The notes beneath the pieces were generated by a model. That model saw nothing but the letters and a program-made list of their open reading frames with translations, searched no databases and had not been told where the DNA came from. A DNA stretch of 64,000 nucleotides. Origin: Candidatus Jordarchaeales archaeon (GTDB lineage: Archaea; Asgardarchaeota; Jordiarchaeia; Jordiarchaeales; Freyrarchaeaceae). This document shows, piece by piece, positions 1 to 64,000 of the stretch. Where the stretch lies: contig JAWCFL010000006.1 in NCBI GenBank assembly GCA_038858525.1, positions 3,442 through 67,441 on the forward strand. Reading direction: 5' to 3'. A program made the translations under genes and the position numbers. The stretch's first letter is position 1, and the number at the start of each line of letters is the position of its first letter.

Positions 1-1112
1 CTGTTCGTGAAGGAGACGAGTACGTTATAACTGGTAAGAAGAGGTTCATCACGGCAGGTGGCGTCGCCGACAGGTATCTCCTCTACGCAAGGACTAGTGA
101 TGACCCTGAAGATAGGCGGCGGTATAGGCACCTTTCAGCCTTCGTCCTTGAAAAAGGCATGCCTGGCTTCTCTCTCGAAAAAATAAATGAGCTGATAGGC
201 TTCGAAAATGTTCCTAACGCGTATCTCCATCTCGATCACGTTCGTGTACCCGTAGAAAACAGAATAGGAAACGAGGGAGACGGCTGGAACATAATGATGG
301 GCGGACTAAACTTCGAGAGGACTCTCTGCGCCGCCGTCACGTTGGGAGGAATGCTCGAGGCACTAAGGTGTATCTATAACTACCTTCAGAGGAGAGTGCA
401 GTTCGGCATGAGAACAATTGATTTCGTCAACAACCAGTTCGCAATAGCGGATATGATTGCAGATTACAGGATCGCTCGGCTTGTAACGTACTACTCTGCT
501 TACACGATGGATATAGGTCTTAACATGCCAGTAGAAGCGGCTGCATCAAAAATGTTCACGTCGGACGCTTCCCTGAGAATGGGGATTAATGGAGTCCAAA
601 TAATGGGTGGAGACGGTTTGACCAAATTCTACCCGGTCGAGAGGCTCGTAAGGGAATCAAAGATAGGCCAGATCATAGCTGGAACAAACGAGATAATGAA
701 AGTTATCATTTACAGAATGGGCCCGCTCGCCATGTACGAGGACCTCATATACCCGTGGAGGTTCACGCTACACCCACGCCTCCAAGTCCCAATGCCAACG
801 TTCGAAAAATCACCCTTCGCAGGACAGGAAGTCAACGAGGCAAACATGCTCAAGCTCTTCGCACTAAACTACCGAATAAACCCAGGACTCTACATGACAA
901 TAGAAGACATAGCAAAAGAGTTCGAAGCGCCACAAGAAAAAATCATAGAAGTCCTCCAAGCCATGGAAGCAAAAGGACTAGCATCGCTCTACAAGGACCG
1001 CAGAGGAAGAATACTAATGGCAAGACCAACATACAAAGCTCTCATGCAGGCGGCACCACCAGAGTACTACCGCTGGTTCCCCGAGTGGTACAGGGACGAA
1101 GACAAGTTCTAA
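1..1112 (+). CDS. Acyl-CoA dehydrogenase, 5'-truncated by the window edge, with a C-terminal ~120-aa extension resembling a winged helix
   Basis: The frame stays open from position 3. The upstream translation VREGDEYVITGKKRFITAGGVADRYLLYARTSDDPE...HLSAFVLEKGMPGFS matches the ACAD middle and C-terminal domains. The QIIAGTNEIMKVIIYRM segment matches the ACAD C-terminal helix. The tail (IEDIAKEFEAPQEKIIEVLQAMEAKGLASLYKD) looks like a wHTH. Confidence 0.7.
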   Translation, partial: VREGDEYVITGKKRFITAGGVADRYLLYARTSDDPEDRRRYRHLSAFVLEKGMPGFSLEKINELIGFENVPNAYLHLDHVRVPVENRIGNEGDGWNIMMGGLNFERTLCAAVTLGGMLEALRCIYNYLQRRVQFGMRTIDFVNNQFAIADMIADYRIARLVTYYSAYTMDIGLNMPVEAAASKMFTSDASLRMGINGVQIMGGDGLTKFYPVERLVRESKIGQIIAGTNEIMKVIIYRMGPLAMYEDLIYPWRFTLHPRLQVPMPTFEKSPFAGQEVNEANMLKLFALNYRINPGLYMTIEDIAKEFEAPQEKIIEVLQAMEAKGLASLYKDRRGRILMARPTYKALMQAAPPEYYRWFPEWYRDEDKF

Positions 1113-1173
1113 ACTCTCCTTTCTTACCCTCCTCTTTTGTTTTTACTGCTCCCTAATGTTGAGAGGGTGAACA

Positions 1174-2034
1174 TTGAGAGTTATAGATGCTCATATCCAC
1201 CTTATTCCTGAAAAAATCGTTAGCACTAGTGTTCTGAGTTTGATGCAGCGTTTCTTTCAAGTTGATCCAGAATTCTACCTTCAAATTGCCCGGAACCCTA
1301 ACAACCTTGTCAGTTATCTTGACAGGTATAACATTGATGCCGTTGCTGTAATGTCTTATCCTGCCCCGGACGTCATGGGGTGGGGCGACGAACTTGTAGA
1401 AGCTGTAGGCGAGTACACAAGTAGCCACCCTGACCGGCTGTTTTTCTTCTGCTCGGTTCATCCCCGGTTTGAGGACAAACCTACGAAAAAACTAGAACAC
1501 CTTTATAGCAAGTATGAAGTAAGAGGAATAAAGCTTCACCCGGTCCATCAACTCTTCAAGCCGAATGCTTACTTGCCTGAAGAGGGCGGAATGCATACAC
1601 TAGAAGAAATTTATCAGTTTGCAATTGACCATGATGTCCCCGTTCTTTTCCATACAGGAACAAGCGTATTCCCGAGGGCTCGGAACAAATACGGCGACCC
1701 GATATTTCTAGACGACGTAGCCACTGATTATCCCAAACTAGAAATAATAATGAGTCATGGCGGTCGCCCAATATGGATGAAGACTTCAGTCTTCTTGCTA
1801 CGGAGGCACCCAAATATAACGCTTGACATTTCAGGCATACCACCAAAGAAGTTGACAGAATATTTCCCAGACATAGAGAAATTCGCTGACAGAAGCATGT
1901 TCGGCTCCGACTGGCCAAGCCCCGGAGTACCGACAATACACGGCAACATAGAACAATTTTTAAACACAGAGCTTTCCACTCAAGCAAAAGAAAAAATACT
2001 TTTTGAGACAGCATCCAAAAAACTTAAACTATAA
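1174..2034 (+). CDS. Metal-dependent amidohydrolase, TIM-barrel, amidohydrolase_2-like
   Basis: The N-terminus IDAHIHL, an internal HTG, and the SHGG...D motifs are typical of amidohydrolase-2 family TIM-barrel hydrolases. Confidence 0.5.
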   Translation: MRVIDAHIHLIPEKIVSTSVLSLMQRFFQVDPEFYLQIARNPNNLVSYLDRYNIDAVAVMSYPAPDVMGWGDELVEAVGEYTSSHPDRLFFFCSVHPRFEDKPTKKLEHLYSKYEVRGIKLHPVHQLFKPNAYLPEEGGMHTLEEIYQFAIDHDVPVLFHTGTSVFPRARNKYGDPIFLDDVATDYPKLEIIMSHGGRPIWMKTSVFLLRRHPNITLDISGIPPKKLTEYFPDIEKFADRSMFGSDWPSPGVPTIHGNIEQFLNTELSTQAKEKILFETASKKLKL

Positions 2035-2666
2035 CTTTACTTTTCCTCCAAGGAAAACGCTTTTTCAAGAACATCAAAACTAGAAGGACTCTAAAAGTAG
2101 AAAAGAGATTTTTCTATTGCCCTTTTTTGCATAGTCTTGTCGAGGACGCCAGGACTTCGAGTGCTAAGTGCTAAGAAAGTGTTATAATTAGCGATACAAG
2201 GGACGCGTCTCTACTAATAGTGTCGATACAAGAGAACCCCAAATGTGAGATATAGTGCAAACCCCCAGCGACCTGCTGCTCTTGTTTGACCATGCCAAAT
2301 AATAAAAGATTATCGTCGAGATTCCAATTGTGCTTTCGTATATGAAGAAGCTGTAATTATTCATCTATTTAGTAAGAAAGGAAATTTGCTGTTATGCACG
2401 GTGTATTCTATGTGATGCCTCCTCAGAGGAAAACTCTAATAATAATACTCGGAGCTCAGCGGTTCCCCTTTTCTGCCTCAAACCTTATCTTGTTGTTAAT
2501 GTTCACTATCGCAATCGCTAAAGGCTTTCATCTTCATCTTCCTATGTATTTACTTTCAATAAGCGAAAGCAGTTTATCTACGTAGATCTCCCTGATCACT
2601 CGGGAAACCCCCATCATGAAAAATATTTGATCAAATTTTGAGTTATTCGGAAAAACTTTAAAACAT

Positions 2667-5174
2667 ATGACTCTTCTTATCTTTGATAAACTGTTTTCAG
2701 AGTTGGGGGCCATTATGTCTGGCGGCAAGATTAAGGAGCCTCGCTGGGACGTTTCTAAGGAGTCTGAAATTTGGGAGCTTTGGCAGAAAGAAAAAACTTA
2801 CCGCTTCAACGAGAACAGTGGGAAACCTTTTTTCACCATAGATAATCCTCCACCATATGTAAGCGGTAGGTGGCATATGGGTGGCGCCGTTCACTATGCG
2901 TCGATCGACTTCATAGCTCGTTTCATGCGCATGAAAGGTTTTGAGGTTCTCTATAAATTTGGACTTGATAGGAACGGGCTCCCCGTAGAGGTTAGCGTCG
3001 AGAAGGAATACAAGATAAAGATGACTGAGACCCCTAGGGAAGTGTTTATCGCTAAGTGTAAGGAGTACCTTGACAGAGTTGGAAATGATATTTTGAACAT
3101 CTGCAAGCTTATGGGGTTCTCTAATAACTCTTTTGAGTGGGATGAAATATACAAAACGGATCAAGATGAATATAGAGCTCTAACTCAAGCGACCTTTATT
3201 GAACTGTGGAGGAAGGGGTATATTTACGAAGATGAGCGTCCAGTGAGCTGGTGTAGCGACTGCCAGACAGTAATCGCCGAGGCTGAAATTGAAAGGCAGG
3301 AGGAAGAAACCAGCCTCTACTACATTAAGTTCAAAGTTAAAGAGACCGGGGAAGACTTAGTCATAGCCACGACTAGACCTGAGCTGATATGCGCGTGCGG
3401 CGCGGTGATAGTCAACCCCGACGACGACCGGTATACTCGTCTTCATGGCTTAACTGCAGTGACTCCCATTTACGGTAAGGAGGTTCCCATAATACCTCAC
3501 CCAGCAGCTAAACCTGAATACGGTACGGGCGTGGTCATGGTTTGCTCTTACGGAGACATGGTTGACCTTAGGCTCTTCAGGGAACTTTCCCTTACACCAA
3601 CATTCGCCATAAACAAGGATGGTTTAATGACCAAAGTTGCTGGAAAATACGCTGGCCTAAGCGTGAAAAATGCTAGGAGCGCGATAGTTGAGGACTTAAA
3701 GCGAATGGGTTTGCTAGTTAAGTCTGAGAAGATAGTTCACAGCCAGCCAATCTGCTGGAGAAGCAAAACCCCCATAGAGTATGTCGCAATGAAGGAGTAT
3801 TATCTAAAAATGCTGGACTTCGTGCCCCAACTCAGAGAGATCGCCGAGAAAGTCGAGTGGCATCCTCCATCGGCTAAGTATCTTTGGCTCAACTGGATTA
3901 ACTCTCTCACCATGGACTGGCCTATTTCAAGAAGGCGCTACTATGGGACGGAAATACCCATATGGTACTGTAAAAAGTGCGGCGCCCCAAATCTTCCTGA
4001 ACCAGGCAAATACTATAAACCTTGGATGGAACAACCTCCCTTCAACAAGTGTGCCAAGTGTGGCGGCTCAGATGGCTTTATCGGGGAGACGCGAACATTT
4101 GACACTTGGGTCGACTCCTCCATATCCCCATTGTTCATTTCTCTATATCCCGGGAATGTTAAAGAAAGCAATGAGTCCTTCTTCAAGAAGCTATCCTCCC
4201 GGCCATACCTCTGCGACCTGCGTCCTCAAGGAAAAGACATAGTGGGCACATGGCTAAACTATACCATGCTGAGGATCCTGCAGATTCTAGATAAGCCCGC
4301 CTTCAAGCATGTTTGGATAAGCGGGCACGTCGTCGATAAGGATGGACGAAAAATGTCCAAGAGCCTCGGAAACATAGTTTACCCCGAACCTGTCGTCGCA
4401 AAGTATGGAGCCGACGCTGTTCGTCTCTATGCCAGCATGATTGCGTCACTCGGTGACGATGTGCGTTTCGATGAGTCCAAGGTTGCTGGGGTAGCGCGTT
4501 TCCTGCAAAAATTATGGAACATAGCTAGGTTTATTTCGAATTTCCCAGAGCCAACAGAGGTTTTCAGCTTAACCGAGACTGATAAATGGATCCTCTCAGA
4601 ACTCAACAAGCTAATCCGGAAAGTCGATGAAAGCTACTCCTCGTTCGACTTTCACCCCGGGACTGTTGCACTTTACAACTTCACGTGGAACGTCTTTGCA
4701 AGCCACTACGTTGAAATGGTGAAGGCTCGCGCTTACAACAGAAACGGCACATTTAGTGAGAGCGAACAGAAAGCTGCACACTGGACGCTTCACTTCTGCC
4801 TAAAGACAATACTAAAGCTCTTAGCCCCAGTAACGCCCTTCATAACTGACGCCATCTGGAGACAACTGTATAGCAGGGAGAGCATACATAAAGAAAAATT
4901 CCCTGAAGCAGACCCATCAATGATACTCGAAGAAGACTACACGCCGCTAATCCTAGAAACAAACTCTGTTCTTTGGAAAGTTAAGAAGAATGCTGGCCTA
5001 TCACTTAAAGTTCCACTTAAAGCAGTGATCCTTCCTAAAAAGCTGGAAGCGTTCGCCATGGATCTGCGCGAAATGCATAACATCGAGGAACTACAATTCT
5101 CGGATGAGCCTAAAGGAAACGGATTCGAAGAATTTCAAGCGGACGGAAAAAGGATTCTTGTAGCGGTAAACTAG
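2667..5174 (+). CDS. valS: Class I aminoacyl-tRNA synthetase, most likely valyl-tRNA synthetase. The true start may be the Met at 2715.
   Basis: The PPPYVSG-WHMGG motif is HIGH-like but degenerate. The GLDRNGLPVE motif is characteristic of Val/Ile-type enzymes. A CP1 editing segment TTRPELICACGAVIVNPDDDRY resembles the ValRS ATTRPET...NP motif. KMSKSLGN is present. The length of 835 aa fits archaeal ValRS and not LeuRS or IleRS. Confidence 0.6.
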   Translation: MTLLIFDKLFSELGAIMSGGKIKEPRWDVSKESEIWELWQKEKTYRFNENSGKPFFTIDNPPPYVSGRWHMGGAVHYASIDFIARFMRMKGFEVLYKFGLDRNGLPVEVSVEKEYKIKMTETPREVFIAKCKEYLDRVGNDILNICKLMGFSNNSFEWDEIYKTDQDEYRALTQATFIELWRKGYIYEDERPVSWCSDCQTVIAEAEIERQEEETSLYYIKFKVKETGEDLVIATTRPELICACGAVIVNPDDDRYTRLHGLTAVTPIYGKEVPIIPHPAAKPEYGTGVVMVCSYGDMVDLRLFRELSLTPTFAINKDGLMTKVAGKYAGLSVKNARSAIVEDLKRMGLLVKSEKIVHSQPICWRSKTPIEYVAMKEYYLKMLDFVPQLREIAEKVEWHPPSAKYLWLNWINSLTMDWPISRRRYYGTEIPIWYCKKCGAPNLPEPGKYYKPWMEQPPFNKCAKCGGSDGFIGETRTFDTWVDSSISPLFISLYPGNVKESNESFFKKLSSRPYLCDLRPQGKDIVGTWLNYTMLRILQILDKPAFKHVWISGHVVDKDGRKMSKSLGNIVYPEPVVAKYGADAVRLYASMIASLGDDVRFDESKVAGVARFLQKLWNIARFISNFPEPTEVFSLTETDKWILSELNKLIRKVDESYSSFDFHPGTVALYNFTWNVFASHYVEMVKARAYNRNGTFSESEQKAAHWTLHFCLKTILKLLAPVTPFITDAIWRQLYSRESIHKEKFPEADPSMILEEDYTPLILETNSVLWKVKKNAGLSLKVPLKAVILPKKLEAFAMDLREMHNIEELQFSDEPKGNGFEEFQADGKRILVAVN

Positions 5175-6445
5175 TACCTTAGAATAGCAGCAACGCCCTT
5201 AAACGCTTGCTTTAACTGCTGCCCCTCCTCGGTTTCAGTAGATATTACCTCAACTTTAGCCCCAGTTTGCTCGCCAAGTTCGCCGAGTTCCTCTATTATC
5301 CCTTTAACCTCTTTCACAGCAAGAAGCGAGCTATTACATTTCGGACAGTTTCTCTGCGCCACCTCACTATGAATCTGTGCTAGCTCCTCCTCCCTAGTCG
5401 TCTTCTCTTCCGTATAGCCGCAGTTAGGGCACTGAATGGTCACCCGAACAATATCTAATCCCTCCGAGAGCAGGAGGACATCCACCCTCCCTTGCACTAA
5501 AGCCTCTCTAACTTCTCTCTCACCGTAGGTGACTTTTTCGTCATCCTTCGCTAAGACCTCGAGAAACTTCTGGACTAAACGCTTTTCCTCCGTATATCTG
5601 AGGTTGGCGAAAAGCATCTCAGCTTTTCCGATGAGGTCCTTTATCCCGGGCTCTCCCGTGTAGCTCGTATCGACCACGCCTATTATCTTTTGCTTAACTC
5701 GGTAATCTAGATAATCCCCTTCAATAAACTTCTCCTTTGAGGGGCCCGGTCCTCCAACCACTATTCCTTTCAAGTCGGGGATTGAAAGAAAGACGTTGTT
5801 AGCGTGCTCCCCGACTCTCTTGAAAAACTCGTGTCCCGCCTGCTCTATGAGTCTCTCGAACCTACGCTGAGACTGTCCTCCAGCAGTGTGTTTGCCCGGA
5901 ATGCCCGATGTGAGCTTCTTGTATACTTCAAGATGGGTTCCTTTAACTGTGGCGATGTGAGCTTCGGATTTATCTAAAACTATTATTCCGTAAGTATCTT
6001 TTTCCTCCAACATTTCCTTTAGCGGGTCTAGGTAAAACTTACTGTCACAGTGGTACTTGTATATCTTTATGGGTTCAGGTGGAACCACCATCCAGAACTC
6101 GAGCTTCTCGGTTCCCTGAGTACTACCGGTAGGTATTGCTCCGCTAAATATGACGAGCCCGTTAGGGGGTGGACGCGAGAAGTACTTTAGCTTCGCCATT
6201 ATGCTCCTAAGCGCTTCCATCACGTTCTTCCTAGTCGCCTTAGACTTGATGTTTGCTGCTGTGCCATACTCTTCTTTAAGGTAATTCGTCACGTCACTTA
6301 TACTGCGGTCTGGCGGAATGTAAAGGCTAATAAGCTCTGTGTGGAAGCCCTTTTTATTCTCCAACTCTTCTATGAGTTTACGTAACTTATACTTCTCGAA
6401 CGATGTCCTTTCTTTAACCTCAACCTCTTCGCTCAAAGCATACAC
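5171..6445 (-). CDS. prf1: Peptide chain release factor aRF1
   Basis: NIKS motif (TAANIKSKATRK), GGQ motif (TAGGQSQRRFERL), 424 aa, and a C-terminal zinc-ribbon-like CPNCG...CPKC. Confidence 0.85.
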   Translation of the reverse strand: MYALSEEVEVKERTSFEKYKLRKLIEELENKKGFHTELISLYIPPDRSISDVTNYLKEEYGTAANIKSKATRKNVMEALRSIMAKLKYFSRPPPNGLVIFSGAIPTGSTQGTEKLEFWMVVPPEPIKIYKYHCDSKFYLDPLKEMLEEKDTYGIIVLDKSEAHIATVKGTHLEVYKKLTSGIPGKHTAGGQSQRRFERLIEQAGHEFFKRVGEHANNVFLSIPDLKGIVVGGPGPSKEKFIEGDYLDYRVKQKIIGVVDTSYTGEPGIKDLIGKAEMLFANLRYTEEKRLVQKFLEVLAKDDEKVTYGEREVREALVQGRVDVLLLSEGLDIVRVTIQCPNCGYTEEKTTREEELAQIHSEVAQRNCPKCNSSLLAVKEVKGIIEELGELGEQTGAKVEVISTETEEGQQLKQAFKGVAAILRY

Positions 6446-6917
6446 CTCGAAGCGCTCCGTCTAACCATCTTCTCACCAAACACTTGCAACAACCAACTAA
6501 TCCCTTTTCTACTTTTACCATGGCTTCCCACAACTTCTCCTCAAGCGTCTCGGGAGTATACTCCACCTTAATTATTTCAGGGTTTCCCAGAACTAAAGCT
6601 GAGACCCTAAGTTTAGCTTCCGACAAGTAAAGGCAAATAACGCGCTTTCCCTTGACGAGAGCTTGCTGTATTTCGATTCCAACGCCAGTAGAGGGCGTTG
6701 AAACTTCAGCCACTAAGATATCACACTCGTTAATAAGCCTCATATCTCTTTCGAATATTTCCTCGTCGCTCTTCCCTCTTTCAGATTCACCGCTCTCATC
6801 CAGTACATGAGGAGTGATCACCTTGAAGCCCTTTCTCTCTAGAACTAAAAATATTCTTTCATATATCTCGCTTCGCATCCGTTCACCACGAATTGGAGTA
6901 GCAAAGTAAACCTTCAC
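6420..6917 (-). CDS. Nucleoside 2-deoxyribosyltransferase-like protein
   Basis: It is small (165 aa) and has the MKVYFATPIRGE...CDILVAEVSTPSTGVGIEIQQALVKGKRVICL pattern typical of the nucleoside 2-deoxyribosyltransferase / YtoQ fold. Confidence 0.35.
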   Translation of the reverse strand: MKVYFATPIRGERMRSEIYERIFLVLERKGFKVITPHVLDESGESERGKSDEEIFERDMRLINECDILVAEVSTPSTGVGIEIQQALVKGKRVICLYLSEAKLRVSALVLGNPEIIKVEYTPETLEEKLWEAMVKVEKGLVGCCKCLVRRWLDGALRGVCFERRG

Positions 6918-6927
6918 CTAATCCACC

Positions 6928-7443
6928 CTAAAGGGAAGTAGTGAATTTCTCCTCTCCCAGATATAAAAGCACCTCTTTTTTCCTTTCAGCGAAGTCCTCC
7001 TCGGCGTAAGCCTCCAAAACTCTTCCTATAAAGACCATGTGGTCTCCAGCCTCAATGGCCTTCTCGACTTTACACTCAAGGTGAGCAAGACACTCTGCGA
7101 TTATAGGTGCCCGCACTCTCCTAGCCGAGGCCGCTGTCAACTTTGCCTCCTTAAATTTGTCGAAGTCCCTGCCCGATATTGTTCCGCAGAGAAGGACCTC
7201 GCTAACCAGCTTTGAGGACGGTACGTTAACCACGAATTCTCCGCTCTCCATAATCATCCTGTAAGACTCTCTCCGAAAGCCGATACTCACCGCCAACATG
7301 GGGGGATCGAAGCTAACAGGCATAGACCAGGCAAGCGTAATTATGTTCCTTTTTCCCTTAGAATCAACACAGCTAACCAGCACGACAGGTCTTGGATATA
7401 ACAATGAATGTGCTTCATCCACATTAACCTTCAAACCCACCAC
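6928..7443 (-). CDS. Flavin reductase-like FMN-binding protein
   Basis: 171 aa. The RPVVLVS...NIITLAWSMPVSFDPP...VVNVP pattern is typical of flavin reductase domain (split-barrel) proteins. Confidence 0.5.
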   Translation of the reverse strand: MVGLKVNVDEAHSLLYPRPVVLVSCVDSKGKRNIITLAWSMPVSFDPPMLAVSIGFRRESYRMIMESGEFVVNVPSSKLVSEVLLCGTISGRDFDKFKEAKLTAASARRVRAPIIAECLAHLECKVEKAIEAGDHMVFIGRVLEAYAEEDFAERKKEVLLYLGEEKFTTSL

Positions 7444-7461
7444 TCCATCATAATGTTAGTG

Positions 7462-8565
7462 TTACCTTGTTACTTCAGCGCTTCTTACTTTTTCATAAAT
7501 TTCTCTCGCTCTCTTGTCCTCCTCAAAGTGTCTTCTTATTGGATCTATTATGTCGTCAAGATATCTTGCTGCCGCCTCCTTAAGGTCTAGAGGGTGTATT
7601 TCTCCTTTGACGTATGACTCTTTTAGCTCGCTGTAGGATGTGAAAGTCAGGGCGTCTTTGCCCTTTCTCTCAACTGTTACTTCCCTGCGTTTTTCAAAGA
7701 TTATCTTCTCCATTATGTCCATTATTGGGTTTCCTTCCACCACCCTTGGGGGGCAGAAGGCGTTACGAATTTTCCTCCATATATCTTCCCTTGAATCGTG
7801 AATGAAAATAGCTGAGTCAGGCACGCTTTTACTCATCTTAGAGCTTATCATGAAATCTATTTTTTCATCCTCATCAAATCCTCCTATTCCTTCTCCTACC
7901 TTGAGTCCTAAGAGAAGCGGGTGATGAATGGCTATGGGCTTGCGCCTCCCAAATAGCGGGGCAACCTCCCTAGCAAGCATGTTAACCTTCCTTTGGTCTA
8001 TCCCCAGCTGGCATATGTCCACTTCGAGCTGGAAGATGTCGGCACACTGCATTACAGGATAGAACAGGAAAGCTGTTGGGTTCGAGGCGCTTTCCTTCCT
8101 TCCAGCGATGGTAAGAGCTCTCATAGTTCTGCTCACGGTCACGTTCTTAGCTATCATCATAACTTTCTTCCAGTATTCGGGGTCGTCAAAGTGCTCTTTG
8201 TGCCACACAACATCCACCTTGCTGAAGTCTACGCCAGCAGCCTTCCAAACTTCTATGAAGTATTTTCCAGCATCCCTTATTCGCTCTATGTCCCCTCCAA
8301 GTTTATTATTAATCCACGCAAAACTATCAGCTAATAATAGTTTAAATCTTATACCCGTCTTCATTAATTTCTCAAGTATGATAGGCCTATAAACTGCAAC
8401 AGGAAGATGCGCTAGCCCTGACGGCTCAAAACCATCATAAGCTACAGGCTTCTCATTAACTTCAAAAAGCTCTCTCAACTCTTCCTCAGTTACTATCTCT
8501 GCGCTACAACTTCTAACCAGCTGTATCTTTTCCTCAATATCCATATTGCTCCCTCTTAAGAGCAT
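7462..8565 (-). CDS. tyrS: Class Ic aminoacyl-tRNA synthetase, tyrosyl-tRNA synthetase type (TrpRS not excluded)
   Basis: GFEPSGLAHL is a HIGH-region variant of the archaeal TyrRS GFEPSG motif. Blocks YPVMQCADIF, GIDQRKVNMLAREV and CPPRVVEGNPIMDI align with Methanocaldococcus TyrRS. KMSKS is present. 367 aa. Confidence 0.6.
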   Translation of the reverse strand: MLLRGSNMDIEEKIQLVRSCSAEIVTEEELRELFEVNEKPVAYDGFEPSGLAHLPVAVYRPIILEKLMKTGIRFKLLLADSFAWINNKLGGDIERIRDAGKYFIEVWKAAGVDFSKVDVVWHKEHFDDPEYWKKVMMIAKNVTVSRTMRALTIAGRKESASNPTAFLFYPVMQCADIFQLEVDICQLGIDQRKVNMLAREVAPLFGRRKPIAIHHPLLLGLKVGEGIGGFDEDEKIDFMISSKMSKSVPDSAIFIHDSREDIWRKIRNAFCPPRVVEGNPIMDIMEKIIFEKRREVTVERKGKDALTFTSYSELKESYVKGEIHPLDLKEAAARYLDDIIDPIRRHFEEDKRAREIYEKVRSAEVTR

Positions 8566-8613
8566 ACAGGTTTTAAACCATCAAAATAATTTTTCCCCAT
8601 CCTAACTTTTAAA

Positions 8614-9723
8614 TTGAAGTGGGGGAGAAAGCATTGCGGTGGTCGGATGGACTACTGGTGGGACTTATCCGTCATACATTGGATTCAAGGATCCTTTTGG
8701 ACTCCTTGGGGCTTCATGAAAGCACCTTCATTGCTGGACGGCGTAATGTGGGTGGTAACGCAGTTCGGGACTGAAACAGTATGGATACTGGTGGTCTCCG
8801 CCCTTTTCTGGCTTGGATACCGAAAGGAAAGCCTCCTATTAGGTGCCCTGGTACTCCTCGAAGCCATGATAAACTTCTGGCTGAAGTACGCCATTTTTAG
8901 ACTTAGACCAACAAGGTATGAAGCATTTATCTTCTACGAGTCATCGGACCCGTCGATGCCGAGTGGGCACGCTCAGCTTGCGGCAACAGCCAGTTTTTAC
9001 ACGTCTCGGGTAATCTGTTTAAACTTAGAATCAACCAGTAATGTGGCGAGAGAAAGCGGCAGAAGCTGGTTTAGCAAAAAGTGTTTCGCCTTATACTCGT
9101 TAGCTCTCACGCTGACAGTTCTCGTATCACTAAGCAGAATTTACTTAGGCGTTCACTGGCCTACTGATGTGATCGCCGGTAGCGCCATTGGCTTCACAAT
9201 ATTCATAGTCTACTCCCTTACGGCTGAGAAGCTGTGGGGTATAGTTGCACCCCGACTCCCAACGAACACATTATGCAAATGTATTCTAGTAGCGTTGCTT
9301 GGAGTTGCGATCGGCGTATTTACGCCTTCTTCTTGGGGAATAGGCTGGTATGCTGGAGGCTTCTTCACAGGCTTCTTCACAGGTGCAGTGCTCGAAACCG
9401 ATGCTGTAAAGCTTGAAAAACCCATGGTGCTGAGGAAAGCTCTTGGAAGATTAATTATTGGTGGCCTAGTTCTCTTCGTTCTTGCGGTGGTAGCTGACAA
9501 AGTTTCCTCAGGAGCACATGCCCTACTCGACTTAGCAGAGCTACTGTTGAAGTTTTTCGTCATTCCAAGCTCACTTTCACCTTGGACAGAAGTAATAACC
9601 AGCATCATCCTAGAACCATACATGAACATATTCTTCAGTGTAGTGCAGTTCCCTCTCTATATCCTAATTGGGCTATGGATCAGCTTTATAGCACCATACA
9701 TGTTCAAGGCTTTCCAGCTCTAA
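8614..9723 (+). CDS. PAP2-family (type 2 phosphatidic acid phosphatase) integral membrane protein
   Basis: It carries the KxxxxxxRP motif (KYAIFRLRP), PSGHA, and SRIYLGVHWPTDV, which are the three PAP2 signature motifs. There are multiple TM helices. Confidence 0.6.
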   Translation: MKWGRKHCGGRMDYWWDLSVIHWIQGSFWTPWGFMKAPSLLDGVMWVVTQFGTETVWILVVSALFWLGYRKESLLLGALVLLEAMINFWLKYAIFRLRPTRYEAFIFYESSDPSMPSGHAQLAATASFYTSRVICLNLESTSNVARESGRSWFSKKCFALYSLALTLTVLVSLSRIYLGVHWPTDVIAGSAIGFTIFIVYSLTAEKLWGIVAPRLPTNTLCKCILVALLGVAIGVFTPSSWGIGWYAGGFFTGFFTGAVLETDAVKLEKPMVLRKALGRLIIGGLVLFVLAVVADKVSSGAHALLDLAELLLKFFVIPSSLSPWTEVITSIILEPYMNIFFSVVQFPLYILIGLWISFIAPYMFKAFQL

Positions 9724-9728
9724 GGCCT

Positions 9729-11192
9729 TCAGAGACGGCCTTCTTCCTTCCTCTTTTTATGTTTGGCGTATTGAACCATTTTTGATAGGACGCTTGCCGC
9801 TGTTTCTATCGTGGGGTAGACAACTACTCCCTTCTCCGCCGCCTTAGCGACGACCTCCATGTCTGTGGTGGCGGTGACTGCGACCAAAGGCTTACCATAC
9901 TTGCTAATCAGCTTGACTATATATTCCATGCTCTCCTCATCAGCCTTAGCAATCCACTCTTTAACAATATTTTTACCTTCTTTACTATGAGTTTGTCCTC
10001 CGAATGCTCCTGCAAACGCTCCACTACCGACAATAAATCCTAAAGCAGCAACAATGTCGACGTTCAGGTCACCCGCTATTATATCCAAGCAGGATGGCTG
10101 TATGCTTCTATCAAAGACCCCCACAAGATCAACGGGGTTCCCCTTACTCCAGTATGGAGGAAGAAGCATGCTAAGCTTCCTTATGGTGTCATCGCTCAGG
10201 GAGACAACATCTAATCCTGCTTCTTCGAACACGTCTGAGGCGACGACCCCGTATCCTCCCCCCCAAGTCAGTATTCCAACTCTTTTCCCTTTAGGGAGCG
10301 GGAGGTTTACAAAGCTTTTTGCCAAGTCTAGCATTTCATTAACAGTTGTAGCTTGAATAATTCCAGTCTGCTTGAACACCGCCTTCACTATCTCGTTGGG
10401 AGAAATCATCGCTCCACTATGAGATTTGGCAGCTCTAACTCCGGCTTGGGTTCTCCCCGACTTGTAAGCTATGACAGGCTTCTTCTCGGAAACCTCCTCA
10501 GCAACCCTCATAAACTTCCTTCCACTTCTCACTCCCTCAAGATAAAGCAGGATAACCTTAACATTTGGGTCAGAGCCAAAGTAGGCAAGGTACTCGTAAC
10601 ATTCTATGTCCGCTTCGTTCCCGCTGCTCACAAACTTGTTGAATCCAACCCCGACCGTAGAGCCAAATCCTAAAAGATTCGTCCCGATGTTACCGCTTTG
10701 ACTTATCAGAGCCACCTCGCCTTTACGCGGTGAGACTGGCGGCATTAAAGCGCAAAGATTAACCGAAGCACTATAAACCCCCATAGTGTTCGGCCCAACT
10801 AGAAGTAAGCCGCCCTTCCTCGCCCTTCTCACACTCTCCTTTTCGAGTTCCTCACCCTCTTTTCCCGTCTCCCTGAAACCACCAGCTATTGCTATTACCG
10901 CCTTGACTCCTGCCTCGGCGCACTCCTCAATGTGCTGAGGAACAGCCTCCGCTGGTCTAGCTATCACAGCTAGGTCAACTTCATCGTTCACGCTCATGAC
11001 GTTAGGGTACGCTTTGATGCCGAGAATCTTCTCCTCACTTGGGTTCACAGGGTAAATTTTTCCTCTAAAACCATAAGAGACTATATTCGCGAGAATAATG
11101 CATCCCCACTTCGTGGGGTTATTCGAAGCACCTATAACAGCAACGGAACGCGGCTCAAAAACAGGCTTAAGATCTCTGCTTTCAGAGTCCAC
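9729..11192 (-). CDS. ADP-forming acetyl-CoA synthetase alpha-like protein with CoA-binding and succinyl-CoA-synthetase-like domains (paralog 1)
   Basis: It has an N-terminal CoA-binding Rossmann (VAVIGASNNPTKWG), internal GNIG and a phospho-His-loop-like GHAG region. 487 aa. No beta/ATP-grasp subunit is adjacent. Confidence 0.6.
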   Translation of the reverse strand: MDSESRDLKPVFEPRSVAVIGASNNPTKWGCIILANIVSYGFRGKIYPVNPSEEKILGIKAYPNVMSVNDEVDLAVIARPAEAVPQHIEECAEAGVKAVIAIAGGFRETGKEGEELEKESVRRARKGGLLLVGPNTMGVYSASVNLCALMPPVSPRKGEVALISQSGNIGTNLLGFGSTVGVGFNKFVSSGNEADIECYEYLAYFGSDPNVKVILLYLEGVRSGRKFMRVAEEVSEKKPVIAYKSGRTQAGVRAAKSHSGAMISPNEIVKAVFKQTGIIQATTVNEMLDLAKSFVNLPLPKGKRVGILTWGGGYGVVASDVFEEAGLDVVSLSDDTIRKLSMLLPPYWSKGNPVDLVGVFDRSIQPSCLDIIAGDLNVDIVAALGFIVGSGAFAGAFGGQTHSKEGKNIVKEWIAKADEESMEYIVKLISKYGKPLVAVTATTDMEVVAKAAEKGVVVYPTIETAASVLSKMVQYAKHKKRKEEGRL

Positions 11193-11373
11193 AAAACCAC
11201 CACCGGCTTTGAATAAACGAAAAAGGGCAATAACTAAAAAAGTTTCTTGTAAACCTTACTGCCGCCTCTCAAATCTCCTGCTATTAATGGAGTCGTGCTG
11301 TTTGTCAGGTTACAAGATTCATGATCTTTACCTTTAAATAGGTCTTCTTAACAAAGTTAACTTTGAACTAAAA

Positions 11374-11766
11374 ATGAGCTTTGGGATGCAAATGAGATTT
11401 CCATGCGAAATTGTAATCTGGTATCTTCTACCAGCCATAAGGTCTGCTCTTGCTAAGGAGCTTGCAGGCCTAGGACTCTCACAGAAGGAGATCTCAGAGA
11501 AGCTTGGGATCTCCGAAGCCGCCGTATCTCAGTACATGAAAGGTAAGCGAGGTGGAAAAATCGATTTCTCCACCGAACTCAACGAAATGGTGCGTGAAGC
11601 CGCAAGGCACATAGCGTCAAGCGTCTCCATTATAGACGTCTACCGAAAAACCTGTAATTTGTGCTTATCTCTTAGAAAAAAGGCTCTCATGTGCGACTTA
11701 CACAGGAAGATGGACAACGTTCCGGAAGACTGCAATCTCTGCCCCTGCCTATCAGAAGACCTGTAA
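11374..11766 (+). CDS. HTH transcriptional regulator with a C-terminal Cys cluster
   Basis: LSQKEISEKLGISEAAVSQYMKG is an HTH. The C-terminus CNLCLSLRKKALMCDLHRK...CNLCPC is Cys-rich. Confidence 0.4.
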   Translation: MSFGMQMRFPCEIVIWYLLPAIRSALAKELAGLGLSQKEISEKLGISEAAVSQYMKGKRGGKIDFSTELNEMVREAARHIASSVSIIDVYRKTCNLCLSLRKKALMCDLHRKMDNVPEDCNLCPCLSEDL

Positions 11767-11901
11767 AACTTCTTCCAGCAACTTAACGCGAGAAGATACT
11801 TTTTTCTTAGAAAGATGTTCTCTGTTTAGCGAGCCTACCTCACATTTCTGAGCGTTTTATGTAAACAAAACCTAAAATTTTTTATTCACTTTCTCTTCTC
11901 T

Positions 11902-12657
11902 ATGAGTGTATCTCCTCTGGGGGGTTCGTTGTTGAGAAGTGGCAAGAACAGTCCTCCTAACCTTCTCCTAAGATTAGGTGCAAACATATTTTTAGCCGGG
12001 GCACTATCCATACCTTTCTCTGTGTTATCCGCCATCCTAGCGTACTACTTTTTAGTTGAATTACTCCGGTTACCCTTAGCTGTGGTTATTGGTCTCGCCC
12101 CACTATACTACTTGGTTGCAAAGTGGTGTTTCAAACTCTTCTTCTTAGTTTTGGCTAGAGCCCAACTGAAGCCGGTTGAGGAGGGCCACTTTGAGGCTGA
12201 CTTCGGAAACAAGAACGTTAGAAACTGGCTGATAAACATTTCACTCGTAGACGCAGTCAAGTACTTCGTGGGAAACCCACCACTAGGACAAACATTTCTA
12301 AGACCACCCCTCTACAGGTTTCTCGGAGCAAAACTTGGTAAAGCCACCTCCCTAGACGACGTCACTGATCCATACCTTTTAGAGATGGAGGACGGCGCAG
12401 TCGCCGGCGGCCGCTCCTTCATAGTAACGCACATTTCAAGGAACGGCGGGCTTTACCTCAAAAAAGTGAAGATAGGCCGTAATGCACTTGTTGGGATATG
12501 CTCAACGATAATGCCTGGGGTCGAGATTGGTGAGGGAGCTGTGGTGGCGGCAAACTCCCTTATTCCGATGGATACAAAGATACCGCCGTACACCCTGTGG
12601 TCTGGTATTCCCGCAAAACAAGTTAAATCGTTGAAAGGTGAGGTAGAAGACCGATAG
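11902..12657 (+). CDS. Membrane-anchored hexapeptide-repeat (LbH) acyltransferase
   Basis: The N-terminal TM helices are followed by hexapeptide repeats (IGRNALVGICSTIMPGVEIGEGAVVAANSLI). Confidence 0.45.
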   Translation: MSVSPLGGSLLRSGKNSPPNLLLRLGANIFLAGALSIPFSVLSAILAYYFLVELLRLPLAVVIGLAPLYYLVAKWCFKLFFLVLARAQLKPVEEGHFEADFGNKNVRNWLINISLVDAVKYFVGNPPLGQTFLRPPLYRFLGAKLGKATSLDDVTDPYLLEMEDGAVAGGRSFIVTHISRNGGLYLKKVKIGRNALVGICSTIMPGVEIGEGAVVAANSLIPMDTKIPPYTLWSGIPAKQVKSLKGEVEDR

Positions 12658-12669
12658 GCGGGTGTATGA

Positions 12670-13353
12670 ATGAAGCCCTTGAAAGTTCTTGAAGGTGTTT
12701 TCCTAGTTGGAGGTGCGGGGATTTCCCACGAGGCTGACTGCTGCATCTATTTGGTCGATATAGATGGAAGCCTCGTGCTAATAGACTCTGGTGTTGGGGT
12801 TGACACTGAGAGAATAGTTGAAAACGTGAAAAAGGCCGGTTACAACCCTGAAGACTTAGAGTACCTTATAGGTACCCATAAGCACATAGACCATATAGGT
12901 GGAAACTGGTTTTTCAGGAACTCATTCGGCTGCAAGGTTGTGATGCATGAGCTGGACGCCGGTGCCGTGGAGTCGGGGGACCAGTTTACGACAGGAGCGC
13001 AACTTTATGGCGTGAAACTCCACCCTTGTGAAGTCGACATGAAAATTAGCCGGACAACAAGCTTAATCGTTGGGCAATTCAGCCTCAGTCTAATTCATAC
13101 TCCGGGGCACACACCGGGAAGCATAAGCGTCCTCCTAGAAAAAGAAGGCAAGCGTGTCCTTTTCGGCCAGGATATTCATGGCCCTATAGAGCCGTCATGG
13201 GGCTCCGACGTCGACCAATACTGTGATTCGATGAAGCTTCTACTCTCCCTCAACGCTGACATACTGTGCGAAGGACACTTTGGAATATACACTTCCCCTG
13301 AAAAAGTCAAGGCGTACATAGAAAGGTACATGAAGATCTATGGATGCAAATAA
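12670..13353 (+). CDS. MBL-fold metallo-hydrolase
   Basis: HKHIDHIGG motif (HxHxDH), a downstream TPGHTPG, and 227 aa. Confidence 0.65.
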   Translation: MKPLKVLEGVFLVGGAGISHEADCCIYLVDIDGSLVLIDSGVGVDTERIVENVKKAGYNPEDLEYLIGTHKHIDHIGGNWFFRNSFGCKVVMHELDAGAVESGDQFTTGAQLYGVKLHPCEVDMKISRTTSLIVGQFSLSLIHTPGHTPGSISVLLEKEGKRVLFGQDIHGPIEPSWGSDVDQYCDSMKLLLSLNADILCEGHFGIYTSPEKVKAYIERYMKIYGCK

Positions 13354-13882
13354 GTCTTTAGGCTTAAAGGCCCCTCACCATGCTGCCCAAATCACCTTTT
13401 CTCTTTTTCGTTGTCTCTCTGTTGCTTCGGTTTATTTTTACGCTACCCTGTTATTAAGCAGAGGTGTCGTCGCTATTATGCATATCGATAAACTTCTCTA
13501 ATAGGTAAACGCGTCCGGCAAAGTGGCACCCTATCTGGTTAAGAATTATTGCTTGTAACCACACTACTGAAGTCTTGCCGTCATTACGAGCCATAACCCC
13601 CGAAACACGTGATGTCGGACTGCGCACCGTAAGCCTCAGCTAAAACCTTTACCCCTCGAATTAGGCTCCTCCCGCAGTAGTTGAATTAATAGTTGAGTCT
13701 GCCTCCTTAAGATTCTCTAAATCGTCATTTGACTCGAACTTCAAAAGGTAGCATCTTAAAACTTAAACTCATTAGTACCTCTCAATTAATTTTCCCTGTT
13801 TTTAGGCAACAAAAGTTAATTGCAACATGAAAAATTTATTTTTCTTTTTGTCTTTTTATTACTGCGCTGGAGGAGGGTGTAA

Positions 13883-16174
13883 TTGCTGGTTGTTGGAAGC
13901 CATGCTTTCACGCGTCTCTCTTCCCTTTTGGGCATTCTCTTCTCCTTCTCTGCGGTTCTCGGCATGCGCTTTCAAGTCGAGTCGCTGACTCCCCTCGTCC
14001 TCTCGTCACTCATTTCACCTCTCTCCCTCCTACTCTTAGTTCTCTCCGTATTCTTTTTTTCGTTCCCTATAGTGGTCGATGGCCGAAACAACATTAACTA
14101 TATTATCCCTGCAGGAACACAAGTCCTCTTGTCTTACATGGTAACTTTGTCGGGATGCACTGTGCTTCTGAGAATTCAGAGTTTCTCCTTGACAGTTTGG
14201 GATGGATACACGAGACAGATTATGTTGATTCTGCCCGCATTCTTCTACTTCGTAAGCTGGCTTCGCTCCCTTAAAGGGTTCTCCTCTATAAAAGAATATC
14301 TTCCATTAGCAGTAGCGGCTTCCTCTCTCTTCTTCTTATCGCTCCATGAACAATCTCCAATATTAATTCCGGGCGCTGAATCATACCTTTTTGTTTTTCC
14401 AACAGGCACTACCTCCTCCACTATGGTTGCCTCCCTCCTAGTTTTCGCCTGCGGCCTAATAGGCATAACCCCCCCAACGAGAAGTTTAACGGGAAAAATC
14501 GCTACCGCTTTAACATTCGCCCCAACAATTTCTCTCTCAGTCTCCGAATCGTTGGCCGCCGAGAAAGCAGCCTCAATTTTAGGAGTTTACGACAACCTAA
14601 TCCACTCCGCTTTCCCTCTACACTTCAACTTTTTCATCTGCCTTTCGCTCACCGCGCTCCTAGGAGGAGTAGCCCTCTCTTCAAACAGAAGAACAAAGCA
14701 GTGCGCTCTCCTCTCCTGCACAGCCTTCGTACTCCTTTACCCAACATTATACCGGCTACTATCCCAACCTCTTAAACCCGTAGCAGTCGAGCCAGCCCCC
14801 CTCACGTGGCTCACCGTAATCTTAGCCGCCCTAATACTCCTCCACCCTACCCGACTACCCAAGGTTCTTCCAGCATTACTCCTTGTCCCCATTCTCCTCT
14901 CTTCCTTACCCATATACGCTTCAGCATCTCCATCCCCCTTAATTCCGTTAAACAACACGATAAGTGTAGATGACCGAATAGATCCAGCCATACTAGAAAT
15001 GGAAGGAACACCGGGGCCAATACATGTAATACTACGTTTTTCATCATTAACAGACGACACACTAGAAAAGCTGAACAAGACGCCCTACTTTGAAATATCC
15101 TATCATGAAAGCAAGCCTGCAGTCTACAGGGGATACGTCAACTTAGTCTACGGTGTACTTAACGCATCAACAGACAACTGGAAGGATCTAGTTAGAAAAC
15201 TGGTGAGCAACTTCAATTTAATATACGTCCTCCTTAATAGGAACCCGTCAGAAACACCGAGCTTCAACTCCGACCCCGCAGTCTATTCTGTTGACGCGGA
15301 TGTGCTTCACTCTTTAAACATAACTGGGAGAGGGGTGACGGTCGCAGTCATAGACTCAGGAATCAACGACGCAGACCCAGAAATAACAGGGAAAAACGAA
15401 GGACGCATAATATACCAGGTGAACTTCATAACAAGAATGGAAGGCGACCCGGCTTTAGTTGGCGACTTGACTCCAACAGACGGAAAGTACCATGGAACAT
15501 TTGTTGCGAGAACTATAGCTGGAGTTAGGGGGATAGCGCCCCACGCCAACCTCATAGACCTCAAAGTCCAGCTAGAAATGGGAGAAATGTACTACGATAC
15601 GAGCCTACGAATAATTGAAGCTATAGAGTGGTGCATCAAAAATAAAGACAGGTTCAATATATCTGTAATCAACCTAAGCATGGGTAACAGAGAAGGAACA
15701 GGTGGCACGATAGATAAAGCAGTAAACAAGGCAGTCTTAGCCGGAATAACTGTGGTCGCCGCAGCAGGAACATGGCTTAACCCAACTGAAATCCAAATTA
15801 ACTCTATATTTACACCCGGAACAGCATCCCTCGCCGTCACTGTTGGGGCAACGCAGAGTTACGATAATGATGTTTGGGCCTACTTGCCGGCAAGCGCCAT
15901 AGGGCCAGGATGGACGGCGCCCAAACCAGACCTGGTGGCACCAGGACCATACACTAGCGGCTCAGCGCCCATCGTCGCAGGAGTATCTGCCCTTTTGCAT
16001 CAAGCAGCCGCCGAACTCAACATACCTCAAAGCGTCAAAGGTCTTATAGTGAAACAAGCTTTAATACAAGGCGCAATCCGCCACGATCTTGGAACACCAG
16101 GGTTTGACCCCCTCTATGGACACGGTAAAGTTAACGCTCTTTCATCATACTTAACATTAAAGAATTTTTCATAG
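13883..16174 (+). CDS. Membrane-embedded subtilisin-like serine protease (S8): an N-terminal ~10-TM domain, an I9-like propeptide and an S8 catalytic domain (paralog A)
   Basis: The catalytic triad motifs are VAVIDSGIND (Asp), HGTFVA (His) and YTSGSAPIVAG (Ser). The first ~340 aa are strongly hydrophobic with about 10 predicted helices. Confidence 0.75.
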   Translation: MLVVGSHAFTRLSSLLGILFSFSAVLGMRFQVESLTPLVLSSLISPLSLLLLVLSVFFFSFPIVVDGRNNINYIIPAGTQVLLSYMVTLSGCTVLLRIQSFSLTVWDGYTRQIMLILPAFFYFVSWLRSLKGFSSIKEYLPLAVAASSLFFLSLHEQSPILIPGAESYLFVFPTGTTSSTMVASLLVFACGLIGITPPTRSLTGKIATALTFAPTISLSVSESLAAEKAASILGVYDNLIHSAFPLHFNFFICLSLTALLGGVALSSNRRTKQCALLSCTAFVLLYPTLYRLLSQPLKPVAVEPAPLTWLTVILAALILLHPTRLPKVLPALLLVPILLSSLPIYASASPSPLIPLNNTISVDDRIDPAILEMEGTPGPIHVILRFSSLTDDTLEKLNKTPYFEISYHESKPAVYRGYVNLVYGVLNASTDNWKDLVRKLVSNFNLIYVLLNRNPSETPSFNSDPAVYSVDADVLHSLNITGRGVTVAVIDSGINDADPEITGKNEGRIIYQVNFITRMEGDPALVGDLTPTDGKYHGTFVARTIAGVRGIAPHANLIDLKVQLEMGEMYYDTSLRIIEAIEWCIKNKDRFNISVINLSMGNREGTGGTIDKAVNKAVLAGITVVAAAGTWLNPTEIQINSIFTPGTASLAVTVGATQSYDNDVWAYLPASAIGPGWTAPKPDLVAPGPYTSGSAPIVAGVSALLHQAAAELNIPQSVKGLIVKQALIQGAIRHDLGTPGFDPLYGHGKVNALSSYLTLKNFS
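15284..15573 (+). repeat. 290-bp tract 100% identical to 17775..18064 (Asp-His region of the S8 domain). It is a gene-conversion-like tract between the tandem protease paralogs.
   Basis: Direct comparison of the sequence. The identical 85-aa antisense ORFs at 15307..15564 and 17798..18055 in the track confirm the identity. Confidence 0.9.
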
Positions 16175-16334
16175 ACCACTTATCTCCTTTTATTTAGGTT
16201 CCTCCCTTTGAAAGCTTAACTTTGCCTCAGTCAAATCCATTATAAGTTGAAAAGTTATCAATGAATATTAGTTAATCATCGGTAATCCGCTCCCCTCTAT
16301 ACTAGGATGGGGGGGAGTTGGGGGGGTCTGGAGC

Positions 16335-18668
16335 GTGTATCTGTTACTTATTAAAAGTAAGCTTAAAAGCGCTCTTCAAAATTCCGCATGCAGGATGTTT
16401 TTAATTCTTTCAGGCTGGTCTCTTGCCGTCTTTTCTATGTTGAGCGTAAGCGTTCGCGTTGAGTGTTTTGCCCCTCCAGTCTTAGTTCTATCTGCTTTGC
16501 CGTTTTCCCTCTTTTATCTTGTCGCCTCGGCAGTCTTACTATCTCTCCTTGTGGCTTTTGGAAATCGATCAAACTTGGATTATGTGCTGTGCTCAGGCAC
16601 GCAATTGGCTACATTGTACTTTGTGGCTTTTTTCGATGCTACGACGCTGATCCGCATAGGATCCTTGTCTCTCACCATATACGACGAACACACGCAGCAA
16701 TTACTCCTCGTTCTTCCTGCACTAATCTATTTTTCTTCTTGGCTTCGAGCTACAAGAAAATTTTCTAACCTAAAAGAATGTCTTCCTACTGCTTTATCAT
16801 CCCTCCTTCTCTTAGCTCTATACCTTTACAGTCCTCAATCCTTAACTTTAATCTGGTCCGACTTATGTCTAACTAAAATGCCTAGAATTACTCCTCCATC
16901 TGTCGCTACTGGGGCACTATTCGTCCTCGCTTCAACCTTCGTCGGCCTAAGACGTTATCAAAAAGCCTCAAAGGAGAAGCTGTCCGCCGTCTTGACTCTA
17001 ATGCCTGCGTTCCTCATAGCCCTATCCGGTTCGATTGCCGCTAAAACGACTGCATACATTATTGGCTATTACGACCACATTCTTCACTCCCTTTTTCCTC
17101 TACATTTCAACCTTTTTGTGTTTCTTTCATTCGTCTCATTCATGGGGGGCTTAGCTGTTCTTTCCACAAAAAGAGCAGAACTAGCAGCATCGATTTTTTG
17201 TATTCTCTTCGCCATTTCATATCCAGTCCTGCATAGAGTGATGACCAAGTTACTTATTCCGGTCTCTTTTGAGCCCGCCCCCCTTGTATGGCTCCCGGTG
17301 GCATTAATCTCCCTAATTCTCTTTCGCCCACATTCCTTCATTAAGAGCTCTTTTTTAGCAATAGCACTAGTCGCCTTAGTAGCCCAACCTCTAGTAACAA
17401 CTTATCCGTCAGAAATAGTGAATCCCTTTATGCTGTCTGCTAAGGAGGCTGAAGTCCGCGATAAAATAGACCCATCTATTATAAATATGGAGCAACCGCC
17501 AGAAGCACTGCCGGTAATACTACGCTTTCCTCACCCAGTAAATGAAGATGTGCTCTCTGAGCTGAATATGCTCCCATACTTCAAAATCTCAAGACACAAT
17601 GAAACACCTGCAATTTACAGTTCAAACGTCGGCTTCGTTTACGGAGTAATAAACACGTCGCTCTGTGACTGGCGGGAAGCTTCTAAATTCCTTGTAGAAA
17701 AATTCGGTCTCAAATACCTCCTCCTGGACAGAGGAATTGATCCGTCACAAATAATTAGCCTTCATCCAATAACTTATTCTGTTGACGCGGATGTGCTTCA
17801 CTCTTTAAACATAACTGGGAGAGGGGTGACGGTCGCAGTCATAGACTCAGGAATCAACGACGCAGACCCAGAAATAACAGGGAAAAACGAAGGACGCATA
17901 ATATACCAGGTGAACTTCATAACAAGAATGGAAGGCGACCCGGCTTTAGTTGGCGACTTGACTCCAACAGACGGAAAGTACCATGGAACATTTGTTGCGA
18001 GAACTATAGCTGGAGTTAGGGGGATAGCGCCCCACGCCAACCTCATAGACCTCAAAGTCCAGCTTGAGACGGGGGAAATGAGTTACGCAGACAGTTTGCG
18101 TGTAGCTGAAGCTATAGAGTGGTGCATAAGAAACAAGGATCGGTTCAATATCTCAGTGATAAACTTAAGTATGGGTAATAGAGAAGGGAGAGATGGAGGA
18201 CTTGTGTGTAAAGCAGTGGAACGAGCTAGCCTAGCAGGAATAATTTTCGTGGCGGCAGCCGGGTCGTATTCAAACCCATCTGAGAGCTATGCTAACCCCG
18301 TTTTTACACCCGGAGTAAGCAAACAAGCGATAGCTGTCGGATCAACGCAAAGCTATGACTGCGACCTTTGGGCCTGTTTCCCCGCAAGTGCTATAGGACC
18401 GGGATGGATCAAGCTTAAGCCGGATCTGGTGGCGCCGGGACCATACACTAGCGGGTCGACGCCTGTAGTTGCAGGCATAGCGGCCCTTCTATGCCAAGCC
18501 GCTGAAGAGCTAAACATACCTCAAAACACTAGACCTATCGCTGTAAAATATGCTTTGCTGCAAGGGGCCGTACAAAACGACTTAGGACTACCCGGGTTTG
18601 ACCCATTCTATGGTTATGGAAAAGCAAATGCTCTTTCATCATATCTAGCGCTAAAGACTCTTACATGA
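16335..18668 (+). CDS. Membrane-embedded subtilisin-like serine protease (S8), paralog B, in tandem with paralog A
   Basis: It has the same architecture and triad motifs as paralog A. The N-terminal membrane domain is divergent and the protease domain is highly similar to that of A. Confidence 0.75.
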   Translation: MYLLLIKSKLKSALQNSACRMFLILSGWSLAVFSMLSVSVRVECFAPPVLVLSALPFSLFYLVASAVLLSLLVAFGNRSNLDYVLCSGTQLATLYFVAFFDATTLIRIGSLSLTIYDEHTQQLLLVLPALIYFSSWLRATRKFSNLKECLPTALSSLLLLALYLYSPQSLTLIWSDLCLTKMPRITPPSVATGALFVLASTFVGLRRYQKASKEKLSAVLTLMPAFLIALSGSIAAKTTAYIIGYYDHILHSLFPLHFNLFVFLSFVSFMGGLAVLSTKRAELAASIFCILFAISYPVLHRVMTKLLIPVSFEPAPLVWLPVALISLILFRPHSFIKSSFLAIALVALVAQPLVTTYPSEIVNPFMLSAKEAEVRDKIDPSIINMEQPPEALPVILRFPHPVNEDVLSELNMLPYFKISRHNETPAIYSSNVGFVYGVINTSLCDWREASKFLVEKFGLKYLLLDRGIDPSQIISLHPITYSVDADVLHSLNITGRGVTVAVIDSGINDADPEITGKNEGRIIYQVNFITRMEGDPALVGDLTPTDGKYHGTFVARTIAGVRGIAPHANLIDLKVQLETGEMSYADSLRVAEAIEWCIRNKDRFNISVINLSMGNREGRDGGLVCKAVERASLAGIIFVAAAGSYSNPSESYANPVFTPGVSKQAIAVGSTQSYDCDLWACFPASAIGPGWIKLKPDLVAPGPYTSGSTPVVAGIAALLCQAAEELNIPQNTRPIAVKYALLQGAVQNDLGLPGFDPFYGYGKANALSSYLALKTLT
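17775..18064 (+). repeat. Second copy of the 290-bp identical tract (see 15284..15573)
   Basis: Direct comparison of the sequence. Confidence 0.9.
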
Positions 18669-18696
18669 CGCACTAATGGTATGTTTTCAGTGATGA

Positions 18697-19392
18697 TTGG
18701 TTAAAGGAGGAAGAATTTTGAGTTATATGAGCGTTATCTTTGGAGGGGGGCGATTTGGATGCGTTGCTGCGGAGTACTTGTTACGCCGTTCCGAGCCGTT
18801 CATAGTGGTTGATGAATATGAAGGTTGTCTCGCGGCAAAAAACCTTCCACTTAAGAAGATCAGCTCGGATGAAGTAGAGCCCATTGATCCCTCGAAAAAT
18901 TACTTCCTGAAAGGAAGCGTGAGGCTCGCTCTGAACTTGATTGAAAAACTTAAACCGAAACTTGTATTTCCTACAGCTCCCATACACGTGGCAGCATCAC
19001 TGGTGGCGGAAAAGTATGGCATGGTAGAATGGGAAGAAGCCATCGAACCTTTAGCGTTGCGTATTCCTTCATCTGTTGTGGTATCCGTGAGCAGAGCGAC
19101 AATAGTAACCTCCTATAACAAAGATGCCATCTGTCAGCCAGCATGTGTGGCACCAGAGGCCTGCCCGATTACAGGCATGAAGAAGCCTTATCCCATGCAT
19201 GAACTCCTAAGAGTAGCGGCTCCTAACGGGATAATACTCAGAAGCTACCAGCTGGAGCCAGGCTTAGGCGCCCTGGACGGCGGCGAGCTACTTGACGCTT
19301 TGAAAGCATGCGGGCGAAGCAACAGAGTAATCATTGGAACAGCATGCGAGTGTCATGGCGTGATCACCGCCCTCAAAAAGCCCGCCTTATAA
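18697..19392 (+). CDS. Rossmann-fold (GGGxxG) protein with Cys-rich segments, function unknown (possibly SirC/TrkA-N-like)
   Basis: VIFGGGRFGCVAAEYLLRR is a dinucleotide-binding motif. CQPACVAPEACP and GTACECHG are Cys clusters. Confidence 0.3.
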   Translation: MVKGGRILSYMSVIFGGGRFGCVAAEYLLRRSEPFIVVDEYEGCLAAKNLPLKKISSDEVEPIDPSKNYFLKGSVRLALNLIEKLKPKLVFPTAPIHVAASLVAEKYGMVEWEEAIEPLALRIPSSVVVSVSRATIVTSYNKDAICQPACVAPEACPITGMKKPYPMHELLRVAAPNGIILRSYQLEPGLGALDGGELLDALKACGRSNRVIIGTACECHGVITALKKPAL

Positions 19393-19514
19393 CCGACTTT
19401 TATCAATGAAATTTTCCTCCTAAGGTCTTTCTCAGCGTAGCCGGTTTTTGATAGGTAAATTAAAAAAGGACATTGTTCATCTGAATTAAAGTAGTTGCCT
19501 TTGGAGGGTTTTCC

Positions 19515-19751
19515 ATGGGATTTTTATCGCTAACCCTGCTCGCTATACCCATATTGATCCTTTTTGGATTATACAGGAAGTTCGGGAACCCGTTTAACCC
19601 TAAGAACGTGGATCGAAGAATAACCGCCTCCCTGATCCTCATAGCAATAGGCATAATACTGCTTGCAGTCTTCGGCCACCCTATAAACCAACCTGAGTGG
19701 CTCACCAACCTGCTAGAATCCTACAAGTTATTTAGCAGTCTCCAAATTTAA
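19515..19751 (+). CDS. Small two-TM membrane protein (hypothetical)
   Basis: 78 aa with two hydrophobic helices. GGAGGG lies 6-8 nt upstream of the ATG. Confidence 0.3.
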   Translation: MGFLSLTLLAIPILILFGLYRKFGNPFNPKNVDRRITASLILIAIGIILLAVFGHPINQPEWLTNLLESYKLFSSLQI

Positions 19752-20147
19752 TAATCAAGTAACACAGAAGCAACATCTCGTAAATAGACAACTACATCAA
19801 AATTCTTAGCGTTCTCCCCAAGAAACCCTGCCGCATCACTGATTTCCCTCTCCGTGCTCATAAAATTAGTATCCTCCTAAAAATCACTTTTAACAAAAGC
19901 TTGTCACAATAAAACTAAAACTACTTTGCTAAAGAAATTTCTTCTTCTATCATCAATTTTTTAATACTCGACAAGTTTCTACATGAATACACTCTTCTCT
20001 TAAGCGTGAGTGTTGCGTGTTTAACCTAATTTTTAGGATGCCTTCTCGGAGGTAAACTTAGTATTGCCGCTTTCCTTCTTAAAAACATGTATGAGAATTC
20101 TAATGACTCCTTTGCAAAGTGTCAGGTGTTTCTGAGGAGGTTTTGTC

Positions 20148-21164
20148 TTGACCGAGTTGAGGCGTGACTATCTGGCTGAAAGATGGGTTGTGATCGCTAG
20201 GGAAAGAGCTATGCGCCCCTCAGACCTTAAAGTTGAAGGAATACACCAGTCTCCAAGTAGTATTTGCCCCTTCTGCCCGGGGAACGAGCACATGACTCTT
20301 CCTGCCACACTCCTTTACTTGGAGAGGGACGGTGAGCTGGTTGTTAAGGCTGAAAGTGACAGTGAAAGGTTGAAGGGTTGGCTCGTCCGCGTAATTCCCA
20401 ACATGTACCCTGCCTTAAGGCCCAACGTAAACCCCGCTAGGCATTGTGAGGGATTCATGGTTCGTGTCGGAGGGATGGGTGCACATGAAGTTATAATTGA
20501 AACACCGGAGCATGATACTCAATTTTGCGACTTAAGTGACCGCCAATTGTTTTTAGTTTTTAAGGCGTATACTGAAAGGTTCAAGGCTCTGGCATCTCTT
20601 CCCCACGTAAAATATGTGAGCCTCTTCAGAAATTATGGTAAAGAAGCTGGAGCAAGCCTCTCGCACCCTCACTCTCAAATAATCGCCACACCTATAATTC
20701 CGCCTAGAATATCAGAGGAAACGGCGTCGTTTAAGGAGCGATGGAATGGTTCCTCATGCATCCTTGATGAGGTTCTTGAGCAAGAAGCCAGCTCGGAAAG
20801 GTTTGTGGACGAGAACGAGTTTGCGGTAGCCTTCTGCCCTTACGCTCCTATCGCTCCATTCGAAGTTTGGGTCGTCCCAAAAAGGCACATTAAAAACATA
20901 CTTGAACTTTCCGAAAAAGAGATGCTCTCCTTTGCACGTCTAACCAGAAAGGTGCTGAAGGCAATACACATTATCCTTAATGACCCACCGTACAATTACA
21001 CTTTCCACCAGTCCATCCTTGACGAGGAGTATCACATGCATCTGCGGGTTCTCCCAAGACTTTCAATCTTCGCAGGCTTCGAATTTAACACTGGCATAGT
21101 AATAAACACAATTCCTCCCGAAGAAGCAGCCTCCCAAATAGGGGGAGTCATGAAAGAAATATAG
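20148..21164 (+). CDS. galT: Galactose-1-phosphate uridylyltransferase-like (GalT / HIT superfamily) nucleotidyltransferase
   Basis: CPFCPGNE zinc motif, the SHPHSQI active-site motif (HxHxQ), and 338 aa. Confidence 0.7.
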   Translation: MTELRRDYLAERWVVIARERAMRPSDLKVEGIHQSPSSICPFCPGNEHMTLPATLLYLERDGELVVKAESDSERLKGWLVRVIPNMYPALRPNVNPARHCEGFMVRVGGMGAHEVIIETPEHDTQFCDLSDRQLFLVFKAYTERFKALASLPHVKYVSLFRNYGKEAGASLSHPHSQIIATPIIPPRISEETASFKERWNGSSCILDEVLEQEASSERFVDENEFAVAFCPYAPIAPFEVWVVPKRHIKNILELSEKEMLSFARLTRKVLKAIHIILNDPPYNYTFHQSILDEEYHMHLRVLPRLSIFAGFEFNTGIVINTIPPEEAASQIGGVMKEI

Positions 21165-21168
21165 CTTT

Positions 21169-22905
21169 TTAATCTTGAAGGAAGTTTCTGTCTGGGTCAA
21201 AGTACCGTAGCATCATGAGTTCTTTTATTGTGGGGCTTTCTGTCTCCTTTAAGTCTTCAGATATTTTAAGGCTCCACCCCGTCTCCGCCCTTATCTTCTC
21301 AATTATCTCTTTTCTTCCAAGCCCTTTCTGGGGGAAGTACTCCGTGAGAACAAATTCTTCATCTACTTTTTCAAAAACCCCTCTGGTCGTTACAAGCGTT
21401 GTAACGTTCCTTCCCGGCGCCGTCACATATGGTACTCTTTCGACAAGCCTCAGTGGAGAATGCTTCACTAGAACAATCACTTCCTCGGCGGTTGATGCTA
21501 CGTCATTAGCACCGCCTGAGCCAACCAGATACGTTACCCCCGGTATCAATGTGGAGTTTATGTTTCCATACTTGTCAACTTGACCGGCTCCTAAAACCCC
21601 CATGCTTTTATTGTTCTCCCTTCCCATAATTGCCCCAAGAACTTGCATGGAGCCTAGCAGACCCTTACATGTAGGAATATTAGCCATGTTAAACACAAAC
21701 GGGTTTGCTGGACGAGGCAAGTAACCATAAAAGCCGATCTCCGCCACCAAGTCAACTGGGTAACCTTTCTCCTTAAGTGCATACGTAGCTATCCAAGCGG
21801 CAAGGTTTGCGCCCCCTATACCTGCCAGTATAATTCTGTAACCTTTCTTAGCGCACTTCTCAGCTATTTTTCTCGCTCCTACAAGTATCATTCTTTCGAC
21901 GCTTAGGGGCTCCTCGCTCCTAGATATTCGTTCCTCTTTTTCCTTCAACTCGCGCCTCCAGCCATCCTCCCTGGCTTTCCCGATAAGATAGAAAAGCCTT
22001 TCGAATCCAAGCTTCTTCAAGTATCCTTCATGGTCAACGCTCAGGACCCAATCTTCAACCCACTCGCTCAGCTTTTCCTCGCTCTCTGTCGCCTTTCTGA
22101 AATCAACTATGAAGTCGTAGTCTTCAGCGTAGCCTCCCCCCATATGTTCAGGGACGTAGAGAGCTGAAGGGTGCGCGCCGAAAGGCGCCTCTACGACGGC
22201 CTCTACGAGATATCCCGGAATACGTACAAGGTGGGCATGCCGTCTTATAAAGTCTTTTTCGACTATTCTCTCAACAGTTACTATCACACCTTTTTTGCTG
22301 GCGTAAGCCCCCCAAGGAATCACTCCCTCGCCTGACGGAGGAAACATTATGGTGTTCCCTTCACTATCAGCGCACCACCCATGATACACGGAGATGTCCG
22401 GCTTGATCGCCCTAACAACCCCCGTCTTTTTTCCAGTGAACGGATCCTCGATAAACTTAAACCCTTCATTTTCCGCCATGCTTGACCCGGCTATGGACCT
22501 TGTTGGCATAAAACCTAAATTAAGAGCTCCAGCCATGAGACCTTGACATATAGCCAAAAGAGACCAGTTCTCATATTTAACGCTACCATCGATATAGCTC
22601 CTCTGAACTATAGGCGATGGGGCAGGTGAAGGGTATATGTGGCCAGCATAAGATGTCACAACTTCCTTTACTAGTCCCCCACAAACTGGAAGCTCAATGT
22701 TTATTCCTCCGCCAGGTGTAACCAGTCTAAACCCTGTTTTTCTCCCCCAGAAAACCCTACACAGCTCGTAACAAAAGCAGTAGGACAAAGTGTGCGTGGC
22801 TCCGAGGTGAATGAGAAAACCAGGATTAACGAGTTTCTCCACAGCTTCTCTAATAGTCATAACTTTATTTACTCCCTCAAATTCCAAGTCAAATAAATTC
22901 AGCAA
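21169..22905 (-). CDS. Fused alpha/beta family I CoA-transferase (3-oxoacid/acetate CoA-transferase-like)
   Basis: At 578 aa it is twice the single-subunit size. Glycine-rich segments typical of CoA-transferase subunits A and B occur in one polypeptide. Confidence 0.55.
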   Translation of the reverse strand: MLNLFDLEFEGVNKVMTIREAVEKLVNPGFLIHLGATHTLSYCFCYELCRVFWGRKTGFRLVTPGGGINIELPVCGGLVKEVVTSYAGHIYPSPAPSPIVQRSYIDGSVKYENWSLLAICQGLMAGALNLGFMPTRSIAGSSMAENEGFKFIEDPFTGKKTGVVRAIKPDISVYHGWCADSEGNTIMFPPSGEGVIPWGAYASKKGVIVTVERIVEKDFIRRHAHLVRIPGYLVEAVVEAPFGAHPSALYVPEHMGGGYAEDYDFIVDFRKATESEEKLSEWVEDWVLSVDHEGYLKKLGFERLFYLIGKAREDGWRRELKEKEERISRSEEPLSVERMILVGARKIAEKCAKKGYRIILAGIGGANLAAWIATYALKEKGYPVDLVAEIGFYGYLPRPANPFVFNMANIPTCKGLLGSMQVLGAIMGRENNKSMGVLGAGQVDKYGNINSTLIPGVTYLVGSGGANDVASTAEEVIVLVKHSPLRLVERVPYVTAPGRNVTTLVTTRGVFEKVDEEFVLTEYFPQKGLGRKEIIEKIRAETGWSLKISEDLKETESPTIKELMMLRYFDPDRNFLQD

Positions 22906-23020
22906 TCGTAACGCCTCCCAAAAAGAACATCATTCCCTAAAAAAGTATCAAGTTCCTTCTCCAGATAAATCTCTATCAGTTTCTTTTGCACCAAAATTTA
23001 GAGACCAGCATCATTTCACG

Positions 23021-23335
23021 CTACACTCTGAAAACGCATTTACATGGATTCTGGCCACACCTAGGACATTTTCCCGGATACTTCTTCATGGCGGCTTCTT
23101 CGATGTCCACGTCCAATACATTAGCTAGCGACGCGAGCCAAGCAAAAACATCAGCGAACTCCTCCTCGATCTTGCTTTTATCTCCGCTTCTAATTGCACG
23201 CGCCAACTCGCCAACCTCACTGATAAGCCAAGCAAAGTTTCCGAGAACTCCTCTCTTAGAGTCATTCTCAAAGTACAAGTCATGCATTAGCTTCTGGAAT
23301 TCTCTAATCTCCAAAACAGAACCCTCCATCAACAC
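23021..23335 (-). CDS. MazG-like nucleotide pyrophosphohydrolase
   Basis: The EVGELARA...EEEFADVFAWLASLAN pattern is characteristic of MazG/NTP-PPase. 104 aa. Confidence 0.55.
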   Translation of the reverse strand: MLMEGSVLEIREFQKLMHDLYFENDSKRGVLGNFAWLISEVGELARAIRSGDKSKIEEEFADVFAWLASLANVLDVDIEEAAMKKYPGKCPRCGQNPCKCVFRV

Positions 23336-23547
23336 AATACCGATCTTTCCGCCATTTAACTCTTCATAGTCCTTTAATCATATTACTCCAGAGCGATTAT
23401 ACCGTTTCCTCTTATCGATAAGATAGCGTCGCCAACAAACCATCTTCGGGAAACAACCCCCTCAAAAAATAAACTACTAGTTGAAAGACACCATTAAAAA
23501 TACAGTACCCCCCATTAAGGGGGGCTTAACGTTATAAAAAGTATTAC

Positions 23548-24468
23548 TTATCCGAAAGCTTTCTCTAAAGGTGGAATTACCTCTTTTTTCCTTGACATAA
23601 CTCCTTCTAGGTAAACTGACCCGTCTTTGACTCTTTTTCCGAAGGCCTTCTCCACCACATCGATCCTTTCGCCCACTGCTAAAAGCTCCGTTCCCTCCTT
23701 TATAATGTCCGTAAGCATCATGAGGATCAAACCGTATTTTCCTTCGCTTCTCTTTCTCTCCATTTCTTCAAGGATCTCCTTTTTCCGCTCTAGCGCCTCT
23801 TGCAAGTCGAAGACTTCAACCTGGCCCACTCCAACCTTGACTCCCTTAAACTCGTAGTCTTTGAAGTCAGCCATCAAAATTTCTGAGGCAGTTTTACCCC
23901 TGAGGCTGGCTTTCGCTTTCTTAATTTCAATCCCGAATCTCTCCGGGTCAACTTTAACCATCTCCGCTAGTTTTAGCGCTACTTCCCTATCAACTGGAGT
24001 GCACGTAGCCGATTTGAAGACGACAGTGTCGGATAATATCGCGGCAAGCAGTATCCCTGCCACCTCGTAGGGGACCTTAATTCCCTTCTCAAAGTACTTT
24101 TTGGCCACTAGGGTTGCTGTTGAGCCGACTGGCTCAGCGTGGAACAGTATGGGCTCAGGATACTTAAAATCTATCTTGTGGTGGTCGAGCACCTCAAGTA
24201 TTTCGGCGTTCTCAACTCCATTGACAGCCTGTGCAAACTCGTTGTGGTCGACGAGTATAAGCTTCTTCCCCTTCGCATCCTTCAAGAGAGGCGGAACATT
24301 GACCTTAAAGTAGTTCAGAACGTATTCTGTTTCGGGGTTTATCTCATCAGCCCTAGCAGCCTCAGCGTTCACTCCCTCAACTTCCCTCTTAAACTTGGCA
24401 TAAGCTATGGCTGAACACACCGAGTCCGTGTCCGGAGCCTTATGCCCTACAACGTATACATCAGCCAC
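23548..24468 (-). CDS. ppaC: Manganese-dependent inorganic pyrophosphatase (family II, DHH-DHHA2)
   Basis: The N-terminus VYVVGHKAPDTDSVCSAIAYA is the DHH motif of family II PPases. 306 aa. Confidence 0.7.
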   Translation of the reverse strand: MADVYVVGHKAPDTDSVCSAIAYAKFKREVEGVNAEAARADEINPETEYVLNYFKVNVPPLLKDAKGKKLILVDHNEFAQAVNGVENAEILEVLDHHKIDFKYPEPILFHAEPVGSTATLVAKKYFEKGIKVPYEVAGILLAAILSDTVVFKSATCTPVDREVALKLAEMVKVDPERFGIEIKKAKASLRGKTASEILMADFKDYEFKGVKVGVGQVEVFDLQEALERKKEILEEMERKRSEGKYGLILMMLTDIIKEGTELLAVGERIDVVEKAFGKRVKDGSVYLEGVMSRKKEVIPPLEKAFG

Positions 24469-24527
24469 CTAAACTCCCCCTTAACAAATCTACCGAAGCA
24501 GTCCTTTTCACTACTATAAATCAATTT

Positions 24528-25994
24528 TCATCCGACAGAGGGCAGCCCAGCATAACATAGTCCTCGATTGATCCTTGTCTCGGCCTCGCCTTTAAGCTTA
24601 AGGGCCTTAATCATCTGAACCGCCTCCTCAACGGTGTGGGCGACTGGGACGCCGTTCAGCTCAAACCCCTCGACGATCATTTGGTATTTTTGAACCCAGG
24701 GAACGTAAGCTACAACGGGCTTCTTGTATTTTCTCACTATGTTTGCCGCTCTTCGGCCGAGCTGCATGCTTATGGTTGGTGGATATGGTAACATTAACAA
24801 TATGACCGCTTCGACTTTCTCGTTTTTCATCAAGTACTCCGCTACTTTTTCAACATCATTGTCCACTAAGCTACCTGTTAAGTCTATGGGGTTTCTCAGG
24901 CTTGCTATTGGAGCCGCTGAAGGGTTAAGAAGCCTCCTCATCTCCTCTTGCTCTTCCTCCGTGAATTCCACGAGGTTCAACCCGTACTTCGCGCATAGAT
25001 CAGAACATAGTACTCCATGTCCGCCCGATATGGTGAGGATCGCCACATCCCCCCTCCTTATTGAAGGAAGCCTGAATGAGAGCACCTTGCTGAACGTTAT
25101 AATCTCATACTCGTTTTCAGCCTCTATTATGCCCCATTGCTTGAATGCTGCTGATGCAATGCTGGAAGCCGTCATTACGGAGCCTGTATGGCTGGCGGTT
25201 GCCCGCCTCCCATATTCGCTTTTCCCAGCCTTAAAGACTACGACAGGCTTCTTCTCGAAGCATTCTGCTGCCTTTCTGAGGAACAGCGCTCCTTCTTTCT
25301 CCCTAAACCCTTCAAGGTAAATCGTTATAAGCTTCGTTCTCGGGTCGCTTTTAAAATACTCTAAGAGGACGTTCTCATCTATCACCGCCTTGTTTCCAAC
25401 ATTTATGGCGACCGAGACGCCTATTTTCCTCTCGGCATATTTGCTGAAGAACTGGTCTACTAGCACTCCTCCAGACTGGCTAATGACAGCAACGTTGCCA
25501 GGAGGGGGCGTAACAAGCCTCTCACTTGGAAGGAAGAACGTGTCAACGTAGGGCGGACTGTAAACTCCCACGCAGTTCGGCCCTATCACCGCCATGTCGT
25601 ATTTCTTCGCTATCCTAATAAGCTGATCCTGCCTTTTGACGCCTTCATCCCCAATCTCGGCAAACCCTCCCGAAACCACCACGGCACCCTTAACACCTAC
25701 CTCACCACACTCCTCCAGTATACCATTAACGGCTTCAGCATGCACACAAATAACCACTAAATCTATATTCTTCGGGACGTCCGAAACAGACCTGTAAAGC
25801 TCCCTGTCATCGAGTATTCCACCCCGAGGGTTAACTCCGAAAACTTCTACCTCCATTTCATGGAGGTTCTTTTGATATATCACTGTTCCGGGGCTCAACG
25901 GATTTATTTGCGAAACACCCACAACGCATAGGGTTCTAGGCTGAAAGACCGCCTTCAGATCCAAGTGTTCACCACCTCGAAGCCTAAGCATCAC
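24528..25994 (-). CDS. ADP-forming acetyl-CoA synthetase alpha-like protein with a CoA-binding domain (paralog 2)
   Basis: It shares architecture with 9729..11192 (CoA-binding N-terminus, HTGS phospho-His-like region). 488 aa. Confidence 0.6.
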   Translation of the reverse strand: MMLRLRGGEHLDLKAVFQPRTLCVVGVSQINPLSPGTVIYQKNLHEMEVEVFGVNPRGGILDDRELYRSVSDVPKNIDLVVICVHAEAVNGILEECGEVGVKGAVVVSGGFAEIGDEGVKRQDQLIRIAKKYDMAVIGPNCVGVYSPPYVDTFFLPSERLVTPPPGNVAVISQSGGVLVDQFFSKYAERKIGVSVAINVGNKAVIDENVLLEYFKSDPRTKLITIYLEGFREKEGALFLRKAAECFEKKPVVVFKAGKSEYGRRATASHTGSVMTASSIASAAFKQWGIIEAENEYEIITFSKVLSFRLPSIRRGDVAILTISGGHGVLCSDLCAKYGLNLVEFTEEEQEEMRRLLNPSAAPIASLRNPIDLTGSLVDNDVEKVAEYLMKNEKVEAVILLMLPYPPTISMQLGRRAANIVRKYKKPVVAYVPWVQKYQMIVEGFELNGVPVAHTVEEAVQMIKALKLKGEAETRINRGLCYAGLPSVG

Positions 25995-26052
25995 TCAGCG
26001 GAGCAGAAAATTAATTTTCCGTATTGAAACCATATTTAACGGTGTACCCCTC

Positions 26053-26787
26053 TTGCCCGCCGCGATCCTTGTCGGATGTTGTGGCTTCCCGACGGGAATG
26101 AAACGCTACGTGAAGGAATTCAAGGTGGCTGAAGTCCAAAAAACGTTCTATAAGCCCCCCTCACCTGAAACACTCAAAAAGTGGCGTGCCTCAGCTCCGG
26201 AGGAATTCGAATTTACAGTTAAAGCTTGGCAGATAATAACGCACCCACCCACTTCTCCAACCTATAGAAAGGCAGGACTAAAAATTAATTCATCATCCGA
26301 GACCGGCTTTTTTAGACCGACACGCGAAGTTTTTGATGCTTGGGAAAAGGTACGAGAGGTCTGCAGCATTCTTAAGGCGAAGGTATGCGTTTTTCAGACC
26401 CCACCCAGCTTTAAAGAGACCCAAGAAAATAGGAAAAACATGAAGGAGTTTTTCTCGTCGATCGACTCAGGCGGCGTCACACTCGCGTGGGAGCCTAGAG
26501 GATGGAGCTTGGAAACTGTTAGAAGCATCTGCGAAGAACTTAACTTAGTTCACGTCACAGACCCGTTCGCCTCGCCACCCGCCTTGGAGCGCGAAATAAT
26601 CTACTTCAGGCTTCACGGCTCTCCTCCAGGTGAAAGGCTCTATCGCTACCGCTACACCGAGAATGACCTTCGCCAGCTTGCTAGTAAAATAAAAGGGCTG
26701 AAAGGGAGAATCTATGTTCTCTTCAACAACATATGGATGCGTGACGACGCATTAGCCTTCACGCATGTTTTAGAGAAGCATGTCTAG
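26053..26787 (+). CDS. DUF72 (UPF0759) family protein
   Basis: The VGCCGF...YVKEFKVAEVQKTFY and WQIITH pattern is typical of DUF72 TIM-barrel proteins. Confidence 0.5.
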   Translation: MPAAILVGCCGFPTGMKRYVKEFKVAEVQKTFYKPPSPETLKKWRASAPEEFEFTVKAWQIITHPPTSPTYRKAGLKINSSSETGFFRPTREVFDAWEKVREVCSILKAKVCVFQTPPSFKETQENRKNMKEFFSSIDSGGVTLAWEPRGWSLETVRSICEELNLVHVTDPFASPPALEREIIYFRLHGSPPGERLYRYRYTENDLRQLASKIKGLKGRIYVLFNNIWMRDDALAFTHVLEKHV

Positions 26788-27026
26788 TGGCCCAGCACAT
26801 GCCTCCTTAACACCTTCTCGCCTGGACGATACTTTTCAGCGATTTCGACAAGCTTCTTGCAAATCTCGTTATGCTCAGGAGCGCACCTCTCTAACACTGA
26901 TTCTCCCTTAATCGCCACCGCAGTGTTCTCAACGACTCTGATTAGCTCCGTCGCCATCACACTGCAAACCCACACCAGGTCTCTTAAAATCTCTAAAACA
27001 GCTGTTTTAAATTCCTCGTCGCTCAT
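26784..27026 (-). CDS. Small hypothetical protein, translationally coupled to the upstream radical SAM gene
   Basis: It is an 80-aa ORF whose start overlaps the stop of 27023..28195. Confidence 0.3.
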   Translation of the reverse strand: MSDEEFKTAVLEILRDLVWVCSVMATELIRVVENTAVAIKGESVLERCAPEHNEICKKLVEIAEKYRPGEKVLRRHVLGH

Positions 27027-28195
27027 TCTTCACCACTCCAACTCAACTTAACTTGCTTTGGAGTGCAAGGCGTCGCACAAACCTTGCACTCTCCCCCACA
27101 ACTTTCAACAGGTATAAAATTTCCGTCTCTCTTCTTCACGGGGGGAAAACGAAACCCTTCACACTTGTCCCCTATCCAGAGATCCCTCATCCCCTCCATG
27201 CAGAGGCCATAAGTGGTCTTTGTACCCGACCTACTGATCAGGTCTCTTATCTGCTTGAGTTTTTCAAACCTGTATTTCCACTCTACAACATGGTATCCTG
27301 AAATAACACTTCCCCTAGCAAACAGCTTCTCGTACTTCTTGATGAGCCAATCTAACCCATTTTCCCTAAACCAGAAATACAAATACTCCTTATGGCTTAA
27401 CGAAGAGGCCCTTATCCCCACGAAGCTCCCTACTATGTGATCCACCTCCAGATCTAAGGCTAAACAAGTTAACTCCTTTATCTGCTCTGATCCATCAGTA
27501 AGGAAGGGCATGTGCGGGTCCTCCCTAAGAACAGTGAAAACCCCATGGTCCTTCGCTCTCATGATGCTTTTAATTCTCAAGTGTGGTGGAGGCGCGTTTG
27601 GCTCAAGAAGACGGGAAACCTCTTCATCCAATGTGTTAAGAGAAACCTGTAGGGCGAAAAACGGGAAACCCTCAACTACCCTAAGCATTCTAAGCGGCAC
27701 CTCTCCTTTCGTCACAAGGTAAAAGGGAACCCCTTCATCAACGAAAAACTCAGCCAGTTTAACTGTTAACTCGGCCAATTCACGTGTAGCCAGCGGGTCA
27801 CTTACCGGTGACATGTAGACTGGCTTCACGATACGGGCATTCTGCACAAACCGCCTGACTCTCTCAAAAATGCCCCTCCTTAGGAAGAAAACTCCATGAG
27901 GAGGAGAAGACGGCATAGCTCTCGCGTAACAGTAAACACATTCATGAGCACATCCATCCGTAATGTTGAGAGAATACCTGCTTCGCAAACACTCCATACC
28001 CGCAGTTTTAAGGGGCACTCCTCCAAATTTCCTCTCCACCTTCAAAACGGGCACCTGTTTCTTTCTCCTCCAATAACCTAGAAAGCACTCCGGGTGCCCC
28101 CCCAAACTAATGTTCCCGATTTTAACCGGCTTCTTCTCTATCCTTCCACCACAAACATAGCACTCATCAGGGACAAGCTTCCAAACCCAATTCAC
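27023..28195 (-). CDS. Radical SAM protein (SplB / DNA-repair-photolyase-like)
   Basis: CAHECVYCYA is a CxxxCxxC radical SAM cluster motif. 390 aa. Confidence 0.6.
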   Translation of the reverse strand: MNWVWKLVPDECYVCGGRIEKKPVKIGNISLGGHPECFLGYWRRKKQVPVLKVERKFGGVPLKTAGMECLRSRYSLNITDGCAHECVYCYARAMPSSPPHGVFFLRRGIFERVRRFVQNARIVKPVYMSPVSDPLATRELAELTVKLAEFFVDEGVPFYLVTKGEVPLRMLRVVEGFPFFALQVSLNTLDEEVSRLLEPNAPPPHLRIKSIMRAKDHGVFTVLREDPHMPFLTDGSEQIKELTCLALDLEVDHIVGSFVGIRASSLSHKEYLYFWFRENGLDWLIKKYEKLFARGSVISGYHVVEWKYRFEKLKQIRDLISRSGTKTTYGLCMEGMRDLWIGDKCEGFRFPPVKKRDGNFIPVESCGGECKVCATPCTPKQVKLSWSGEE

Positions 28196-28332
28196 TCAAC
28201 ACACCACCAATCAACTCTTAATAAATAATCAAAGGCTTCTTTTAAACCGTCGCCTACACATCTAACATCGACAAAAATCAGCATCCTGCAAGTGAGAATT
28301 TAAAACTCAAGAAAGGGGGGAAGGGAAGATGG

Positions 28333-29130
28333 CTAGTATATGTATGACTGAAACTCGATCTCGCTTCCTCTGCTTTCTTCTTTCGTTTCTTCAGCTTCTT
28401 CTCTGATTCCGTCATTTTCTATGGGCAAGTTAAGATATTTTTTAATGGTCTTCAAAAGCAACTTAGCTGCTTCCATATCGGTTTTTCCGGTTACGGCAAC
28501 TTTGCTATCAACTTTTGAGAGGAGGATCACTCCCTCGATTCCGTACTTTTCCTTTGCTATAACGGGAACCAAACCATTCGCTCCAACTATCTCGCCCTTA
28601 GGCATTCTTTCAAGCTTCTCAATTTCGGGAAATTCAAGCCCACCCGTACTCGTGAAGTACACCCTTCTCTCACCATTTTCGCAATCCGAGAGGTACCCTC
28701 CCAGCGTTATCAGAAACTTAACCTTGAAATCCGCCAGCAGCTTAGCTATTTGCTCAGATAGAGTGTATATTCCTGGAGCAGTCATCGGCTGGTCATCACC
28801 CGTAACAAGCAGAAGACTCCTTCCATCGGTATGGCTGTTCCAAACATAAACTTGAATCTGGGGCGGTCTCACGACACCATCCTCCACTATGACCATTGGC
28901 GGCATATCCGTGAACTCAACTTCAATTATCTTCTCCGCTTTCAAAGCTTCAATCAGCTTTCTGACCGTTAACGCCCCAACCTCCGTTATGTCTGGAAGGG
29001 CATGAACACACACAGCCTCCTCAAGCCCCCGCTTGGGCTTGACTTCCCTCACCGTTATTTCATACATATTTCTCACCATTTCCAGTGGAAATAAACCCAA
29101 ACTACCTAAATAACTTTTTAAAGTTTTCAA
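28333..29130 (-). CDS. PAC2-family (proteasome assembly chaperone-like) protein
   Basis: 265 aa. The LLVTGDDQP...ITLGGY pattern resembles archaeal PAC2/DUF75. Confidence 0.45.
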   Translation of the reverse strand: MKTLKSYLGSLGLFPLEMVRNMYEITVREVKPKRGLEEAVCVHALPDITEVGALTVRKLIEALKAEKIIEVEFTDMPPMVIVEDGVVRPPQIQVYVWNSHTDGRSLLLVTGDDQPMTAPGIYTLSEQIAKLLADFKVKFLITLGGYLSDCENGERRVYFTSTGGLEFPEIEKLERMPKGEIVGANGLVPVIAKEKYGIEGVILLSKVDSKVAVTGKTDMEAAKLLLKTIKKYLNLPIENDGIREEAEETKEESRGSEIEFQSYIY

Positions 29131-29449
29131 TATTTAAATTCACCTATTATCGAAGTATTATATTTATAACAAATTCAACCACAATAACTTAACCTGACTT
29201 TCAGCATTAAAAAAGGATATTTAAAAAATGACACTTTAAACAAAAATAGCGACATAATACTACCGGCAAACTAATACCACAAAGATTCACAGACCGCCAC
29301 CTCTTCCCCTGTGAGACTTAGCCTTCTAAAGTAGCATGTCCCCTTATCCATAATGTAAGGCCTCAATTACTCTCTCCCTCAACTTAAAACATTAAAAATA
29401 CAACAATTGTTAAAACTACTTTATCCTATTTGTGTATTCCAGGCTGAAT

Positions 29450-29980
29450 TTATATTGCAACATCCTCCACGAGATTAAGCTTCTTTATTACAGCTTTAGC
29501 GGCCAAGTCGAAAGCGGTATCAACGTTTACATTGTTCTTTGCGCTCGTCTCAACATGGTAAAGGATCCCGTGTTCATTCATAAACTTTTTAACGTCATCC
29601 TCATCCACTTTCCTATCTAAATCACATTTTGAGCCGACTAGAATCATAGGAATTTCGCCAGCGTTTTTCTTCGTCAGCTCAAGCCACTCCCTCAGGTTGA
29701 AGAAAGACTCCCTTCTAGAGACATCGTACACTAGTAGGGCAACGTTCGCCCCTTTGCAAAAATCGGGGAGTATCTCTCTGAACCTCTCCTCGCCACCAAA
29801 GTCCCATATCATTAAAGTGACATCGTCACCTCCAACTTTAAGTGTCTTCTTTTCAAAGCCGACGCCTATAGTCATCTTACCATCAAAGTAAGTTCCATCA
29901 CAATACCTCTTCACAAGCGTAGTTTTTCCAACGCCTCCATCTCCCTCCACAAGAACTTTAATTATGATCAACATACACAC
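29450..29980 (-). CDS. Ras/Rab-like small GTPase
   Basis: G1 is GDGGVGKTT, G2 is a Thr in TIGVGF, and G3 is WDFGGEERF, a DxxGQ variant in which the catalytic Gln is replaced by Glu. G4 is GSKCD and G5 is ETSAK. 176 aa. Confidence 0.7.
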   Translation of the reverse strand: MCMLIIIKVLVEGDGGVGKTTLVKRYCDGTYFDGKMTIGVGFEKKTLKVGGDDVTLMIWDFGGEERFREILPDFCKGANVALLVYDVSRRESFFNLREWLELTKKNAGEIPMILVGSKCDLDRKVDEDDVKKFMNEHGILYHVETSAKNNVNVDTAFDLAAKAVIKKLNLVEDVAI

Positions 29981-39380: not shown

Positions 39381-40556
39381 TTAATTTTTTATAACTATCC
39401 GTTCCACCTCGGCTAAAGCCTCATGGGTGGCTTTCGCCGCCAACGGTAAAGGACGGCACATGGAGAGTTTTCCAGCTATGTTCCAAGCGGCGACCAAGTG
39501 TCTATCTGCTTGGAAGCCGCACCGCCTGCATTTGAAGACGTGCCCATTCGGCTTACTAATTTCGCCACACATCGATGTCCTAGAGGTGTTTTCAGGCTTA
39601 ACGGTTTCAGGCTTAAAGCCATGCTCCATCCCCTTATAGGAGATGTAGAACTGGATTCTTCTGAATGGTATGCTGTGGAGCCTCCTATTCATCACCCCAC
39701 CATACCGAATCCTCTCCCTTATGTGGGTGAGCTCCTCCATTACAGGCTTAACGTTTTCCTCGGCAACCACACCAGCTACAATCTTCGCCGCCCTATGAAG
39801 TACGTCGTTCACCCTCCGCCTCTCCCTCCCAGAATACTTCGATAACAGCTCAGCTTTTGTCTCCCCCGAGGTCTTACCCTGAATGCTCCTCCTCTTCCTG
39901 AAGTACCTGCCTCTAATGTGTTTCGCCTCACTTATATCTATCTTGATGAACCTGACCTTACCCGGCTTCACAACAGCCAAGTCTATACTACACTCGTTAA
40001 CATCGATGCCCAGCACGCCTTCGGACTTTCTCTCCTCAACCGTCCTCCTAAAAGTAACATGAAGATAGTATTCGTTATTAAATTTTACAAGCCTTGAGCC
40101 TTTAACCTGCCAACCCATGAACTTCATCGAATGCTCATGAACCCTGAACGGAATCGCGATGTGTCCTTTGTGCGTAGCCAGCCTTACGCATCCCCAACTG
40201 AACCAGAACAGGTGGGCGTCGTCCAAAAGAATGGTGTTTAGTTTCTCAATTCTTGGAGGGTTAATTTCCCCCCTCTTCCTAGAGAGCCTCCTGTAGGACT
40301 TGAATATGCTTAGAGCTTGTGTTATAGCCGTATAAATGTAATGGGATGGGTGGTTCGGATACTTCGTCCTCAGCTCCTTATAAATTGCTTCATGAAGCCT
40401 CCTACGTGAGGTCACATTTAGATTCATAGCCCTATCTAGGCATGCTTTAACCATTTCGGAATAGCTCTTGAAGAGATCCTCGAGAACGATTGCTTGTTCA
40501 TCGTTGGGCTGGAGCTTAAACTTGCAGGTCTCATTCAGCAATAAGCTGCCTGACAC
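39381..40556 (-). CDS. tnpB: TnpB (IS200/IS605/IS607-family OrfB; RuvC-like RNA-guided nuclease), apparently intact
   Basis: 391 aa. RuvC-I is GIDVNE and RuvC-II is a Glu in VMEELTHI. The zinc finger is CGEIS...CRRCGF, followed by RuvC-III ADRHLVAAWNIA. Confidence 0.85.
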   Translation of the reverse strand: MSGSLLLNETCKFKLQPNDEQAIVLEDLFKSYSEMVKACLDRAMNLNVTSRRRLHEAIYKELRTKYPNHPSHYIYTAITQALSIFKSYRRLSRKRGEINPPRIEKLNTILLDDAHLFWFSWGCVRLATHKGHIAIPFRVHEHSMKFMGWQVKGSRLVKFNNEYYLHVTFRRTVEERKSEGVLGIDVNECSIDLAVVKPGKVRFIKIDISEAKHIRGRYFRKRRSIQGKTSGETKAELLSKYSGRERRRVNDVLHRAAKIVAGVVAEENVKPVMEELTHIRERIRYGGVMNRRLHSIPFRRIQFYISYKGMEHGFKPETVKPENTSRTSMCGEISKPNGHVFKCRRCGFQADRHLVAAWNIAGKLSMCRPLPLAAKATHEALAEVERIVIKN

Positions 40557-40559
40557 TCT

Positions 40560-41164
40560 TAACCACCTTCTCGTACTTGTGGCTTCTCAAACCATAGAGC
40601 TTTTCAGCAAAGCTTGAAACCAAAGCGATGAGATCCTCTATTGATAGGCGTCTTTAGGCTCTTCACCATTAACGACTTTGATTTTTACGTTGTGAGGGGC
40701 GAAGTAACGCTCTAGGTGTTTGAAGCCGAACCTCGTAAGCCTATCCTTAAAAGCTATTCTTGAAAGCTATTATGACGGCTCCTACCTCTCTTTTCTCGAC
40801 CATATCAAAGATCTTGTTCAGGGACTTTCTGTTTTCGTTGAGCCTGCTTGCCGCGTCCTCTAAGATCGCGATAACTTCATTTTAGGTTTGGCGTAACTCG
40901 GTAAACTTTGCTTTTGCCTCTCTAGATCTCCTTTCTGTTTCTGGTCATGGGGGGGAACTCTGGTATAAATCACGGCTTTTTGGGCGTGTCTGGTTTGGCG
41001 ATGCCCATCAAACGTTCAACTTCACTTTCAGGTATCCTCCTCCTACCACCAACAGTCCTAACAACTCTAATTTTACCTTGTTTATCCCATTTTCTAAGCG
41101 TATTTGGGTGAATGCCTGATCTCTCGCAGGCTTCGCTGAGCGTCAGCAACCTCTCAATCATCAT
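40560..41164 (-). pseudogene. tnpA: Decayed IS607-type serine recombinase TnpA. The MerR-like HTH N-terminus is intact as a 64-aa ORF and the resolvase domain is broken by stops and frameshifts.
   Basis: The HTH is LTLSEACERSGIHPNTLRKWDKQGKIRVVRTVGGRRRIPESEV. Downstream frames translate to resolvase-like segments (AVIIAFK..LTRFGFKHLERYFAPHNVKIKVVNGEEPKD; EDLIALVSSFAEKLYGLRS) that are interrupted by stops. Confidence 0.6.
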
Positions 41165-41427
41165 ACAAAAATGTTAAGAAGTGTTATATAAAGTTATCTA
41201 TTCAGGAACTGATGCAAACCCTCACCGAAGCAGAACCTCTACTAGGCGACAACAATGGAGCAGCGCAGCCTCAAAGCGCCACTCATGTCCCCTCCTAAAC
41301 CAAGAATAATAGGTCACAGAGTGGGGATGCAGAATTTCCTCTCCTTCCCTGAGAAAGAAAGGTTGGCACTCCCTTTTTGGGTCTAAGTTTTTATTTTTCT
41401 TTTTCTAAGTTTAGTTGGGTGTGACCG

Positions 41428-43254
41428 TTGAGCGGGTTGAGTGACCGGAGGAGTCTCTTTTTCACTGATTTTGATGGGCGCTTCAGAGCTAGGCTGAGCA
41501 AGGTTGAGCCTGCTAGAGCTGCGTCGGACGAGCGGCTTGGCACGTCTGCTCCATACGCCTGCACGGTGCTCGTCGAGTACGATAGGGAGCTGCTGAGGCT
41601 TCTCGACGTCGGCATGCTTCTCGCAGTCAGGAACTTTAAGAGTGGGGGAGGAGTGGAGCGCTACACCCTCATGGAGCTGTCCCGCTTCTGGCCTGAGCAC
41701 TTCGGCCTCATGGGTGTTAAGGAGCACCAATATTTCCCCATGCAGTTCGAGGTTATAGAGCAAACAGTCCAGGACTGGGAGACTGAGGATAAGGCGACCA
41801 TGGCTATATACATTTCAGCGATACCTGTGAACTACGACCTCGTGGTCTCGGGCGAGTCTGCAGAATATGTTCGAGGCTTTTCCTATCCTGTAGTTGGCGA
41901 GCAGGTCTATGTCCTTAACAGGGAAATGATAAAGAGCATGTATAACCGAGGCGTTGCAGATAAGGTTCAGGGGGAAGGAGGGCACGTTGGGAGCCTGAAG
42001 ATGTTCGAGTCCGCAGGCGAGGAAATCCCCATATACGTCGACTATGAGTCCCTTGTCCGGTACCACTTTGGCATATTCGCCTTTACTGGAGGCGGGAAGA
42101 GCAACCTGCTCGCGACTCTTATAAGGAAGATAATGCGCCACACTCGGGACACGAAGGTCATAGTCTTTGATATATCCTGCGAGTATCCCTTCCTCCTCAT
42201 GGACCTATTAGCGGACCCATCGATTCCATCCATGGTTGTATTGGAACGGATGGTCGACTCGCCTCAGGAGTTCAGCCTCTCCATAGTTAAGCCGAAAAGG
42301 TACGAAAACGACCCGCGCGTCCTTAAGGGGCTCGGAAGGATCCTTTCTATGGGCAGAGTTACGCACCTTGTGAGGCGTAGCGTTGAGACGCCAACGTTCG
42401 CAGACATATTTCAGACACTCGATAGCTTAGCGAGCGCGAACGCTGATAAGCCAAACTACGTGAACGCCATCACCGAGATAAGAATGTTCACGGACAGCTA
42501 TATGACGTCTAGAGGTTACGTGGAGGAGGACGAGATAGACGAGGAGTACGTGAAACACCTGGACGAGCACGTGGACTACTTCAGGTCAACCTACTCGATC
42601 TACGAGAGAAGCAACCTTTACGGGTGGATTTCCTCCCTGAAAACGATATACTCGAAGATCAAGGAGAGGAGCGCTGAGGAGGAGGTTGCAGGGGGAGTCG
42701 CCCCGAAAACAATATCCGAAAAGCTGTTCGAGAGCGACCTAAGACTCATATGCCTATCGATAGGGGACCCCGAAACCATCAAGCAACTGACGATAAACAC
42801 CGTCAGAAGCGCCCTATCTAGGAGAAAGAGGGAGTTCAGCGTTAAGCCATATATCCTCTTCGTCTGGGATGAAGCGCAGGAGTTCGCCCCCGCCCCCGAC
42901 AAGGCAAGAGGAGTAGAGAAAACATGTTCCGAGGAGGTTGAAAGGCTCCTCAGGCAAGGGCGAAAGTACGGGTTGGGAGGATGCCTCGTAACGCAGCGCA
43001 TAGCCCACCTGAACACCTCAGCCCTACAGCAACTCCACACATACTTTGTCGGCACTCTCCCGAGACCCTACGATAGGGGACTGATCAGCAACACATTCAT
43101 GGTGGACAGGGAGATCCTCGAAAGGACACTGGAATTCACGCCCGGAGAATGGCTCCTCTCAAGCTACATCGCAACAGGAATAACCAACGTGCCGATATTC
43201 ATAAAGTCGGAAGACACCGAGCAACAACTAGACAAATTCATGAACACATTATGA
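41428..43254 (+). CDS. HerA-like (DUF87, FtsK-HerA superfamily) ATPase with an N-terminal HAS-barrel-like domain
   Basis: Walker A is FAFTGGGKSN and Walker B is ILFVWDEAQEF. The C-terminal GRKYGLGGCLVTQRIAHLNTSALQQLHTYFVGTLPRPYD matches the HerA consensus. 608 aa. Confidence 0.7.
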   Translation: MSGLSDRRSLFFTDFDGRFRARLSKVEPARAASDERLGTSAPYACTVLVEYDRELLRLLDVGMLLAVRNFKSGGGVERYTLMELSRFWPEHFGLMGVKEHQYFPMQFEVIEQTVQDWETEDKATMAIYISAIPVNYDLVVSGESAEYVRGFSYPVVGEQVYVLNREMIKSMYNRGVADKVQGEGGHVGSLKMFESAGEEIPIYVDYESLVRYHFGIFAFTGGGKSNLLATLIRKIMRHTRDTKVIVFDISCEYPFLLMDLLADPSIPSMVVLERMVDSPQEFSLSIVKPKRYENDPRVLKGLGRILSMGRVTHLVRRSVETPTFADIFQTLDSLASANADKPNYVNAITEIRMFTDSYMTSRGYVEEDEIDEEYVKHLDEHVDYFRSTYSIYERSNLYGWISSLKTIYSKIKERSAEEEVAGGVAPKTISEKLFESDLRLICLSIGDPETIKQLTINTVRSALSRRKREFSVKPYILFVWDEAQEFAPAPDKARGVEKTCSEEVERLLRQGRKYGLGGCLVTQRIAHLNTSALQQLHTYFVGTLPRPYDRGLISNTFMVDREILERTLEFTPGEWLLSSYIATGITNVPIFIKSEDTEQQLDKFMNTL

Positions 43255-43692
43255 AAAACTAGAGAAAAATGGAATTTTTGACCAAAAACTCGCAGACCTC
43301 TCGCACAAAAAAGTTTTTCAACCCGCCTCTCAGTTAACGGAAGCCACTCGAAACACATCAATCTCGCCTCCGATGAACATACCCCCACATTCATAGGCAG
43401 CACCCCCTACTCTTTACGTGTAGCATTCCCGCTTTAGCCGCCCCCATCCCAGGCAGCAATTAAAGTTAAGTCATCCTCGCTGAACTCTTACGTTCTTAAT
43501 TTTTCAACAAGATGTTGAGTCTACTACTTGGCCACCATCAATGAAAACCTTCTTTTTGCAAAAATCGCATAAAAAAGAGACACTAATGCTTTCTCGTCAC
43601 ACATCGCTTAAATCTTTCGCTTAACTACTGCATGATTTGAATGTTTTTATGAGAAAATATATTTTCAAAAACCATTTATAAAAAATCGGTGA

Positions 43693-44169
43693 GTGATGGA
43701 GGATGAATTTATGCACGAAGCGCAAAAGAGAATTGTGTGCATGTTTTTCGTATTGCTTTTAGCATCCGCCCTAACACTCAGCACGGCAGCCTCCTCTGTG
43801 AGCGCAGACACCCAACAGGCTCTTGCTCCTAGTAGCACTGCATCAGCTCAAGCCGCCCAAGGTGGAATTTCGCCTTCTGCTTTACCACTATGCTTCGACT
43901 TGATAGGAGCATTATCCGCCGCTCTGGGTGCAGTAATTAACGCCATTGTTAGTGGAGTTCTCGGAGCAATGGGCAACGTGATAGGCGCCTTAATGGCTGG
44001 GCTTGCCAGCTTCATCGCCGGAATAATTGCCAGCATAGTCTCTGCTGTTTTAGGCGTTATTGCCACAGTAATCGTGGCGATAATCGCAGCTTTAATCGGA
44101 GGGATATTCGGGGGAGAAAAACCCCAAAGCGAGCAACCCGGAGAAAACGCGACAGCACATTTTCTCTAA
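43693..44169 (+). CDS. Secreted or membrane glycine-zipper hydrophobic peptide (158 aa; signal peptide plus GxxxG/AxxxA-rich helices)
   Basis: The N-terminal signal-like segment is CMFFVLLLASALTLSTAASSVSA. A stretch of about 75 aa follows (LIGALSAALGAVINAIVSGVLGAMGNVIGALMAGLASFIAGIIASIVSAVLGVIATVIVAIIAALIGGIFGG), made of stacked small-xxx-small motifs. Confidence 0.4.
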   Translation: MMEDEFMHEAQKRIVCMFFVLLLASALTLSTAASSVSADTQQALAPSSTASAQAAQGGISPSALPLCFDLIGALSAALGAVINAIVSGVLGAMGNVIGALMAGLASFIAGIIASIVSAVLGVIATVIVAIIAALIGGIFGGEKPQSEQPGENATAHFL

Positions 44170-44745
44170 AATCTCTCTGAAGAATCGCTGAACGAGCCTG
44201 ACTTCAAAAGCGTTAAGCATCGAGGACTTTGGTTAAATCCATCACGTGCTTTTTTCATTCTTTTTGTTACATCCAAAATATTGAGACATACAAATAAATT
44301 GAGATATAAAGTGAGGAATAAACTGCAAAGTGCATCGTCAATCAATAATAGCATTTTTGGCCCTAGATTCTTGAACGGCAAGGTTCCTCGTAGTTAACAC
44401 GGAATTTCTCCGCCGTTCCTAAAATCTGACCTGGCAACTGCACTTCACCATTCCCCACCATAGTTACAATTTTTTAACCTTCAACTTACTTGGTTTTTCT
44501 GAGAACGAGCACAGAAACGCACACTGAAAGACCTCGAAGTAGTTTATCATCAGCGAATTCAAATGCAGGCGTTCAGCGCCTTAGCGCACCTTAAAGCCCT
44601 AAAGTTAACATTAACTGTTTCTAGGTTGCTAAAATATTCTCCATGAACACTCCACAAGAGAAAAATCATCTTCGCAAAGGGGGGTTAATAAACAGTTTCT
44701 ATCTAATATAAAGTTTATTATCTTGCATATAACTTTGGTGACCTT

Positions 44746-46760
44746 GTGCCTGAGAAGCTCTACACTAATGGTGAGGTTGCGAGGACTTTCGGGGCTTCCT
44801 ATGTCGCTGTTAAGAAGTGGGCTTATTCTGGTAAGGTTAGGCTTATTAAGACGCCTGGCGGGAAGTATAGGTTTCCCGAGAGCGAGGTAAAGCGGCTTCT
44901 TGGAGGGCGGACTCCGAAGGGAAGGGCTGTGATTTACGACAGAGTGGGTGCAGCTGACCAGTGGGAGGATTTGGAGAGACAGAAGCAAAGGCTCATTAGG
45001 TATGCCAAGAGTAGCGGCTACAGGATATAGTGGTTCTTGAGGACATAGCTTCCGGGTTAAACGAAGAATAGGAAGAGCTTGATGAGGCTTTTTGAAGTGG
45101 TTTCACAGAAACAAGTGGAGGTCGTCTTCATAACATAGGGATAGGCTTACAAGGTTCGGCTTCAAGTATTTAGAGGCATTCTTTAATTCTCATGGCTGTA
45201 GAATAGAGTGCTTAGATGCTGAAGAAGTTAAGGAGCCACAACAAGAGCTTATAGATCTAATAGCCATAGTTACGAGCTTTGCTGGGAGAATCTATGGAGC
45301 GAGAAGCAATAAGAAGCGGAGGGTTGTGGAGGCTGTTGAGCAGACGATTAGAAACAATTAAACTAGCGGCGAGCTTCAAGCTGAATGGTTTTGTGCCAGA
45401 CCGAGTTATTCCAAGCCTACAGGCAGATATTAAGCGAGCTCTTAGACTATGCCTGCGATAGGGGAGTCTCAAGCTTTAAGCGCTTAAAGTCCGAGAAGTA
45501 TTGTGACTTAAGGGCGAGGTACCCGAGCTTGCCTATATCAGCAGTTTCGTGGTATATAGGTTTAAATAGAGGTTGATTACTTTGTTCTTAATGATGTCTA
45601 CTCTAAAACCTGCCCAGTCTGTTCAGGAAGCATGGCTTCCTATCCGGGCAGGATATTAAACCTTCAGATGCGGGGAGAAGGGTTCCCCCAAAGAGCCCTC
45701 AATGAGTTAATCGAGGGGGAAGGGTTAAGTAGGAATGAAGGTAACAATTCACTATGTATTCCTACTTAACTCAGAACCCTTCACACTACATTTATACTGC
45801 ATGCCCGATGGCATGCTTAATATACAAATCCTTCAGGAAGCTGAAAGGGAGGAATAAAGTTAGGTTAGGTCTGAAGCCGCTATTCAGGAAAGACGTTATA
45901 ATGCTCGACGACCACCTATTCAGCATGAACCTCGATAAATGGGAAGCTCCCGTTGCAACGGAAGCTGGGAGAATAGTGTTCAGAATCCTTCATGGAACAT
46001 GTCATGAGAAGTTCAGGGGCATGAAGGTTGGGCAAGCATGGCTCGTCAGAAGGCGCGATGGCCATTATTTGAAGGTTGTCTTCAGCAAGACCGTAGAGGT
46101 TGCTGAACCTAATGGGAAAAAATTGGCTATAGACGTAAATGAAGCAGCGTAGCCTACGGCACGGAGAACAAGATAGGCGTCCTTAAGACTGGCGAGAAAG
46201 CCATAAGGACGGCATACTTCCTGAAGATGCGTAGACTCCAATCCAAACTGAGGCTCAACGAGAAGCCGATACTTGCGAAGTATAGGGGTAGAGAGACGAG
46301 GAGGGTGGAGGCAATCCACCATAAAATCGCAAACAGTCTCATCGAGGAGGCTAAGAGACAGGGCTGCACAACAAAATAGTCCTCGAAGACCTCAAGCACA
46401 TCAGAAGACGCATAAGAAAATCTAAAGCTCTTAACGGCAGATTGAATAGGTGGGGCTTTCAGAAAACTCCAGCACATCATAGAATACAAGGCTAGCTTAA
46501 TAGATTAAGCGTATTTTATGTTAAAGCTGGGAGCACATCAAGTCTATGCCCAAAATGCAGGGGCAGGCTAAGCCCAAGCGGGTATAGGCTGATGAAGCGC
46601 CCAAGATGCGAACTGGAGGAGGACAGAGATATAGTAGCCGTGAAGAACCTCCTCCAGAGAATCCAGATAGATGTGCCGGCTTCACCCGTTCACGGCGAAA
46701 GCCCTCCCATGAAAGGAGGAAAGAAGAAATGAAAGTTAACACTGGATCAGAACGGCAGGT
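44746..46760 (+). mobile_element. Decayed IS607-like element B, inverted relative to element A. It has a TnpA remnant (44746..45030 HTH plus YDRVGAADQ, with the catalytic Ser replaced by Gly) and a TnpB remnant (45754..46740, N-terminal fragment plus a frameshifted zinc-finger region).
   Basis: The HTH MPEKLYTNGEVARTFGASYVAVKKWAYSGKVRLIKTPGGKYRFPESEVKRLL parallels the element A TnpA. The TnpB-like fragment is KLAIDVNE, with a later CPKCRGRL...RCELEEDRDIVAVKNL in another frame. Confidence 0.55.
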
Positions 46761-46912
46761 GAGCAAGAGAAGAAGAATCTATCACCTCTTTGTCGCAGCG
46801 AAAACATGCAACTTAATTGGAACAGCGTTTTTAGACAGGAACATTTGCTCTCACGATACATCCTTTTTAGTTACATGTCAGCCACATCTGTCCCTAGGAA
46901 CTCACTTTCCCT

Positions 46913-47971
46913 CTAATATATTTCTTCTTCACCTTTTTTTCCCTCCCCGGCCATTACCTTGACCTTCTCTTCCTTGACCTTCTCTTCCTTGACCTTCTCT
47001 TCCTTGACCTTCTCTTCCTTGACCTTCTCTTCCTTGACCTTCTCTTCCTTGACCTTCTCTTCCTTCCCGATTTTCTTTCTCAGCTTCTCATCCAGTATTT
47101 TTAGTACCTCTATGGCATACAGGCTTCTGCCGCAGTAAGGGCACTCGATGACGTTGCCGCTTTCAGGAAGCTTTAGTTTTCCTCCACAATGCGGGCATGC
47201 AATCTCCTCAATTATTAATCCTCTGGTTTTTAGCAGCAAGCGTATATGTTCGTAGCTCTCTTTTTCCTCAAAAAACACGCCGATTTCTGAAGCAAGCTGA
47301 TCAAGACGCTCATCGAAATCTTTCCTGAGTAACTCCACTTTCTCACCCTGAGCTTTCACTATGTTCGGCCACTCCGCTTTAAGCTTCCTGTATTTATATT
47401 CAACATTGTCTAAATTCGAACGCAGTTCGTCATTAAGCTTATCTACGGCCTTTTTTATCTCTCTTCCTTCCTTCTTCAACATTTTTATTTCCTTACGAGC
47501 TGTGGGACTTATCAGTGGAGACAACACATAAAGAATGTGGGCACCGTATAACGCTAACCCAAATAACAGACCAGGCAATCCATAGCTATAAATAAGTATA
47601 ACAGTAACAAGGAAAATTGAGGTATGCAAGCAGCACACAAAGAGCTTTCTAAACCTATCCTTTGCTTGATTCACGTACATCATTAACGCGTCTTCTAACT
47701 CGTGAAGCTTATAAGTTAAAGCCTCTATTTCCGGCGTATACTTATTTCGTAATTCGTCGCATTCTTTTACTTTCGCGTAATCTAAGCCTCGCACCATTAA
47801 CTCATACTTTCTGCTTTCATCATTAAGGACACGTAAATCCTCGGCCAGCTTCCTTAACTTGCCTCTTAGCTCAGGCGCAAGCTCCGTGTACTCGAAACCG
47901 TACCCCAACTTCGACTCAAGCATCTTTTTTATTTTTCTCTCGTTCTCCCTAACCCGCTCATCATAATACAC
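46913..47971 (-). CDS. Coiled-coil membrane protein with a C-terminal zinc ribbon and a 7x EEKVK tandem repeat
   Basis: It has a long heptad-like N-terminal region and central TM helices (LFVCCLHTSIFLVTVILIYSYGLPGLLFGLALYGAHILYVLSPLI). The zinc ribbon is CPHCGGKLKLPESGNVIECPYCG, followed by (EEKVK)x7. Confidence 0.5.
   Translation of the reverse strand: MYYDERVRENERKIKKMLESKLGYGFEYTELAPELRGKLRKLAEDLRVLNDESRKYELMVRGLDYAKVKECDELRNKYTPEIEALTYKLHELEDALMMYVNQAKDRFRKLFVCCLHTSIFLVTVILIYSYGLPGLLFGLALYGAHILYVLSPLISPTARKEIKMLKKEGREIKKAVDKLNDELRSNLDNVEYKYRKLKAEWPNIVKAQGEKVELLRKDFDERLDQLASEIGVFFEEKESYEHIRLLLKTRGLIIEEIACPHCGGKLKLPESGNVIECPYCGRSLYAIEVLKILDEKLRKKIGKEEKVKEEKVKEEKVKEEKVKEEKVKEEKVKEEKVKVMAGEGKKGEEEIY
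46963..47067 (-). repeat. Perfect 15-nt tandem repeat x7 (cttgaccttctcttc on the plus strand, gaagagaaggtcaag coding), encoding (EEKVK)7
   Basis: Direct reading of the sequence. Confidence 0.9.
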
Positions 47972-48490
47972 GCTCGATATTCGTCTCCCCCCATTTCAGT
48001 TAGCCAACTATTGTAAATTCCCTACCATCCTTCATAAACTTTTATGTTTTCATTTTTAAAAAGATTTTCTTTAATGTTTACCAGTGATATCGCATACATC
48101 ATCACCTTTAATAGCCTCCTTCTTACCCCGACGCCTCTAAGCGTCAATAGCTTCCATAACAACAATCACCGTTTTCTCTGTGTAGCTCACATAGAAGCTA
48201 AAAGGGGACACGTTTTCATACAAGAGACATTTTCACCGTCTCAGCTACCTCGTGAACACCACAACATACATGTGCAGACTAAAAGGGAAAGTAACGTTCA
48301 AGTAGGATGAAGCCCAGGGAACACGTAACTGCTACTAACACGGAAGGAGAACCTTTAATGTACCCGCCTAGAATCTTTTTAATAACCAAAAGGATGCCGC
48401 CAATTACCGTAGCGAACGGTAATTAAGAGAAATATTAAAAAGCAGAAAAAAATTAAAATAGTAACTGATAAAAGGATTTCTCTCTATTTT

Positions 48491-50074
48491 GTGGAGGAGA
48501 ACATGAAGAGAGCGGCATGGAGAACTTACATGGCAGTGTTGCTAGTAGGAGTGCTGGCGCTCACATTGGTAGCAATGCAAATATCAACGCCAGCACAAGC
48601 ACAAACACAACGAACGATACAAAAGGCTCAAATGACATGGGCAAAAACGTATGGAGGAACGTATGGCGACTCCGCTTTTCGTGTGGCTGTTGATGGTCAG
48701 GGGAACATCATAGTGGTAGGCGAAACATGGTCCTTTGGTGCTGGTGGTAGTGACGTTTGGGTCTTGAAGCTTGACCCTAACGGGGACCCAACATGGCAGA
48801 AGGCGTATGGAGGAACGTATGGCGACTCCGCTTTTCGTGTGGCTGTTGATGGTCAGGGGAACATCATAGTGGTAGGCGAAACATGGTCCTTTGGTGCTGG
48901 TGGTAGTGACGTTTGGGTCTTGAAGCTGAACGCCTCAGGTAACGTCATCTGGCAGAAAGGATACGGAGGAGAGAGCAAAGATTACGCTTGGGGTGTTGCT
49001 GTTGATTCTCAGGGAAATATAATAGTAGCGGGAGGAACTGAATCCTTTGGTGCTGGTGGTAGTGACGTTTGGGTCTTGAAGCTGGACCCTAACGGGGAAC
49101 CAACATGGCAGAAGACATATGGGGGAGCGAGCAACGAGTGTGCTCTTGATGTTGCCTTTGATGTTCAAGGAAACATTATAGTGTCAGGGTACACTTACTC
49201 CTTTGGTGCTGGTGGCAGTGACGTTTGGGTCTTGAAGCTGGACCCTAACGGGGAACCAACATGGCAGAAGACGTATGGAGGAATAAACGACGACTATGCT
49301 TCTGGCGTTACTGTTGATGCTCAGGGGAGCATAATAGTAGCGGGAGGCACAAACTCCTCTAGAGCTGGGGGATGGAACGTTTGGGTTTTGAAGCTTAACA
49401 GCTCAGGAGACACCATATGGCAGAAAACGTATGGGGAAGCGAAGACTGACGTTGCCTATGATGTTACTGTCAACGCCCAAGGAAACATTATAGTGTCAGG
49501 GTACACTTACTCCTTTGGTGCTGGTGGCAGTGACGTTTGGGTCTTGAAGCTGGACCCTAACGGGGAACCAACATGGCAGAAGACGTACGGAGGAACTTAT
49601 GAGGACTGTGCTATGGGAGTTGCCGCCGATAATGAAGGTATAATTGTGGCTGGGTTTACGTCATCCTTTGGTGCTGGGCTTCGAGACCTCTGGGTTTTGC
49701 GTATAAGTTCGAATGGTGAAATTTACAATTCAATATCCGAATTCACCATAAAAAATACTAGCGTGGCGCCTACAACAACAGCGGCTTCCCCCTCACCTAC
49801 TAACGCTGCAATTTTATCGACGAACGCGAACTTGAGCGATACGCAAGCAATAATAACAAATACCAACGCGGCAATAAACACGCAGGCACCGCCTTCCCCA
49901 TCCTTTTCACCACCTATTGAGGAGCAGTTTTTGCTTCTGCTTCTAGTCCTCGGGTTGTATGACTCGGTGGAGAATGCATCTCGAAGTAGTGTGGTTTCCA
50001 TTGGCTTTTTCATAATTCTTTTTGGCGACATCAGTTTGTACGTTTTTCTTTATCGAAGGTGGAGACTTGCGTGA
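48491..50074 (+). CDS. Secreted beta-propeller (SBBP-like) repeat protein with a Thr/Ala/Ser/Pro-rich stalk and a C-terminal hydrophobic anchor
   Basis: It has a signal peptide and about 8 repeats of 52 aa (YGGTYGDSAFRVAVDGQGNIIVVGETWSFGAGGSDVWVLKLDPNGDPTWQK), then a low-complexity stalk, then the LLLLLVLGL and FFIILFG hydrophobic segments. Confidence 0.6.
   Translation: MEENMKRAAWRTYMAVLLVGVLALTLVAMQISTPAQAQTQRTIQKAQMTWAKTYGGTYGDSAFRVAVDGQGNIIVVGETWSFGAGGSDVWVLKLDPNGDPTWQKAYGGTYGDSAFRVAVDGQGNIIVVGETWSFGAGGSDVWVLKLNASGNVIWQKGYGGESKDYAWGVAVDSQGNIIVAGGTESFGAGGSDVWVLKLDPNGEPTWQKTYGGASNECALDVAFDVQGNIIVSGYTYSFGAGGSDVWVLKLDPNGEPTWQKTYGGINDDYASGVTVDAQGSIIVAGGTNSSRAGGWNVWVLKLNSSGDTIWQKTYGEAKTDVAYDVTVNAQGNIIVSGYTYSFGAGGSDVWVLKLDPNGEPTWQKTYGGTYEDCAMGVAADNEGIIVAGFTSSFGAGLRDLWVLRISSNGEIYNSISEFTIKNTSVAPTTTAASPSPTNAAILSTNANLSDTQAIITNTNAAINTQAPPSPSFSPPIEEQFLLLLLVLGLYDSVENASRSSVVSIGFFIILFGDISLYVFLYRRWRLA
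48651..48929 (+). repeat. Two consecutive, near-identical 156-nt repeat units within the SBBP gene. Shorter identical about 70-nt segments recur near 49045, 49205 and 49511.
   Basis: Direct comparison of the sequence (48651..48773 against 48807..48929). Confidence 0.85.
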
Positions 50075-50867
50075 AGCTCCTGACGGAAGCCCCGTCCTCT
50101 CCTGGCGCAGTTACTATTATAAGTAGCAACGTGCGAAAATGCATTTGCAATAGTAATTAATCTATTCATTTTTAATCTAAGCTTCAATCTGAGTAGTAAT
50201 TAATTAAATCATAGAGCTCTTAACGGTAAATTGGCATGGTTACTCGGTGGTTTGATGGAGTTTTCCGCTATTAAAGATGAAGGTCTTGAACGTCTTGTGC
50301 GATTAAAAGCTAAATAGTTGCTCGGCAGTTTCCAGATATATAACTTATTGAGGTTGAAGCCGCCTAAAATTTGCCTAATATGTGGCGAGACAAATGAGCT
50401 GAATGGGCGCGTCTTAAGTGTATGTGAGACTTAAGCGGTAGGATTCTGAACTGCGTAGTCTTTGGTAGACTTGTGTAGCTCTTGGTTTTCATCGAGCCCG
50501 TTCTGGGCTCACATCGCTCTCTAACCCTGTCGAGTCGAACCCGCCCCATACATCCACGCCAAGCCCTTTCGAGCCTGAGGTCATCTGTATGGGGAAAGTC
50601 CCCCCATCTGAAGGTGGCATCATCCGTAGGAAGCCATGCTTCCAGAGCAGAGCCCGGCTCCGGAAAGGTTAATGAGCAAGTCTATTTAAATCTATCTTGA
50701 AACTGTTTTTTGAAGGCGCTTCGCCGCCGTTTTTGGCATTGTAAATTTCCGGCGTGCCGCCCTTATCGTTGGCGGTGAAAACCCCTCGGGAGCTTTAATC
50801 GTGGAAGATGAGAAAGGTAGAATCTGTTGACCCCACGAAGGTGGAATCATCGTTGAGGAGATAGTGA

Positions 50868-51386
50868 TTAATCTTTTATTTCGTCGTTTGTTGTTTCCCA
50901 GAGCCACTCTAGAGGGTTTTCCGTTTCTACAAATTTGAATTGTTTAAAGTCCTTTATGTTTTCTGTCCATATGAATTCCACTTTTCCTCTTGCTGTGCAA
51001 GCTAGTAGTGCGTCGAAGAAGTCTCCGCCTCTTAGTCCGATTCTTTCAGCCTCAAGCACCGCTTCCCTGTAATCTTCGATTGTCGGCTGCAGTTTCCGTA
51101 TTGCAGTTGACTTAAGGTAGGCTGTGCATATTTCGGCTGCGCGGCTTGGGCTTAGAGGGTTCTGAACCTTCCTGCTCGTGATGACCGAGTAGAGCTCGGC
51201 TATGTTTTGGAGGCTGACGTATGCCTCCAGGAATCCTAGGACTGCAGCCTTGATTATCACTGCCGCGCCTCTGTTACTGGGACTTAACTCGTCACTGGCA
51301 TAGCAAAGGATCATTGTGTCGAGTAAAACGCGTTTCCCGTAGTGCTCGGTTTCAGTTATATCCACTCCGTTAACGAGTATCCTCAT
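50868..51386 (-). CDS. vapC: PIN-domain VapC-like toxin
   Basis: It has the conserved acidic residues in LLDTMIL, FFDALLACTA and IWTEN. It overlaps the upstream antitoxin ORF by 17 nt. Confidence 0.65.
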   Translation of the reverse strand: MRILVNGVDITETEHYGKRVLLDTMILCYASDELSPSNRGAAVIIKAAVLGFLEAYVSLQNIAELYSVITSRKVQNPLSPSRAAEICTAYLKSTAIRKLQPTIEDYREAVLEAERIGLRGGDFFDALLACTARGKVEFIWTENIKDFKQFKFVETENPLEWLWETTNDEIKD

Positions 51387-51612
51387 ATATTTCCCTTCTG
51401 CTGAGGTGTGGGACGCCGATTTTCGCGGGCTTTTCTAGGATTTCGAGGAGCTTCTCGTCCGCGGTTTTCCTCTTGAGTTTCGCCTCGAAGCTCCTACTGC
51501 TTGTCAGCCTGATTTCGAGCTTGTCTCCGTCTTCAAGTCCAAGGGCCTCCCTCACCTCTACGGGAATGTAAAGCTTGCCCTTATGGTATGTTCCGACTCC
51601 CAAGCTGGACAC
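51370..51612 (-). CDS. vapB: AbrB/SpoVT-type (swapped-hairpin) VapB-like antitoxin
   Basis: The KLYIPVEVREALGLEDGDKLEIRL pattern is typical of an AbrB/MazE fold. 80 aa, immediately upstream of the PIN gene. Confidence 0.6.
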   Translation of the reverse strand: MSSLGVGTYHKGKLYIPVEVREALGLEDGDKLEIRLTSSRSFEAKLKRKTADEKLLEILEKPAKIGVPHLSRREIYEDTR

Positions 51613-51745
51613 CTAGTAACCACAATAGTTAAAGGCCAATATAAAAGTTGCCAAAAACAGAGTGGGCACCAAACTTGAAGGTCAACGCTCCGACTAGCAA
51701 CGTCTTAGAAACTCTTATAGGCTTCGGCTCATGTAACCGTTCCAT

Positions 51746-54289
51746 ATGAGTGTGTGTTACGCTGACCGGTTTTACTCGAAAGACGAAATCTTATCACTTC
51801 TCCACCCTAAAGTTGCTAGGTGGTATTCTCGCTTTGAGCCCACTCCTCCCCAGTCGATGGCTATCCCGCTAATCCACCGCGGCGAGAACGTGCTTATCAC
51901 CAGCCCGACTGGGACGGGTAAGACGCTTGCAGCCTTCCTCACCATAATGAGCGAGCTCGCCTTCATGGAGTGGAACGGCGTCCTCGAGGACAAGGTCTAC
52001 GCCGTCTACGTAAGCCCACTGAGGGCCCTCAACAATGATATAAAGCGTAACCTGCTGTCCCCCCTTGAGGAGATGGGGCTTGACTTCGTAAGAGTTTCGG
52101 TGAGGACGGGGGACACCCCTGCGAACGAGAGGCAAAAAATGCTCAGGAAGCCTCCTCATATACTGATAACGACCCCTGAAACCCTAGCCATAGTGCTTAA
52201 CGCGACGAGGTTCAGGGACAAGCTTGAGCCGCGCTGGGTCGTAGTCGACGAGATCCACGCTCTCTTCGAGAGCAAGAGGGGTGCTCACCTTTCGCTTAGC
52301 CTCGAAAGGCTAAACCACCAAGCGTCATTTCAGAGGATAGGGCTCTCAGCCACAATATGGCCTCTCGACGAGGTTGCCCGCTTCCTCGTGGGGGAGGGAA
52401 GAAGTTGCGTGGTCGTTAACGCCTCATACGCCAAGGAGAAGGATATAAGGGTTGAAACTCCCGTCCCGGACCTCGTCCACATTGAAGCGGAGAAGCTTAA
52501 CAGGGAAATGTATAGAAGGCTGGGCGAGATAATAGACGAGCACAGGACGACGCTCGTCTTCACGAACACGCGTTCCGGAGCCGAGAAGGTCGCCTTCCAC
52601 CTTCAGGACAGCGTCGACATAGATGATATCGGAACGCACCACGGTAGCCTCTCGAGGGATGTCAGACTGGACGTCGAGGAGAAACTTAAGAACGGCGAGC
52701 TCAAGGTGGTTGTGAGCTCTACGAGCCTCGAGCTGGGAATAGACATAGGATACATAGACTGCGTCGTTCAGATAGGGTCCCCGAAGAGCATAACGAGGTG
52801 TCTTCAGAGGATAGGGAGGGCGGGCCACAGGATAAGGGATGTTTCGAAGGGCGTGCTGCTATGCATGAGTCACGATGACCTTTTAGAGTGTGCTGTTATG
52901 GTTAAGTGCGCCTATGACGGCGTCCTTGACAGGGCTTCCCATCCTCAGAACGCCCTTGACGTCCTCGCCCAGCACTTGGTGGGGATGGCTTTAGAGCGGA
53001 AGTGGAATGCTGAGGAAGCGTTTAACGTTGTGAGAAGGTCTTACAGTTTCAGAAGCCTCTCTTGGGATGACTTTGAGAGCGCCCTGAAGTATCTGTCCGG
53101 CGGATATGGGCTTGAGCCATACAAGGTTTACGGCAAAGTCTGGTACGACGAGCACGACAGGGTTTTTGGTAGGCGGGGGAAGTATGCGAGAGTAATATAC
53201 ATGCTCAACCTTGGAACCATACCGGACGAGGTGGCGATAAAGGTTTACGCGCTCCCCGGCAAGAGATACGTAGGCAACATTGAGGAGGAGTTCCTCGAGA
53301 GGCTCGAGCCCGGCGACATATTTGTCCTCGGAGGAAGAGTCTACGAGTTCGTCAGGGCAAGCGGGCTGAACGCCTACGTTAAAGACGCCAAGGGCAAGAA
53401 GCCCACTATACCGTCTTGGTTTAGCGAGATGCTTCCGCTGAGCTTCGACCTAGCGTGCGAAATTAGGCGCTTCATAGAGAAAGTCTTCAGGGGGGAAATA
53501 GGCGAGGAGGAGCTGAAAGAGGAGTACAGGGTTAGCGATTGGGCTGCCAAGGCGATCCTGAACTTCCTGCGGCTCGAGAAAGAGTTTCTTGGAAAGCTTG
53601 GAATAGAGGTTAACGGGAGAAGCCTGCTCGTGGAGGAGTTTGAGGACGAGGATGGAAGGCAGAACTTTCTGTTCATGTTTCTCTTCGGTAGGCGTGTCAA
53701 CGATGCCTTATCGAGAGCTTATGCGTGGGTTGCGAGCAGAGAAGTAGGGGCTAACGTTGGCCTAGCAGTCACCGACCACGGCTTCATGCTCACTGTTCCC
53801 CGCAAGAGAAAGCTCGATGTCCGTCTCGTTGTAAGCAAGGTTTCCTCATCCAACCTTAGAGACGTCCTCTCGAAGGCCATCAGGAGCACTGAAATGTTCA
53901 GGAGGAGGTTCCGCCACGTTGCTGCTAGGAGCTTCATGGTTCTCAGAAACTACAAGGGGCACGAGATAGGGGCTAGAAGACAGATGAGGAACGCGGAGGT
54001 CCTCATGAAAGCTGTCTCAGAGTTCGACGGCTTCCCAATAGTAAAAGAGACCGAGAGAGAAATAATGGAGGACGTCATGGACGTCAAGAACGCCATTGAA
54101 GTACTTAAGTCAATAGAAAGAGGGGAGCTGGAGATAATCCACGTCAAAACCCCGGTTCCCAGCCCATTAGCTCACGGAGTATACCTTTCAGGCCTTTCAG
54201 ACGTGGTCCTTATGGAGGACAGACTCAAGCTGCTGGAATACCTCTACCAGAGAGTGGTGGAGGAGTCCTCTTGTGGGGAAAACCACTAG
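51746..54289 (+). CDS. lhr: Lhr-type DExH-box helicase (Lhr-core)
   Basis: Motif I is TSPTGTGKT, the DExH box is VVDEIHAL and motif VI is QRIGRAGHR. The Lhr-typical N-terminus is LHPKVARWYSRFEPTPPQSMAIP. 847 aa. Confidence 0.8.
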   Translation: MSVCYADRFYSKDEILSLLHPKVARWYSRFEPTPPQSMAIPLIHRGENVLITSPTGTGKTLAAFLTIMSELAFMEWNGVLEDKVYAVYVSPLRALNNDIKRNLLSPLEEMGLDFVRVSVRTGDTPANERQKMLRKPPHILITTPETLAIVLNATRFRDKLEPRWVVVDEIHALFESKRGAHLSLSLERLNHQASFQRIGLSATIWPLDEVARFLVGEGRSCVVVNASYAKEKDIRVETPVPDLVHIEAEKLNREMYRRLGEIIDEHRTTLVFTNTRSGAEKVAFHLQDSVDIDDIGTHHGSLSRDVRLDVEEKLKNGELKVVVSSTSLELGIDIGYIDCVVQIGSPKSITRCLQRIGRAGHRIRDVSKGVLLCMSHDDLLECAVMVKCAYDGVLDRASHPQNALDVLAQHLVGMALERKWNAEEAFNVVRRSYSFRSLSWDDFESALKYLSGGYGLEPYKVYGKVWYDEHDRVFGRRGKYARVIYMLNLGTIPDEVAIKVYALPGKRYVGNIEEEFLERLEPGDIFVLGGRVYEFVRASGLNAYVKDAKGKKPTIPSWFSEMLPLSFDLACEIRRFIEKVFRGEIGEEELKEEYRVSDWAAKAILNFLRLEKEFLGKLGIEVNGRSLLVEEFEDEDGRQNFLFMFLFGRRVNDALSRAYAWVASREVGANVGLAVTDHGFMLTVPRKRKLDVRLVVSKVSSSNLRDVLSKAIRSTEMFRRRFRHVAARSFMVLRNYKGHEIGARRQMRNAEVLMKAVSEFDGFPIVKETEREIMEDVMDVKNAIEVLKSIERGELEIIHVKTPVPSPLAHGVYLSGLSDVVLMEDRLKLLEYLYQRVVEESSCGENH

Positions 54290-54978
54290 AGAACCTGGGC
54301 CTCATGATAGAAGATGTGGGCGTGCTCGCCGTAGCAGACCTCCACCTGGGTTACGAGGACGTGCTGAGGGAAGAAGGCCTCTTTATCACCAGCCAGTACC
54401 CCAAAATAAAGGAAATGATCCTCGAAATGATAAACACTCACTCCCCCGACATCCTCATAATCAACGGAGACTTCAAACACGAGTTTGGAGAGGCAAGCCT
54501 CCAAGAGTGGGTTGAGGTGAGAGACCTCATCGAAGCCCTCCTGAAAGAGAAAGTTAAACTCGCATTCATTCGGGGCAACCACGATAACTTCATCGTCACC
54601 CTCATGAAGAAATACGAGCTCCCGCTAGAAGTCGAAGTCAAAATAGAAGACTACCTTTTCCTCCACGGGCACCGCACCCCCTCACAAACCGCCGAAAAAA
54701 TAGTGATAGGACACGAGCACCCTTCAGTTCTGTTAAGGGACGAGTTCGGGACAAAGTTCAGGTACAAAGCCTTCCTCATGGGAAACTACGCCGAAAAGGA
54801 GCTGGTAGTACTGCCCTCAATGCACCCCCTAGCCACCGGAACCCTGATAAACAAAGAACGGGACTACATGTCCCCGCTGCTGAAATTCACAGACGTCGGA
54901 GAATTCACACCATACCTGGTTGAGCCAGGAGTTACCGTGAAAAAATTTCCAAAAGTAAAGAACCTCCGCGACATATGA
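54271..54978 (+). CDS. Calcineurin-like metallophosphoesterase (MPE) partnered with Lhr
   Basis: DLHLG, GDFKHE, GNHDN and GHEHP metallophosphoesterase motifs. It overlaps the lhr stop. Confidence 0.7.
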   Translation: MWGKPLENLGLMIEDVGVLAVADLHLGYEDVLREEGLFITSQYPKIKEMILEMINTHSPDILIINGDFKHEFGEASLQEWVEVRDLIEALLKEKVKLAFIRGNHDNFIVTLMKKYELPLEVEVKIEDYLFLHGHRTPSQTAEKIVIGHEHPSVLLRDEFGTKFRYKAFLMGNYAEKELVVLPSMHPLATGTLINKERDYMSPLLKFTDVGEFTPYLVEPGVTVKKFPKVKNLRDI

Positions 54979-54996
54979 CCCAACCAAAAAAGATAA

Positions 54997-55992
54997 ATGA
55001 AAAAAATCAGAAAAAATATCGAATGTCATGCGACTTTTAGCAGGCAATTAACCCCTGTGGGAGGAGGTCTATTGTCGATTGCTATTGAAACTTTCGACTT
55101 AACCAAGGTCTACTCGAAGCTTGTCGCCGTCGACAGGCTCAACATTAAAGTTCCTGAGAAATGTGTCTTCGGCTTTCTTGGCCCGAACGGGGCGGGCAAA
55201 ACAACCACGGTTAAGATGCTGACAGGCCTCACGCCTCCAACTAAGGGAACCGCTACGGTCATGGGCTGGGACATAATGTGCGACATGGAGCAAATAAGGA
55301 ACATCATCGGATTCCTGCCCGAGTACTTCCCTAAGCCAAAGGAGAAAGCTCTAAAATATCTCGTCACGCTGGCGAGCTTCAACAGCATGAGAGACAGAAG
55401 GAGCCTAAAGAAGCAAGCCGAGGAACTGCTGGAGCTCGTCGGCCTATGGGACGTGAGGAACAAGAAGGTTTCCAAGTTCAGCATGGGCATGTTTAAGAGG
55501 TGGCTTCTGGCCAACGCCCTCATGGGCGACCCCGAAGTCCTCCTCCTAGACGAGCCAACCGCTAACCTAGACCCAATAGGCAGAGCAGAAATACTGGAGT
55601 TGACCCGCAATCTCAGCAGGGAGCGCACAGTATTCCTCAACAGCCACGTTCTCCCCGAAGTCGAAAAAGTAGCAGACCACGTCGCGATAATAAACAAGGG
55701 GCGCCTCATAATCCAAGCGAAAATCACCGAACTCAAAAACATAGTCAAAGTGGAAACTCACTCATACATCATCAGCAGCGATAACAACGAGAAACTCGCA
55801 AACTTCCTCCGAAAAGCAGGCATAGACACAAAAATCACGGACTCAGGAGTAGAAGCATCAACAAGAGACCCAAAGGAACTCTGGATACGCCTCGTGGAAG
55901 CATACCAAGAAACCGGAACGCTCATCTACGAGTTCAAAGAGACCGGAAGAGAACTAGAAGACATCTTCCTAAAACTAGTTGAAGGTGAATAA
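54997..55992 (+). CDS. ABC transporter ATP-binding protein. A likely alternative TTG start lies at 55072, after GGAGG.
   Basis: Walker A is GPNGAGKTT, the signature is FSMGMFKR (LSGG-like) and Walker B is LLLDEP. Confidence 0.75.
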   Translation: MKKIRKNIECHATFSRQLTPVGGGLLSIAIETFDLTKVYSKLVAVDRLNIKVPEKCVFGFLGPNGAGKTTTVKMLTGLTPPTKGTATVMGWDIMCDMEQIRNIIGFLPEYFPKPKEKALKYLVTLASFNSMRDRRSLKKQAEELLELVGLWDVRNKKVSKFSMGMFKRWLLANALMGDPEVLLLDEPTANLDPIGRAEILELTRNLSRERTVFLNSHVLPEVEKVADHVAIINKGRLIIQAKITELKNIVKVETHSYIISSDNNEKLANFLRKAGIDTKITDSGVEASTRDPKELWIRLVEAYQETGTLIYEFKETGRELEDIFLKLVEGE

Positions 55993-55994
55993 AC

Positions 55995-57203
55995 TTGACC
56001 TGGCAAATAAGGCTCAAAGCCATGACAAGATATGAAGCCGCAAAATTCGTTAAAGCCCTCCCACTAAACATCATATTCCTACTAATCGCCTGCTGGGTCT
56101 CCTCCTTCTTAACGCAAGGCATAACTGTCAGTATTGACAGTAAATTATCTTATCTAATTCAAGCATTCATTATAAGAGAAACGAACCCTCCGTCTCCCAT
56201 TTATTCTTACTTTCATTACTATCTTTCTCAGCTAGATATGGCTTTTGAAGCTTTTAGTTTCCTTCCAGATCCCCTGAGAGGATACCTTGCACTGGTGTTC
56301 TTATTTAGGGGCGATATTGTTCAGGCCTCGTTCGGTATTCAATTTGTTTTTCCTATGTTTCTAGTATCTATGGTGCCCTTCGCTATGCTTCGCACAAGCA
56401 GAATTAAGGGAGACGAGGTTTACCTGTTCGTGAGACTTGACAGAAGCAAGCTTCTAGTCTTTCGAAGCATAATGAACGCGCTTCTATACTCTCTCCTAGT
56501 AACCTTTCTAGTACACATCTCAAAAATATACGTCATAAACAATAATGTTTCACTATATCTCTTTAGTCCAGTAATTGAGTGGATGACACCCTCACATTCC
56601 ATCATACTCCCAGTATTTATCTTCCTGCTCTTCATCCAAGCCATCATGGCGCTAATCAACATTTACTCTTCCCGTGCAACATTTATCGTTCCATTGTTTT
56701 TGCTTATTACTTTCATGTTCCAACAGCTACTGCTGTCCTCTTTAATTTCACAGGTATCACCTGAAGTTACGGGTAGAACTATTCTTTCTTTACTTCCAAG
56801 TTCAAGCCTTCAATTTCCACCTCAATATCAGTCTCAACAACAGCTTCTACTAATGTTAATCCAGCTCCTCATGGCAAGAGAAGCTATTTCCAACTTTTGT
56901 TTACTTCCTCTCGGCCAACTTTCAGTGTTAATTCATGCTGCTAGTAGCTTGATGAGTGGAGTTTGGTGTCTCGCGCTTTTCGACCCAGCCCAGCTTCTCA
57001 AGGAAGCCATGATAGTCCTTCCGGACAGCGTGCTCATAGGGCAAGACGTCGGCCTCCTGCCCCAGGCACTGCAGGTTCTGGTGGTGATCGAATCTATCTC
57101 CAAGCCACTATACGATTTGTCGGCAACACTTGCCTACTTACTCTACCCAACAGCGGCTCTTCTCTCCTTCGCAGCAATAATATTCGGAAGAAAAACAGTA
57201 TGA
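55995..57203 (+). CDS. ABC-2-type transporter permease (polytopic membrane protein)
   Basis: 402 aa with multiple hydrophobic helices. It follows the ABC ATPase immediately, with a 2-nt gap. Confidence 0.5.
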   Translation: MTWQIRLKAMTRYEAAKFVKALPLNIIFLLIACWVSSFLTQGITVSIDSKLSYLIQAFIIRETNPPSPIYSYFHYYLSQLDMAFEAFSFLPDPLRGYLALVFLFRGDIVQASFGIQFVFPMFLVSMVPFAMLRTSRIKGDEVYLFVRLDRSKLLVFRSIMNALLYSLLVTFLVHISKIYVINNNVSLYLFSPVIEWMTPSHSIILPVFIFLLFIQAIMALINIYSSRATFIVPLFLLITFMFQQLLLSSLISQVSPEVTGRTILSLLPSSSLQFPPQYQSQQQLLLMLIQLLMAREAISNFCLLPLGQLSVLIHAASSLMSGVWCLALFDPAQLLKEAMIVLPDSVLIGQDVGLLPQALQVLVVIESISKPLYDLSATLAYLLYPTAALLSFAAIIFGRKTV

Positions 57204-57341
57204 AGCAAGTTGAAGTGAGCTAGAGCCCCTGGAAGCGAGTTCGTTTATCGGGTGTTGCAACACCGTAGGAGCAGGGTGGCATATGCCTTAAGTGTATGTG
57301 CCTCGTCTTCCAAAGTCGCCTGATAGCTGTGAGTTTAAACT

Positions 57342-58301
57342 TTGAATTCTCGGAATGCTTTAAATAAACAGTGCCCCCTCATGTTCAGACCGGTGAGCGG
57401 CTTGTTTTCCGTTTTCGTCTTCGGTCTTATCCCTGAGTCCTCCGGGAAGACGACGGTGTGTATGGCTGTCGCTAGAGGTTTGCGTCTCCGAGGGTGGAAT
57501 GTGGGAGCTTTTAAGCCTAGGTCCGGGCACAGTTACTGGTATCACCATGACATATACGTTAAGTGCCGTGGGGAGGGGCGCCTTTACTCGTGGGACATAC
57601 TGCGTCTTTCCCATGCATGCGAATACGTCCTTTTTCCGCTTGAAGTCCTCAACCCAGTTGACGCGCTCTTTAGCCCACCTGACAGGCTTACCCTTGACCC
57701 ACACCTCGTTGAGGTTCACTTCGCCAACCCGTTTTTCGAGCTCGTCGCTGAGCGCTACACCCTGCTGAATGACACACCCCAAGTTACCATTTGCCTAAAT
57801 GGCGTAAACCTCGAAACGGATAACCTCCTCTTCAAGGACTGGAGCTACATTGAAGAGCTCAAGAGGAAAGCCGGCAGAGTAATCGTGGTCGAAAGCCTCG
57901 AGGAGTGGAACGAAGTTTACTCCCGCTACGCGCCTCTAGCCATAAGAAGCTGTTACGGTGCGGTCTGCCGGAGAAGCGATGTGGTCGTGGTGGAAGGCTT
58001 CAACGACGCGGTGTGCCCCGACCCGGAGTTGAGCTTCGACTTGGCTCTCGGAGTCTCACCAGGAGCAGTCTTCATGTATGACGGAGAGCGTCTCAGGACG
58101 GCGGTTGAAGCGGCCGCCACATCCTCAAGGGATCCGAGGAATCTTGAGGCGAGAAGCGTAATAGACCTCCTGAAGCCTGAAGCCGCCATTAAGACCCCGG
58201 TCCTCACTTCGCGAGACGTAGCCGACAGCGACAAGTTAGCCTTAAAACTAGGTGAGTTGGTCGACAAGGTAGAGGAAAAAATGAAGCAGATCGCTATATG
58301 A
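57342..58301 (+). CDS. P-loop NTPase-like hypothetical protein (BioD/CobQ/MinD-like N-terminus). The real start is probably the internal Met at 57381.
   Basis: VFGLIPESSGKTTVCMAVARGL is P-loop-like. Confidence 0.3.
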   Translation: MNSRNALNKQCPLMFRPVSGLFSVFVFGLIPESSGKTTVCMAVARGLRLRGWNVGAFKPRSGHSYWYHHDIYVKCRGEGRLYSWDILRLSHACEYVLFPLEVLNPVDALFSPPDRLTLDPHLVEVHFANPFFELVAERYTLLNDTPQVTICLNGVNLETDNLLFKDWSYIEELKRKAGRVIVVESLEEWNEVYSRYAPLAIRSCYGAVCRRSDVVVVEGFNDAVCPDPELSFDLALGVSPGAVFMYDGERLRTAVEAAATSSRDPRNLEARSVIDLLKPEAAIKTPVLTSRDVADSDKLALKLGELVDKVEEKMKQIAI

Positions 58302-58302
58302 G

Positions 58303-58530
58303 CTAAAATCCTAGCTCCACGGCGTCATACTTACACTGCACCTTGCACGCGTAACACTCCATGCAGGCGTCCTCATTAACCACCACAACCTTCCTGTTCT
58401 TCTTATCAATGGAGAAGCAGCCCGCAGGGCAAACACTTAAACAAACACCACACCTAATAGCACCCACACACCGCCCAGCATTAATCCTGACTTTACCAAC
58501 CAAGGTAACGCCTCCAATGAACACCCACAA
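58303..58530 (-). CDS. 4Fe-4S ferredoxin (two clusters)
   Basis: CVGAIRCGVCLSVCP and CMECYACKVQC are two CxxCxxCxxxC-type motifs. 75 aa. Confidence 0.6.
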   Translation of the reverse strand: MWVFIGGVTLVGKVRINAGRCVGAIRCGVCLSVCPAGCFSIDKKNRKVVVVNEDACMECYACKVQCKYDAVELGF

Positions 58531-58691
58531 ACCAACACTTAAAACCTATCCTTATACCATCACTCCGGCTATAAGAAACCTCCTCGAAAAAGCCACCCAC
58601 TTACTATCCCGCGAAGGATCCTCTCTGGTTTAAGAGACAAATTTTTAAGTTTTTTCGGTTGACTGAGTGATGAGCCGTTCGAAGAAGAGAG

Positions 58692-59441
58692 GTGTGTATG
58701 AATATGAAGAAGGAGTGGAAGTATGGGAAGCCGAGCAAAAACGCCCCAGTCACTGTGCAGGACACCATAAGGCTGAGGCGGTCGATCAGGCGATACACGG
58801 GCGAGAGAATACCAGACGAAGACCTAGAAAAAATACTTGACGCCGCACGATACACTCCGTCGCCGGAAAACATGCAAATGTACCGCTTCGTCATAGTTAG
58901 AGATGACCAGGAAACTAAGAACTTGATCGCTGATTTGGCTGTTGAGGCCGCGAAGGAGACTTTCGGAACCTTCCCGGCTGAGCTTACCCAGGGAAGGATA
59001 TGGTACGTTCCACCCGACAGGAGGCCTTGGACGTTCACCGAGATGAGGGACGGCAGCCTCTTCGAGTACCCGAGGTACGCCGACGTAGTCATCGTCGCCT
59101 GCGCCTCCGAGTCCTTCCACGACTCACCCGTGCTTTACCCGCTCAGCCTATTCGGCTCCATATGCGTCGGCATGGCGATAATGAAGATGTGGCTTATGGC
59201 GACAGCTCTGGGATACGGGGCGGGTTACCAAGCGTTCCCCATAATGGATCCGAGAAGAAGAGAGCTTCTAGCTGACAGGCTTGGAATTCCAAGGTCTTGG
59301 GACGTGATAGCCACGCTCAGCATAGGAGTCAGAGGTGAGGAGCGCATGATAGGGCCATCCCGCCTGACGCTTGAAGGCCTCTTCTATAAGGAGAGGTGGG
59401 GTAACCCATACATAAGAAAAGCTTTCTTGGAGGAGGAGTAA
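58692..59441 (+). CDS. Nitroreductase-family protein
   Basis: RRSIRRYTGERIPDEDLEKILDAARYTPSPENMQMYRFVIV is the nitroreductase N-terminal signature. Confidence 0.6.
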   Translation: MCMNMKKEWKYGKPSKNAPVTVQDTIRLRRSIRRYTGERIPDEDLEKILDAARYTPSPENMQMYRFVIVRDDQETKNLIADLAVEAAKETFGTFPAELTQGRIWYVPPDRRPWTFTEMRDGSLFEYPRYADVVIVACASESFHDSPVLYPLSLFGSICVGMAIMKMWLMATALGYGAGYQAFPIMDPRRRELLADRLGIPRSWDVIATLSIGVRGEERMIGPSRLTLEGLFYKERWGNPYIRKAFLEEE

Positions 59442-59690
59442 ATGGTTGAGGTCAAAGTGGACCTGGACAAGGATGTCGTGGAGAAGCTGAAGAAGCAGGC
59501 TGAGTGGTGCGACCTGCCACTCGAAGCGGTCTGCAAGCTTATCCTCTCGGAGTACACGAGGAACAGGGGCGGATACCTCTTCTACGGCTCGGCTCCCGGA
59601 AACAGAAAGATAATCCTCATCCAGTGGCCATACATAACCGGACAAGTCATACTGACCCAGGAAGAGCTGAAGGCTTTAGGAGGAAAATAA
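59442..59690 (+). CDS. Small hypothetical protein (82 aa), start coupled to the nitroreductase stop
   Basis: ORF only. ATG overlaps the upstream TAA. Confidence 0.3.
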   Translation: MVEVKVDLDKDVVEKLKKQAEWCDLPLEAVCKLILSEYTRNRGGYLFYGSAPGNRKIILIQWPYITGQVILTQEELKALGGK

Positions 59691-59697
59691 GTGGGAG

Positions 59698-59997
59698 GTG
59701 TTATGTTTGACTAGGAAGTATAAGGGTTACGCTCCAGGATCCGAGTTCATAAGGTACCCTGTGCTGGAGCTAGAGGATGTGGAGTATGAGTACTTCAGAG
59801 AGGAGTCAAAGTTTCTCGGCATATCACTAGTGGAGAACAAGAAGGGCAGGATCGTGGTGAGGTGGGAGTACCCCTTCTACAAGAGGTTCCTTGAGGCCGT
59901 CGAGAAAGTTTACGGGGACATATCAGCGAGCCACGTTGAGGACGCCGTTAGAAAGGCAGCCGAAGAATGGGTTAAAAAGGTGGAGGAAGGAAAATGA
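59698..59997 (+). CDS. Hypothetical protein (99 aa)
   Basis: ORF in a tightly packed co-directional series. Confidence 0.3.
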   Translation: MLCLTRKYKGYAPGSEFIRYPVLELEDVEYEYFREESKFLGISLVENKKGRIVVRWEYPFYKRFLEAVEKVYGDISASHVEDAVRKAAEEWVKKVEEGK

Positions 59998-60356
59998 GCG
60001 ACCTCAAAGCCTTCCTAGAGGACCTCACACGGAAGATCAACGAGAAAGCCATGAACCTTGTGAGGGAATGGATAGGCAGCAGGTACTATGGGAAAATAGT
60101 TGAGTTTGAAGTCGGCGACCTCAAGGGAATGCAGAAAGCATACCACATCGTCTTCACGAAGAAGGGTGCGAGGTTCAAGGAGGGCGAGTACCCAAGCCCA
60201 GACCTAATATACCGATCAGACGAGGAAACGCTGAGGGGCGTCCTCACAGGCGCCATACCGGAGAAAGATGTCCGAAAAACGTGGAAGCTCATCATAATGG
60301 GAGACGCGCACGAAATGGACCCATTCTCCCAAGTAGTTGCTGCAGCGCTAAAGTAG
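59994..60356 (+). CDS. Hypothetical protein, possibly SCP2-like
   Basis: 120 aa. It has weak resemblance to sterol-carrier-like lipid-binding folds. Confidence 0.3.
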   Translation: MSDLKAFLEDLTRKINEKAMNLVREWIGSRYYGKIVEFEVGDLKGMQKAYHIVFTKKGARFKEGEYPSPDLIYRSDEETLRGVLTGAIPEKDVRKTWKLIIMGDAHEMDPFSQVVAAALK

Positions 60357-60654
60357 AAAGCTAGCCTCACGCCACCCTCGCTCACCACCCTCCATACCTC
60401 CAATTATTTTACGTGTTTCTTTGCCTCCTAACTATGCTCATAAAGCGTTCCTGTTTCTAATAGGCCTTCGCTGGCGTTTCCCCGTGATTTACTAGTGGTC
60501 TCGCTTCCTATTTTAATGAACATTTCTGTGCAGAAAAGATTTAAATAGTTCATTAATGACTTATTTTTTCAGCTGGTAGATGTGACGGAGGCGCCAAAAG
60601 TGAGGTGTCGCGTTTGGCTCCCAGAGCAGCTCTGAACGCTTAGCAGCTTACTCT

Positions 60655-62022
60655 GTGAGAGGAAAGCTTGCCTACAAGCGCCTCCAAGTATCTAAGCCCC
60701 CAATGCTGGTTTTCCTATCCTTGCAGGAAAACTGCGAGCACGCTTACCTACTCGAGTCGGTCGAGGGGCCGAGGAGAATTGCGCGTTTCTCCTTCATAGG
60801 GTTCAACCCGAGTCAGCTTCTCACGGTGAAGAATGGCGAAGCGCTTTTCCAAGACTTCAACCGTGAGGAGGAGCTCAGGTTCAGGGTTAAGGATCCTCTT
60901 GAATTATTAAGGATGGTGGTTGGGAGAGAAGGTGAGGGGTCAGAGTTCAGGTTTTCCGGGGGAGCTGTGGGGTACGTGTCCTACGACGCTGTAAGGTACT
61001 GGGAGAATTTGCCGTGCCTGGCTGAGGACGTGCTCGTCTTTCCTGATTTGCAGATGGGGATCTATGAGGACGTGCTCGTCTTCGACCACGAGAGAGGCGA
61101 TGCTGTTTACGTTTACAGGGAGAAGGACAGGTCGAACGAGCTGCTTGAGCTGATAAGTCGCTGTGAGAGCGACGTGGAGGAGGGATTACAATTCACTTCT
61201 CCAAGAGCTAACCTTAGCAGGGAGGAGTACGAGGAGAGAGTTCTGCGGGCGAAGGAGTACATAGAGTCGGGCGACATATTCCAGGTTGTCCTTTCCAGGA
61301 GGTATGACTTCAGCGTTGAGGGCAACCTTTCGCGTTTCTACCTTGAGCTCAGAAAGATAAACCCGTCTCCATACATGTACTTTCTCAAGATGGGTTCTCG
61401 GAGAATCATAGGGTCAAGCCCTGAAATGCTGGTGAGGGTTGAAGGCGGGCTAATTGAGACTTTCCCCATCGCTGGCACTAGGCCGCGGGGGGCGACTGAG
61501 ACTGAGGACGAGGAGCTTGCAATGGGGCTTCTCGCTGACCCGAAGGAGAGAGCGGAGCACGTGATGCTCGTCGACTTGGCGAGGAACGACGTTGGACGCG
61601 TTGCGAGGTTTGGCAGTGTCCATGTGCCTGAGTTCATGACCGTGCACAAGTACAGCCACGTTCAGCACATCGTTTCGAGGGTGGTGGGAGAGTTGAGGAG
61701 TGGTTGCGACTGCTACGACGTGTTGAGGGCGGTTTTCCCGGCTGGCACGGTTTCAGGGGCTCCGAAGGTTAGGGCAATGGAGATAATAGAGGAGTGCGAG
61801 CCGTCAAGGAGGGGGCCATATGCTGGGGGGGTGGGGTACTTCTCGTTTAACGGAAACGCTGACTTCGCGATAACCATAAGGACCCTAGTGGCTGAAGGCG
61901 AACATTGCTCCATACAAGTTGGAGCAGGAATAGTTGCGGACTCCGTCCCTGAGAGGGAGTGGCTGGAAACTGAGCATAAGGCTAAGGCTCTGCTGAAAGC
62001 ATTGGAGCTCGCGGAGGTGTGA
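60655..62022 (+). CDS. trpE: Anthranilate synthase component I
   Basis: It has the chorismate-binding domain motifs [33 protein letters not shown] and GAGIVADS. 455 aa. Confidence 0.85.
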
Positions 62023-62609
62023 CGATGCTGAGGGTTTTGGTTGTTGACAACTATGATTCCTTCGTCTATAACCTGGCTCAGTATGTAGGTGAGCTTGGAG
62101 GCAGGCCGTTCGTGTTCAGAAATGACCAGTTGACCTTGAAGCGCGTTTTCAAGCTTCGCCCGGACAGGATAATCATCTCTCCCGGTCCCGGGACACCTGA
62201 GGATCCAAGGTACTTCGGGGTCTGCTCGGAGATCATACGGAAACTCGGAGCTTATACTCCGATACTCGGAGTTTGCCTCGGTCATCAGGGAATAATACAT
62301 GTCTTCGGTGGGAGGATAGTTCGCGCAAAGAGGCTCATGCATGGGAAGACCAGCATGATAAGGCACGACGGAAAAGGCGTCTTTAGGGGGGTTGAAAACC
62401 CCTTCGAAGCCACAAGGTACCACTCGCTGGCAGGGGACAGGCTAAGCATACCTAGCTGCCTAAAGGTTACTGCTGAGTCGCTTGACGATGGCGAGGTGAT
62501 GGGTGTGCGCCACGTCGATTACCCTGTTGAGGGAGTGCAGTTCCACCCTGAATCCATACTGACGTCATGCGGGAAGATTATCATAAAGAATTTCCTTGAA
62601 GGGGGTTAG
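62019..62609 (+). CDS. trpG: Anthranilate synthase component II (glutamine amidotransferase)
   Basis: [14 protein letters not shown], the GVCLGHQ catalytic Cys motif, and an H-E pair near the C-terminus. It overlaps the trpE stop. Confidence 0.85.
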
Positions 62610-62612
62610 AGC

Positions 62613-63671
62613 GTGAAGGAGTACATTCAGAAGCTTGTTGAGAGGGTGAGCCTCACGAGTGAGGAGGCTCGTGATGCCATGAAAAAAATAATGTCGGGCG
62701 AGGCAACGGGGGCACAGATAGGAGCTTTTCTGACGGCTCTCAGAATGAAGGGGGAGACCGTGGATGAGATTGCGGCTTTTGCCTCGGTGATGCGCGAGTT
62801 CTGTCGCAGAATCAAGCCCAGGGTGAACGGGCGCTTGGTCGACACGTGCGGAACGGGAGGAGACAGGGTTAAGACTTTCAACGTGAGCACAGCGTCGGCG
62901 TTCGTCGTCGCAGGCGCAGGGATACATGTCGCTAAGCATGGGAACCGCTCGGTGACTAGCAGGAGCGGGAGCGCTGACGTGCTCGAGAAGCTGGGCTTCA
63001 ACCTAAACGCTGAGCCGGAGAGAGTGGAGAGGATGATTGAAAGTGTTGGAGTTGGCTTCATGTTCGCCCCCAACTTTCACCCCGCCATGAAGCACGTCGC
63101 AGGACCCAGGAGAGAGATGGGCATACGAACTGTGTTCAACGTGCTCGGACCACTGACGAACCCGGCTGGAGCAAACTCCCACGTGCTCGGAGTATATGGT
63201 GAAGAGTGGGTTATGCCCGTGGCTGAGGCGTTAAGGGCGCTTGGCTGCGTCGAGGCGATGGTTGTCCATGGAGTGGATGGGGTTGACGAGATATCAGTTA
63301 CAGGCGAGACCATAGTTGCTTGGCTAAGGGATGGTGAAATTTCCACGCTTAAGTTGACGCCGAGAGACTTCAACTTTGAGGCGGCGAGGCCGGAGGAGGT
63401 GGCTGGCGTCGAGCCGGAGGAAAGCGCTGAGCTAACCTTCAAGATACTCAACGACCTCCTGCCGAGAAGAGACCCTAGAAGGAGGATGGTGCTCCTAAAC
63501 GCCGCAGCCGGAATAGTTGTAGGGGGAAAAGCCGAAGACCTCGCTCATGGAGTTGAGTTGGCGGAGGAGTCGCTTAGGAGCGGTGCAGCCTACGGGAAGC
63601 TCAGAGATATGATCTCGTTCTCTAATGGGGACATGTCAAAGCTGGAGGAGTTGGAGCAAAGGTATGCGTGA
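62613..63671 (+). CDS. trpD: Anthranilate phosphoribosyltransferase
   Basis: DTCGTGGD, KHGNRSVTSRSGSADVLE and GPLTNPA motifs. 352 aa. Confidence 0.85.
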   Translation: MKEYIQKLVERVSLTSEEARDAMKKIMSGEATGAQIGAFLTALRMKGETVDEIAAFASVMREFCRRIKPRVNGRLVDTCGTGGDRVKTFNVSTASAFVVAGAGIHVAKHGNRSVTSRSGSADVLEKLGFNLNAEPERVERMIESVGVGFMFAPNFHPAMKHVAGPRREMGIRTVFNVLGPLTNPAGANSHVLGVYGEEWVMPVAEALRALGCVEAMVVHGVDGVDEISVTGETIVAWLRDGEISTLKLTPRDFNFEAARPEEVAGVEPEESAELTFKILNDLLPRRDPRRRMVLLNAAAGIVVGGKAEDLAHGVELAEESLRSGAAYGKLRDMISFSNGDMSKLEELEQRYA

Positions 63672-64000
63672 CTTCCTAGATGTTCTTGCCGAGGACGCTG
63701 GGAAAACCCTGAGGGAAGGCTTCTATGACGATGTTGAGGCGGCTCCAGCGGTGAAGCTCAGCCTCGTAGACTTCATCCTTTCCTGTAGGAGAGCAGCCAT
63801 AATATCCGAAGTAAAGCCGGCATCCCCATCATCGGGAGCCCTATGTAGGGGACGTAGCCCGGCGGCTTTGGCTAGGGAGATGGAGGAGGGAGGCGCCGCT
63901 GGGATATCCGTGCTGACTGAGCCAAAGCACTTTCAAGGCTCAATGAGAGCTCTCGCGGAGGTTAGGAGGGCAGTGAAAGTCCCCATCCTCATGAAGGACA
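63664..64000 (+). CDS. trpC: Indole-3-glycerol-phosphate synthase, 3'-truncated by the window edge
   Basis: IISEVKPASPSSG...GAAGISVLTEPKHFQGS...PILMKD matches the IGPS N-terminal half. Its ATG overlaps the trpD stop. Confidence 0.6.
   Translation, partial: MRDFLDVLAEDAGKTLREGFYDDVEAAPAVKLSLVDFILSCRRAAIISEVKPASPSSGALCRGRSPAALAREMEEGGAAGISVLTEPKHFQGSMRALAEVRRAVKVPILMKD

Follow-up and report, generated by a model that had tools for sequence, protein, structure and literature searches.

We consider it probable that genes A and B, which lie side by side in the window (the whole 64,000-nucleotide stretch of DNA analysed here), are ancient tandem paralogs of a family found only in Jordarchaeia, in which a domain of about 11 predicted helices is followed by a predicted extracellular prodomain and by a compact S8 domain without the oxyanion-hole Asn. 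In this reading the two proteins would act through a zymogen mechanism, and one segment of the pair has been homogenised by recurrent gene conversion.

Genes A and B and their surroundings

The ORF listing places both genes, intact and in tandem, on the + strand (Table 1). The frames are real from end to end. Ortholog dN/dS was 0.17-0.30 in the TM domain, 0.10-0.19 in the prodomain and 0.06-0.10 in the catalytic domain, with gene A orthologs spanning 0.06-0.30 across all domains, and frames of 760-790 codons run without interruption in the related sequences L008, L009 and L010. The N-terminal halves have diverged strongly, as the initial annotation stated, the membrane domain plus prodomain of A and B sharing 37% protein identity. 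Searches of the full proteins with Pfam, NCBIfam and PADLOC gave generic S8-type matches only and left the membrane domain and prodomain unmatched.

Table 1. Positions of the two subtilase genes, their domains and their key residues in the window.
Feature	Position	Strand	Details or basis
Gene A, membrane-integral pro-subtilase (A-type)	13883..16174	+	763 aa ORF, TTG start, GGAGG-like motif just upstream; Pfam S8
Gene A polytopic membrane domain (~aa 1-345)	13883..14917	+	Hydropathy, K+R bias
Gene A prodomain (~aa 360-467), I9-like by fold only	14960..15283	+	Aligns to gene B prodomain
Gene A S8 catalytic domain (aa 468-763)	15284..16171	+	Pfam, alignments
Gene A Asp491; His537; Ser692	15353-15355; 15491-15493; 15956-15958	+	Catalytic triad
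Gene A Thr630, oxyanion-Asn position	15770-15772	+	Alignment with subtilases
Identical tract copy 1, 290 nt, from Tyr468 codon of gene A	15284..15573	+	DNA alignment
Gene B, membrane-integral pro-subtilase (B-type)	16335..18668	+	777 aa ORF, GVG start; Pfam S8
Gene B polytopic membrane domain (~aa 1-356)	16335..17402	+	Hydropathy, K+R bias, model helix positions only
Gene B prodomain (~aa 372-480)	17448..17774	+	Structure model, Foldseek
Gene B S8 catalytic domain	17775..18665	+	Pfam, model, Foldseek
Gene B Asp504; His550; Ser706	17844-17846; 17982-17984; 18450-18452	+	Catalytic triad
Gene B Ser644, oxyanion-Asn position	18264-18266	+	Alignment with subtilases
Identical tract copy 2, 290 nt, from Tyr481 codon of gene B	17775..18064	+	DNA alignment
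Downstream neighbour	18697..19392	+	Orthologs have precomputed PF27252 AF_1314_C match

The genes around the pair are metabolic, in the window as in the loci of its relatives, and nothing in these neighbourhoods suggests the role in surface-protein maturation that had been put forward for the pair. A reading as a defence system was rejected on the same metabolic surroundings and on weak IteS/IetS matches that fall far under their cutoffs. The PF27252-type neighbour is syntenic in 4 loci, 3' of gene B or of an A::B chimera described below, and is missing in L010/L011; its window copy had no Pfam match at E<=0.001, and the synteny at 4 loci shows no functional link to the proteases. Rfam and tRNA scans of the window gave no matches.

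The membrane domain and the prodomain

The first ~350 residues of both proteins are strongly hydrophobic, with many Kyte-Doolittle segments. Averaging over the family in our own Kyte-Doolittle and positive-inside analysis, made by hand rather than with a formal predictor, resolved 11 hydrophobic cores. Lys and Arg numbered 9-17 in the predicted cytoplasmic loops and 2-5 in the outside loops in 10/10 family genes (9 vs 3 in gene A, 17 vs 5 in gene B). This manual topology predicts about 11 helices, the N-terminus lying inside and the C-terminus outside, and the manual model of gene B has 11 TM helices and an outside amphipathic helix bearing the YDHILHSLFPLHFN motif. In an AlphaFold model of the full-length gene B protein, built from a 7-sequence alignment, the membrane domain had pLDDT <50 and is unreliable, and Foldseek matched the S8 part only. 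The domain had no relatives in Pfam, or in PDB sequences at E<=10, and hhalign of its N-half against its C-half found no internal repeat. A literature search on polytopic subtilases or Asgard subtilases returned nothing relevant.

Between the membrane and catalytic domains lies a prodomain of ~100 aa, whose modelled fold and position, and these only, are I9-like. In the gene B model its secondary structure follows the order beta-alpha-beta-beta-alpha-beta with pLDDT 76-96. The best Foldseek matches of the prodomain plus S8 model were ProN-Tk-SP (3afg) and pro-subtilisin E (3whi), in alignments of 430-467 columns as against ~310 for mature subtilisins; these reach over the propeptides, but at an rmsd of ~22 A, the orientation of prodomain to catalytic domain not being matched. 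At the level of sequence, Inhibitor_I9 (Pfam PF05922) had no match in A or B at E<=1. The family prodomain profile scored an hhalign probability <1% against both the BPN' prosegment and the N-terminal region of P0057, which has a precomputed I9 match, and matched no PDB sequence at E<=10. The I9-like propeptide of the initial annotation is supported by its modelled secondary-structure order, its position and the span of the Foldseek alignments, but not as membership of the family by sequence, and of the two Pfam families named there Peptidase_S8 was matched in both genes and Inhibitor_I9 was not.

The S8 domain and its oxyanion position

Peptidase_S8 (PF00082) matched residues 482-748 of A (E 5e-29, 102 bits) and 495-762 of B (E 8e-32, 111 bits) against a cutoff of 21.8, with the profile covered fully (1-288). 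The intact Asp-His-Ser triad reported earlier is present in both proteins (Table 1; motifs VIDSG, HGTF and TSGS), and all three residues are conserved in all family members. The prodomain plus S8 model (pLDDT 83) has the subtilisin alpha/beta fold, and Foldseek matched it to subtilisins with probability 1.00 and target-normalised TM-scores of 0.75-0.81.

The order of polytopic membrane domain, prodomain and S8 domain is as first proposed, but the catalytic domain is not the full one that had been described. The oxyanion-hole Asn (subtilisin Asn155, 'AAGN'), kept in 39/39 outgroup subtilases, is replaced in 12/12 family members, by Thr in A-type proteins, by Ser in B-type proteins and by Gly or Ile in a distant clade, and a segment found in outgroup subtilases between the APG and TSGS motifs is absent from the family.

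Judged from the sequence, the loss of this Asn makes normal trans-proteolysis uncertain. The S8 domains might then be unconventional proteases, confined without the oxyanion Asn to intramolecular autoprocessing, or low-turnover or binding modules, which we regard as somewhat unlikely. The contrast between every family member and every outgroup points that way, as do the stretch before the catalytic Ser that is missing relative to Tk-SP and the behaviour of PC1/3, whose oxyanion Asn-to-Lys mutant sheds its prodomain yet is without trans activity (PMC4182778); both clades, however, keep Asp, His, Ser and the Thr before Ser under strong purifying selection, and PC2 is active with a natural Asp at the oxyanion position, so this position tolerates variation (PMC4182778). 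PC2 provides a precedent for the absence of the canonical Asn from an S8 enzyme, although it has Asp where the A/B family has Thr, Ser, Gly or Ile, and changes of the latter types are stated in general to lower activity in subtilisin and kexin-type mutagenesis (PMC4182778).

In the zymogen mechanism that we propose, the prodomain, outside the cell, would chaperone and inhibit the catalytic domain. Autocleavage after a conserved Tyr (Y/SVDADVL, the slash marking the cut) would split a mature enzyme of ~32 kDa from the membrane-anchored prodomain, and this enzyme would then be either tethered non-covalently or released. We take this junction to be comparable with AHAY/AQSV of subtilisin, and presumably an aromatic residue at the predicted P1 position is common to both.

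Distribution of the family and its orthologous groups

A Ca. Jordarchaeales MAG scaffold matches the window at 100% identity, barring the scaffold's gaps and chimeric end. An exhaustive search of 1.84e9 representatives with a profile of the N-terminal domain and prodomain returned 5 proteins only, and the membrane domain had no detectable relative outside the family among 1.84 billion representative proteins. A search with the S8 domain fell off a cliff, from family members at E<=1e-70 (Jordarchaeales/Freyarchaeota or unnamed) to generic AprX-like proteins at E ~1e-20. A word-indexed profile search for relatives added just one 69-aa fragment, and scans of genome contigs and metagenome contigs found no further tandem locus. 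Public records name these proteins only 'S8 family serine peptidase', and the entries are often truncated or split.

Over the TM domain, the orthologs of gene A (Af, A8, A9, A10 and A3) have 63-74% nucleotide identity, and those of gene B (Bf and B8) 65-72%, as against 47-52% to A-type genes. Sequence comparison dates the duplication before the three tandem-bearing genomes separated. The A-type genes group with one another as orthologs, the B-type genes do likewise, and the synonymous sites of the paralogs are saturated.

A single gene at L009 is A-like to ~aa 690, while its residues 701-760 show 89% identity with Bf and 68% with Af, and the gene next to it is the downstream neighbour of B. 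The L009 gene is identical to L007 over the 2274 nt covered by the L007 contig. This gene is likely an A::B chimera produced by crossover-deletion, though coming from a MAG it could in principle be an assembly collapse.

Probable recurrent conversion of the 5' part of the catalytic domain

Aligning A and B at the DNA level confirmed the 290-bp identical stretch and mapped its boundaries: the identity is exactly 290 nt and starts on a codon boundary, at codon 468 of A and codon 481 of B. In the 30-nt windows beside the tract, identity is 37-50% on the left and 57-87% on the right. With the background identity of the paralogs (0.66), 290 straight matches would arise by chance with a probability of ~5e-53, and even with 0.80 the value is ~8e-29.

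The initial annotation had offered gene conversion or a constraint acting on the DNA itself, and the comparison of genomes upholds the former and contradicts the latter. In each of three genomes with the tandem pair, on which 'recurrent' rests (the window, L002 with genes Af and Bf, and L008 with genes A8 and B8), the two paralogs are homogenised in the same way, beginning at one and the same codon. The identical runs measure 290 nt in the window, 149 nt in L002 and 168+86+87 nt in L008, the last on a 501-kb contig without Ns, and all begin at Aw codon 467/468, the Tyr at the predicted pro/mature junction. In the tract core the paralogs are 100% identical within each of the three genomes, with 0 differences, and 74-90% identical between genomes; 30/123 sites vary among genomes yet match between each genome's paralogs, and 21 of these 30 concerted differences are third codon positions. 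In the flanks the relation is reversed, A-A and B-B pairs being 58-93% identical as against 47-64% for A-B pairs. Within genomes the paralog pS is 0.014, 0.285 and 0.146 in the tract and 0.64-0.79 elsewhere, whereas between genomes orthologs have a pS of 0.54-0.56 in the tract, equal to the rest of the gene.

These patterns would be produced by recurrent ectopic gene conversion through homologous recombination between direct copies 2.5 kb apart. The left border would stay at the point in the divergent linker where homology breaks down, and the right border would vary by event (149, 168+86+87 and 290 nt). No direction, from A to B or from B to A, could be assigned, since relative to L002 A-like and B-like states alternate along the window tract as a mosaic.

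All genomes are MAGs and conversion is inferred from metagenome-assembled sequence, which lends some weight to an assembly or polishing artefact, one paralog's reads having built both copies or a collapsed repeat having been copied. It is exactly at the tract that further assemblies, from the same organism or from relatives, are broken or wrongly joined: the L001 scaffold end runs from the N-terminus of B via the tract into the sequence downstream of A, the Bf tract in L002 contains 21 Ns, and in P0004 the A8 prodomain is followed by the catalytic domain of B8. For an assembler to break at a repeat, however, the copies must be truly identical in the reads over k-mer length, and the breaks therefore speak for a genuine repeat. 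Moreover, the three genomes are 75-90% identical to one another in the tract and each is self-identical from the same codon, one of the three pairs sits on the 501-kb contig free of Ns, the L008 mosaic (identical, diverged, identical) is unlike a collapse, and the window is without Ns, all of which makes an artefact very improbable. We give still less credence, close to none, to an identity kept by functional DNA or RNA, such as an embedded regulatory element, an antisense transcript or a recombination site. Although the identity is perfect, synonymous sites included, and each tract copy holds an 85-aa antisense ORF, the latter is one sequence read twice, there is no Rfam family match, and the tract's synonymous sites are free to change between genomes, third codon positions predominating among the concerted differences as given above.

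Conversion may also be real but maintained by selection, for a shared catalytic N-lobe (the mature N-terminus with the Asp and His regions) combined with two specialised membrane/prodomain anchors. In 3/3 tandem genomes homogenisation affects the same segment and always sets in at the pro/mature junction, and purifying selection acts on each of the anchors and prodomains, which are old and have diverged. Among prokaryotes, concerted evolution that recurs over long periods is reported to be rare and to occur mainly where genes are functionally coupled (PMC6053082). A neutral account does equally well, however: the tract region is the most conserved part (ortholog dN/dS 0.05-0.13) and so retains enough identity to seed recombination, with the left border at the end of homology. 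Right borders also vary among genomes and several lineages do with a single gene, and we judge maintenance by selection unlikely. More speculative again, and quite unlikely, is the proposal that the ~11-helix domain is an active partner of the protease, of which Jordarchaeia keep two specialised versions while conversion is selected for one shared catalytic core. Building on the conserved outside-facing motifs H-x-x-FPL-H/N-FNLF and EPAPL, the membrane domain could in that case serve an exported or lipid-linked substrate as a conduit or docking module; if true, the family would form a class of integral-membrane serine proteases that is new and specific to Asgard archaea, its modular evolution enforced by segmental concerted evolution.

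Discussion

Tk-SP of Thermococcus kodakarensis (PDB 3afg, 9ues) and subtilisin E/BPN' are the best matches of A and B in sequence (E 2e-22) and in structure (Foldseek E 2e-18). They have in common with A and B the S8 fold, the Asp-His-Ser order and, going by the gene B model, a propeptide directly before the catalytic domain with the beta-alpha-beta-beta-alpha-beta order, at an identity of only 24-29%. Tk-SP and the pro-subtilisins are, however, secreted via a signal peptide, without the polytopic domain of A and B, and they keep the oxyanion Asn and a hairpin before the catalytic Ser, both of which A and B lack, as they do the C-terminal beta-jelly-roll domain of Tk-SP.

Mycosins (T7SS MycP, TIGR03921) and S1P/SKI-1 are, like A and B, S8 proteases anchored at a membrane, their catalytic domain lying on the non-cytoplasmic side (by prediction in A and B), and the mycosin model was the top NCBIfam match (E 1e-19 to 1e-21), S1P appearing among the PDB matches. 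Their anchor is a single C-terminal helix, whereas that of A and B is the N-terminal domain of ~11 predicted helices. Identification as mycosins was rejected, the scores of 70-77 bits lying under the cutoff of 278.75, with no C-terminal hydrophobic segment in the proteins and no ESX/T7SS genes nearby.

Classic cases of concerted evolution include tufA/tufB and archaeal chaperonin paralogs. Wang & Chen 2018 (PMC6053082) have surveyed segmental concerted evolution in which gene conversion acts on prokaryotic gene duplicates. As in prokaryotic cases of this kind, the A and B of one genome resemble each other more than orthologs from different genomes do, synonymous sites included, and in several lineages. 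Unlike them, the pair converts only a sub-genic 150-290 nt of otherwise saturated genes, keeps the left border at one domain junction, and belongs to an Asgard host and to a family without an assigned function.

Genes A and B represent an uncharacterised, lineage-restricted type of subtilase joined to a large multi-pass membrane domain, a finding that is tidy but not revolutionary, and the pair does not open a long-standing question. In practical terms, MAG assemblies from short reads break or become chimeric at the tract, which yields artefactual 'partial' or hybrid proteins in databases. The analysis defines a small Jordarchaeia-restricted subtilase family that unites an orphan membrane domain with a catalytic domain lacking the canonical oxyanion residue. 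It also provides a clean multi-genome case of sub-genic concerted evolution in an Asgard archaeon, together with a likely crossover-deletion product, and it bears on homologous-recombination activity in these uncultured Asgard relatives of eukaryotes.

A tandem pair of membrane-bound subtilases

ORF prediction, Pfam searches and direct-repeat analysis confirmed a tandem pair of S8 subtilase genes, A and B, sharing an exactly identical 290-nt tract. Peptidase_S8 was the sole Pfam match in both proteins, while NCBIfam matches to mycosin, QhpE and other S8 models stayed below threshold, and the ~350 N-terminal residues of each protein are strongly hydrophobic. Ortholog dN/dS is low in all domains (membrane, 0.17-0.30; prodomain, 0.10-0.19; catalytic, 0.06-0.10), indicating that the whole 760-790-codon frame is genuine coding sequence. 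Public gene calls cut this frame to 407-553 aa or place antisense ORFs within it, probably because the real starts are TTG or GTG. Gene A follows an unusually long non-coding gap, with a Shine-Dalgarno-like motif, GGAGGAGGG, directly before its TTG start and an AT-rich stretch about 30-50 nt upstream; the position of this gap is occupied by other genes in the comparison loci L008 and L010 (MR_MLE, M20/M28 peptidase).

Table. Coordinates of the genes, tracts and neighbouring features
Feature	Locus	Coordinates	Strand	Size or remark
Non-coding gap 5' of gene A	window	13354-13882		529 nt
Gene A ORF	window	13883-16174	+	763 aa
Peptidase_S8, A	protein A	aa 482-748
Identical tract, A copy	window	15284-15573		290 nt
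Oxyanion-Asn position, A	window	15770-15772		Thr
Gene B ORF	window	16335-18668	+	777 aa
Peptidase_S8, B	protein B	aa 495-762
Identical tract, B copy	window	17775-18064		290 nt
Oxyanion-Asn position, B	window	18264-18266		Ser
Gene downstream of B	window	18697-19392		starts 29 nt past B stop
Acyl-CoA synthetase-like gene	window	9729-11192	-
Acyl-CoA synthetase-like gene	window	24528-25994	-
Chimeric scaffold end	L001	11441-11932
Scaffold gap inside B tract	L002	3678-3698		21 N
Distant-clade gene (P0005)	L003	10001-12550
Gene at contig end	L007	5938-8241
Spurious antisense ORF, membrane-domain region	L007	6330-6821	-	163 aa
Shortened public call	L008	8001-9662		553 aa vs about 760-790
Single gene	L009	7128-9413
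Spurious antisense ORF, membrane-domain region	L009	7490-7981	-	163 aa
Shortened public call	L009	8001-9416		471 aa vs about 760-790
Shortened public call	L010	8001-9224		407 aa vs about 760-790

Eleven hydrophobic cores were recognized in the membrane domain by family-averaged hydropathy and, in a crude manual analysis under an 11-TM, N-in/C-out model, predicted cytoplasmic loops carried 9-17 K+R against 2-5 in outside loops in 10/10 genes, supporting the proposal that these domains are membrane-embedded. AlphaFold, run on a 7-sequence alignment, placed helices at the same positions but with pLDDT below 50, which makes fold assignment impossible. Searches for a Pfam match, a PDB sequence match and an internal repeat in this domain all came back empty.

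The prodomain and S8 domain were modelled together from 51 sequences (pLDDT 83), and the prodomain showed a beta-alpha-beta-beta-alpha-beta order. The top Foldseek matches were ProN-Tk-SP (3afg) and unautoprocessed pro-subtilisin E (3whi), aligned over 430-467 columns (about 310 for mature subtilisins), though with an rmsd of about 22 A. Pfam, profile comparisons and a PDB sequence search gave no match to I9, so the propeptide, annotated initially as I9-like, keeps that description by fold and position and lies outside the I9 family. The proposed polytopic domain and intact catalytic triad were found in A and B; the catalytic domain departs from the standard in its oxyanion-hole Asn, replaced by Thr in A-type orthologs, Ser in B-type orthologs and Gly/Ile in a distant clade, compared with Asn in 39/39 subtilases outside the family. 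Also missing from A and B is the stretch that links APG to the catalytic Ser in Tk-SP.

Comparative evidence for recurrent gene conversion

The tract begins at a codon boundary and contains no synonymous difference, while elsewhere in the A/B codon alignment about half of the same-amino-acid codons differ; flanking 30-nt windows are 37-50% identical on the left and 57-87% on the right. At the background identity of the paralogs, a 290-nt match would arise with a probability of about 1e-52, which rules out chance.

The tandem pair is also present in L002 (Ca. Jordarchaeia QC4) and L008 (GCA_038889235.1, a 501-kb contig free of Ns), in a common order of acyl-CoA synthetase, HTH, hexapeptide transferase, MBL, A, B, AF_1314_C, GalT and CoA transferase. 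Outside the tract, A-type genes cluster with A-type and B-type with B-type (membrane-domain identity 58-85% A-A, apart from two genes that are 100% identical, the L009 gene and its counterpart Aj; 63-72% B-B; 47-52% A-B). This orthologous grouping, together with saturated synonymous sites between the paralogs, indicates that the duplication is older than these genomes. In all 3 genomes, however, the paralogs of the same genome become 100% identical from the same point, codon 467/468 of window gene A. The run measures 290 nt in the window and 149 nt in L002; in L008 it is 168 nt, with further runs of 86 and 87 nt after it. Within the 123-nt core common to the three, 30 sites (21 of them third codon positions) vary among genomes yet match between each genome's paralogs, which agree with each other at every position of the core.

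The initial annotation had offered gene conversion or a constraint at the DNA level as the cause. The latter fails, as does mere protein conservation, because pS of the tract between genomes is 0.54-0.56, the level found elsewhere. That the tract might be an assembly artefact draws on visible damage at the repeat: L001 (scaffold JAWCBJ010000024.1 of GCA_038863965.1), identical to the window except at two N gaps and in its chimeric end, passes at that end from B upstream to A downstream sequence by way of the tract, a mis-join that yields the hybrid protein P0001 (B N-terminus, A C-terminus); the L002 B copy is interrupted by Ns; and P0004 joins the prodomain of the L008 A copy to the catalytic domain of its B copy. 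Such breaks and mis-joins are the expected consequence of a truly identical repeat in fragmented assemblies and, as the window has no Ns and the pattern recurs in three genomes, an artefact in the window is very improbable. On this comparative sequence evidence, the tract is the product of recurrent gene conversion. Its common left border is the linker before Tyr|Ser-Val-Asp, where paralog homology collapses, and heteroduplex extension halted by this divergence would produce such a border.

A single gene lies between MBL and AF_1314_C, B's downstream neighbour, on the 96-kb contig L009, and is identical to the gene at the L007 contig end (Ca. Jordarchaeum sp. LHC_1308) throughout the 2274 nt available from L007. 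It is A-like to about aa 690, and aa 701-760 are 89% identical to the L002 B copy against 68% to the A copy; the switch sits in a second region where these copies share 86-95% identity. By sequence, loss of about 2.4 kb from a tandem pair through unequal crossover is the likely origin, with assembly collapse a formal possibility beside it. One gene only is also found in L010/L011, L004/L005 and L003.

A lineage-specific family

For the B N-terminal domain, database matches were limited to two clusters, each carrying the name Candidatus Jordarchaeales or Freyarchaeota (Asgard archaea) and one of them located on the L001 scaffold, and an exhaustive HMM search of 1.84 billion representative proteins with an N-terminal plus prodomain profile returned 5 proteins in total. 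Prodomain plus S8 searches gave about 14 family matches at E<=1e-70, all Jordarchaeales/Freyarchaeota or metagenome proteins, before a cliff to E about 1e-20, the level of generic AprX-like subtilases. Of the outgroup subtilases, 0/39 carry more than one N-terminal hydrophobic segment. These results together make the polytopic domain specific to the Jordarchaeales/Freyarchaeota clade and never seen without an S8 domain. A second, distant clade of the family (P0005, P0015, P0006, P0017, P0016) shows about 40% identity with A and B. Its N-terminal membrane part is longer and of another kind; in common with A/B it has only the S8 domain, the prodomain and, within the membrane domain, the last ~four helices and the H-x-x-FPL-H/N-FNLF motif.

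Surface-protein maturation, put forward in the initial annotation, is a conceivable role; the neighbours of A/B are metabolic and gave no functional clue, and defence-system models returned generic subtilase matches only. The gene downstream of B is conserved, and its orthologs carry a precomputed PF27252 (AF_1314_C) match. Its product has a Cys-rich C-terminus and an N-terminal GGGRFG motif; synteny of the gene extends over 4 loci, and L010/L011 lack it. On either side of the region lies one of two paralogous ADP-forming acyl-CoA synthetase-like genes (CoA_binding/Succ_CoA_lig), an arrangement repeated in L008 and L009.

The initial annotation thus holds for the most part, both for the architecture and for gene conversion. 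The domain order, triad and fold are established and the outside location is likely; a family protein would be an extracytoplasmic, membrane-tethered zymogen that cleaves itself, putatively after a conserved Tyr, giving a mature enzyme of about 32 kDa that the membrane-anchored prodomain would either retain or let go. The membrane domain may also do more than serve as an anchor. PC2 naturally has Asp at the oxyanion-hole position, and the PC1/3 N309K mutant still removes its prodomain but loses trans activity (PMC4182778); with the Asn missing, the trans activity of A and B may be weak or specialised. Membrane-bound subtilases and segmental concerted evolution are both known kinds, and the A/B pair presents a new form of each.

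Follow-up and report, generated by a model that had tools for sequence, protein, structure and literature searches.

Genomic setting of the GTPase gene

The window, a stretch of 64,000 nucleotides from a contig of Candidatus Jordarchaeales (Asgard, kingdom Promethearchaeati), carries on its reverse strand a coding sequence for a Ras-like small GTPase of the kind termed Asgard RasL or 'Rab family' (29450..29974, 174 aa, Pfam Ras match). The mechanically called open reading frame (29450..29980, reverse strand, 176 aa) opens at a GTG at 29980, six nucleotides upstream of an ATG at 29974. The NCBI version of the protein starts at the ATG, comprises 174 aa and is 100% identical; the identical entries (MEM1512852.1 and others) bear the label "Rab family GTPase [Candidatus Jordarchaeales archaeon]". 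The ATG at 29974 is probably the start codon, giving a protein of 174 aa. Synteny of the region was observed with the NCBI assembly GCA_038886715.1, and the orthologs encoded in syntenic Jordarchaeales contigs share 83% and 71% identity with the GTPase. From a comparison with the 83%-identical ortholog (Jordarchaeales locus L003), the dN/dS ratio is 0.098, which indicates purifying selection. The gene is real, well conserved and under strong purifying selection.

An AT-rich divergent intergenic region (29975..30679, unstranded) lies between the GTPase gene on the reverse strand and a zinc-ribbon gene on the forward strand. It had been described in the initial annotation as a noncoding stretch of approximately 700 bp, and measures 705 bp with a GC content of 0.32 compared to 0.47 for the whole window. 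A TATA-like A/T-rich run, cattataattatattttt, is positioned ~30–45 nt upstream of the GTPase ATG, and the sequence GGGGTG is found just before the ATG itself. Only the ~250 bp nearest the GTPase align with locus L003, and in a second Jordarchaeales locus, L001, the entire gap is only ~256 bp. Searches of the stretch produced no Rfam match above threshold, no RNA fold signal (z-score 0.5) and no significant repeats. A 64-aa ORF at 30209-30403 was discarded as a candidate gene since it lies in an insertion specific to the window and is not conserved. The stretch appears to be an ordinary divergent promoter or spacer region with a putative promoter function. The zinc-ribbon-like ORF beyond it (30680..30844, forward strand, 54 aa) is divergent from the GTPase gene and contains two CxxC pairs. 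At the DNA level it is conserved in L001 and L003, gene calling places a 48-aa gene at this position in L001 and L002, and its Pfam matches are all sub-threshold.

The downstream neighbor, which lies beyond a 319-bp AT-rich spacer containing T-runs, encodes a PAC2-family protein that resembles a proteasome assembly chaperone (28333..29130, reverse strand, PAC2 E = 6e-29). This adjacency is kept in the Jordarchaeales loci L001–L003, and is absent from a Promethearchaeota locus (L004) and from 66 other Asgard loci. PAC2 was rejected as a conserved partner, the adjacency representing Jordarchaeales-wide synteny only. When the genes flanking the GTPase, three to either side, were clustered over the 66 Asgard loci and the clusters judged by eye, a further small GTPase was the only neighbor to recur (in 14 loci, which include no locus of the Glu type described below). 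The initial annotation had proposed a search for neighboring Roadblock, longin or TRAPP-like genes; for the GTPase the outcome was negative, and none of these, nor any TBC-like gene, was present among the recurrent neighbor clusters inspected from the 66 loci. Within the window, Roadblock genes situated ~5 kb from the Ras-like GTPase flank a second GTPase gene (35611-36174, forward strand). This second gene, noted earlier as an MglA/Arf-like GTPase about 6 kb away, is located 5.6 kb from the Ras-like GTPase and encodes a true MglA homolog (PDB: 3t12, E = 3.5e-36).

Fold and family placement

Among Pfam families, Ras gives the best match to the GTPase (E = 2.1e-41; 141.6 bits, cut-off 21.6) and tops the others by more than 40 bits. 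Secondary matches were obtained to Roc (E = 6.5e-28) and Arf (E = 2.4e-13, 50.4 bits), and the model TIGR00231 is matched with E = 3e-21. The best sequence matches in the PDB are Rab35 and Rab1A (~1e-34), and a profile of the family searched against the PDB reached 3e-52 with Rab43. AlphaFold (AF2) produced a model with high confidence scores (pLDDT = 91.9, pTM = 0.88) in which the six-stranded β-sheet and five helices of the G-domain fold are present. By Foldseek, the model superimposes on Rab1b, Rab43 and Rab8a (TM 0.89–0.93, RMSD 1.1–1.4 Å).

A rough version of the phylogeny that the initial annotation had called for was calculated by neighbor joining (100 bootstraps). The set of 153 non-redundant sequences comprised Asgard Glu-type and Gln-type proteins, library representatives and the human proteins HRAS, RAB1A, RHOA, RAN and ARF1. 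The tree separates the GTPase from ARF1 and the MglA homolog of the window with 61% bootstrap support, and this part of the expectation stood. The deeper nodes lack resolution, and since the backbone has a support of ~0%, no claim is made on the monophyly of the Glu-type proteins or on their relation to Rabs.

Placement in the Ras/Rab/Rho-like branch rather than with MglA and Arf, as proposed from the first reading of the sequence, is borne out by the Ras and Arf bit scores and by the top PDB matches, all of which are Rabs. The opposing view, that the protein is a prokaryotic GTPase of the MglA/Arf type or a Roc domain, draws on the secondary Pfam matches to Roc and Arf and on two bacterial LRR proteins (L071 and L072) whose Roc domains also carry a WDF-type G3 motif. 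It is refuted at the level tested by the margin of the Ras family and by the absence of MglA among the best 60 PDB matches of the GTPase. Nor does the protein have a TVPGQ or GTPGQ motif, an adjacent Roadblock gene, a COR or LRR region, or an N-terminal helix. The amphipathic helix typical of Arf proteins is missing, the model opening directly at β-strand 1 (E3-10), as are the Arf motifs WDVGGQ and NKQD. In place of the ROCO architecture of Roc followed by COR, usually accompanied by LRR or kinase domains, there is a single domain of 174 aa on which the Roc profile scores below Ras. With the MglA proteins of Thermus and Myxococcus, it has in common that it is a small Ras-superfamily GTPase in a prokaryote. 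The TVPGQ-like G3 motif of MglA (TTAGQ in 35611-36174), its intrinsic switch I Arg, a trait of group 1, and its flanking Roadblock genes are absent from the Ras-like GTPase, which has WDFGGE at G3 and a Met before the switch I Thr. Gene 35611-36174 does possess the MglA features.

G motifs and a glutamate at the catalytic glutamine position

The five G motifs recognized in the initial annotation (GDGGVGKTT, the Thr of TIGVGF, WDFGGEERF, GSKCD and ETSAK) are all in the translation, and they follow the Ras superfamily order of G1 GxxxxGK[ST], switch I Thr, DxxG, xKxD and SA[KL] within a domain of ~170 aa. As read from the translation, the G1 motif or P-loop, GDGGVGKT, occupies 29921..29944 on the reverse strand (residues 13-20 in the 176-aa numbering), and its G, GK and T positions are invariant or nearly so across the family. 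The switch I Thr of G2 was located from the translation and from HMMER alignments at 29870..29872 (reverse strand), where it is T37 (176-aa numbering) in the context KMTIGVGF; it is kept in 184 of 185 Glu-type sequences. The G3 motif of switch II, WDFGGEERF, spans 29780..29806 (reverse strand) as defined by ungapped HMMER alignments to Rab35, Rab1A and Rab43. G4, GSKCD, is found at 29621..29635 (reverse strand; translation and HMMER alignments) and has Ser (S115 in the 174-aa numbering) in place of the Asn of NKxD. Its guanine-specifying Lys and Asp are retained and are invariant in the family, in which the first position of the motif may be G, S, L, T or A. TKxD is also the normal form of this motif in eukaryotic Rac1. 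The last motif, G5 ETSAK, was read from the translation at 29537..29551 (reverse strand), and its Ser and Lys are likewise invariant in the family. In an alignment of 47 sequences, G16, K17, T18, T35, D58, G61, K116, D118, S144 and K146 are invariant. The nucleotide-binding elements (GxxxxGKT, the switch I Thr, DxxG, the G4 Lys and Asp, and SAK of G5) and the fold are intact.

The departure from the canonical sequence occurs in switch II, where the catalytic Gln of DxxGQ is absent and a Glu is encoded by GAG at 29789-29791 (E64 of the 176-aa and E62 of the 174-aa form). No gap interrupts the HMMER alignments to Rab35 and Rab1A in switch II (wdfggEerf over wdtagQerf) or in G4 (vgSkcd over vgNkcd), and these alignments therefore match the Glu with Q61/Q67/Q70 and the Ser with the Asn of NKxD. 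The alignment check which the initial annotation left as decisive for its claim thus sets the Glu on Q61 of Ras and Q70 of Rab1A, and its reading of the G4 substitution agrees with the same alignments. At this site, the textbook members of the Ras, Rab, Rho, Ran and Arf families all have the catalytic Gln. Its replacement by Glu is a conservative swap, and one that extends throughout the subfamily to which the GTPase belongs.

The Glu-type subfamily

Neither substitution is peculiar to this gene. The Glu of WDFGGE is present in 117 of 121 close homologs and an Asn at the first G4 position in only one of the 121. A scan of species genomes identified 43 loci of the Glu type and 23 of the Gln type, nearly all of them in Asgard genomes. 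The Glu-type loci come from genomes of the Loki-, Hel-, Hermod-, Hod- and Heimdall-type, among them the complete genome of Lokiarchaeum ossiferum (locus L014). With the motif columns masked, the nearest neighbor of a Glu-type sequence was again Glu-type in 175 of 185 cases. Conservation of the Glu across a large, coherent and essentially Asgard-restricted subfamily shows it to be a selected feature and not a sign of decay. The idea of a pseudo-GTPase, decaying or inactive, or of an ORF arisen by chance, as might be suggested by the departures from both DxxGQ and NKxD, is effectively refuted by the low dN/dS ratio, the invariant nucleotide-binding residues, the retention of identical variant motifs across Asgard classes and the confident canonical fold given by AlphaFold.

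The G4 substitution does not track with the Glu. A residue other than Asn is equally common at this position in Glu-type and Gln-type Asgard paralogs, and Gln-type paralogs with a WDF-type G3 motif also have mostly T/S-KxD. The main differences between the Glu-type and Gln-type sequences are P70, R121 and E142, which the Glu-type proteins share with eukaryote-like sequences. No obvious compensating catalytic residue, either a charge partner or an Arg finger, was apparent from this comparison of Glu-type with Gln-type sequences, for which the sample had been gathered with a Glu-type query and is biased accordingly. Few of the sequences lie outside Asgard genomes. The bacterial L071 and L072 represent LRR proteins with a Gln-type Roc domain, L062 ('Deferrimicrobium') is Gln-type and L073 is unrelated. 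One Glu-type sequence, P0016, also carries the label 'Deferrimicrobium' and is encoded on a 9-kb contig of uncertain origin.

In the literature text searched, no passage singles out the WDFGGE subset, and the subset is not mentioned in the supplement of PMC10933270. Biochemical reports on a Glu-type member were also not found there.

Comparison with Asgard RasL proteins and eukaryotic Rabs

Asgard RasL GTPases, with subgroups RasL I–IV, were reportedly described by Klinger et al. 2016. Ras-like (RasL) and Rab-like GTPases of Asgard archaea are abundant and have been published (Surkont & Pereira-Leal 2016, PMC4915359; Tran et al. 2024, PMC10933270; Vargova et al. 2024, bioRxiv 10.1101/2024.02.28.582541). 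Table S3 of the last-named study holds a curated set of 2922 Asgard Ras-superfamily sequences. The GTPase shares a number of features with these Asgard proteins. It is a single G domain of ~175 aa from an Asgard genome with its best matches among eukaryotic Rab and Ras proteins, ranks in Pfam and PDB searches with the Rab/Ras side and not with Arf or MglA, has a short C-terminus without a prenylation Cys and is uncoupled from a Roadblock/MglB gene. Asgard RasL proteins occur as many paralogs per genome, and Jordarchaeia were within the published survey. Nothing categorical sets the GTPase apart from them; it falls in the Glu-type (WDFGGE) subset. The rarity ascribed to a Ras/Rab-like GTPase in an archaeon does not apply, the host being an Asgard archaeon, a group in which such GTPases are numerous and published, and NCBI already naming the protein a Rab family GTPase. 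The presence of the gene, already annotated and from a published family, adds nothing new. Thor-Rab (KXH73347.1, PDB: 7EZB), the one Asgard Rab-like protein to have been crystallised and the only one assayed, was absent among the best 60 PDB matches of the query, of the family profile and of a Gln-type paralog. Thor-Rab is a more distant paralog of the GTPase.

Similarity to the eukaryotic Rab1, Rab35, Rab43 and Rab8 proteins amounts to ~40% identity across the whole G domain and a fold TM of ~0.9, together with the G5 motif ETSAK, an Arg a few residues past G4, and partial RabF1, RabF3 and RabF5 motifs. The RabF1–F5 motifs are said to be IGVDF, KLQIW, RFRSIT, YYRGA and LVYDIT (Pereira-Leal & Seabra 2000). 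From the translation, the corresponding stretches match at 4/5 (IGVGF), 3/5 (TLMIW), 4/6 (RFREIL), 2/5 (FCKGA) and 4/6 (LVYDVS) positions. The protein ends with KKLNLVEDVAI at residue 174/176, and the Cys motif for geranylgeranylation and the hypervariable tail are both absent. A Cys within the last five residues is present in 6 of 185 Glu-type sequences compared to 17 of 24 eukaryote-like sequences. Short C-termini without a prenylation Cys agree with what has been described for Asgard Rab-like proteins (PMC4915359, PMC10933270).

It is very improbable that the GTPase is a true Rab ortholog that acts in vesicle or membrane traffic as eukaryotic Rabs do, even with Rab1, Rab35, Rab43 and Rab8 as its best sequence and fold matches, the partial IGVGF, LVYDVS and RFREIL motifs and the NCBI label. 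Unlike eukaryotic Rabs, it has Glu for the catalytic Gln, WDFGG for WDTAG and SKxD for NKxD, matches poorly at RabF2 and RabF4, and lacks the hypervariable tail, a CC/CXC prenylation site and any sign of REP, GGTase or TBC partners. Homologs of Rab escort protein and Rab geranylgeranyl transferase were not found for Asgard Rab-like proteins (PMC10933270). In a large published phylogeny (bioRxiv 10.1101/2024.02.28.582541), eukaryotic Rabs have no specific sister among the Asgard sequences, and the neighbor-joining tree of this study lends such a grouping no support.

Proposed activity

The GTPase may be considered a soluble, single-domain Ras/Rab-like protein of the Asgard RasL group that serves as a guanine-nucleotide switch with Glu taking over the role of Gln, a reading given somewhat better than even chances. 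As a switch, which is the most likely mode of action, it would bind GTP and GDP with guanine specificity. The carboxylate of the Glu may assume the water-positioning role of the Gln, and possibly that of a general base. GTP would then be hydrolysed unaided with kinetics unlike those of the Gln-type paralogs, and a GAP with an Arg or Gln finger may be unneeded. Since there is neither a C-terminal Cys nor an N-terminal amphipathic helix, the protein is presumably not lipid-anchored in the manner of a eukaryotic Rab or Arf, and it may find its targets through protein partners encoded away from its own gene. The more general suggestion of the initial annotation, that the Glu implies altered hydrolysis chemistry or dependence on a partner, is a reasonable inference from the sequence.

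Glu and Pro were reportedly the sole non-transforming substitutions at codon 61 (Der et al. 1986). Precedent for a Ras-fold switch that works without Gln at position 61 exists in Ras Q61E and in Rap1, which has Thr61. Q61E is reported to be hydrolysis-competent, with an increased intrinsic GTPase activity in work cited in PMC2987813; Rap, as described in PMC2265111, depends on its GAP. The former is engineered and the latter a eukaryotic variant, whereas the Glu found here is the natural and conserved state of an archaeal subfamily. The reports on Q61E are in conflict. According to the account of Der et al. 1986 in PMC6813200, Ras Q61E hydrolyses GTP ~8-fold slower, like other codon-61 mutants, as opposed to the increase in the later report given in PMC2987813.

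A further parallel is the bacterial protein Rup1 (Wuichet & Sogaard-Andersen 2015, PMC4316618), which also has Ras-like G1–G5 motifs, no G3 Gln and no coupling to MglB. Rup1 was compared by its published description. It is bacterial whereas the Glu-type GTPases are Asgard, and its conserved four-gene signaling neighborhood was not seen in the window or in the 66 Asgard loci.

Less probable, though still a serious alternative, is that a Glu-type GTPase is catalytically poor alone and that a GAP supplies the catalytic residue in trans. There are precedents in the Asn thumb of Rap–RapGAP, the Gln finger of Rab–TBC and the proposal for Rup1, for which a Gln in trans was suggested to make up for the missing G3 Gln (PMC4316618). 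In the same direction point the reliance of Rap1 on a GAP residue (PMC2265111), the reduced hydrolysis of Q61E in Der 1986 as related in PMC6813200, and the absence from the GTPase of an intrinsic Arg finger beside the switch I Thr. On the other hand, no conserved neighbor gene that might encode such a GAP was found in the 66 Asgard loci, although the GAP may be encoded elsewhere. That it is strictly Glu which is conserved, and not just some residue other than Gln, suggests that the carboxylate has a role of its own, and the raised intrinsic activity of Ras Q61E cited in PMC2987813 also speaks against this alternative.

Implications for Asgard small GTPases

Asgard small GTPases bear on the origin of membrane and cytoskeleton regulation in eukaryotes, and almost none have been studied biochemically. 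The broader result of this study is that a large and coherent share of the Asgard Rab-like paralogs, including those of the cultured Lokiarchaeum ossiferum, has Glu in place of Gln. With the Glu so common, it may be unsafe to treat these paralogs as "Rabs needing GAPs". As a catalytic variant, the Glu-type subfamily is of modest interest. A bolder proposal, for which the chances are low, is that the WDFGGE RasL proteins form a distinct catalytic class in which the attacking water is positioned or activated by a conserved carboxylate instead of an amide, allowing self-timed and GAP-free switching. If the ancestor of the eukaryotic Rab, Ras and Rho proteins was Glu-type, the change from Glu to Gln, a single nucleotide, could mark the passing of hydrolysis to external GAPs during eukaryogenesis. 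It is also conceivable that Asgard cells contain two kinetic classes of Ras-like switch, Glu-type and Gln-type. The Glu-type class is widespread in Asgard archaea, with a profile whose match to eukaryotic Rabs is stronger than that of Thor-Rab (PDB: 7EZB).

Sequence motifs and predicted fold

The Ras-like GTPase of the window is encoded on the reverse strand by an ORF at 29450–29980. The GTG at 29980 is a mechanical start; the NCBI start is the ATG at 29974, two codons inside the ORF, giving a protein of 174 aa that is 100% identical to P0001, to MEM1512852.1 and to other NCBI accessions named "Rab family GTPase [Candidatus Jordarchaeales archaeon]". All of the G1–G5 motifs listed in the initial annotation were found in the translation: G1 GDGGVGKTT (29921–29944), the switch I Thr within KMTIGVGF (29870–29872), G3 WDFGGEERF (29780–29806), G4 GSKCD (29621–29635) and G5 ETSAK (29537–29551), each on the reverse strand.

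Among solved structures, Rab35 and Rab1A match best (E about 1e-34). Since the HMMER alignments to both are ungapped across switch II (wdfggEerf / wdtagQerf) and G4 (vgSkcd over vgNkcd), the Glu occupies the position of Q61 in Ras and Q70 in Rab1A and the Ser that of the NKxD Asn, as had been proposed. An AlphaFold2 model calculated from a 47-sequence alignment was confident (pLDDT = 91.9, pTM = 0.88), and Rab1b, Rab43 and Rab8a superpose on it with TM scores of 0.89–0.93 and an RMSD of 1.1–1.4 Å. Purifying selection on the gene is strong, with dN/dS = 0.098 in the comparison with L003, a Jordarchaeales locus whose ortholog is 83% identical. Across the family, the residues contacting the phosphates, the Mg ion and the guanine base do not vary (P-loop GK[T], T35, D58, G61, K116, D118, S144 and K146 in the 174-aa numbering); the G domain is intact, and selection acts on it.

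Family membership and host lineage

The GTPase belongs to the Asgard RasL/Rab-like group and works like its members. Its placement in the Ras/Rab/Rho-like branch and not with MglA or Arf stands, with Pfam matches to Ras at E = 2.1e-41, Roc at 6.5e-28 and Arf at 2.4e-13, a TIGR00231 match at 3.4e-21, and Rab35 and Rab1A at the top of the PDB matches. The family assignment lies far outside chance expectation. The protein should not be classed as a eukaryotic-type Rab, as it has no prenylation motif, matches the RabF motifs only in part and has no supported Rab sister grouping; the NJ tree gave no support for a Rab-specific sister relationship, with backbone bootstraps of about 0, and the literature likewise reports none for Asgard sequences (bioRxiv 10.1101/2024.02.28.582541). 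The bacterial Rup1 family shares the absence of the G3 Gln; however, its gene neighborhood and taxonomic distribution are not those of the GTPase. An identity as MglA, Arf or Roc was rejected. With neither a C-terminal Cys nor an N-terminal amphipathic helix, the protein would not be lipid-anchored like Rab or Arf, in line with published conclusions on Asgard Rab-like proteins (PMC10933270, PMC4915359).

Rab-like GTPases had been described as rare outside eukaryotes and Asgard archaea. Because this premise itself exempts Asgard archaea and the window is Asgard (Promethearchaeati include Jordarchaeales), the surprise is gone; in these hosts such GTPases are a published hallmark. Lokiarchaeum has 37 predicted Rab-like proteins (PMC10933270), a "Rab-like" analysis was presented by Surkont and Pereira-Leal (PMC4915359), and Vargova et al. 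assembled a curated set of 2922 Asgard Ras-superfamily sequences, Jordarchaeia included, setting up the groups RasL, ArfL, ArfR, RagGtr, MglA and Rup3 (bioRxiv 10.1101/2024.02.28.582541). The gene is already annotated and its family published.

The Glu-type subfamily

The remaining interest lies in the Glu-type subfamily as a whole, a large group found almost exclusively in Asgard archaea. Sequence comparisons indicate that Glu is a trait of the whole subfamily, beyond this one gene. It is found at the catalytic-Gln position in 117 of 121 sequences (the 120 best homologs and the query), and WD[FLV][GA]GE is carried by many independent clusters in a library of representatives at 50% identity. 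When the G3 and G4 columns were masked, 175 of the 185 Glu-type sequences had a Glu-type nearest neighbor, so the trait follows phylogeny coherently, apart from some switches. One nucleotide separates Glu from Gln.

A scan with one genome per species gave at least 69 loci, of which 65 or 66 come from Asgard archaea (MAGs or genomes), the count turning on the 'Deferrimicrobium' contig L062. The Asgard loci include Loki-, Hel-, Hermod-, Hod- and Heimdall-type genomes and the complete Lokiarchaeum ossiferum chromosome. Among the loci listed, 66 GTPase ORFs were recovered (43 Glu-type, 23 Gln-type) and bacterial matches were few, either Gln-type Roc domains from LRR proteins or unrelated sequences.

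The first residue of G4 varies (Gly 63, Ser 29, Leu 13, Thr 9, Ala 6 and Asn 1; n = 121). Among Asgard paralogs of the Gln type, those with a WDF-type G3 mostly have T/S-KxD, and Asn accompanies the eukaryote-like WDT[AG]GQ type that Asgard genomes also encode; a non-Asn G4 and Glu are not linked. Since TKxD is a normal G4 in Rac1, the Ser is a mild departure.

The more eukaryote-like RasL type, WDTGGQ with NKxD, was seen at Asgard loci L044, L050, L056, L059 and L061 and in library proteins of 500–600 aa (P0213, P0226, P0240, P0245, P0260 and P0261), so Asgard hosts have Ras-like forms more canonical than the Glu-type GTPase. A profile of the Glu-type sequences matched eukaryotic Rabs at 3e-52, more strongly than the crystallized Thor-Rab, and the top PDB matches included no solved Glu-type structure. 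No discussion of the subfamily was found in the accessible literature text, a search that lay outside Klinger et al. 2016 and published alignment figures.

P0016 (L074, L075) is a WDFGGEERF Glu-type RasL deposited as 'Rab family GTPase [Candidatus Deferrimicrobium sp.]' from a bacterial MAG; its contig of 9 kb also carries histidine-biosynthesis genes and a PadR regulator and could have been mis-binned from an Asgard genome or reflect horizontal transfer. The top-scoring library representatives P0121–P0127 (500–2300 aa) have 3–6 tandem Ras/Rab-like domains, mostly WDTAGQERF, and may be true multi-GTPase proteins or fused gene models.

Proposed mechanism

The protein would act as a guanine-nucleotide switch. 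Because Glu is specifically conserved, its carboxylate may have a role at the attacking water, which would let the GTPase hydrolyze GTP unaided, with altered kinetics. In favor of self-hydrolysis, Der et al. in 1986 reportedly found Glu to be one of two non-transforming substitutions at codon 61. Ras Q61E is also described with increased intrinsic GTPase activity in a passage of PMC2987813 that cites the result; against this, a passage of PMC6813200 summarizes Der et al. 1986 as finding Q61E hydrolysis about 8-fold slower. The main alternative is that a GAP might provide the catalytic residue in trans, for which Rab-TBC and Rap-RapGAP (the latter in a passage of PMC2265111) are precedents; a trans residue has also been proposed for Rup1, likewise without the G3 Gln (PMC4316618). 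Gene linkage in the window and 66 Asgard loci identified no candidate GAP, though one may lie elsewhere in the genome.

Gene neighborhood

Jordarchaeales contigs, including assembly GCA_038886715.1, are syntenic with the whole neighborhood and share the order enoyl-CoA hydratase, small zinc-ribbon gene, GTPase, PAC2, radical SAM, DUF72, CoA ligase and DHH. The context in L004, from a more distant member of Promethearchaeota, is unrelated. Downstream on the same strand, an AT-rich gap of 319 bp separates the GTPase from a PAC2-family gene (28333–29130), followed by a radical-SAM gene and more metabolic genes.

Across the 66 other Asgard loci, the sole recurrent neighbor is another small GTPase, present at 14 (L009, L012, L013, L015, L016, L020, L022, L023, L030, L035, L056, L058, L060 and L061) within three genes of the first; 13 of these second copies have Gln, one Arg and none is Glu-type. 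Roadblock, longin and TRAPP genes, which the initial annotation had raised as neighbors in other genomes, were not enriched across these loci. The second GTPase of the window (35611–36174, forward strand), called MglA/Arf-like, proved to be a true MglA homolog (PDB: 3t12, E = 3.5e-36) with a TTAGQ G3 and the switch I Arg retained. Three Roadblock/LC7 genes flank it on the forward strand, one LAMTOR5-like (34312–34614), one MAPKK1_Int/LAMTOR3-like (34707–35174) and a third at 36280–36651; thus, they are part of the MglA module and not of the RasL gene. The same compact module (34312–36651 in the window) is carried by the Jordarchaeales loci L001–L003, and its one GTPase and three Roadblock proteins resemble the MglA/MglB system or a Ragulator-like arrangement.

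The 700-bp AT-rich noncoding neighbor of the GTPase was confirmed upstream at 29975–30679 (705 bp, GC 0.32). Only about 250 bp beside the GTPase can be aligned with L003, and the L001 counterpart of the gap is about 256 bp. Within 29975–30679 there was no Rfam match, no folding signal (z = 0.5) and no repeat of note; the stretch appears to be a divergent promoter and spacer region of the ordinary archaeal kind. Divergent from the GTPase lies a 54-aa zinc-ribbon-like ORF with two CxxC pairs (30680–30844, forward strand), which has only sub-threshold Pfam matches; conservation of its DNA extends to L001 and L003, and the gene calls of L001 and L002 give it 48 aa. A 409-aa ORF at 31254–32483 (forward strand) extends too far, running into the enoyl-CoA hydratase gene of the opposite strand; the true gene is probably a nucleotidyltransferase (NTP_transf_2) of ~200 aa at the 3' end, as called in L001–L003.

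Follow-up and report, generated by a model that had tools for sequence, protein, structure and literature searches.

An intact gene for a HerA-like ATPase stands between insertion sequences (IS) in a contig of Candidatus Jordarchaeales archaeon (GenBank assembly GCA_038858525.1, contig JAWCFL010000006.1, positions 3,442 to 67,441), with no nuclease gene at its side. This locus raises the question of whether the ATPase is an accessory HerA paralogue recruited on its own to another function, such as defense, conjugation or the pumping of plasmid or viral DNA, as a preliminary description had proposed, or whether it has been parted from a partner. Here we compare the window, by which we mean the whole stretch of 64,000 nucleotides that was analyzed, with related archaeal genomes and metagenomes. 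The window gene is an intact HerA-type ATPase that was separated from its partner by an IS rearrangement or by a mis-join in the assembly, and not a lone recruit. The features of the locus are collected in Table 1.

Table 1. Features around the HerA-like ATPase gene, in window coordinates.
Feature	Position	Strand	Remarks
M24 (Xaa-Pro) peptidase pseudogene	38430..39364	-	5'-truncated, frameshifted; abuts outer end of left IS
IS607-family element (left)	39365..41225	-	TnpB intact; TnpA broken
TnpB of left IS	39381-40556	-	intact, 391 aa
TnpA of left IS	~40530-41164	-	only a 64-aa MerR-type HTH ORF left; serine-recombinase part with at least 4 frameshifts
Spacer	41226..41427	+	unique sequence from IS inner end to HerA start codon; TATA-like A/T-rich stretch at ~41385-41399, ~30 nt before TTG
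HerA-like (DUF87) ATPase	41428..43254	+	intact ORF, 608 aa, TTG start
ATPase N-domain	aa ~1-190	+	beta-rich
Walker A (RecA-like core)	42076-42105	+	FAFTGGGKSN, aa 217-226
Walker B (RecA-like core)	42862-42885	+	VWDEAQEF, aa 479-486
Conserved C-terminal block	42958-43074	+	GRKYGLGGCLVTQR, aa 511-524; LPRPYD, aa 544-549
Hydrophobic ORF, Ala/Gly/Ile-rich	43696..44169	+	157 aa; no family match
Degenerate IS607-like remnant (right)	44658..46770	+	approximate, outer boundary loose; inverted relative to left element
HTH ORF of right remnant	44746-45030		Pfam HTH_17
TnpB N-terminal fragment of right remnant	45754-46152
Left ~23 kb of segment S	41226..64000	.	S is ~29-30 kb; in related strains, IS607-like copies in inverted orientation lie at its two ends

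The Window Gene Encodes an Intact HerA-Type ATPase

The reading of the gene as a HerA-like ATPase proved correct, since the open reading frame (ORF) is intact and the Walker and C-terminal motifs were all located. The protein matches the Pfam family DUF87, "Helicase HerA central domain" (E 9.6e-17; PF01935, 62.3 bits against a curated cut-off of 23.2), and with its Walker A and Walker B motifs it belongs to the HerA/FtsK-type P-loop ATPases. DUF87 is matched by all members (47/47) of the family alignment, every invariant column of which is kept in the window ATPase. Its AlphaFold model is multi-domain (pLDDT 77) and has the overall HerA fold: when it was compared with the PDB by Foldseek, the best 50 matches were all HerA (E down to 9e-19, TM about 0.45-0.5), and the top ones included the T. 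kodakarensis HerA-NurA complex (9x1l, E 9e-19) and S. solfataricus HerA (4d2i). The N-domain had been described as only loosely similar to a HAS barrel, and this is borne out. It is beta-rich in the model, none of the family members gives a Pfam HAS-barrel match (0/47), and sequence similarity to solved HerA proteins is detectable only from about residue 135.

Judged by profile scores, the window protein is not a curated canonical HerA, and to this extent the proposal of a non-canonical paralogue was sound, whereas its recruitment alone to a new function was not. The NCBIfam HerA equivalogs reach only 37-65 bits on it, against cut-offs of 800-970. Both the canonical double-strand break (DSB) repair models (NF040819, 65.1 bits against 970; NF040937, 37 bits against 800) and the anti-phage models (NF042943, 40.3 bits against 800; NF042944, 44.3 bits against 850) are below cut-off. 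A canonical HerA was sought as well in ten full-length relatives that are more distant (28-35% identity) and come from Marsarchaeota, Nitrososphaerales and unnamed metagenome sequences. None of them passed a HerA equivalog.

The canonical HerA-NurA systems of S. solfataricus, P. furiosus, T. kodakarensis and Deinococcus have in common with the window ATPase the HerA fold, the Walker A and B motifs and the conserved C-terminal block. They differ in that the window ATPase is only about 14% identical to them and in that the N-domain of its family is not recognized as a HAS barrel by sequence. The canonical linkage of a DSB-repair HerA to nurA, mre11 and rad50 was not found, and neither Mre11 nor Rad50 appeared among the conserved neighbors of the family (neighborhood clusters) or among the main ORFs of the window.

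A Long NurA-Like Protein Is the Partner of the Family

The view that this ATPase lacks a nuclease partner is right for the window and wrong for the family. In the window, tblastn searches with four partner sequences gave no partner in the 64 kb, and Pfam found no NurA, Mre11 or Rad50 among the main ORFs. In the family, by contrast, a gene of about 628 aa lies just upstream on the same strand in 138 of the 140 informative loci, adjacent in 131 and at a distance of 0.8-2.2 kb in seven. The two collections agree closely: the partner is present at 69/70 informative loci from GTDB species representatives (65 adjacent, 4 within about 1-2 kb) and at 69/70 from JGI metagenomes (66 adjacent, 3 nearby, 1 without), and the HerA of the lone GTDB representative locus without a partner is truncated. 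Beyond Jordarchaeales, the nuclease and ATPase genes have 26 nt in common. The pairing of ATPase and nuclease is thus essentially obligate across the family, which has the two-gene architecture of HerA-NurA modules in the broad sense even though the window itself does not. Bathyarchaeia, Nitrososphaerales and a number of Asgard lineages carry the pair.

The partner is predicted to adopt a NurA fold with a winged helix inserted in the nuclease fold. Its model (pLDDT 82, pTM 0.85) has NurA structures as the 10 best fold matches in the PDB (E 6e-9 to 9e-6); the next matches are winged helices of the MarR type. Pfam NurA matches weakly over aa 69-581, and D74, E171, D192 and H569 are invariant. 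Canonical systems likewise have a NurA-fold partner encoded by an adjacent, co-oriented and often overlapping gene, but the partner described here is about 1.5-2 times longer and carries the inserted winged helix. Among solved structures we found none closer to the pair than about 14-16% identity, nor did we find a study specific to this HerA-like/long-NurA subfamily in the searchable literature.

The HerA Gene Lies Between Two IS607-Like Elements

The gene had been placed between IS remnants, and the elements could be delimited on both sides (Table 1). They belong to the IS607 family, which is defined by a TnpA that is a serine recombinase with a MerR-type HTH at its N-terminus and by a TnpB that follows it. 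Intact relatives at loci L170 and L172 encode a 208-aa MerR plus Resolvase TnpA and a 390-aa TnpB; the window IS carries a MerR/HTH_17 ORF and a TnpB (Pfam Cas12f1-like_TNB, OrfB_IS605). The flanking elements share this gene content with the family, but tnpA of the left one has unusual indels and is left as frameshifted resolvase-like sequence readable in three frames, and the right copy is a remnant. The remnant is inverted relative to the left IS (inverted repeats I1-I3). The outer end of the left IS carries a hairpin, AACCGTTGTCGGATAGTTAATTTTTTATAACTATCCG. The IS elements matter here because they isolated the gene; they have no part in its function.

Between the inner end of the left IS and the start codon, the spacer is 99.5-100% identical to those of the close strain GCA_038884015.1 (locus L008) and of locus L005. 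In Jordarchaeia QC4 (L012), a locus without IS, conservation over its last 50 nt is 92%. The spacer may be the promoter region of the HerA-like gene itself. The 157-aa ORF downstream travels with HerA on a short island between IS elements.

Close Strains Point to a Probable Recent Rearrangement

The arrangement in GCA_038884015.1 bears on the question of recruitment. Its HerA-like protein is 100% identical to that of the window, and its gene order is partner, IS607-like element and HerA, with the partner 2 kb upstream and the right remnant also present. Given this and the family-wide pairing, the isolation of the window gene is a recent and local event, either an IS-associated rearrangement or an assembly join. 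The homology between the two sequences breaks exactly at the outer end of the left IS. To the right of about 41165 they are 99-100% identical, and within the IS only 80-95%. In related strains, the stop codon of the NurA-like partner is at the position taken by the M24 pseudogene in the window. HerA-like loci of GTDB representatives are more distant, with none above 92% identity to that of the window.

The window arrangement is best explained by inversion of the segment of about 30 kb (S) that is bounded by two inverted IS copies. The order within S is HerA, Lhr-MPE and trpEGD in the window and, past its right end, trpCFBA, a gene with a Prismane domain (PF03063) and HEPN/NTase. The assembly GCA_038846665.1 shares 99.9% identity with the window over 52.7-64 kb, but there it is the other end of the segment that adjoins the M24 flank, so that the orientation of S relative to this flank differs between the two assemblies. 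According to the inversion model, the partner would be found intact about 8.5-10.5 kb past the right end of the window on the opposite strand, beyond HEPN/NTase and a further IS607-like copy. A simple deletion between direct IS copies was rejected, as the segment, trp operon included, is still in place and collinear with L008 and L180. A single inversion may be too simple, since other strains have further, different flanks at these IS copies. These flanks are fully spanned in several independent metagenome-assembled genomes (MAGs), which indicates that real rearrangements do occur here.

A second possibility, which we consider doubtful but keep in view, is that the contig was joined wrongly across the repeated IS607-like element, and that the real chromosome has the NurA-like gene and an IS before HerA, as in GCA_038884015.1. 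The left IS is a mosaic. Its outer 535 nt are closest to M24-linked copies (96-97.6%), while positions 40601-41000 are closest to the HerA-adjoining copy of L008 (90.6% versus 81-82%), and no reference copy matches the interior at more than 97.6%. A clean crossover point was sought by diagnostic-site and segment analyses; none emerged and we claim no breakpoint, and because of the mosaic interior a chimeric join or a collapsed consensus is conceivable. The indels and frameshifts of tnpA are such as a collapsed or mis-polished repeat might show. No independent assembly spans the M24-IS-HerA junction: short-read contigs of the same strain type all break at both IS elements, the 13 with the window-type downstream ORF (13/13) being islands of 1-4.4 kb, and in a sister metagenome the contig with the partner (98.7% identical) covers 237 nt of the IS and then stops. 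On the other hand, the IS copies differ by about 10-20%, usually enough for an assembler to separate them, and an M24-linked-like outer part joined to a HerA-linked-like inner part is the pattern of a real recombinant. The different spanned flanks in independent MAGs also speak against a mis-join.

An orphan HerA acting alone or with a new partner, for instance in plasmid or viral DNA pumping or in conjugation, is highly improbable. It would agree with a window free of nuclease genes, with an intact gene that has its own conserved upstream spacer, and with the weak FtsK/TrwB-type Pfam matches of many family members. It is contradicted by the essentially obligate pairing and by the nearby partner in the strain with the identical protein, and the separation is too recent for neofunctionalization, as there are no amino acid changes relative to L008. 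No relatives were found on viruses, phages or plasmids (IMG/VR, INPHARED and PLSDB), and no conjugation or secretion genes lie near the gene in the window; the suggested plasmid, viral or conjugative role is not supported.

Selection, Phylogeny and Genomic Context

The HerA-like gene is under strong purifying selection, with dN/dS values of 0.03-0.07 relative to relatives in its clade. This bears on a further explanation, in which the gene is a functionless relic decaying after it was uncoupled from the nuclease and from the operon promoter. Such decay might be expected where an IS has split the operon, where the partner is, in the window, separated still further, and where pseudogenes abound nearby (M24, tnpA and a fragment of TnpB). 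We nevertheless regard it as improbable: the frame is intact, no family-invariant residue has been lost, conservation extends to the proximal upstream spacer, and the comparison with L008 gave six synonymous and no non-synonymous differences, although the event is too young for decay to be visible.

The family tree is coherent with archaeal lineages. Transfer to bacteria was considered because of MAG matches labeled Verrucomicrobia, Dormiibacterota, Desulfobacterales and "bacterium Centralia", and was rejected, as these nest among Bathyarchaeia. Three are near-identical to soil Bathyarchaeia, the Desulfobacterales one is on a longer branch, and they are probably mis-binned contigs.

In the 69 species examined, the immediate neighbors are mostly housekeeping genes (ribosomal S7, 2-oxoacid oxidoreductase, DNA ligase). 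The most frequent are the 2-oxoacid:ferredoxin oxidoreductase operon and ribosomal protein S7, in subsets of Bathyarchaeia. Synteny is stable within Jordarchaeales and within one Bathyarchaeia group. These observations weigh on the idea that the NurA-HerA pair, with its winged helix, is an anti-virus or anti-plasmid defense in which the ATPase threads foreign DNA into the nuclease, as in bacterial HerA-effector systems. The top PADLOC model for the window ATPase is indeed "HerA, type III co-evolved" (134.6 bits, E 1e-39), a partial match in two stretches to a model that has no curated cut-off. The model, PDLC01055, goes back to pairs of HerA and NurA with a link to type III CRISPR-Cas (Shah et al., 2018, clusters 57/58; PMC6546367). 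It is the best-scoring known profile for the window ATPase, and like the family described here it concerns a pair of HerA and NurA type. Defense-like neighbors exist at two loci, an SNF2/DUF1156 methylase/DUF499 cluster at L002 and a toxin-antitoxin pair at L003, and work on T. kodakarensis suggests that canonical HerA-NurA may destroy foreign dsDNA (PMC12977600).

We nonetheless judge a defense function unlikely. The partner matches no PADLOC model, the window and the conserved and immediate neighbors of the family contain no cas genes, no third gene is conserved in the family neighborhoods, and only about five in 100 immediate neighbors have PADLOC matches. Bacterial anti-phage systems (SIR2-HerA/Nezha, DUF4297-HerA, TdpAB) have the HerA hexamer scaffold in common with the window ATPase (fold matches with E 1e-15 to 1e-11), but their effectors are SIR2, DUF4297 or TdpB where this family has a NurA-like protein, and the family is instead archaeal and chromosomal, in a housekeeping context. 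The scores far below the anti-phage equivalog cut-offs, the stable synteny and a tree that follows archaeal lineages also argue against this idea. The surroundings of the gene are not those of a defense island. From genomic context, chromosomal DNA-end processing or repair appears the most likely role.

Discussion

Taken as a whole, the data are best explained if the window gene encodes the ATPase half of a conserved archaeal NurA-like/HerA-like module with a role in DNA processing, whose partner was displaced by an IS-bounded inversion of about 30 kb. We put the probability of this full reading at roughly 0.7. The module would consist of the long NurA-fold nuclease of about 628 aa, with its inserted winged helix, followed by the HerA-like protein of about 610 aa. 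The T. kodakarensis complex contains six HerA and two NurA subunits that meet through HAS-domain contacts, and dsDNA is fed by ATP hydrolysis (PMC12977600). By analogy with the solved HerA-NurA structures, six ATPase subunits would probably form a ring, with ATP driving dsDNA through its central channel into a nuclease dimer bound on the N-terminal, HAS-like face. A 6:2 stoichiometry and a motor feeding DNA to a nuclease dimer would thus be shared with canonical systems, and the window protein is likely to act as the hexameric motor in a variant of the HerA-NurA complex that processes DNA. The divergent N-domain may be a surface that co-evolved with an unusually large partner, and the winged helix inserted in the latter probably adds DNA binding.

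With respect to the history of the locus, an IS607-like element first entered the spacer between the two genes in this lineage. Subsequent inversion of the IS-bounded segment would have joined HerA, via the IS, to an unrelated M24 pseudogene and moved the partner to the far end of the segment and to the opposite strand. A bolder version, to which we give little credence, is that the pair is an uncharacterized TACK/Asgard DNA-processing machine distinct from classical HerA-NurA, being either the sole end-resection motor of these lineages or a chromosomally fixed system against foreign DNA. The two genes would then lie at opposite ends of the IS607-bounded segment in this Jordarchaeales species, and flipping of the segment would couple and uncouple the pair within the population.

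IS activity or the assembly of repeats accounts for the apparent orphan HerA, and no recruitment to a new function needs to be invoked. The locus is a compact case of IS607-like copies reshuffling the chromosome between near-identical strains. The more useful by-product is a conserved pair, in which a HerA-like ATPase goes together with a NurA-fold nuclease of double size that is predicted to carry an inserted winged helix. If this pair serves DNA-end processing in these lineages, it would be relevant to the initiation of recombination in archaea that are related to eukaryotes.

Identity of the ATPase

All the HerA-like motifs quoted in the preliminary description are located in the 608-aa product of the HerA-like ATPase gene (see table). 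Pfam detects DUF87, the HerA central domain, in this product (E 9.6e-17), and the PDB matches of its AlphaFold model, computed from 47 homologues (pLDDT 77, pTM 0.70), are all HerA proteins in Foldseek; the gene thus encodes a real HerA-fold ATPase. The best matches are to the HerA-NurA complex of T. kodakarensis (9x1l, E 9e-19) and to HerA of S. solfataricus (4d2i), with anti-phage HerA proteins of bacteria next. The fold class is shared with canonical repair HerA, but the protein reaches just 65 and 37 bits against the canonical HerA equivalogs of NCBIfam (cut-offs 970 and 800), and the curated canonical HerA is ruled out by these scores. It likewise has the fold class of curated anti-phage HerA but falls outside those equivalogs (40-44 bits, cut-offs 800-850). 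Sequence-level matches to solved HerA proteins are absent from the first ~135 residues and none of the 47 family members has a Pfam HAS-barrel match, yet the model places seven beta strands in the N-terminal region; its earlier characterization as only loosely HAS-like was fair.

A NurA-like partner gene

The gene had been described as lacking a nuclease partner, which does not hold for its family. A gene of ~628 aa lies directly upstream on the same strand in nearly every family locus, overlapping the ATPase start by 26 nt outside the Jordarchaeales clade. Among 76 loci from GTDB species representatives this partner is adjacent in 65 and within ~1-2 kb in 4, and the single locus with upstream room but without it carries a truncated HerA. 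In 80 loci from JGI metagenomes, which were retrieved with the partner as query, the ATPase gene is adjacent in 66 and nearby in 3, and 1 is without it. The Pfam match of the partner to NurA is weak and spread over aa 69-581. Better evidence comes from its AlphaFold model (pLDDT 82, pTM 0.85): each of the top ten PDB matches is a NurA structure (T. kodakarensis, P. furiosus or S. solfataricus; E 6e-9 to 9e-6), and MarR-like winged helices come next, for an inserted domain. D74, E171, D192 and H569 are invariant in 45 partner sequences, and presumably resemble the acidic/His catalytic set of P. furiosus NurA. No third conserved gene was found at these loci.

The closest ATPase homologues (79-100% identity) are from Jordarchaeales/Freyarchaeota, and Bathyarchaeia, Lokiarchaeia and other archaea have abundant proteins of ~620 aa with 52-58% full-length identity. 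The wider family of ~600-aa proteins grades from 55% to 28% identity (160 clusters at E < 1e-30), and the members sampled from Marsarchaeota and Nitrososphaerales are not canonical either. Jordarchaeia/Freyarchaeia genomes carry one of two ATPase clades only ~58% identical to each other (L097-L100 and L094-L096), the second of which groups with a Lokiarchaeia sequence. Pairs also occur in MAGs labelled Desulfobacterales, Verrucomicrobia, Dormiibacterota or "bacterium" (loci L104, L117, L119, L126 and L162). They nest among Bathyarchaeia sequences, L162 being a partial locus outside the tree; L117, L119 and L126 barely differ from soil Bathyarchaeia, and the branch of L104 is longer. Mis-binning of archaeal contigs is the probable explanation.

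All columns that are invariant in the family alignment are retained in the window's protein. It is 100% identical to that of GCA_038884015.1 (L008), a MAG of a close Jordarchaeales strain, the genes differing by 6 synonymous and 0 non-synonymous changes, and dN/dS is 0.03-0.07 against five more distant Jordarchaeales relatives. Since even IS-free loci of the Jordarchaeales clade have a gap of 95-360 nt between partner and ATPase gene, and since there is conservation over the 50 nt ahead of the start codon, which include an A/T-rich box ~30 nt upstream, the ATPase gene may have its own promoter. The rare TTG start is unusually conserved, at the same position just past an in-frame stop, in apparently all HerA-like genes of this clade (L001, L006, L007, L008, L012, L013 and window 41428).

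Separation of the pair at IS607-like elements

As the preliminary description noted, the gene lies between IS remnants: an IS607-like element on its left, in which at least 4 frameshifts interrupt the remainder of TnpA, and a degenerate inverted copy on its right. In L008 the order is partner, IS607-like element (TnpB on the minus strand), HerA, small ORF and IS remnant. Homology between the window (39365-47427) and L008 starts precisely at the IS outer end, which lies 8 nt past the partner stop codon in L008, L009, L010, L011 and L014 and adjoins an M24 pseudogene in the window. Identity is 99-100% right of ~41165 but only 80-95% inside the IS, so the window carries, at least in part, a different IS copy from that of L008. 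Its outer 535 nt are closest to copies beside M24 in other strains (96-97.6%, versus 90% for the L008 copy), whereas 40601-41000 is closest to the L008 copy (90.6% versus 81-82%). Because the interior is thus a mosaic of IS copies, no mapped crossover is claimed.

GCA_038884015.1 has a single 224-kb contig on which partner, IS and HerA are followed by Lhr and trpEGDCFBA, and beyond these by a Prismane-domain (PF03063) gene, HEPN/NTase and a second IS in opposite orientation. In GCA_038846665.1, which matches the window at 99.9% identity over the 52.7-64 kb interval, an intact IS607-like copy and then the M24 region come after this ~29-30-kb segment, whose orientation is the reverse of that in the window; in the window the M24 region is joined via the IS to the HerA end. 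As a single event, the simplest way to connect the arrangements would be for the segment to have inverted through recombination of the two oppositely oriented IS copies that bound it. The partner would then lie beyond the far IS, ~8.5-10.5 kb past the right end of the window, on the minus strand. A less probable reading is that the M24-IS-HerA junction is an assembly join across a repeated IS; short-read contigs of the window's strain type all break at both elements. Whether by inversion or assembly join, the partner exists in this population: at 98.7% identity it is found on L014, a sister metagenome contig that breaks off 237 nt into the IS. The isolation of the ATPase gene, as first flagged, is explained.

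Further, different flanks adjoin these IS copies in other near-identical Jordarchaeales MAGs (L170, L171, L172, L180, L181 and L182), where the genes on one side vary: HEPN/NTase with the trp operon, an HMGL-like gene, a PDDEXK gene, HisRS or an abhydrolase. Such variety calls for caution with the inversion model and suggests that this species has undergone repeated IS-mediated reshuffling, or that its assemblies differ. L172 and L173 are without a further ~400 nt of the M24 pseudogene. At the IS outer end, just past the tnpB 3' end (39365-39410), is a perfect hairpin, GGATAGTTA-N7-TAACTATCC, at a place where one might look for an omega-RNA or a terminator-like element.

Surroundings in the window

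Elsewhere the window consists of ordinary chromosome, encoding aminoacyl-tRNA synthetases, aRF1, ADP-forming acyl-CoA synthetases, subtilases, small GTPases with Roadblock proteins, Lhr helicase with its phosphoesterase, and trpEGD. No NurA, Mre11 or Rad50 was found among the main ORFs of the window. The Lhr and Metallophos genes, 8.5 kb downstream of HerA, are the known Lhr-MPE DNA-repair pair. The 157-aa ORF, which has no family match, always accompanies HerA on a 3.4-4.4 kb island between IS elements (143 aa in L008). The (EEKVK)n repeat varies in length between strains, with a 52-column gap relative to L008, and the 527-aa protein has near-identical ~50-aa repeats with the motif GGSDVWVLKLDPNGxPTWQKTYGG. 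The long N-terminal regions of both proteases are without family assignment.

Features in the window and motifs of the HerA-like ATPase. GTPase and Roadblock domain assignments are from gene tables of near-identical loci.
Feature	Position	Strand	Remarks
Two tandem subtilisin-like proteases, ~770 aa each	13883-18668	+	Peptidase_S8 in C-terminal third
Asgard-type small GTPases (Arf/Ras-like)	29450-29980, 35611-36174		cluster ~29450-36651
Three Roadblock/LC7 (LAMTOR-like) proteins	~34312-34614 (projected from L170), 34707-35174, 36280-36651		interleaved with small GTPases
M24 Xaa-Pro peptidase, intact	37362-38426	+	tail-to-tail (convergent) with M24 pseudogene
M24 pseudogene, frameshifted	within 37362-39364, adjoining IS	minus	5' end cut off by IS
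IS607-like element	39365-41225	minus	intact 391-aa TnpB and MerR-type HTH ORF
HerA-like ATPase	41428-43254	+	608 aa, TTG start
Walker A FAFTGGGKSN	aa 217-226		HerA-like ATPase
Walker B VWDEAQEF	aa 479-486		HerA-like ATPase
GRKYGLGGCLVTQR	aa 511-524		HerA-like ATPase
LPRPYD	aa 544-549		HerA-like ATPase
157-aa ORF	43696-44169	+	hydrophobic leader, long Ala/Gly/Ile/Val-rich stretch
Degenerate IS607-like copy	~44658-46770	opposite to left IS	right of 157-aa ORF
Zinc-ribbon protein, 352 aa, ending in (EEKVK)n	46913-47971	minus	perfect 15-nt tandem repeat at 46957-47076
Secreted or membrane-anchored protein, 527 aa	48491-50074	+	DUF5122 beta-propeller repeats
Lhr-type large helicase, 847 aa (DEAD, WH_Lhr, DEAD_assoc), overlapping Metallophos phosphoesterase	51746-54978	+	

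Repair or defence

The immediate neighbours of the pair in 69 species are mostly housekeeping genes (ribosomal protein S7, 2-oxoacid oxidoreductase and, twice, ATP-dependent DNA ligase), and only ~5 in 100 have PADLOC matches at E <= 1e-10. Synteny is stable within Jordarchaeales and within one Bathyarchaeia group, and the ATPase tree follows archaeal lineages. No relatives were found on viral contigs, phages or plasmids, which speaks against the plasmid or viral DNA pumping proposed initially. A role in repair or maintenance is therefore favoured over defence, with a probability of roughly 0.55. Defence is an unlikely alternative that nevertheless has several points in its favour: the best PADLOC profile for the ATPase is a HerA "co-evolved" with type III CRISPR-Cas (PMC6546367), a few loci have defence-like neighbours, and the authors of the T. 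kodakarensis HerA-NurA study themselves raised destruction of foreign DNA (PMC12977600).

In the canonical complex, six HerA form a ring with two NurA on its HAS-domain face, and double-stranded DNA is driven by ATP hydrolysis through the ring and into the nuclease, whose activity alone is weak (PMC12977600). This complex is the best template for the present pair, in which, by analogy, the ATPase may feed DNA to its partner in the same way. The divergent ATPase N-domain would be matched to the unusually large partner, whose inserted winged helix may add DNA binding. We found no paper on this ATPase subfamily in the literature, and the pair is uncharacterised but mechanistically unsurprising. 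The ATPase belongs to the DUF87/HerA fold class and probably works like HerA.

Follow-up and report, generated by a model that had tools for sequence, protein, structure and literature searches.

The window, which is the whole 64,000-nucleotide stretch of Candidatus Jordarchaeales DNA analysed here, carries a solitary gene whose product joins a signal-peptide-like N-terminus to a variable linker, a long helix of small-xxx-small motifs, and a short tail (Table 1). Reading the window directly confirms a 158-codon ORF at 43693-44169 on the forward strand and verifies the sequence that the original prediction quoted for it. The ORF as listed starts at GTG 43693; the likely start is ATG 43711. Specifically, the start-equivalent codon is preceded at a distance of 7-8 nt by GGAGG or GGGAGG in all three family members described below, and because this spacing is kept in each of them, the ATG is preferred over the GTG. 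The predicted length of 158 aa thus holds for the ORF, while the likely product has 152 aa. All three genes end in TAA, and stop-codon recoding in these lineages is therefore no issue.

Table 1. Features of the gene and its flanks, in window coordinates.
Feature	Positions	Strand	Remarks
Promoter-like element TTTTATGAGAAAATATA	43645..43661	+	Purine-rich BRE-like stretch and TATA-like box, 17 nt
Shine-Dalgarno-like GGAGG	43699..43703	+	7 nt before ATG 43711
Coding sequence	43711..44169	+	152 aa and TAA stop
Sec-type signal peptide, residues 1-32	43711..43806	+	MHEAQKR / IVCMFFVLLLASALTL / STAASSVSA; predicted cut before D33
Variable Ser/Ala/Thr/Gln/Pro-rich linker, residues 33-58	43807..43884	+	
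Long small-residue-zipper helix, residues 59-134	43885..44112	+	PLCFDLIG cap, then about 18 quartets
Short acidic tail, residues 135-152 (GEKPQSEQPGENATAHFL)	44113..44166	+	Contains an N-x-T sequon
Oligo-T runs (T6, T5)	44250..44265	+	About 80 nt past the stop; read directly from the sequence

Relatives of the protein are few. A word-indexed search of 5.8 billion proteins returned one, and a HMMER profile run exhaustively against 1.84 billion representatives brought the total to two. The first, 60% identical, is from Ca. Jordarchaeum sp. LHC_1308; it lies on a JGI metagenome contig, and an identical copy is present in the GTDB genome LHC_1308. The second, 44% identical, is from Candidatus Freyrarchaeum/Candidatus Freyarchaeota and occurs on contigs from several samples. 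Word-indexed protein searches with a five-sequence profile, and with the second relative as query, yielded no further members. Scans of GTDB genomes and JGI metagenomes recovered the Jordarchaeum LHC_1308 sequence alone, with patterns too specific for Freyrarchaeum-type genes, such that the count of carrier genomes is a lower bound. In the searches made, the family is confined, by sequence similarity, to the Jordarchaeia and Freyrarchaeia, two related Asgard lineages. No paralogue was found in the 64-kb window. Comparison of the protein with Pfam-A by hmmscan gave 0 families at E <= 0.1, with no match at that threshold to PF13488, PF13441, PF13436, PF05433, or PF04226. NCBIfam gave nothing at E <= 0.1 save a spurious match to an ATPase subunit, and PADLOC gave no significant match. 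The best hit of a PDB sequence search, at E ~9, was the membrane-proximal region of herpesvirus gB, which we judge to be an effect of composition, and Foldseek of the single-helix model against the PDB found nothing, which is unsurprising for an isolated helix.

The gene is real and conserved, and purifying selection acts on it. Measured against the Jordarchaeum LHC_1308 orthologue by the Nei-Gojobori method, omega is 0.22 over the whole gene, with values of 0.18 for the helix and 0.145 for the tail. When all six frames are compared, the annotated frame has the lowest omega (0.18) and zero stops. Differences number 19, 3, and 31 at codon positions 1, 2, and 3, respectively; position 2 thus changes least (3 of 69), and the position-1 changes are mainly swaps among Ile, Val, and Leu. 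Full-length ORFs of 144-152 aa exist in three lineages, each with its own Shine-Dalgarno sequence, start, signal peptide, and TAA stop. In every lineage the gene stands alone, with non-coding spacers of more than 140 bp on either side.

These observations bear on the possibility that the locus holds no functional gene of its own, being instead a spurious ORF, the shadow of an antisense gene, a frameshifted anchor, or, as taken up below, cargo of IS elements tied to HerA. The original prediction had itself allowed for an ORF that is conserved nowhere else, is spurious, or belongs as a membrane anchor to a larger, frameshifted gene. What can be said for an antisense gene is that the antisense frame sharing wobble positions with the gene is open and has an omega of 0.27. 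However, raised conservation is expected in a mirror frame, the sense frame has the lower value, and the antisense frame contains two stops in Freyrarchaeum. The ORF is moreover conserved in other genomes, selection acts in its sense frame, and, against a frameshifted anchor, the gene is complete and isolated in three lineages, with its own ribosome-binding site, stop, and likely promoter. Selection notwithstanding, the gene evolves rapidly: its dN is 0.30 versus 0.04-0.10 for its syntenic neighbours, meaning that the protein sequence is changing 3-7 times faster.

Conservation extends upstream of the gene. Specifically, TTTTATGAGAAAATATA lies within a block of about 30 nt (43634-43663) that can be aligned across the window, Jordarchaeum, and Freyrarchaeum, whereas the rest of the upstream spacers cannot. 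Allowing up to two mismatches, the pattern TTTTAYSAGAAAWTATA is found just once in the 64 kb of the window. It occurs exactly once in each homologous locus, at the equivalent relative position, with its core ending 47-63 nt ahead of the start codon. The composition and position of the element make it a likely archaeal promoter, perhaps combined with a regulator site. The T runs downstream of the stop are a possible archaeal terminator, and similar runs follow the stop in homologous loci L001 and L004. An Rfam search of 43000-45000 found no RNA family. Sigma-70 promoters and terminators were also scanned for, with bacterial models that are uninformative for an archaeon.

In the window, the gene lies between two IS607-like copies in inverted orientation (~39381-41164 and ~44746-46703) and directly after a HerA-like ATPase gene. 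The original prediction took this arrangement to be an IS-flanked cargo region downstream of HerA. The IS flanks are there; the cargo status does not survive comparison with the relatives. In Jordarchaeum LHC_1308, homology to window positions 50926-51207 is encountered about 230 bp after the gene. This segment is a PIN gene in the window and is degraded in LHC_1308, where the PIN remnant is followed by an Lhr helicase and a metallophosphatase; the Lhr-type helicase shares 92% protein identity with that of the window. What separates the gene from the PIN-Lhr segment in the window is a 6.7-kb block that encodes a 352-aa zinc-ribbon/KEEKV-repeat protein and a 527-aa beta-propeller protein and also contains a degraded IS607-like element. 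Upstream, the place of HerA and an IS607-like copy is taken in LHC_1308 by a DEAD/MZB helicase, and the LHC_1308 and Freyrarchaeum loci alike have neither IS nor HerA. HerA and the IS copies thus adjoin the gene in the window only, the relatives having neither close by. Synteny shows the gene to be ancestral to the chromosomal neighbourhood next to Lhr and suggests that it was inherited vertically, while the relatives share neither the HerA gene, nor the IS copies, nor the 6.7-kb block. Together with the coding evidence and the conserved upstream element, this arrangement essentially refutes both the spurious ORF and the HerA-linked cargo, and we accord next to no probability to the absence of a functional gene. 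A functional linkage to HerA was likewise considered and rejected, as HerA adjoins the gene in the window alone.

The Freyrarchaeum gene is flanked by two cytosolic proteins with no Pfam matches, and about 1 kb before it lie genes for a Roadblock protein and an enoyl-CoA hydratase. Homologues of both of the latter occur within 12 kb upstream of the gene in the window, a regional likeness that is only suggestive. The window also holds a cluster of Roadblock, Arf/Ras-like GTPase, and Roadblock genes; this cluster, with the 92% identity of the Lhr-type helicase, indicates that the DNA probably derives from a Jordarchaeum-like Asgard archaeon. Across the three loci, the gene has no conserved neighbour for a transporter, a peptidase, an immunity-like protein, or another membrane protein, the flanks share no small or membrane ORFs beyond the PIN remnants, and no viral context is present in any of them.

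The N-terminus of the protein is signal-peptide-like, as the original prediction had held, and has the layout of a Sec signal peptide. Its n-region carries K6 and R7, its h-region comprises 16 residues (I8-L23), and the VSA|D site satisfies the -3/-1 rule. The hydropathy profile peaks over this region, and the n/h/c layout and an AxA-like site are kept in three of three proteins. Cleavage probably occurs after VSA32, judging from these features. Several other processing signals were considered and set aside. Cys61 lies outside any lipobox and is not conserved in Freyrarchaeum, which speaks against a lipoprotein. A PGF-CTERM/archaeosortase signal lacks both its motif and a basic tail. The n/h junctions, compared by eye (QKRIVC, GRKIAS, and KWRIAT), do not resemble a class III pilin signal, and the AxA-type site follows the h-region.

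The linker, correctly anticipated as Ser/Ala/Gln-rich, is 31% identical to that of the orthologue, with substitutions saturated. AlphaFold2 models linker and tail as disordered (linker pLDDT <50). The tail is conserved between the two Jordarchaeum-type genes, its sequon retained as NVT; Freyrarchaeum has a short AFTSET in place of the acidic tail, and an N-x-T sequon common to the whole family was rejected on that account. Linker and tail are net acidic, as is the mature protein of about 120 aa, and the helix has no charged flanks that would set its topology.

The most striking part of the protein is the helix, for which the claim of about 75 residues of small-xxx-small motifs is borne out. 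All three proteins begin it with a PxxxDLIG cap, and the helix extends over 69-75 residues. From G66 to G134, about 18 quartets of the form small-small-large-large follow one another with an occasional three-residue step, and D63 is the sole charged residue in the stretch 59-134. The distribution of G/A/S/T/N has a Fourier peak at 3.76-3.78 residues in three of three proteins, with a power of 6.28, whereas 1000 shuffled sequences averaged 0.86 and never exceeded 2.26. Over 69 residues the local phase varies by about 40 degrees at most, with no break of register where the turn of a hairpin would be expected. Conservation follows the same pattern. Specifically, 67% of the small positions are invariant versus 24% of the large ones, and the small or large class is retained in 91% of alignment columns. 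Invariant in the three-protein alignment are P59, D63-L-I, N77, S81, and N89. The three proteins thus have in common a conserved stripe of small residues, its periodicity, and the architecture in which it is set.

AlphaFold2 renders residues 59-133 as a single continuous helix of about 110 angstroms, with a pLDDT of 70-79 when the three-sequence alignment is supplied and of 90-96 for the mature part alone; as monomer models from shallow alignments, these are compatible with the pattern and do not prove it. With three sequences in all, co-variation lends no support to any topology or oligomer. A straight helix of 110 angstroms exceeds one membrane span, so that it would have to fold into a hairpin or project from the membrane as a stalk. 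Insertion energy, taken as a simple sum over 19-residue windows on the biological hydrophobicity scale of Hessa et al. (2005), is +3 to +5 kcal/mol for windows starting at 61-85 (span ~61-103) and about 0 to -2.4 kcal/mol for windows starting at 93-117 (span ~93-135). On this basis, the C-terminal half would be the insertion-competent part. In general, a Sec signal peptide followed by a very hydrophobic segment leads to lateral release into the membrane rather than export, a conserved small-residue stripe with Asn in an apolar helix is a surface through which helices pack together, and a period of 3.7-3.8 implies right-handed packing.

Our preferred explanation, to which we assign a probability of roughly one half, is that the gene encodes a lineage-specific protein that resides in the membrane and forms oligomers via its stripe of small residues. 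We infer the cleavage of the signal peptide, the topology, the oligomerisation, the residence in the membrane of the producer, and any conductance. The notion is that transcription would be driven by the gene's own conserved promoter, that translation would begin at ATG 43711, and that the Sec signal peptide would target the product to the cytoplasmic membrane. Cleavage, probably after VSA32, would leave the flexible 26-residue linker outside the cell. The 75-residue helix presumably cannot remain in water, and its C-terminal half (~97-133) would act as a stop-transfer sequence. If so, the protein would stay in the producer's own membrane. The Gly/Ala/Ser stripe (period 3.77), with Asn77, Ser81, and Asn89, would then form a helix-helix packing face, through which copies could assemble as a right-handed homo-oligomeric bundle with its Ile/Val/Leu face towards the lipid. 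The bundle might serve as a small channel or as a structural element of the membrane, and each copy could either cross the membrane once and continue as an extramembrane stalk or fold into a hairpin. In favour of a resident protein are the single-copy gene, its conserved chromosomal place, the lack of conserved partner genes, and the acidic linker and tail. Against it stand the fast evolution of the protein and its very narrow distribution, which fit a weapon or a surface protein as well.

A weapon is what the original prediction proposed when it likened the protein to membrane-active toxins or bacteriocins. The hypothesis is that an archaeocin is exported and, once its signal peptide is removed, is either released or borne on vesicles or the cell surface, and that its zipper peptide inserts into the membranes of competitors and makes depolarising pores there. 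A signal peptide followed by an extended small-xxx-small helix is what such a toxin would need, rapid evolution and narrow distribution would suit it, and the gene borders a variable region with many helicases, a HerA ATPase, and IS elements. Membrane-depolarising glycine-zipper toxins are, moreover, well documented, and glycine-zipper toxins are common among bacteria: CdzC and CdzD of Caulobacter are antibacterial (PMC5380434), TelE and EsxX are T7SS LXG toxins (PMC10434224, PMC12744356), and Tse4 is delivered by a T6SS (PMC12169545). Bacteriocin loci normally include secretion and immunity genes, and the Cdz system specifically features a T1SS (cdzAB-like), an RTX-like leader, a cdzI-like immunity gene, and proteins of 80-90 aa (PMC5380434).

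The Asgard protein shares with these toxins, and with class IIb two-peptide bacteriocins, a small, hydrophobic, Gly/Ala-rich exported helix for which pore formation or depolarisation is plausible. It parts from them in most other respects. The toxins rely on dedicated T1SS, T6SS, T7SS, or ABC secretion, have immunity genes alongside, and are often carried on islands; the Asgard protein bears a plain Sec signal and is acidic in its mature form, and its gene occupies a conserved chromosomal position with no partners. No family model of class II or two-peptide (GxxxG) bacteriocins matched in Pfam or NCBIfam at E <= 0.1 or in the protein searches, and no immunity, transporter, or accessory gene of a class II cluster is conserved across the three loci. 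Class II bacteriocins are small cationic peptides of about 25-60 aa with a double-glycine or Sec leader, in contrast to the acidic protein of about 120 aa found here, which has a Sec-like leader and no double-glycine (GG) leader. Cdz-like neighbours are absent from the loci, and the leader type and length differ from those of Cdz proteins. Type I toxins, which are hydrophobic peptides shorter than about 60 aa, lack a signal peptide, and are paired with an antisense or overlapping RNA antitoxin, are a poor match for a 152-aa protein with a signal peptide and no RNA family found by Rfam, although an antisense RNA outside the Rfam catalogue is conceivable.

Halocins C8, S8, and H4 and the sulfolobicins are comparable in being archaeal, ribosomally made, and exported, and some are very hydrophobic. 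Halocins carry a Tat (RR) signal, and their precursor includes an immunity domain. In the Asgard family the n-regions carry KR, RK, or WR, with no twin-arginine motif, the precursor has no immunity domain, and the exhaustive searches found no homology to halocin or sulfolobicin precursors. The search for homologues among archaeocins, halocins, and bacteriocins that the original prediction had suggested thus led to the Jordarchaeum and Freyrarchaeum relatives only.

Several findings speak against the toxin proposal: no toxin family matches, no immunity, transport (ABC/T1SS), or maturation gene and no small membrane ORF accompanies the gene at the three loci, the mature protein is acidic, and the gene appears vertically inherited in a conserved position, neither patchy nor island-borne. 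Sec export of so hydrophobic a segment would also predict its retention in the producer's membrane. We regard an exported toxin as unlikely, though not far-fetched. The lesson for annotation is that a signal peptide and a glycine zipper near IS elements do not make a bacteriocin.

The length of the helix raises another possibility, that of an extracellular or trans-envelope helical assembly in which many copies form a right-handed coiled-coil tube or filament that extends beyond one membrane. Parallels would be the hydrophobic repeats of tape-measure proteins in phages, the DNA-pilot tube of phiX174, and the lipid-embedded pilins of conjugation systems. The unbroken register over 69 residues with a period of 3.77, of the 11/3-15/4 type known from right-handed coiled coils, fits such an assembly, as do the single helix of about 110 angstroms in the AlphaFold2 model and the marginal hydrophobicity of its N-terminal half. 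In addition, the weak similarities found are confined to phage tape-measure proteins and a DNA pilot protein of a microvirus. The Gly/Ala-rich repeats of those proteins likewise form long helices with periodic small residues that are thought to enter membranes; unlike the Asgard helix, they are amphipathic, with Arg, Thr, and Asn. These similarities are, however, non-significant and probably driven by composition. PHROGs matches lie at E 0.01-0.07, including five tape-measure families at E 0.01-0.05 that align with hydrophobic segments, and the sole match in an IMG/VR scan is a tape-measure repeat ('...SAMGNVLGAV...'). tblastn gave E 0.7-0.9 in phage collections and nothing in plasmid collections. 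With no significant match and no viral context at the loci, the protein does not qualify as a tape-measure protein.

Pilins offer no better precedent for a filament. Relative to VirB2/TrbC/CedA1 pilins, in which a basic loop connects two hydrophobic helices and which have VirB4/Ced machinery encoded alongside, the protein has no Pfam match, no break in the helix, and no basic loop, and its proximity to HerA is peculiar to the window; the [KR][GA] motif of archaeal type IV pilins is absent, and its signal peptide is cut, by prediction, at an AxA-type site after the h-region. Nor does the family have a conserved neighbour that could act as an assembly ATPase, a prepilin peptidase, or some other partner, and an outer face made entirely of Ile, Val, and Leu argues for burial in lipid. 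Thus, a tube or filament beyond the membrane seems distinctly unlikely. One form of it, in which a parallel right-handed bundle or tube of about 100 angstroms would constitute a new archaeal membrane assembly, as opposed to a common membrane anchor, that reaches into the pseudo-periplasm or bridges two membranes, is a long shot, and slightly less probable still. If true, the tube would be a conduit or an element of cell-cell or cell-surface contact specific to the Jordarchaeia/Freyrarchaeia branch.

We return to the resident membrane protein, for which known zipper proteins provide the closest comparisons. Among bacterial families, Gly-zipper_Omp, Gly-zipper_YMGG, Rick_17kDa_Anti, and Transgly_assoc/YeaQ-YmgE are likewise small Gly/Ala-zipper proteins that reside in the envelope of the producer. 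They differ in having lipoboxes, or polar loops between short helices, neither of which is present in the Asgard protein. A likeness to VacA pores, also part of the toxin proposal, applies to the motif and not to the protein: the GxxxG triplet of VacA lies at the N-terminus of a large autotransporter toxin, whereas the Asgard gene encodes a stand-alone 152-aa protein with no homology.

Transmembrane glycine zippers (GxxxGxxxG, small-xxx-small) were described by Kim et al. (2005, PNAS), as cited in PMC5380434. The Asgard helix resembles those of VacA, MscS TM3, and other homo-oligomeric channels in having small residues every 3-4 positions on one conserved face, and it shares with transmembrane glycine zippers a polar Asn inside a hydrophobic helix and the logic of right-handed packing. 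Known zippers span about 9-25 residues within one membrane-spanning helix. By comparison, the Jordarchaeum-type zipper is unbroken over about 69 residues and about 18 quartets, and it is built of small-residue doublets that are mostly Ala/Ser rather than Gly. Searches of Pfam-A, of protein databases with HMMER, and of the PDB found no sequence relationship to glycine-zipper channel proteins. Membership of the generic motif class follows from periodic small residues on one face and the conservation of that face; insertion into the membrane and homo-oligomerisation are predictions, the data bearing on them being a hydrophobicity estimate and monomer AlphaFold2 models.

By its sequence, then, the Asgard protein belongs to the motif class of transmembrane small-xxx-small zippers and to no known homologous family. 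What distinguishes it is the length and regularity of its zipper, the small-residue doublets, and its restriction to the Jordarchaeia and Freyrarchaeia. It represents an orphan family, with no database model, in Asgard lineages whose membranes and cell surfaces are relevant to hypotheses on how eukaryotes arose. Few natural cases of small-residue helix packing would be as long and as pure, and the helix could prove a tractable model of the way in which such zippers build oligomers or pores.

The zipper gene, which encodes a 152-aa exported protein with a long small-residue helix, lies close to a HerA-like ATPase gene that is itself flanked by two IS607-like copies in mutually inverted orientation. 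Inverted matches between the copies pair positions 40710-40749 with 45136-45175 and positions 39429-39461 with 46671-46703. In the left copy, TnpB is intact at 391 aa and is accompanied by an HTH fragment of 64 aa. In the right copy, the HTH/resolvase N-terminus is truncated and TnpB is in pieces. The HerA-like ATPase gene has a GC content of ~52%, versus ~45% in its flanks, and is solitary: no NurA or other partner is present near it. In Candidatus Jordarchaeum sp. LHC_1308, the source of the closest zipper-gene relative, a DEAD/MZB helicase occupies the equivalent place. Thus, the spot looks variable and defence-island-like. To the left of the IS607-like copies, an intact M24 Xaa-Pro peptidase gene is followed by a broken M24-like gene on the opposite strand, and a perfect 21-nt tandem duplication is also present there.

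Coordinates of features in the window and in related loci
Feature	Position	Strand	Remarks
Palindrome, further occurrence	window 13895-13909		GGAAGCATGGCTTCC
Roadblock/LC7, Arf/Ras-like small GTPase, Roadblock/LC7 cluster	window 34707-36645		
M24 Xaa-Pro peptidase gene	window 37362-38426	+	intact
Second M24-like gene	window 38430-39287	-	split into three ORFs
Tandem duplication	window 38489-38530		21 nt
IS607-like copy, left	window 39381-41164	-	
HerA-like ATPase	window 41428-43254	+	608 aa; DUF87 1e-16; PADLOC "HerA, type III coevolved" 1e-39
IS607-like copy, right	window 44746-46703	+	
Conserved ~90-nt element	window 45626-45732		GGTATTnAACCTTCAGATGCGGGGAG...TTCCCCAAAGAGCCC...GGAAGGGTTAAGTAG
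KEEKV-repeat protein	window 46913-47971	-	352 aa
15-nt tandem repeat	window 46927-47106		
Secreted beta-propeller	window 48491-50074	+	527 aa; SBBP / delta-60 / DUF5122 repeats
~90-nt element, partial copy	window 50560-50651		reverse complement
PIN-domain gene	window 50868-51386	-	172 aa
PIN-gene remnant, LHC_1308	L001 5504-5869		37% identical
~90-nt element, LHC_1308	L001 10119-10195		
Zipper-gene flank, Freyrarchaeum	L004 8998-9522	-	174 aa
Zipper-gene flank, Freyrarchaeum	L004 10579-11238	-	219 aa

A conserved ~90-nt element, with the palindrome GGAAGCATGGCTTCC ahead of it, is common to the window and the LHC_1308 contig. The palindrome, for which 0.18 occurrences would be expected in the window, is present three times. 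The two window copies of the element sit roughly either side of the 6.7-kb block, the segment beyond the zipper gene that is missing from LHC_1308. The element could represent the end of an IS or a MITE; alternatively, it could be a TnpB-associated RNA. Within the block lies the gene for the secreted beta-propeller, which is built of six 156-nt tandem repeats (61-82% identity to the reference copy) and whose product ends in a C-terminal hydrophobic anchor. A second repeat-bearing protein combines coiled-coil-like regions, a hydrophobic segment, and a zinc ribbon (CPHCGG...CPYCG) with seven exact KEEKV repeats, encoded by the 15-nt tandem repeat. The PIN-domain gene is intact in the window, while in LHC_1308 nothing but a degraded remnant is left.

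In Freyrarchaeum, home of the second zipper-gene relative, the genes flanking the zipper gene specify cytosolic proteins that match no Pfam family and lack homologues in the window. Visual inspection suggests longin- or roadblock-like N-termini for both. The Freyrarchaeum zipper gene also has a Roadblock gene ~1 kb upstream of it. We note that the window carries its own cluster of Roadblock/LC7 and Arf/Ras-like GTPase genes, which are typical Asgard "eukaryotic signature" genes.
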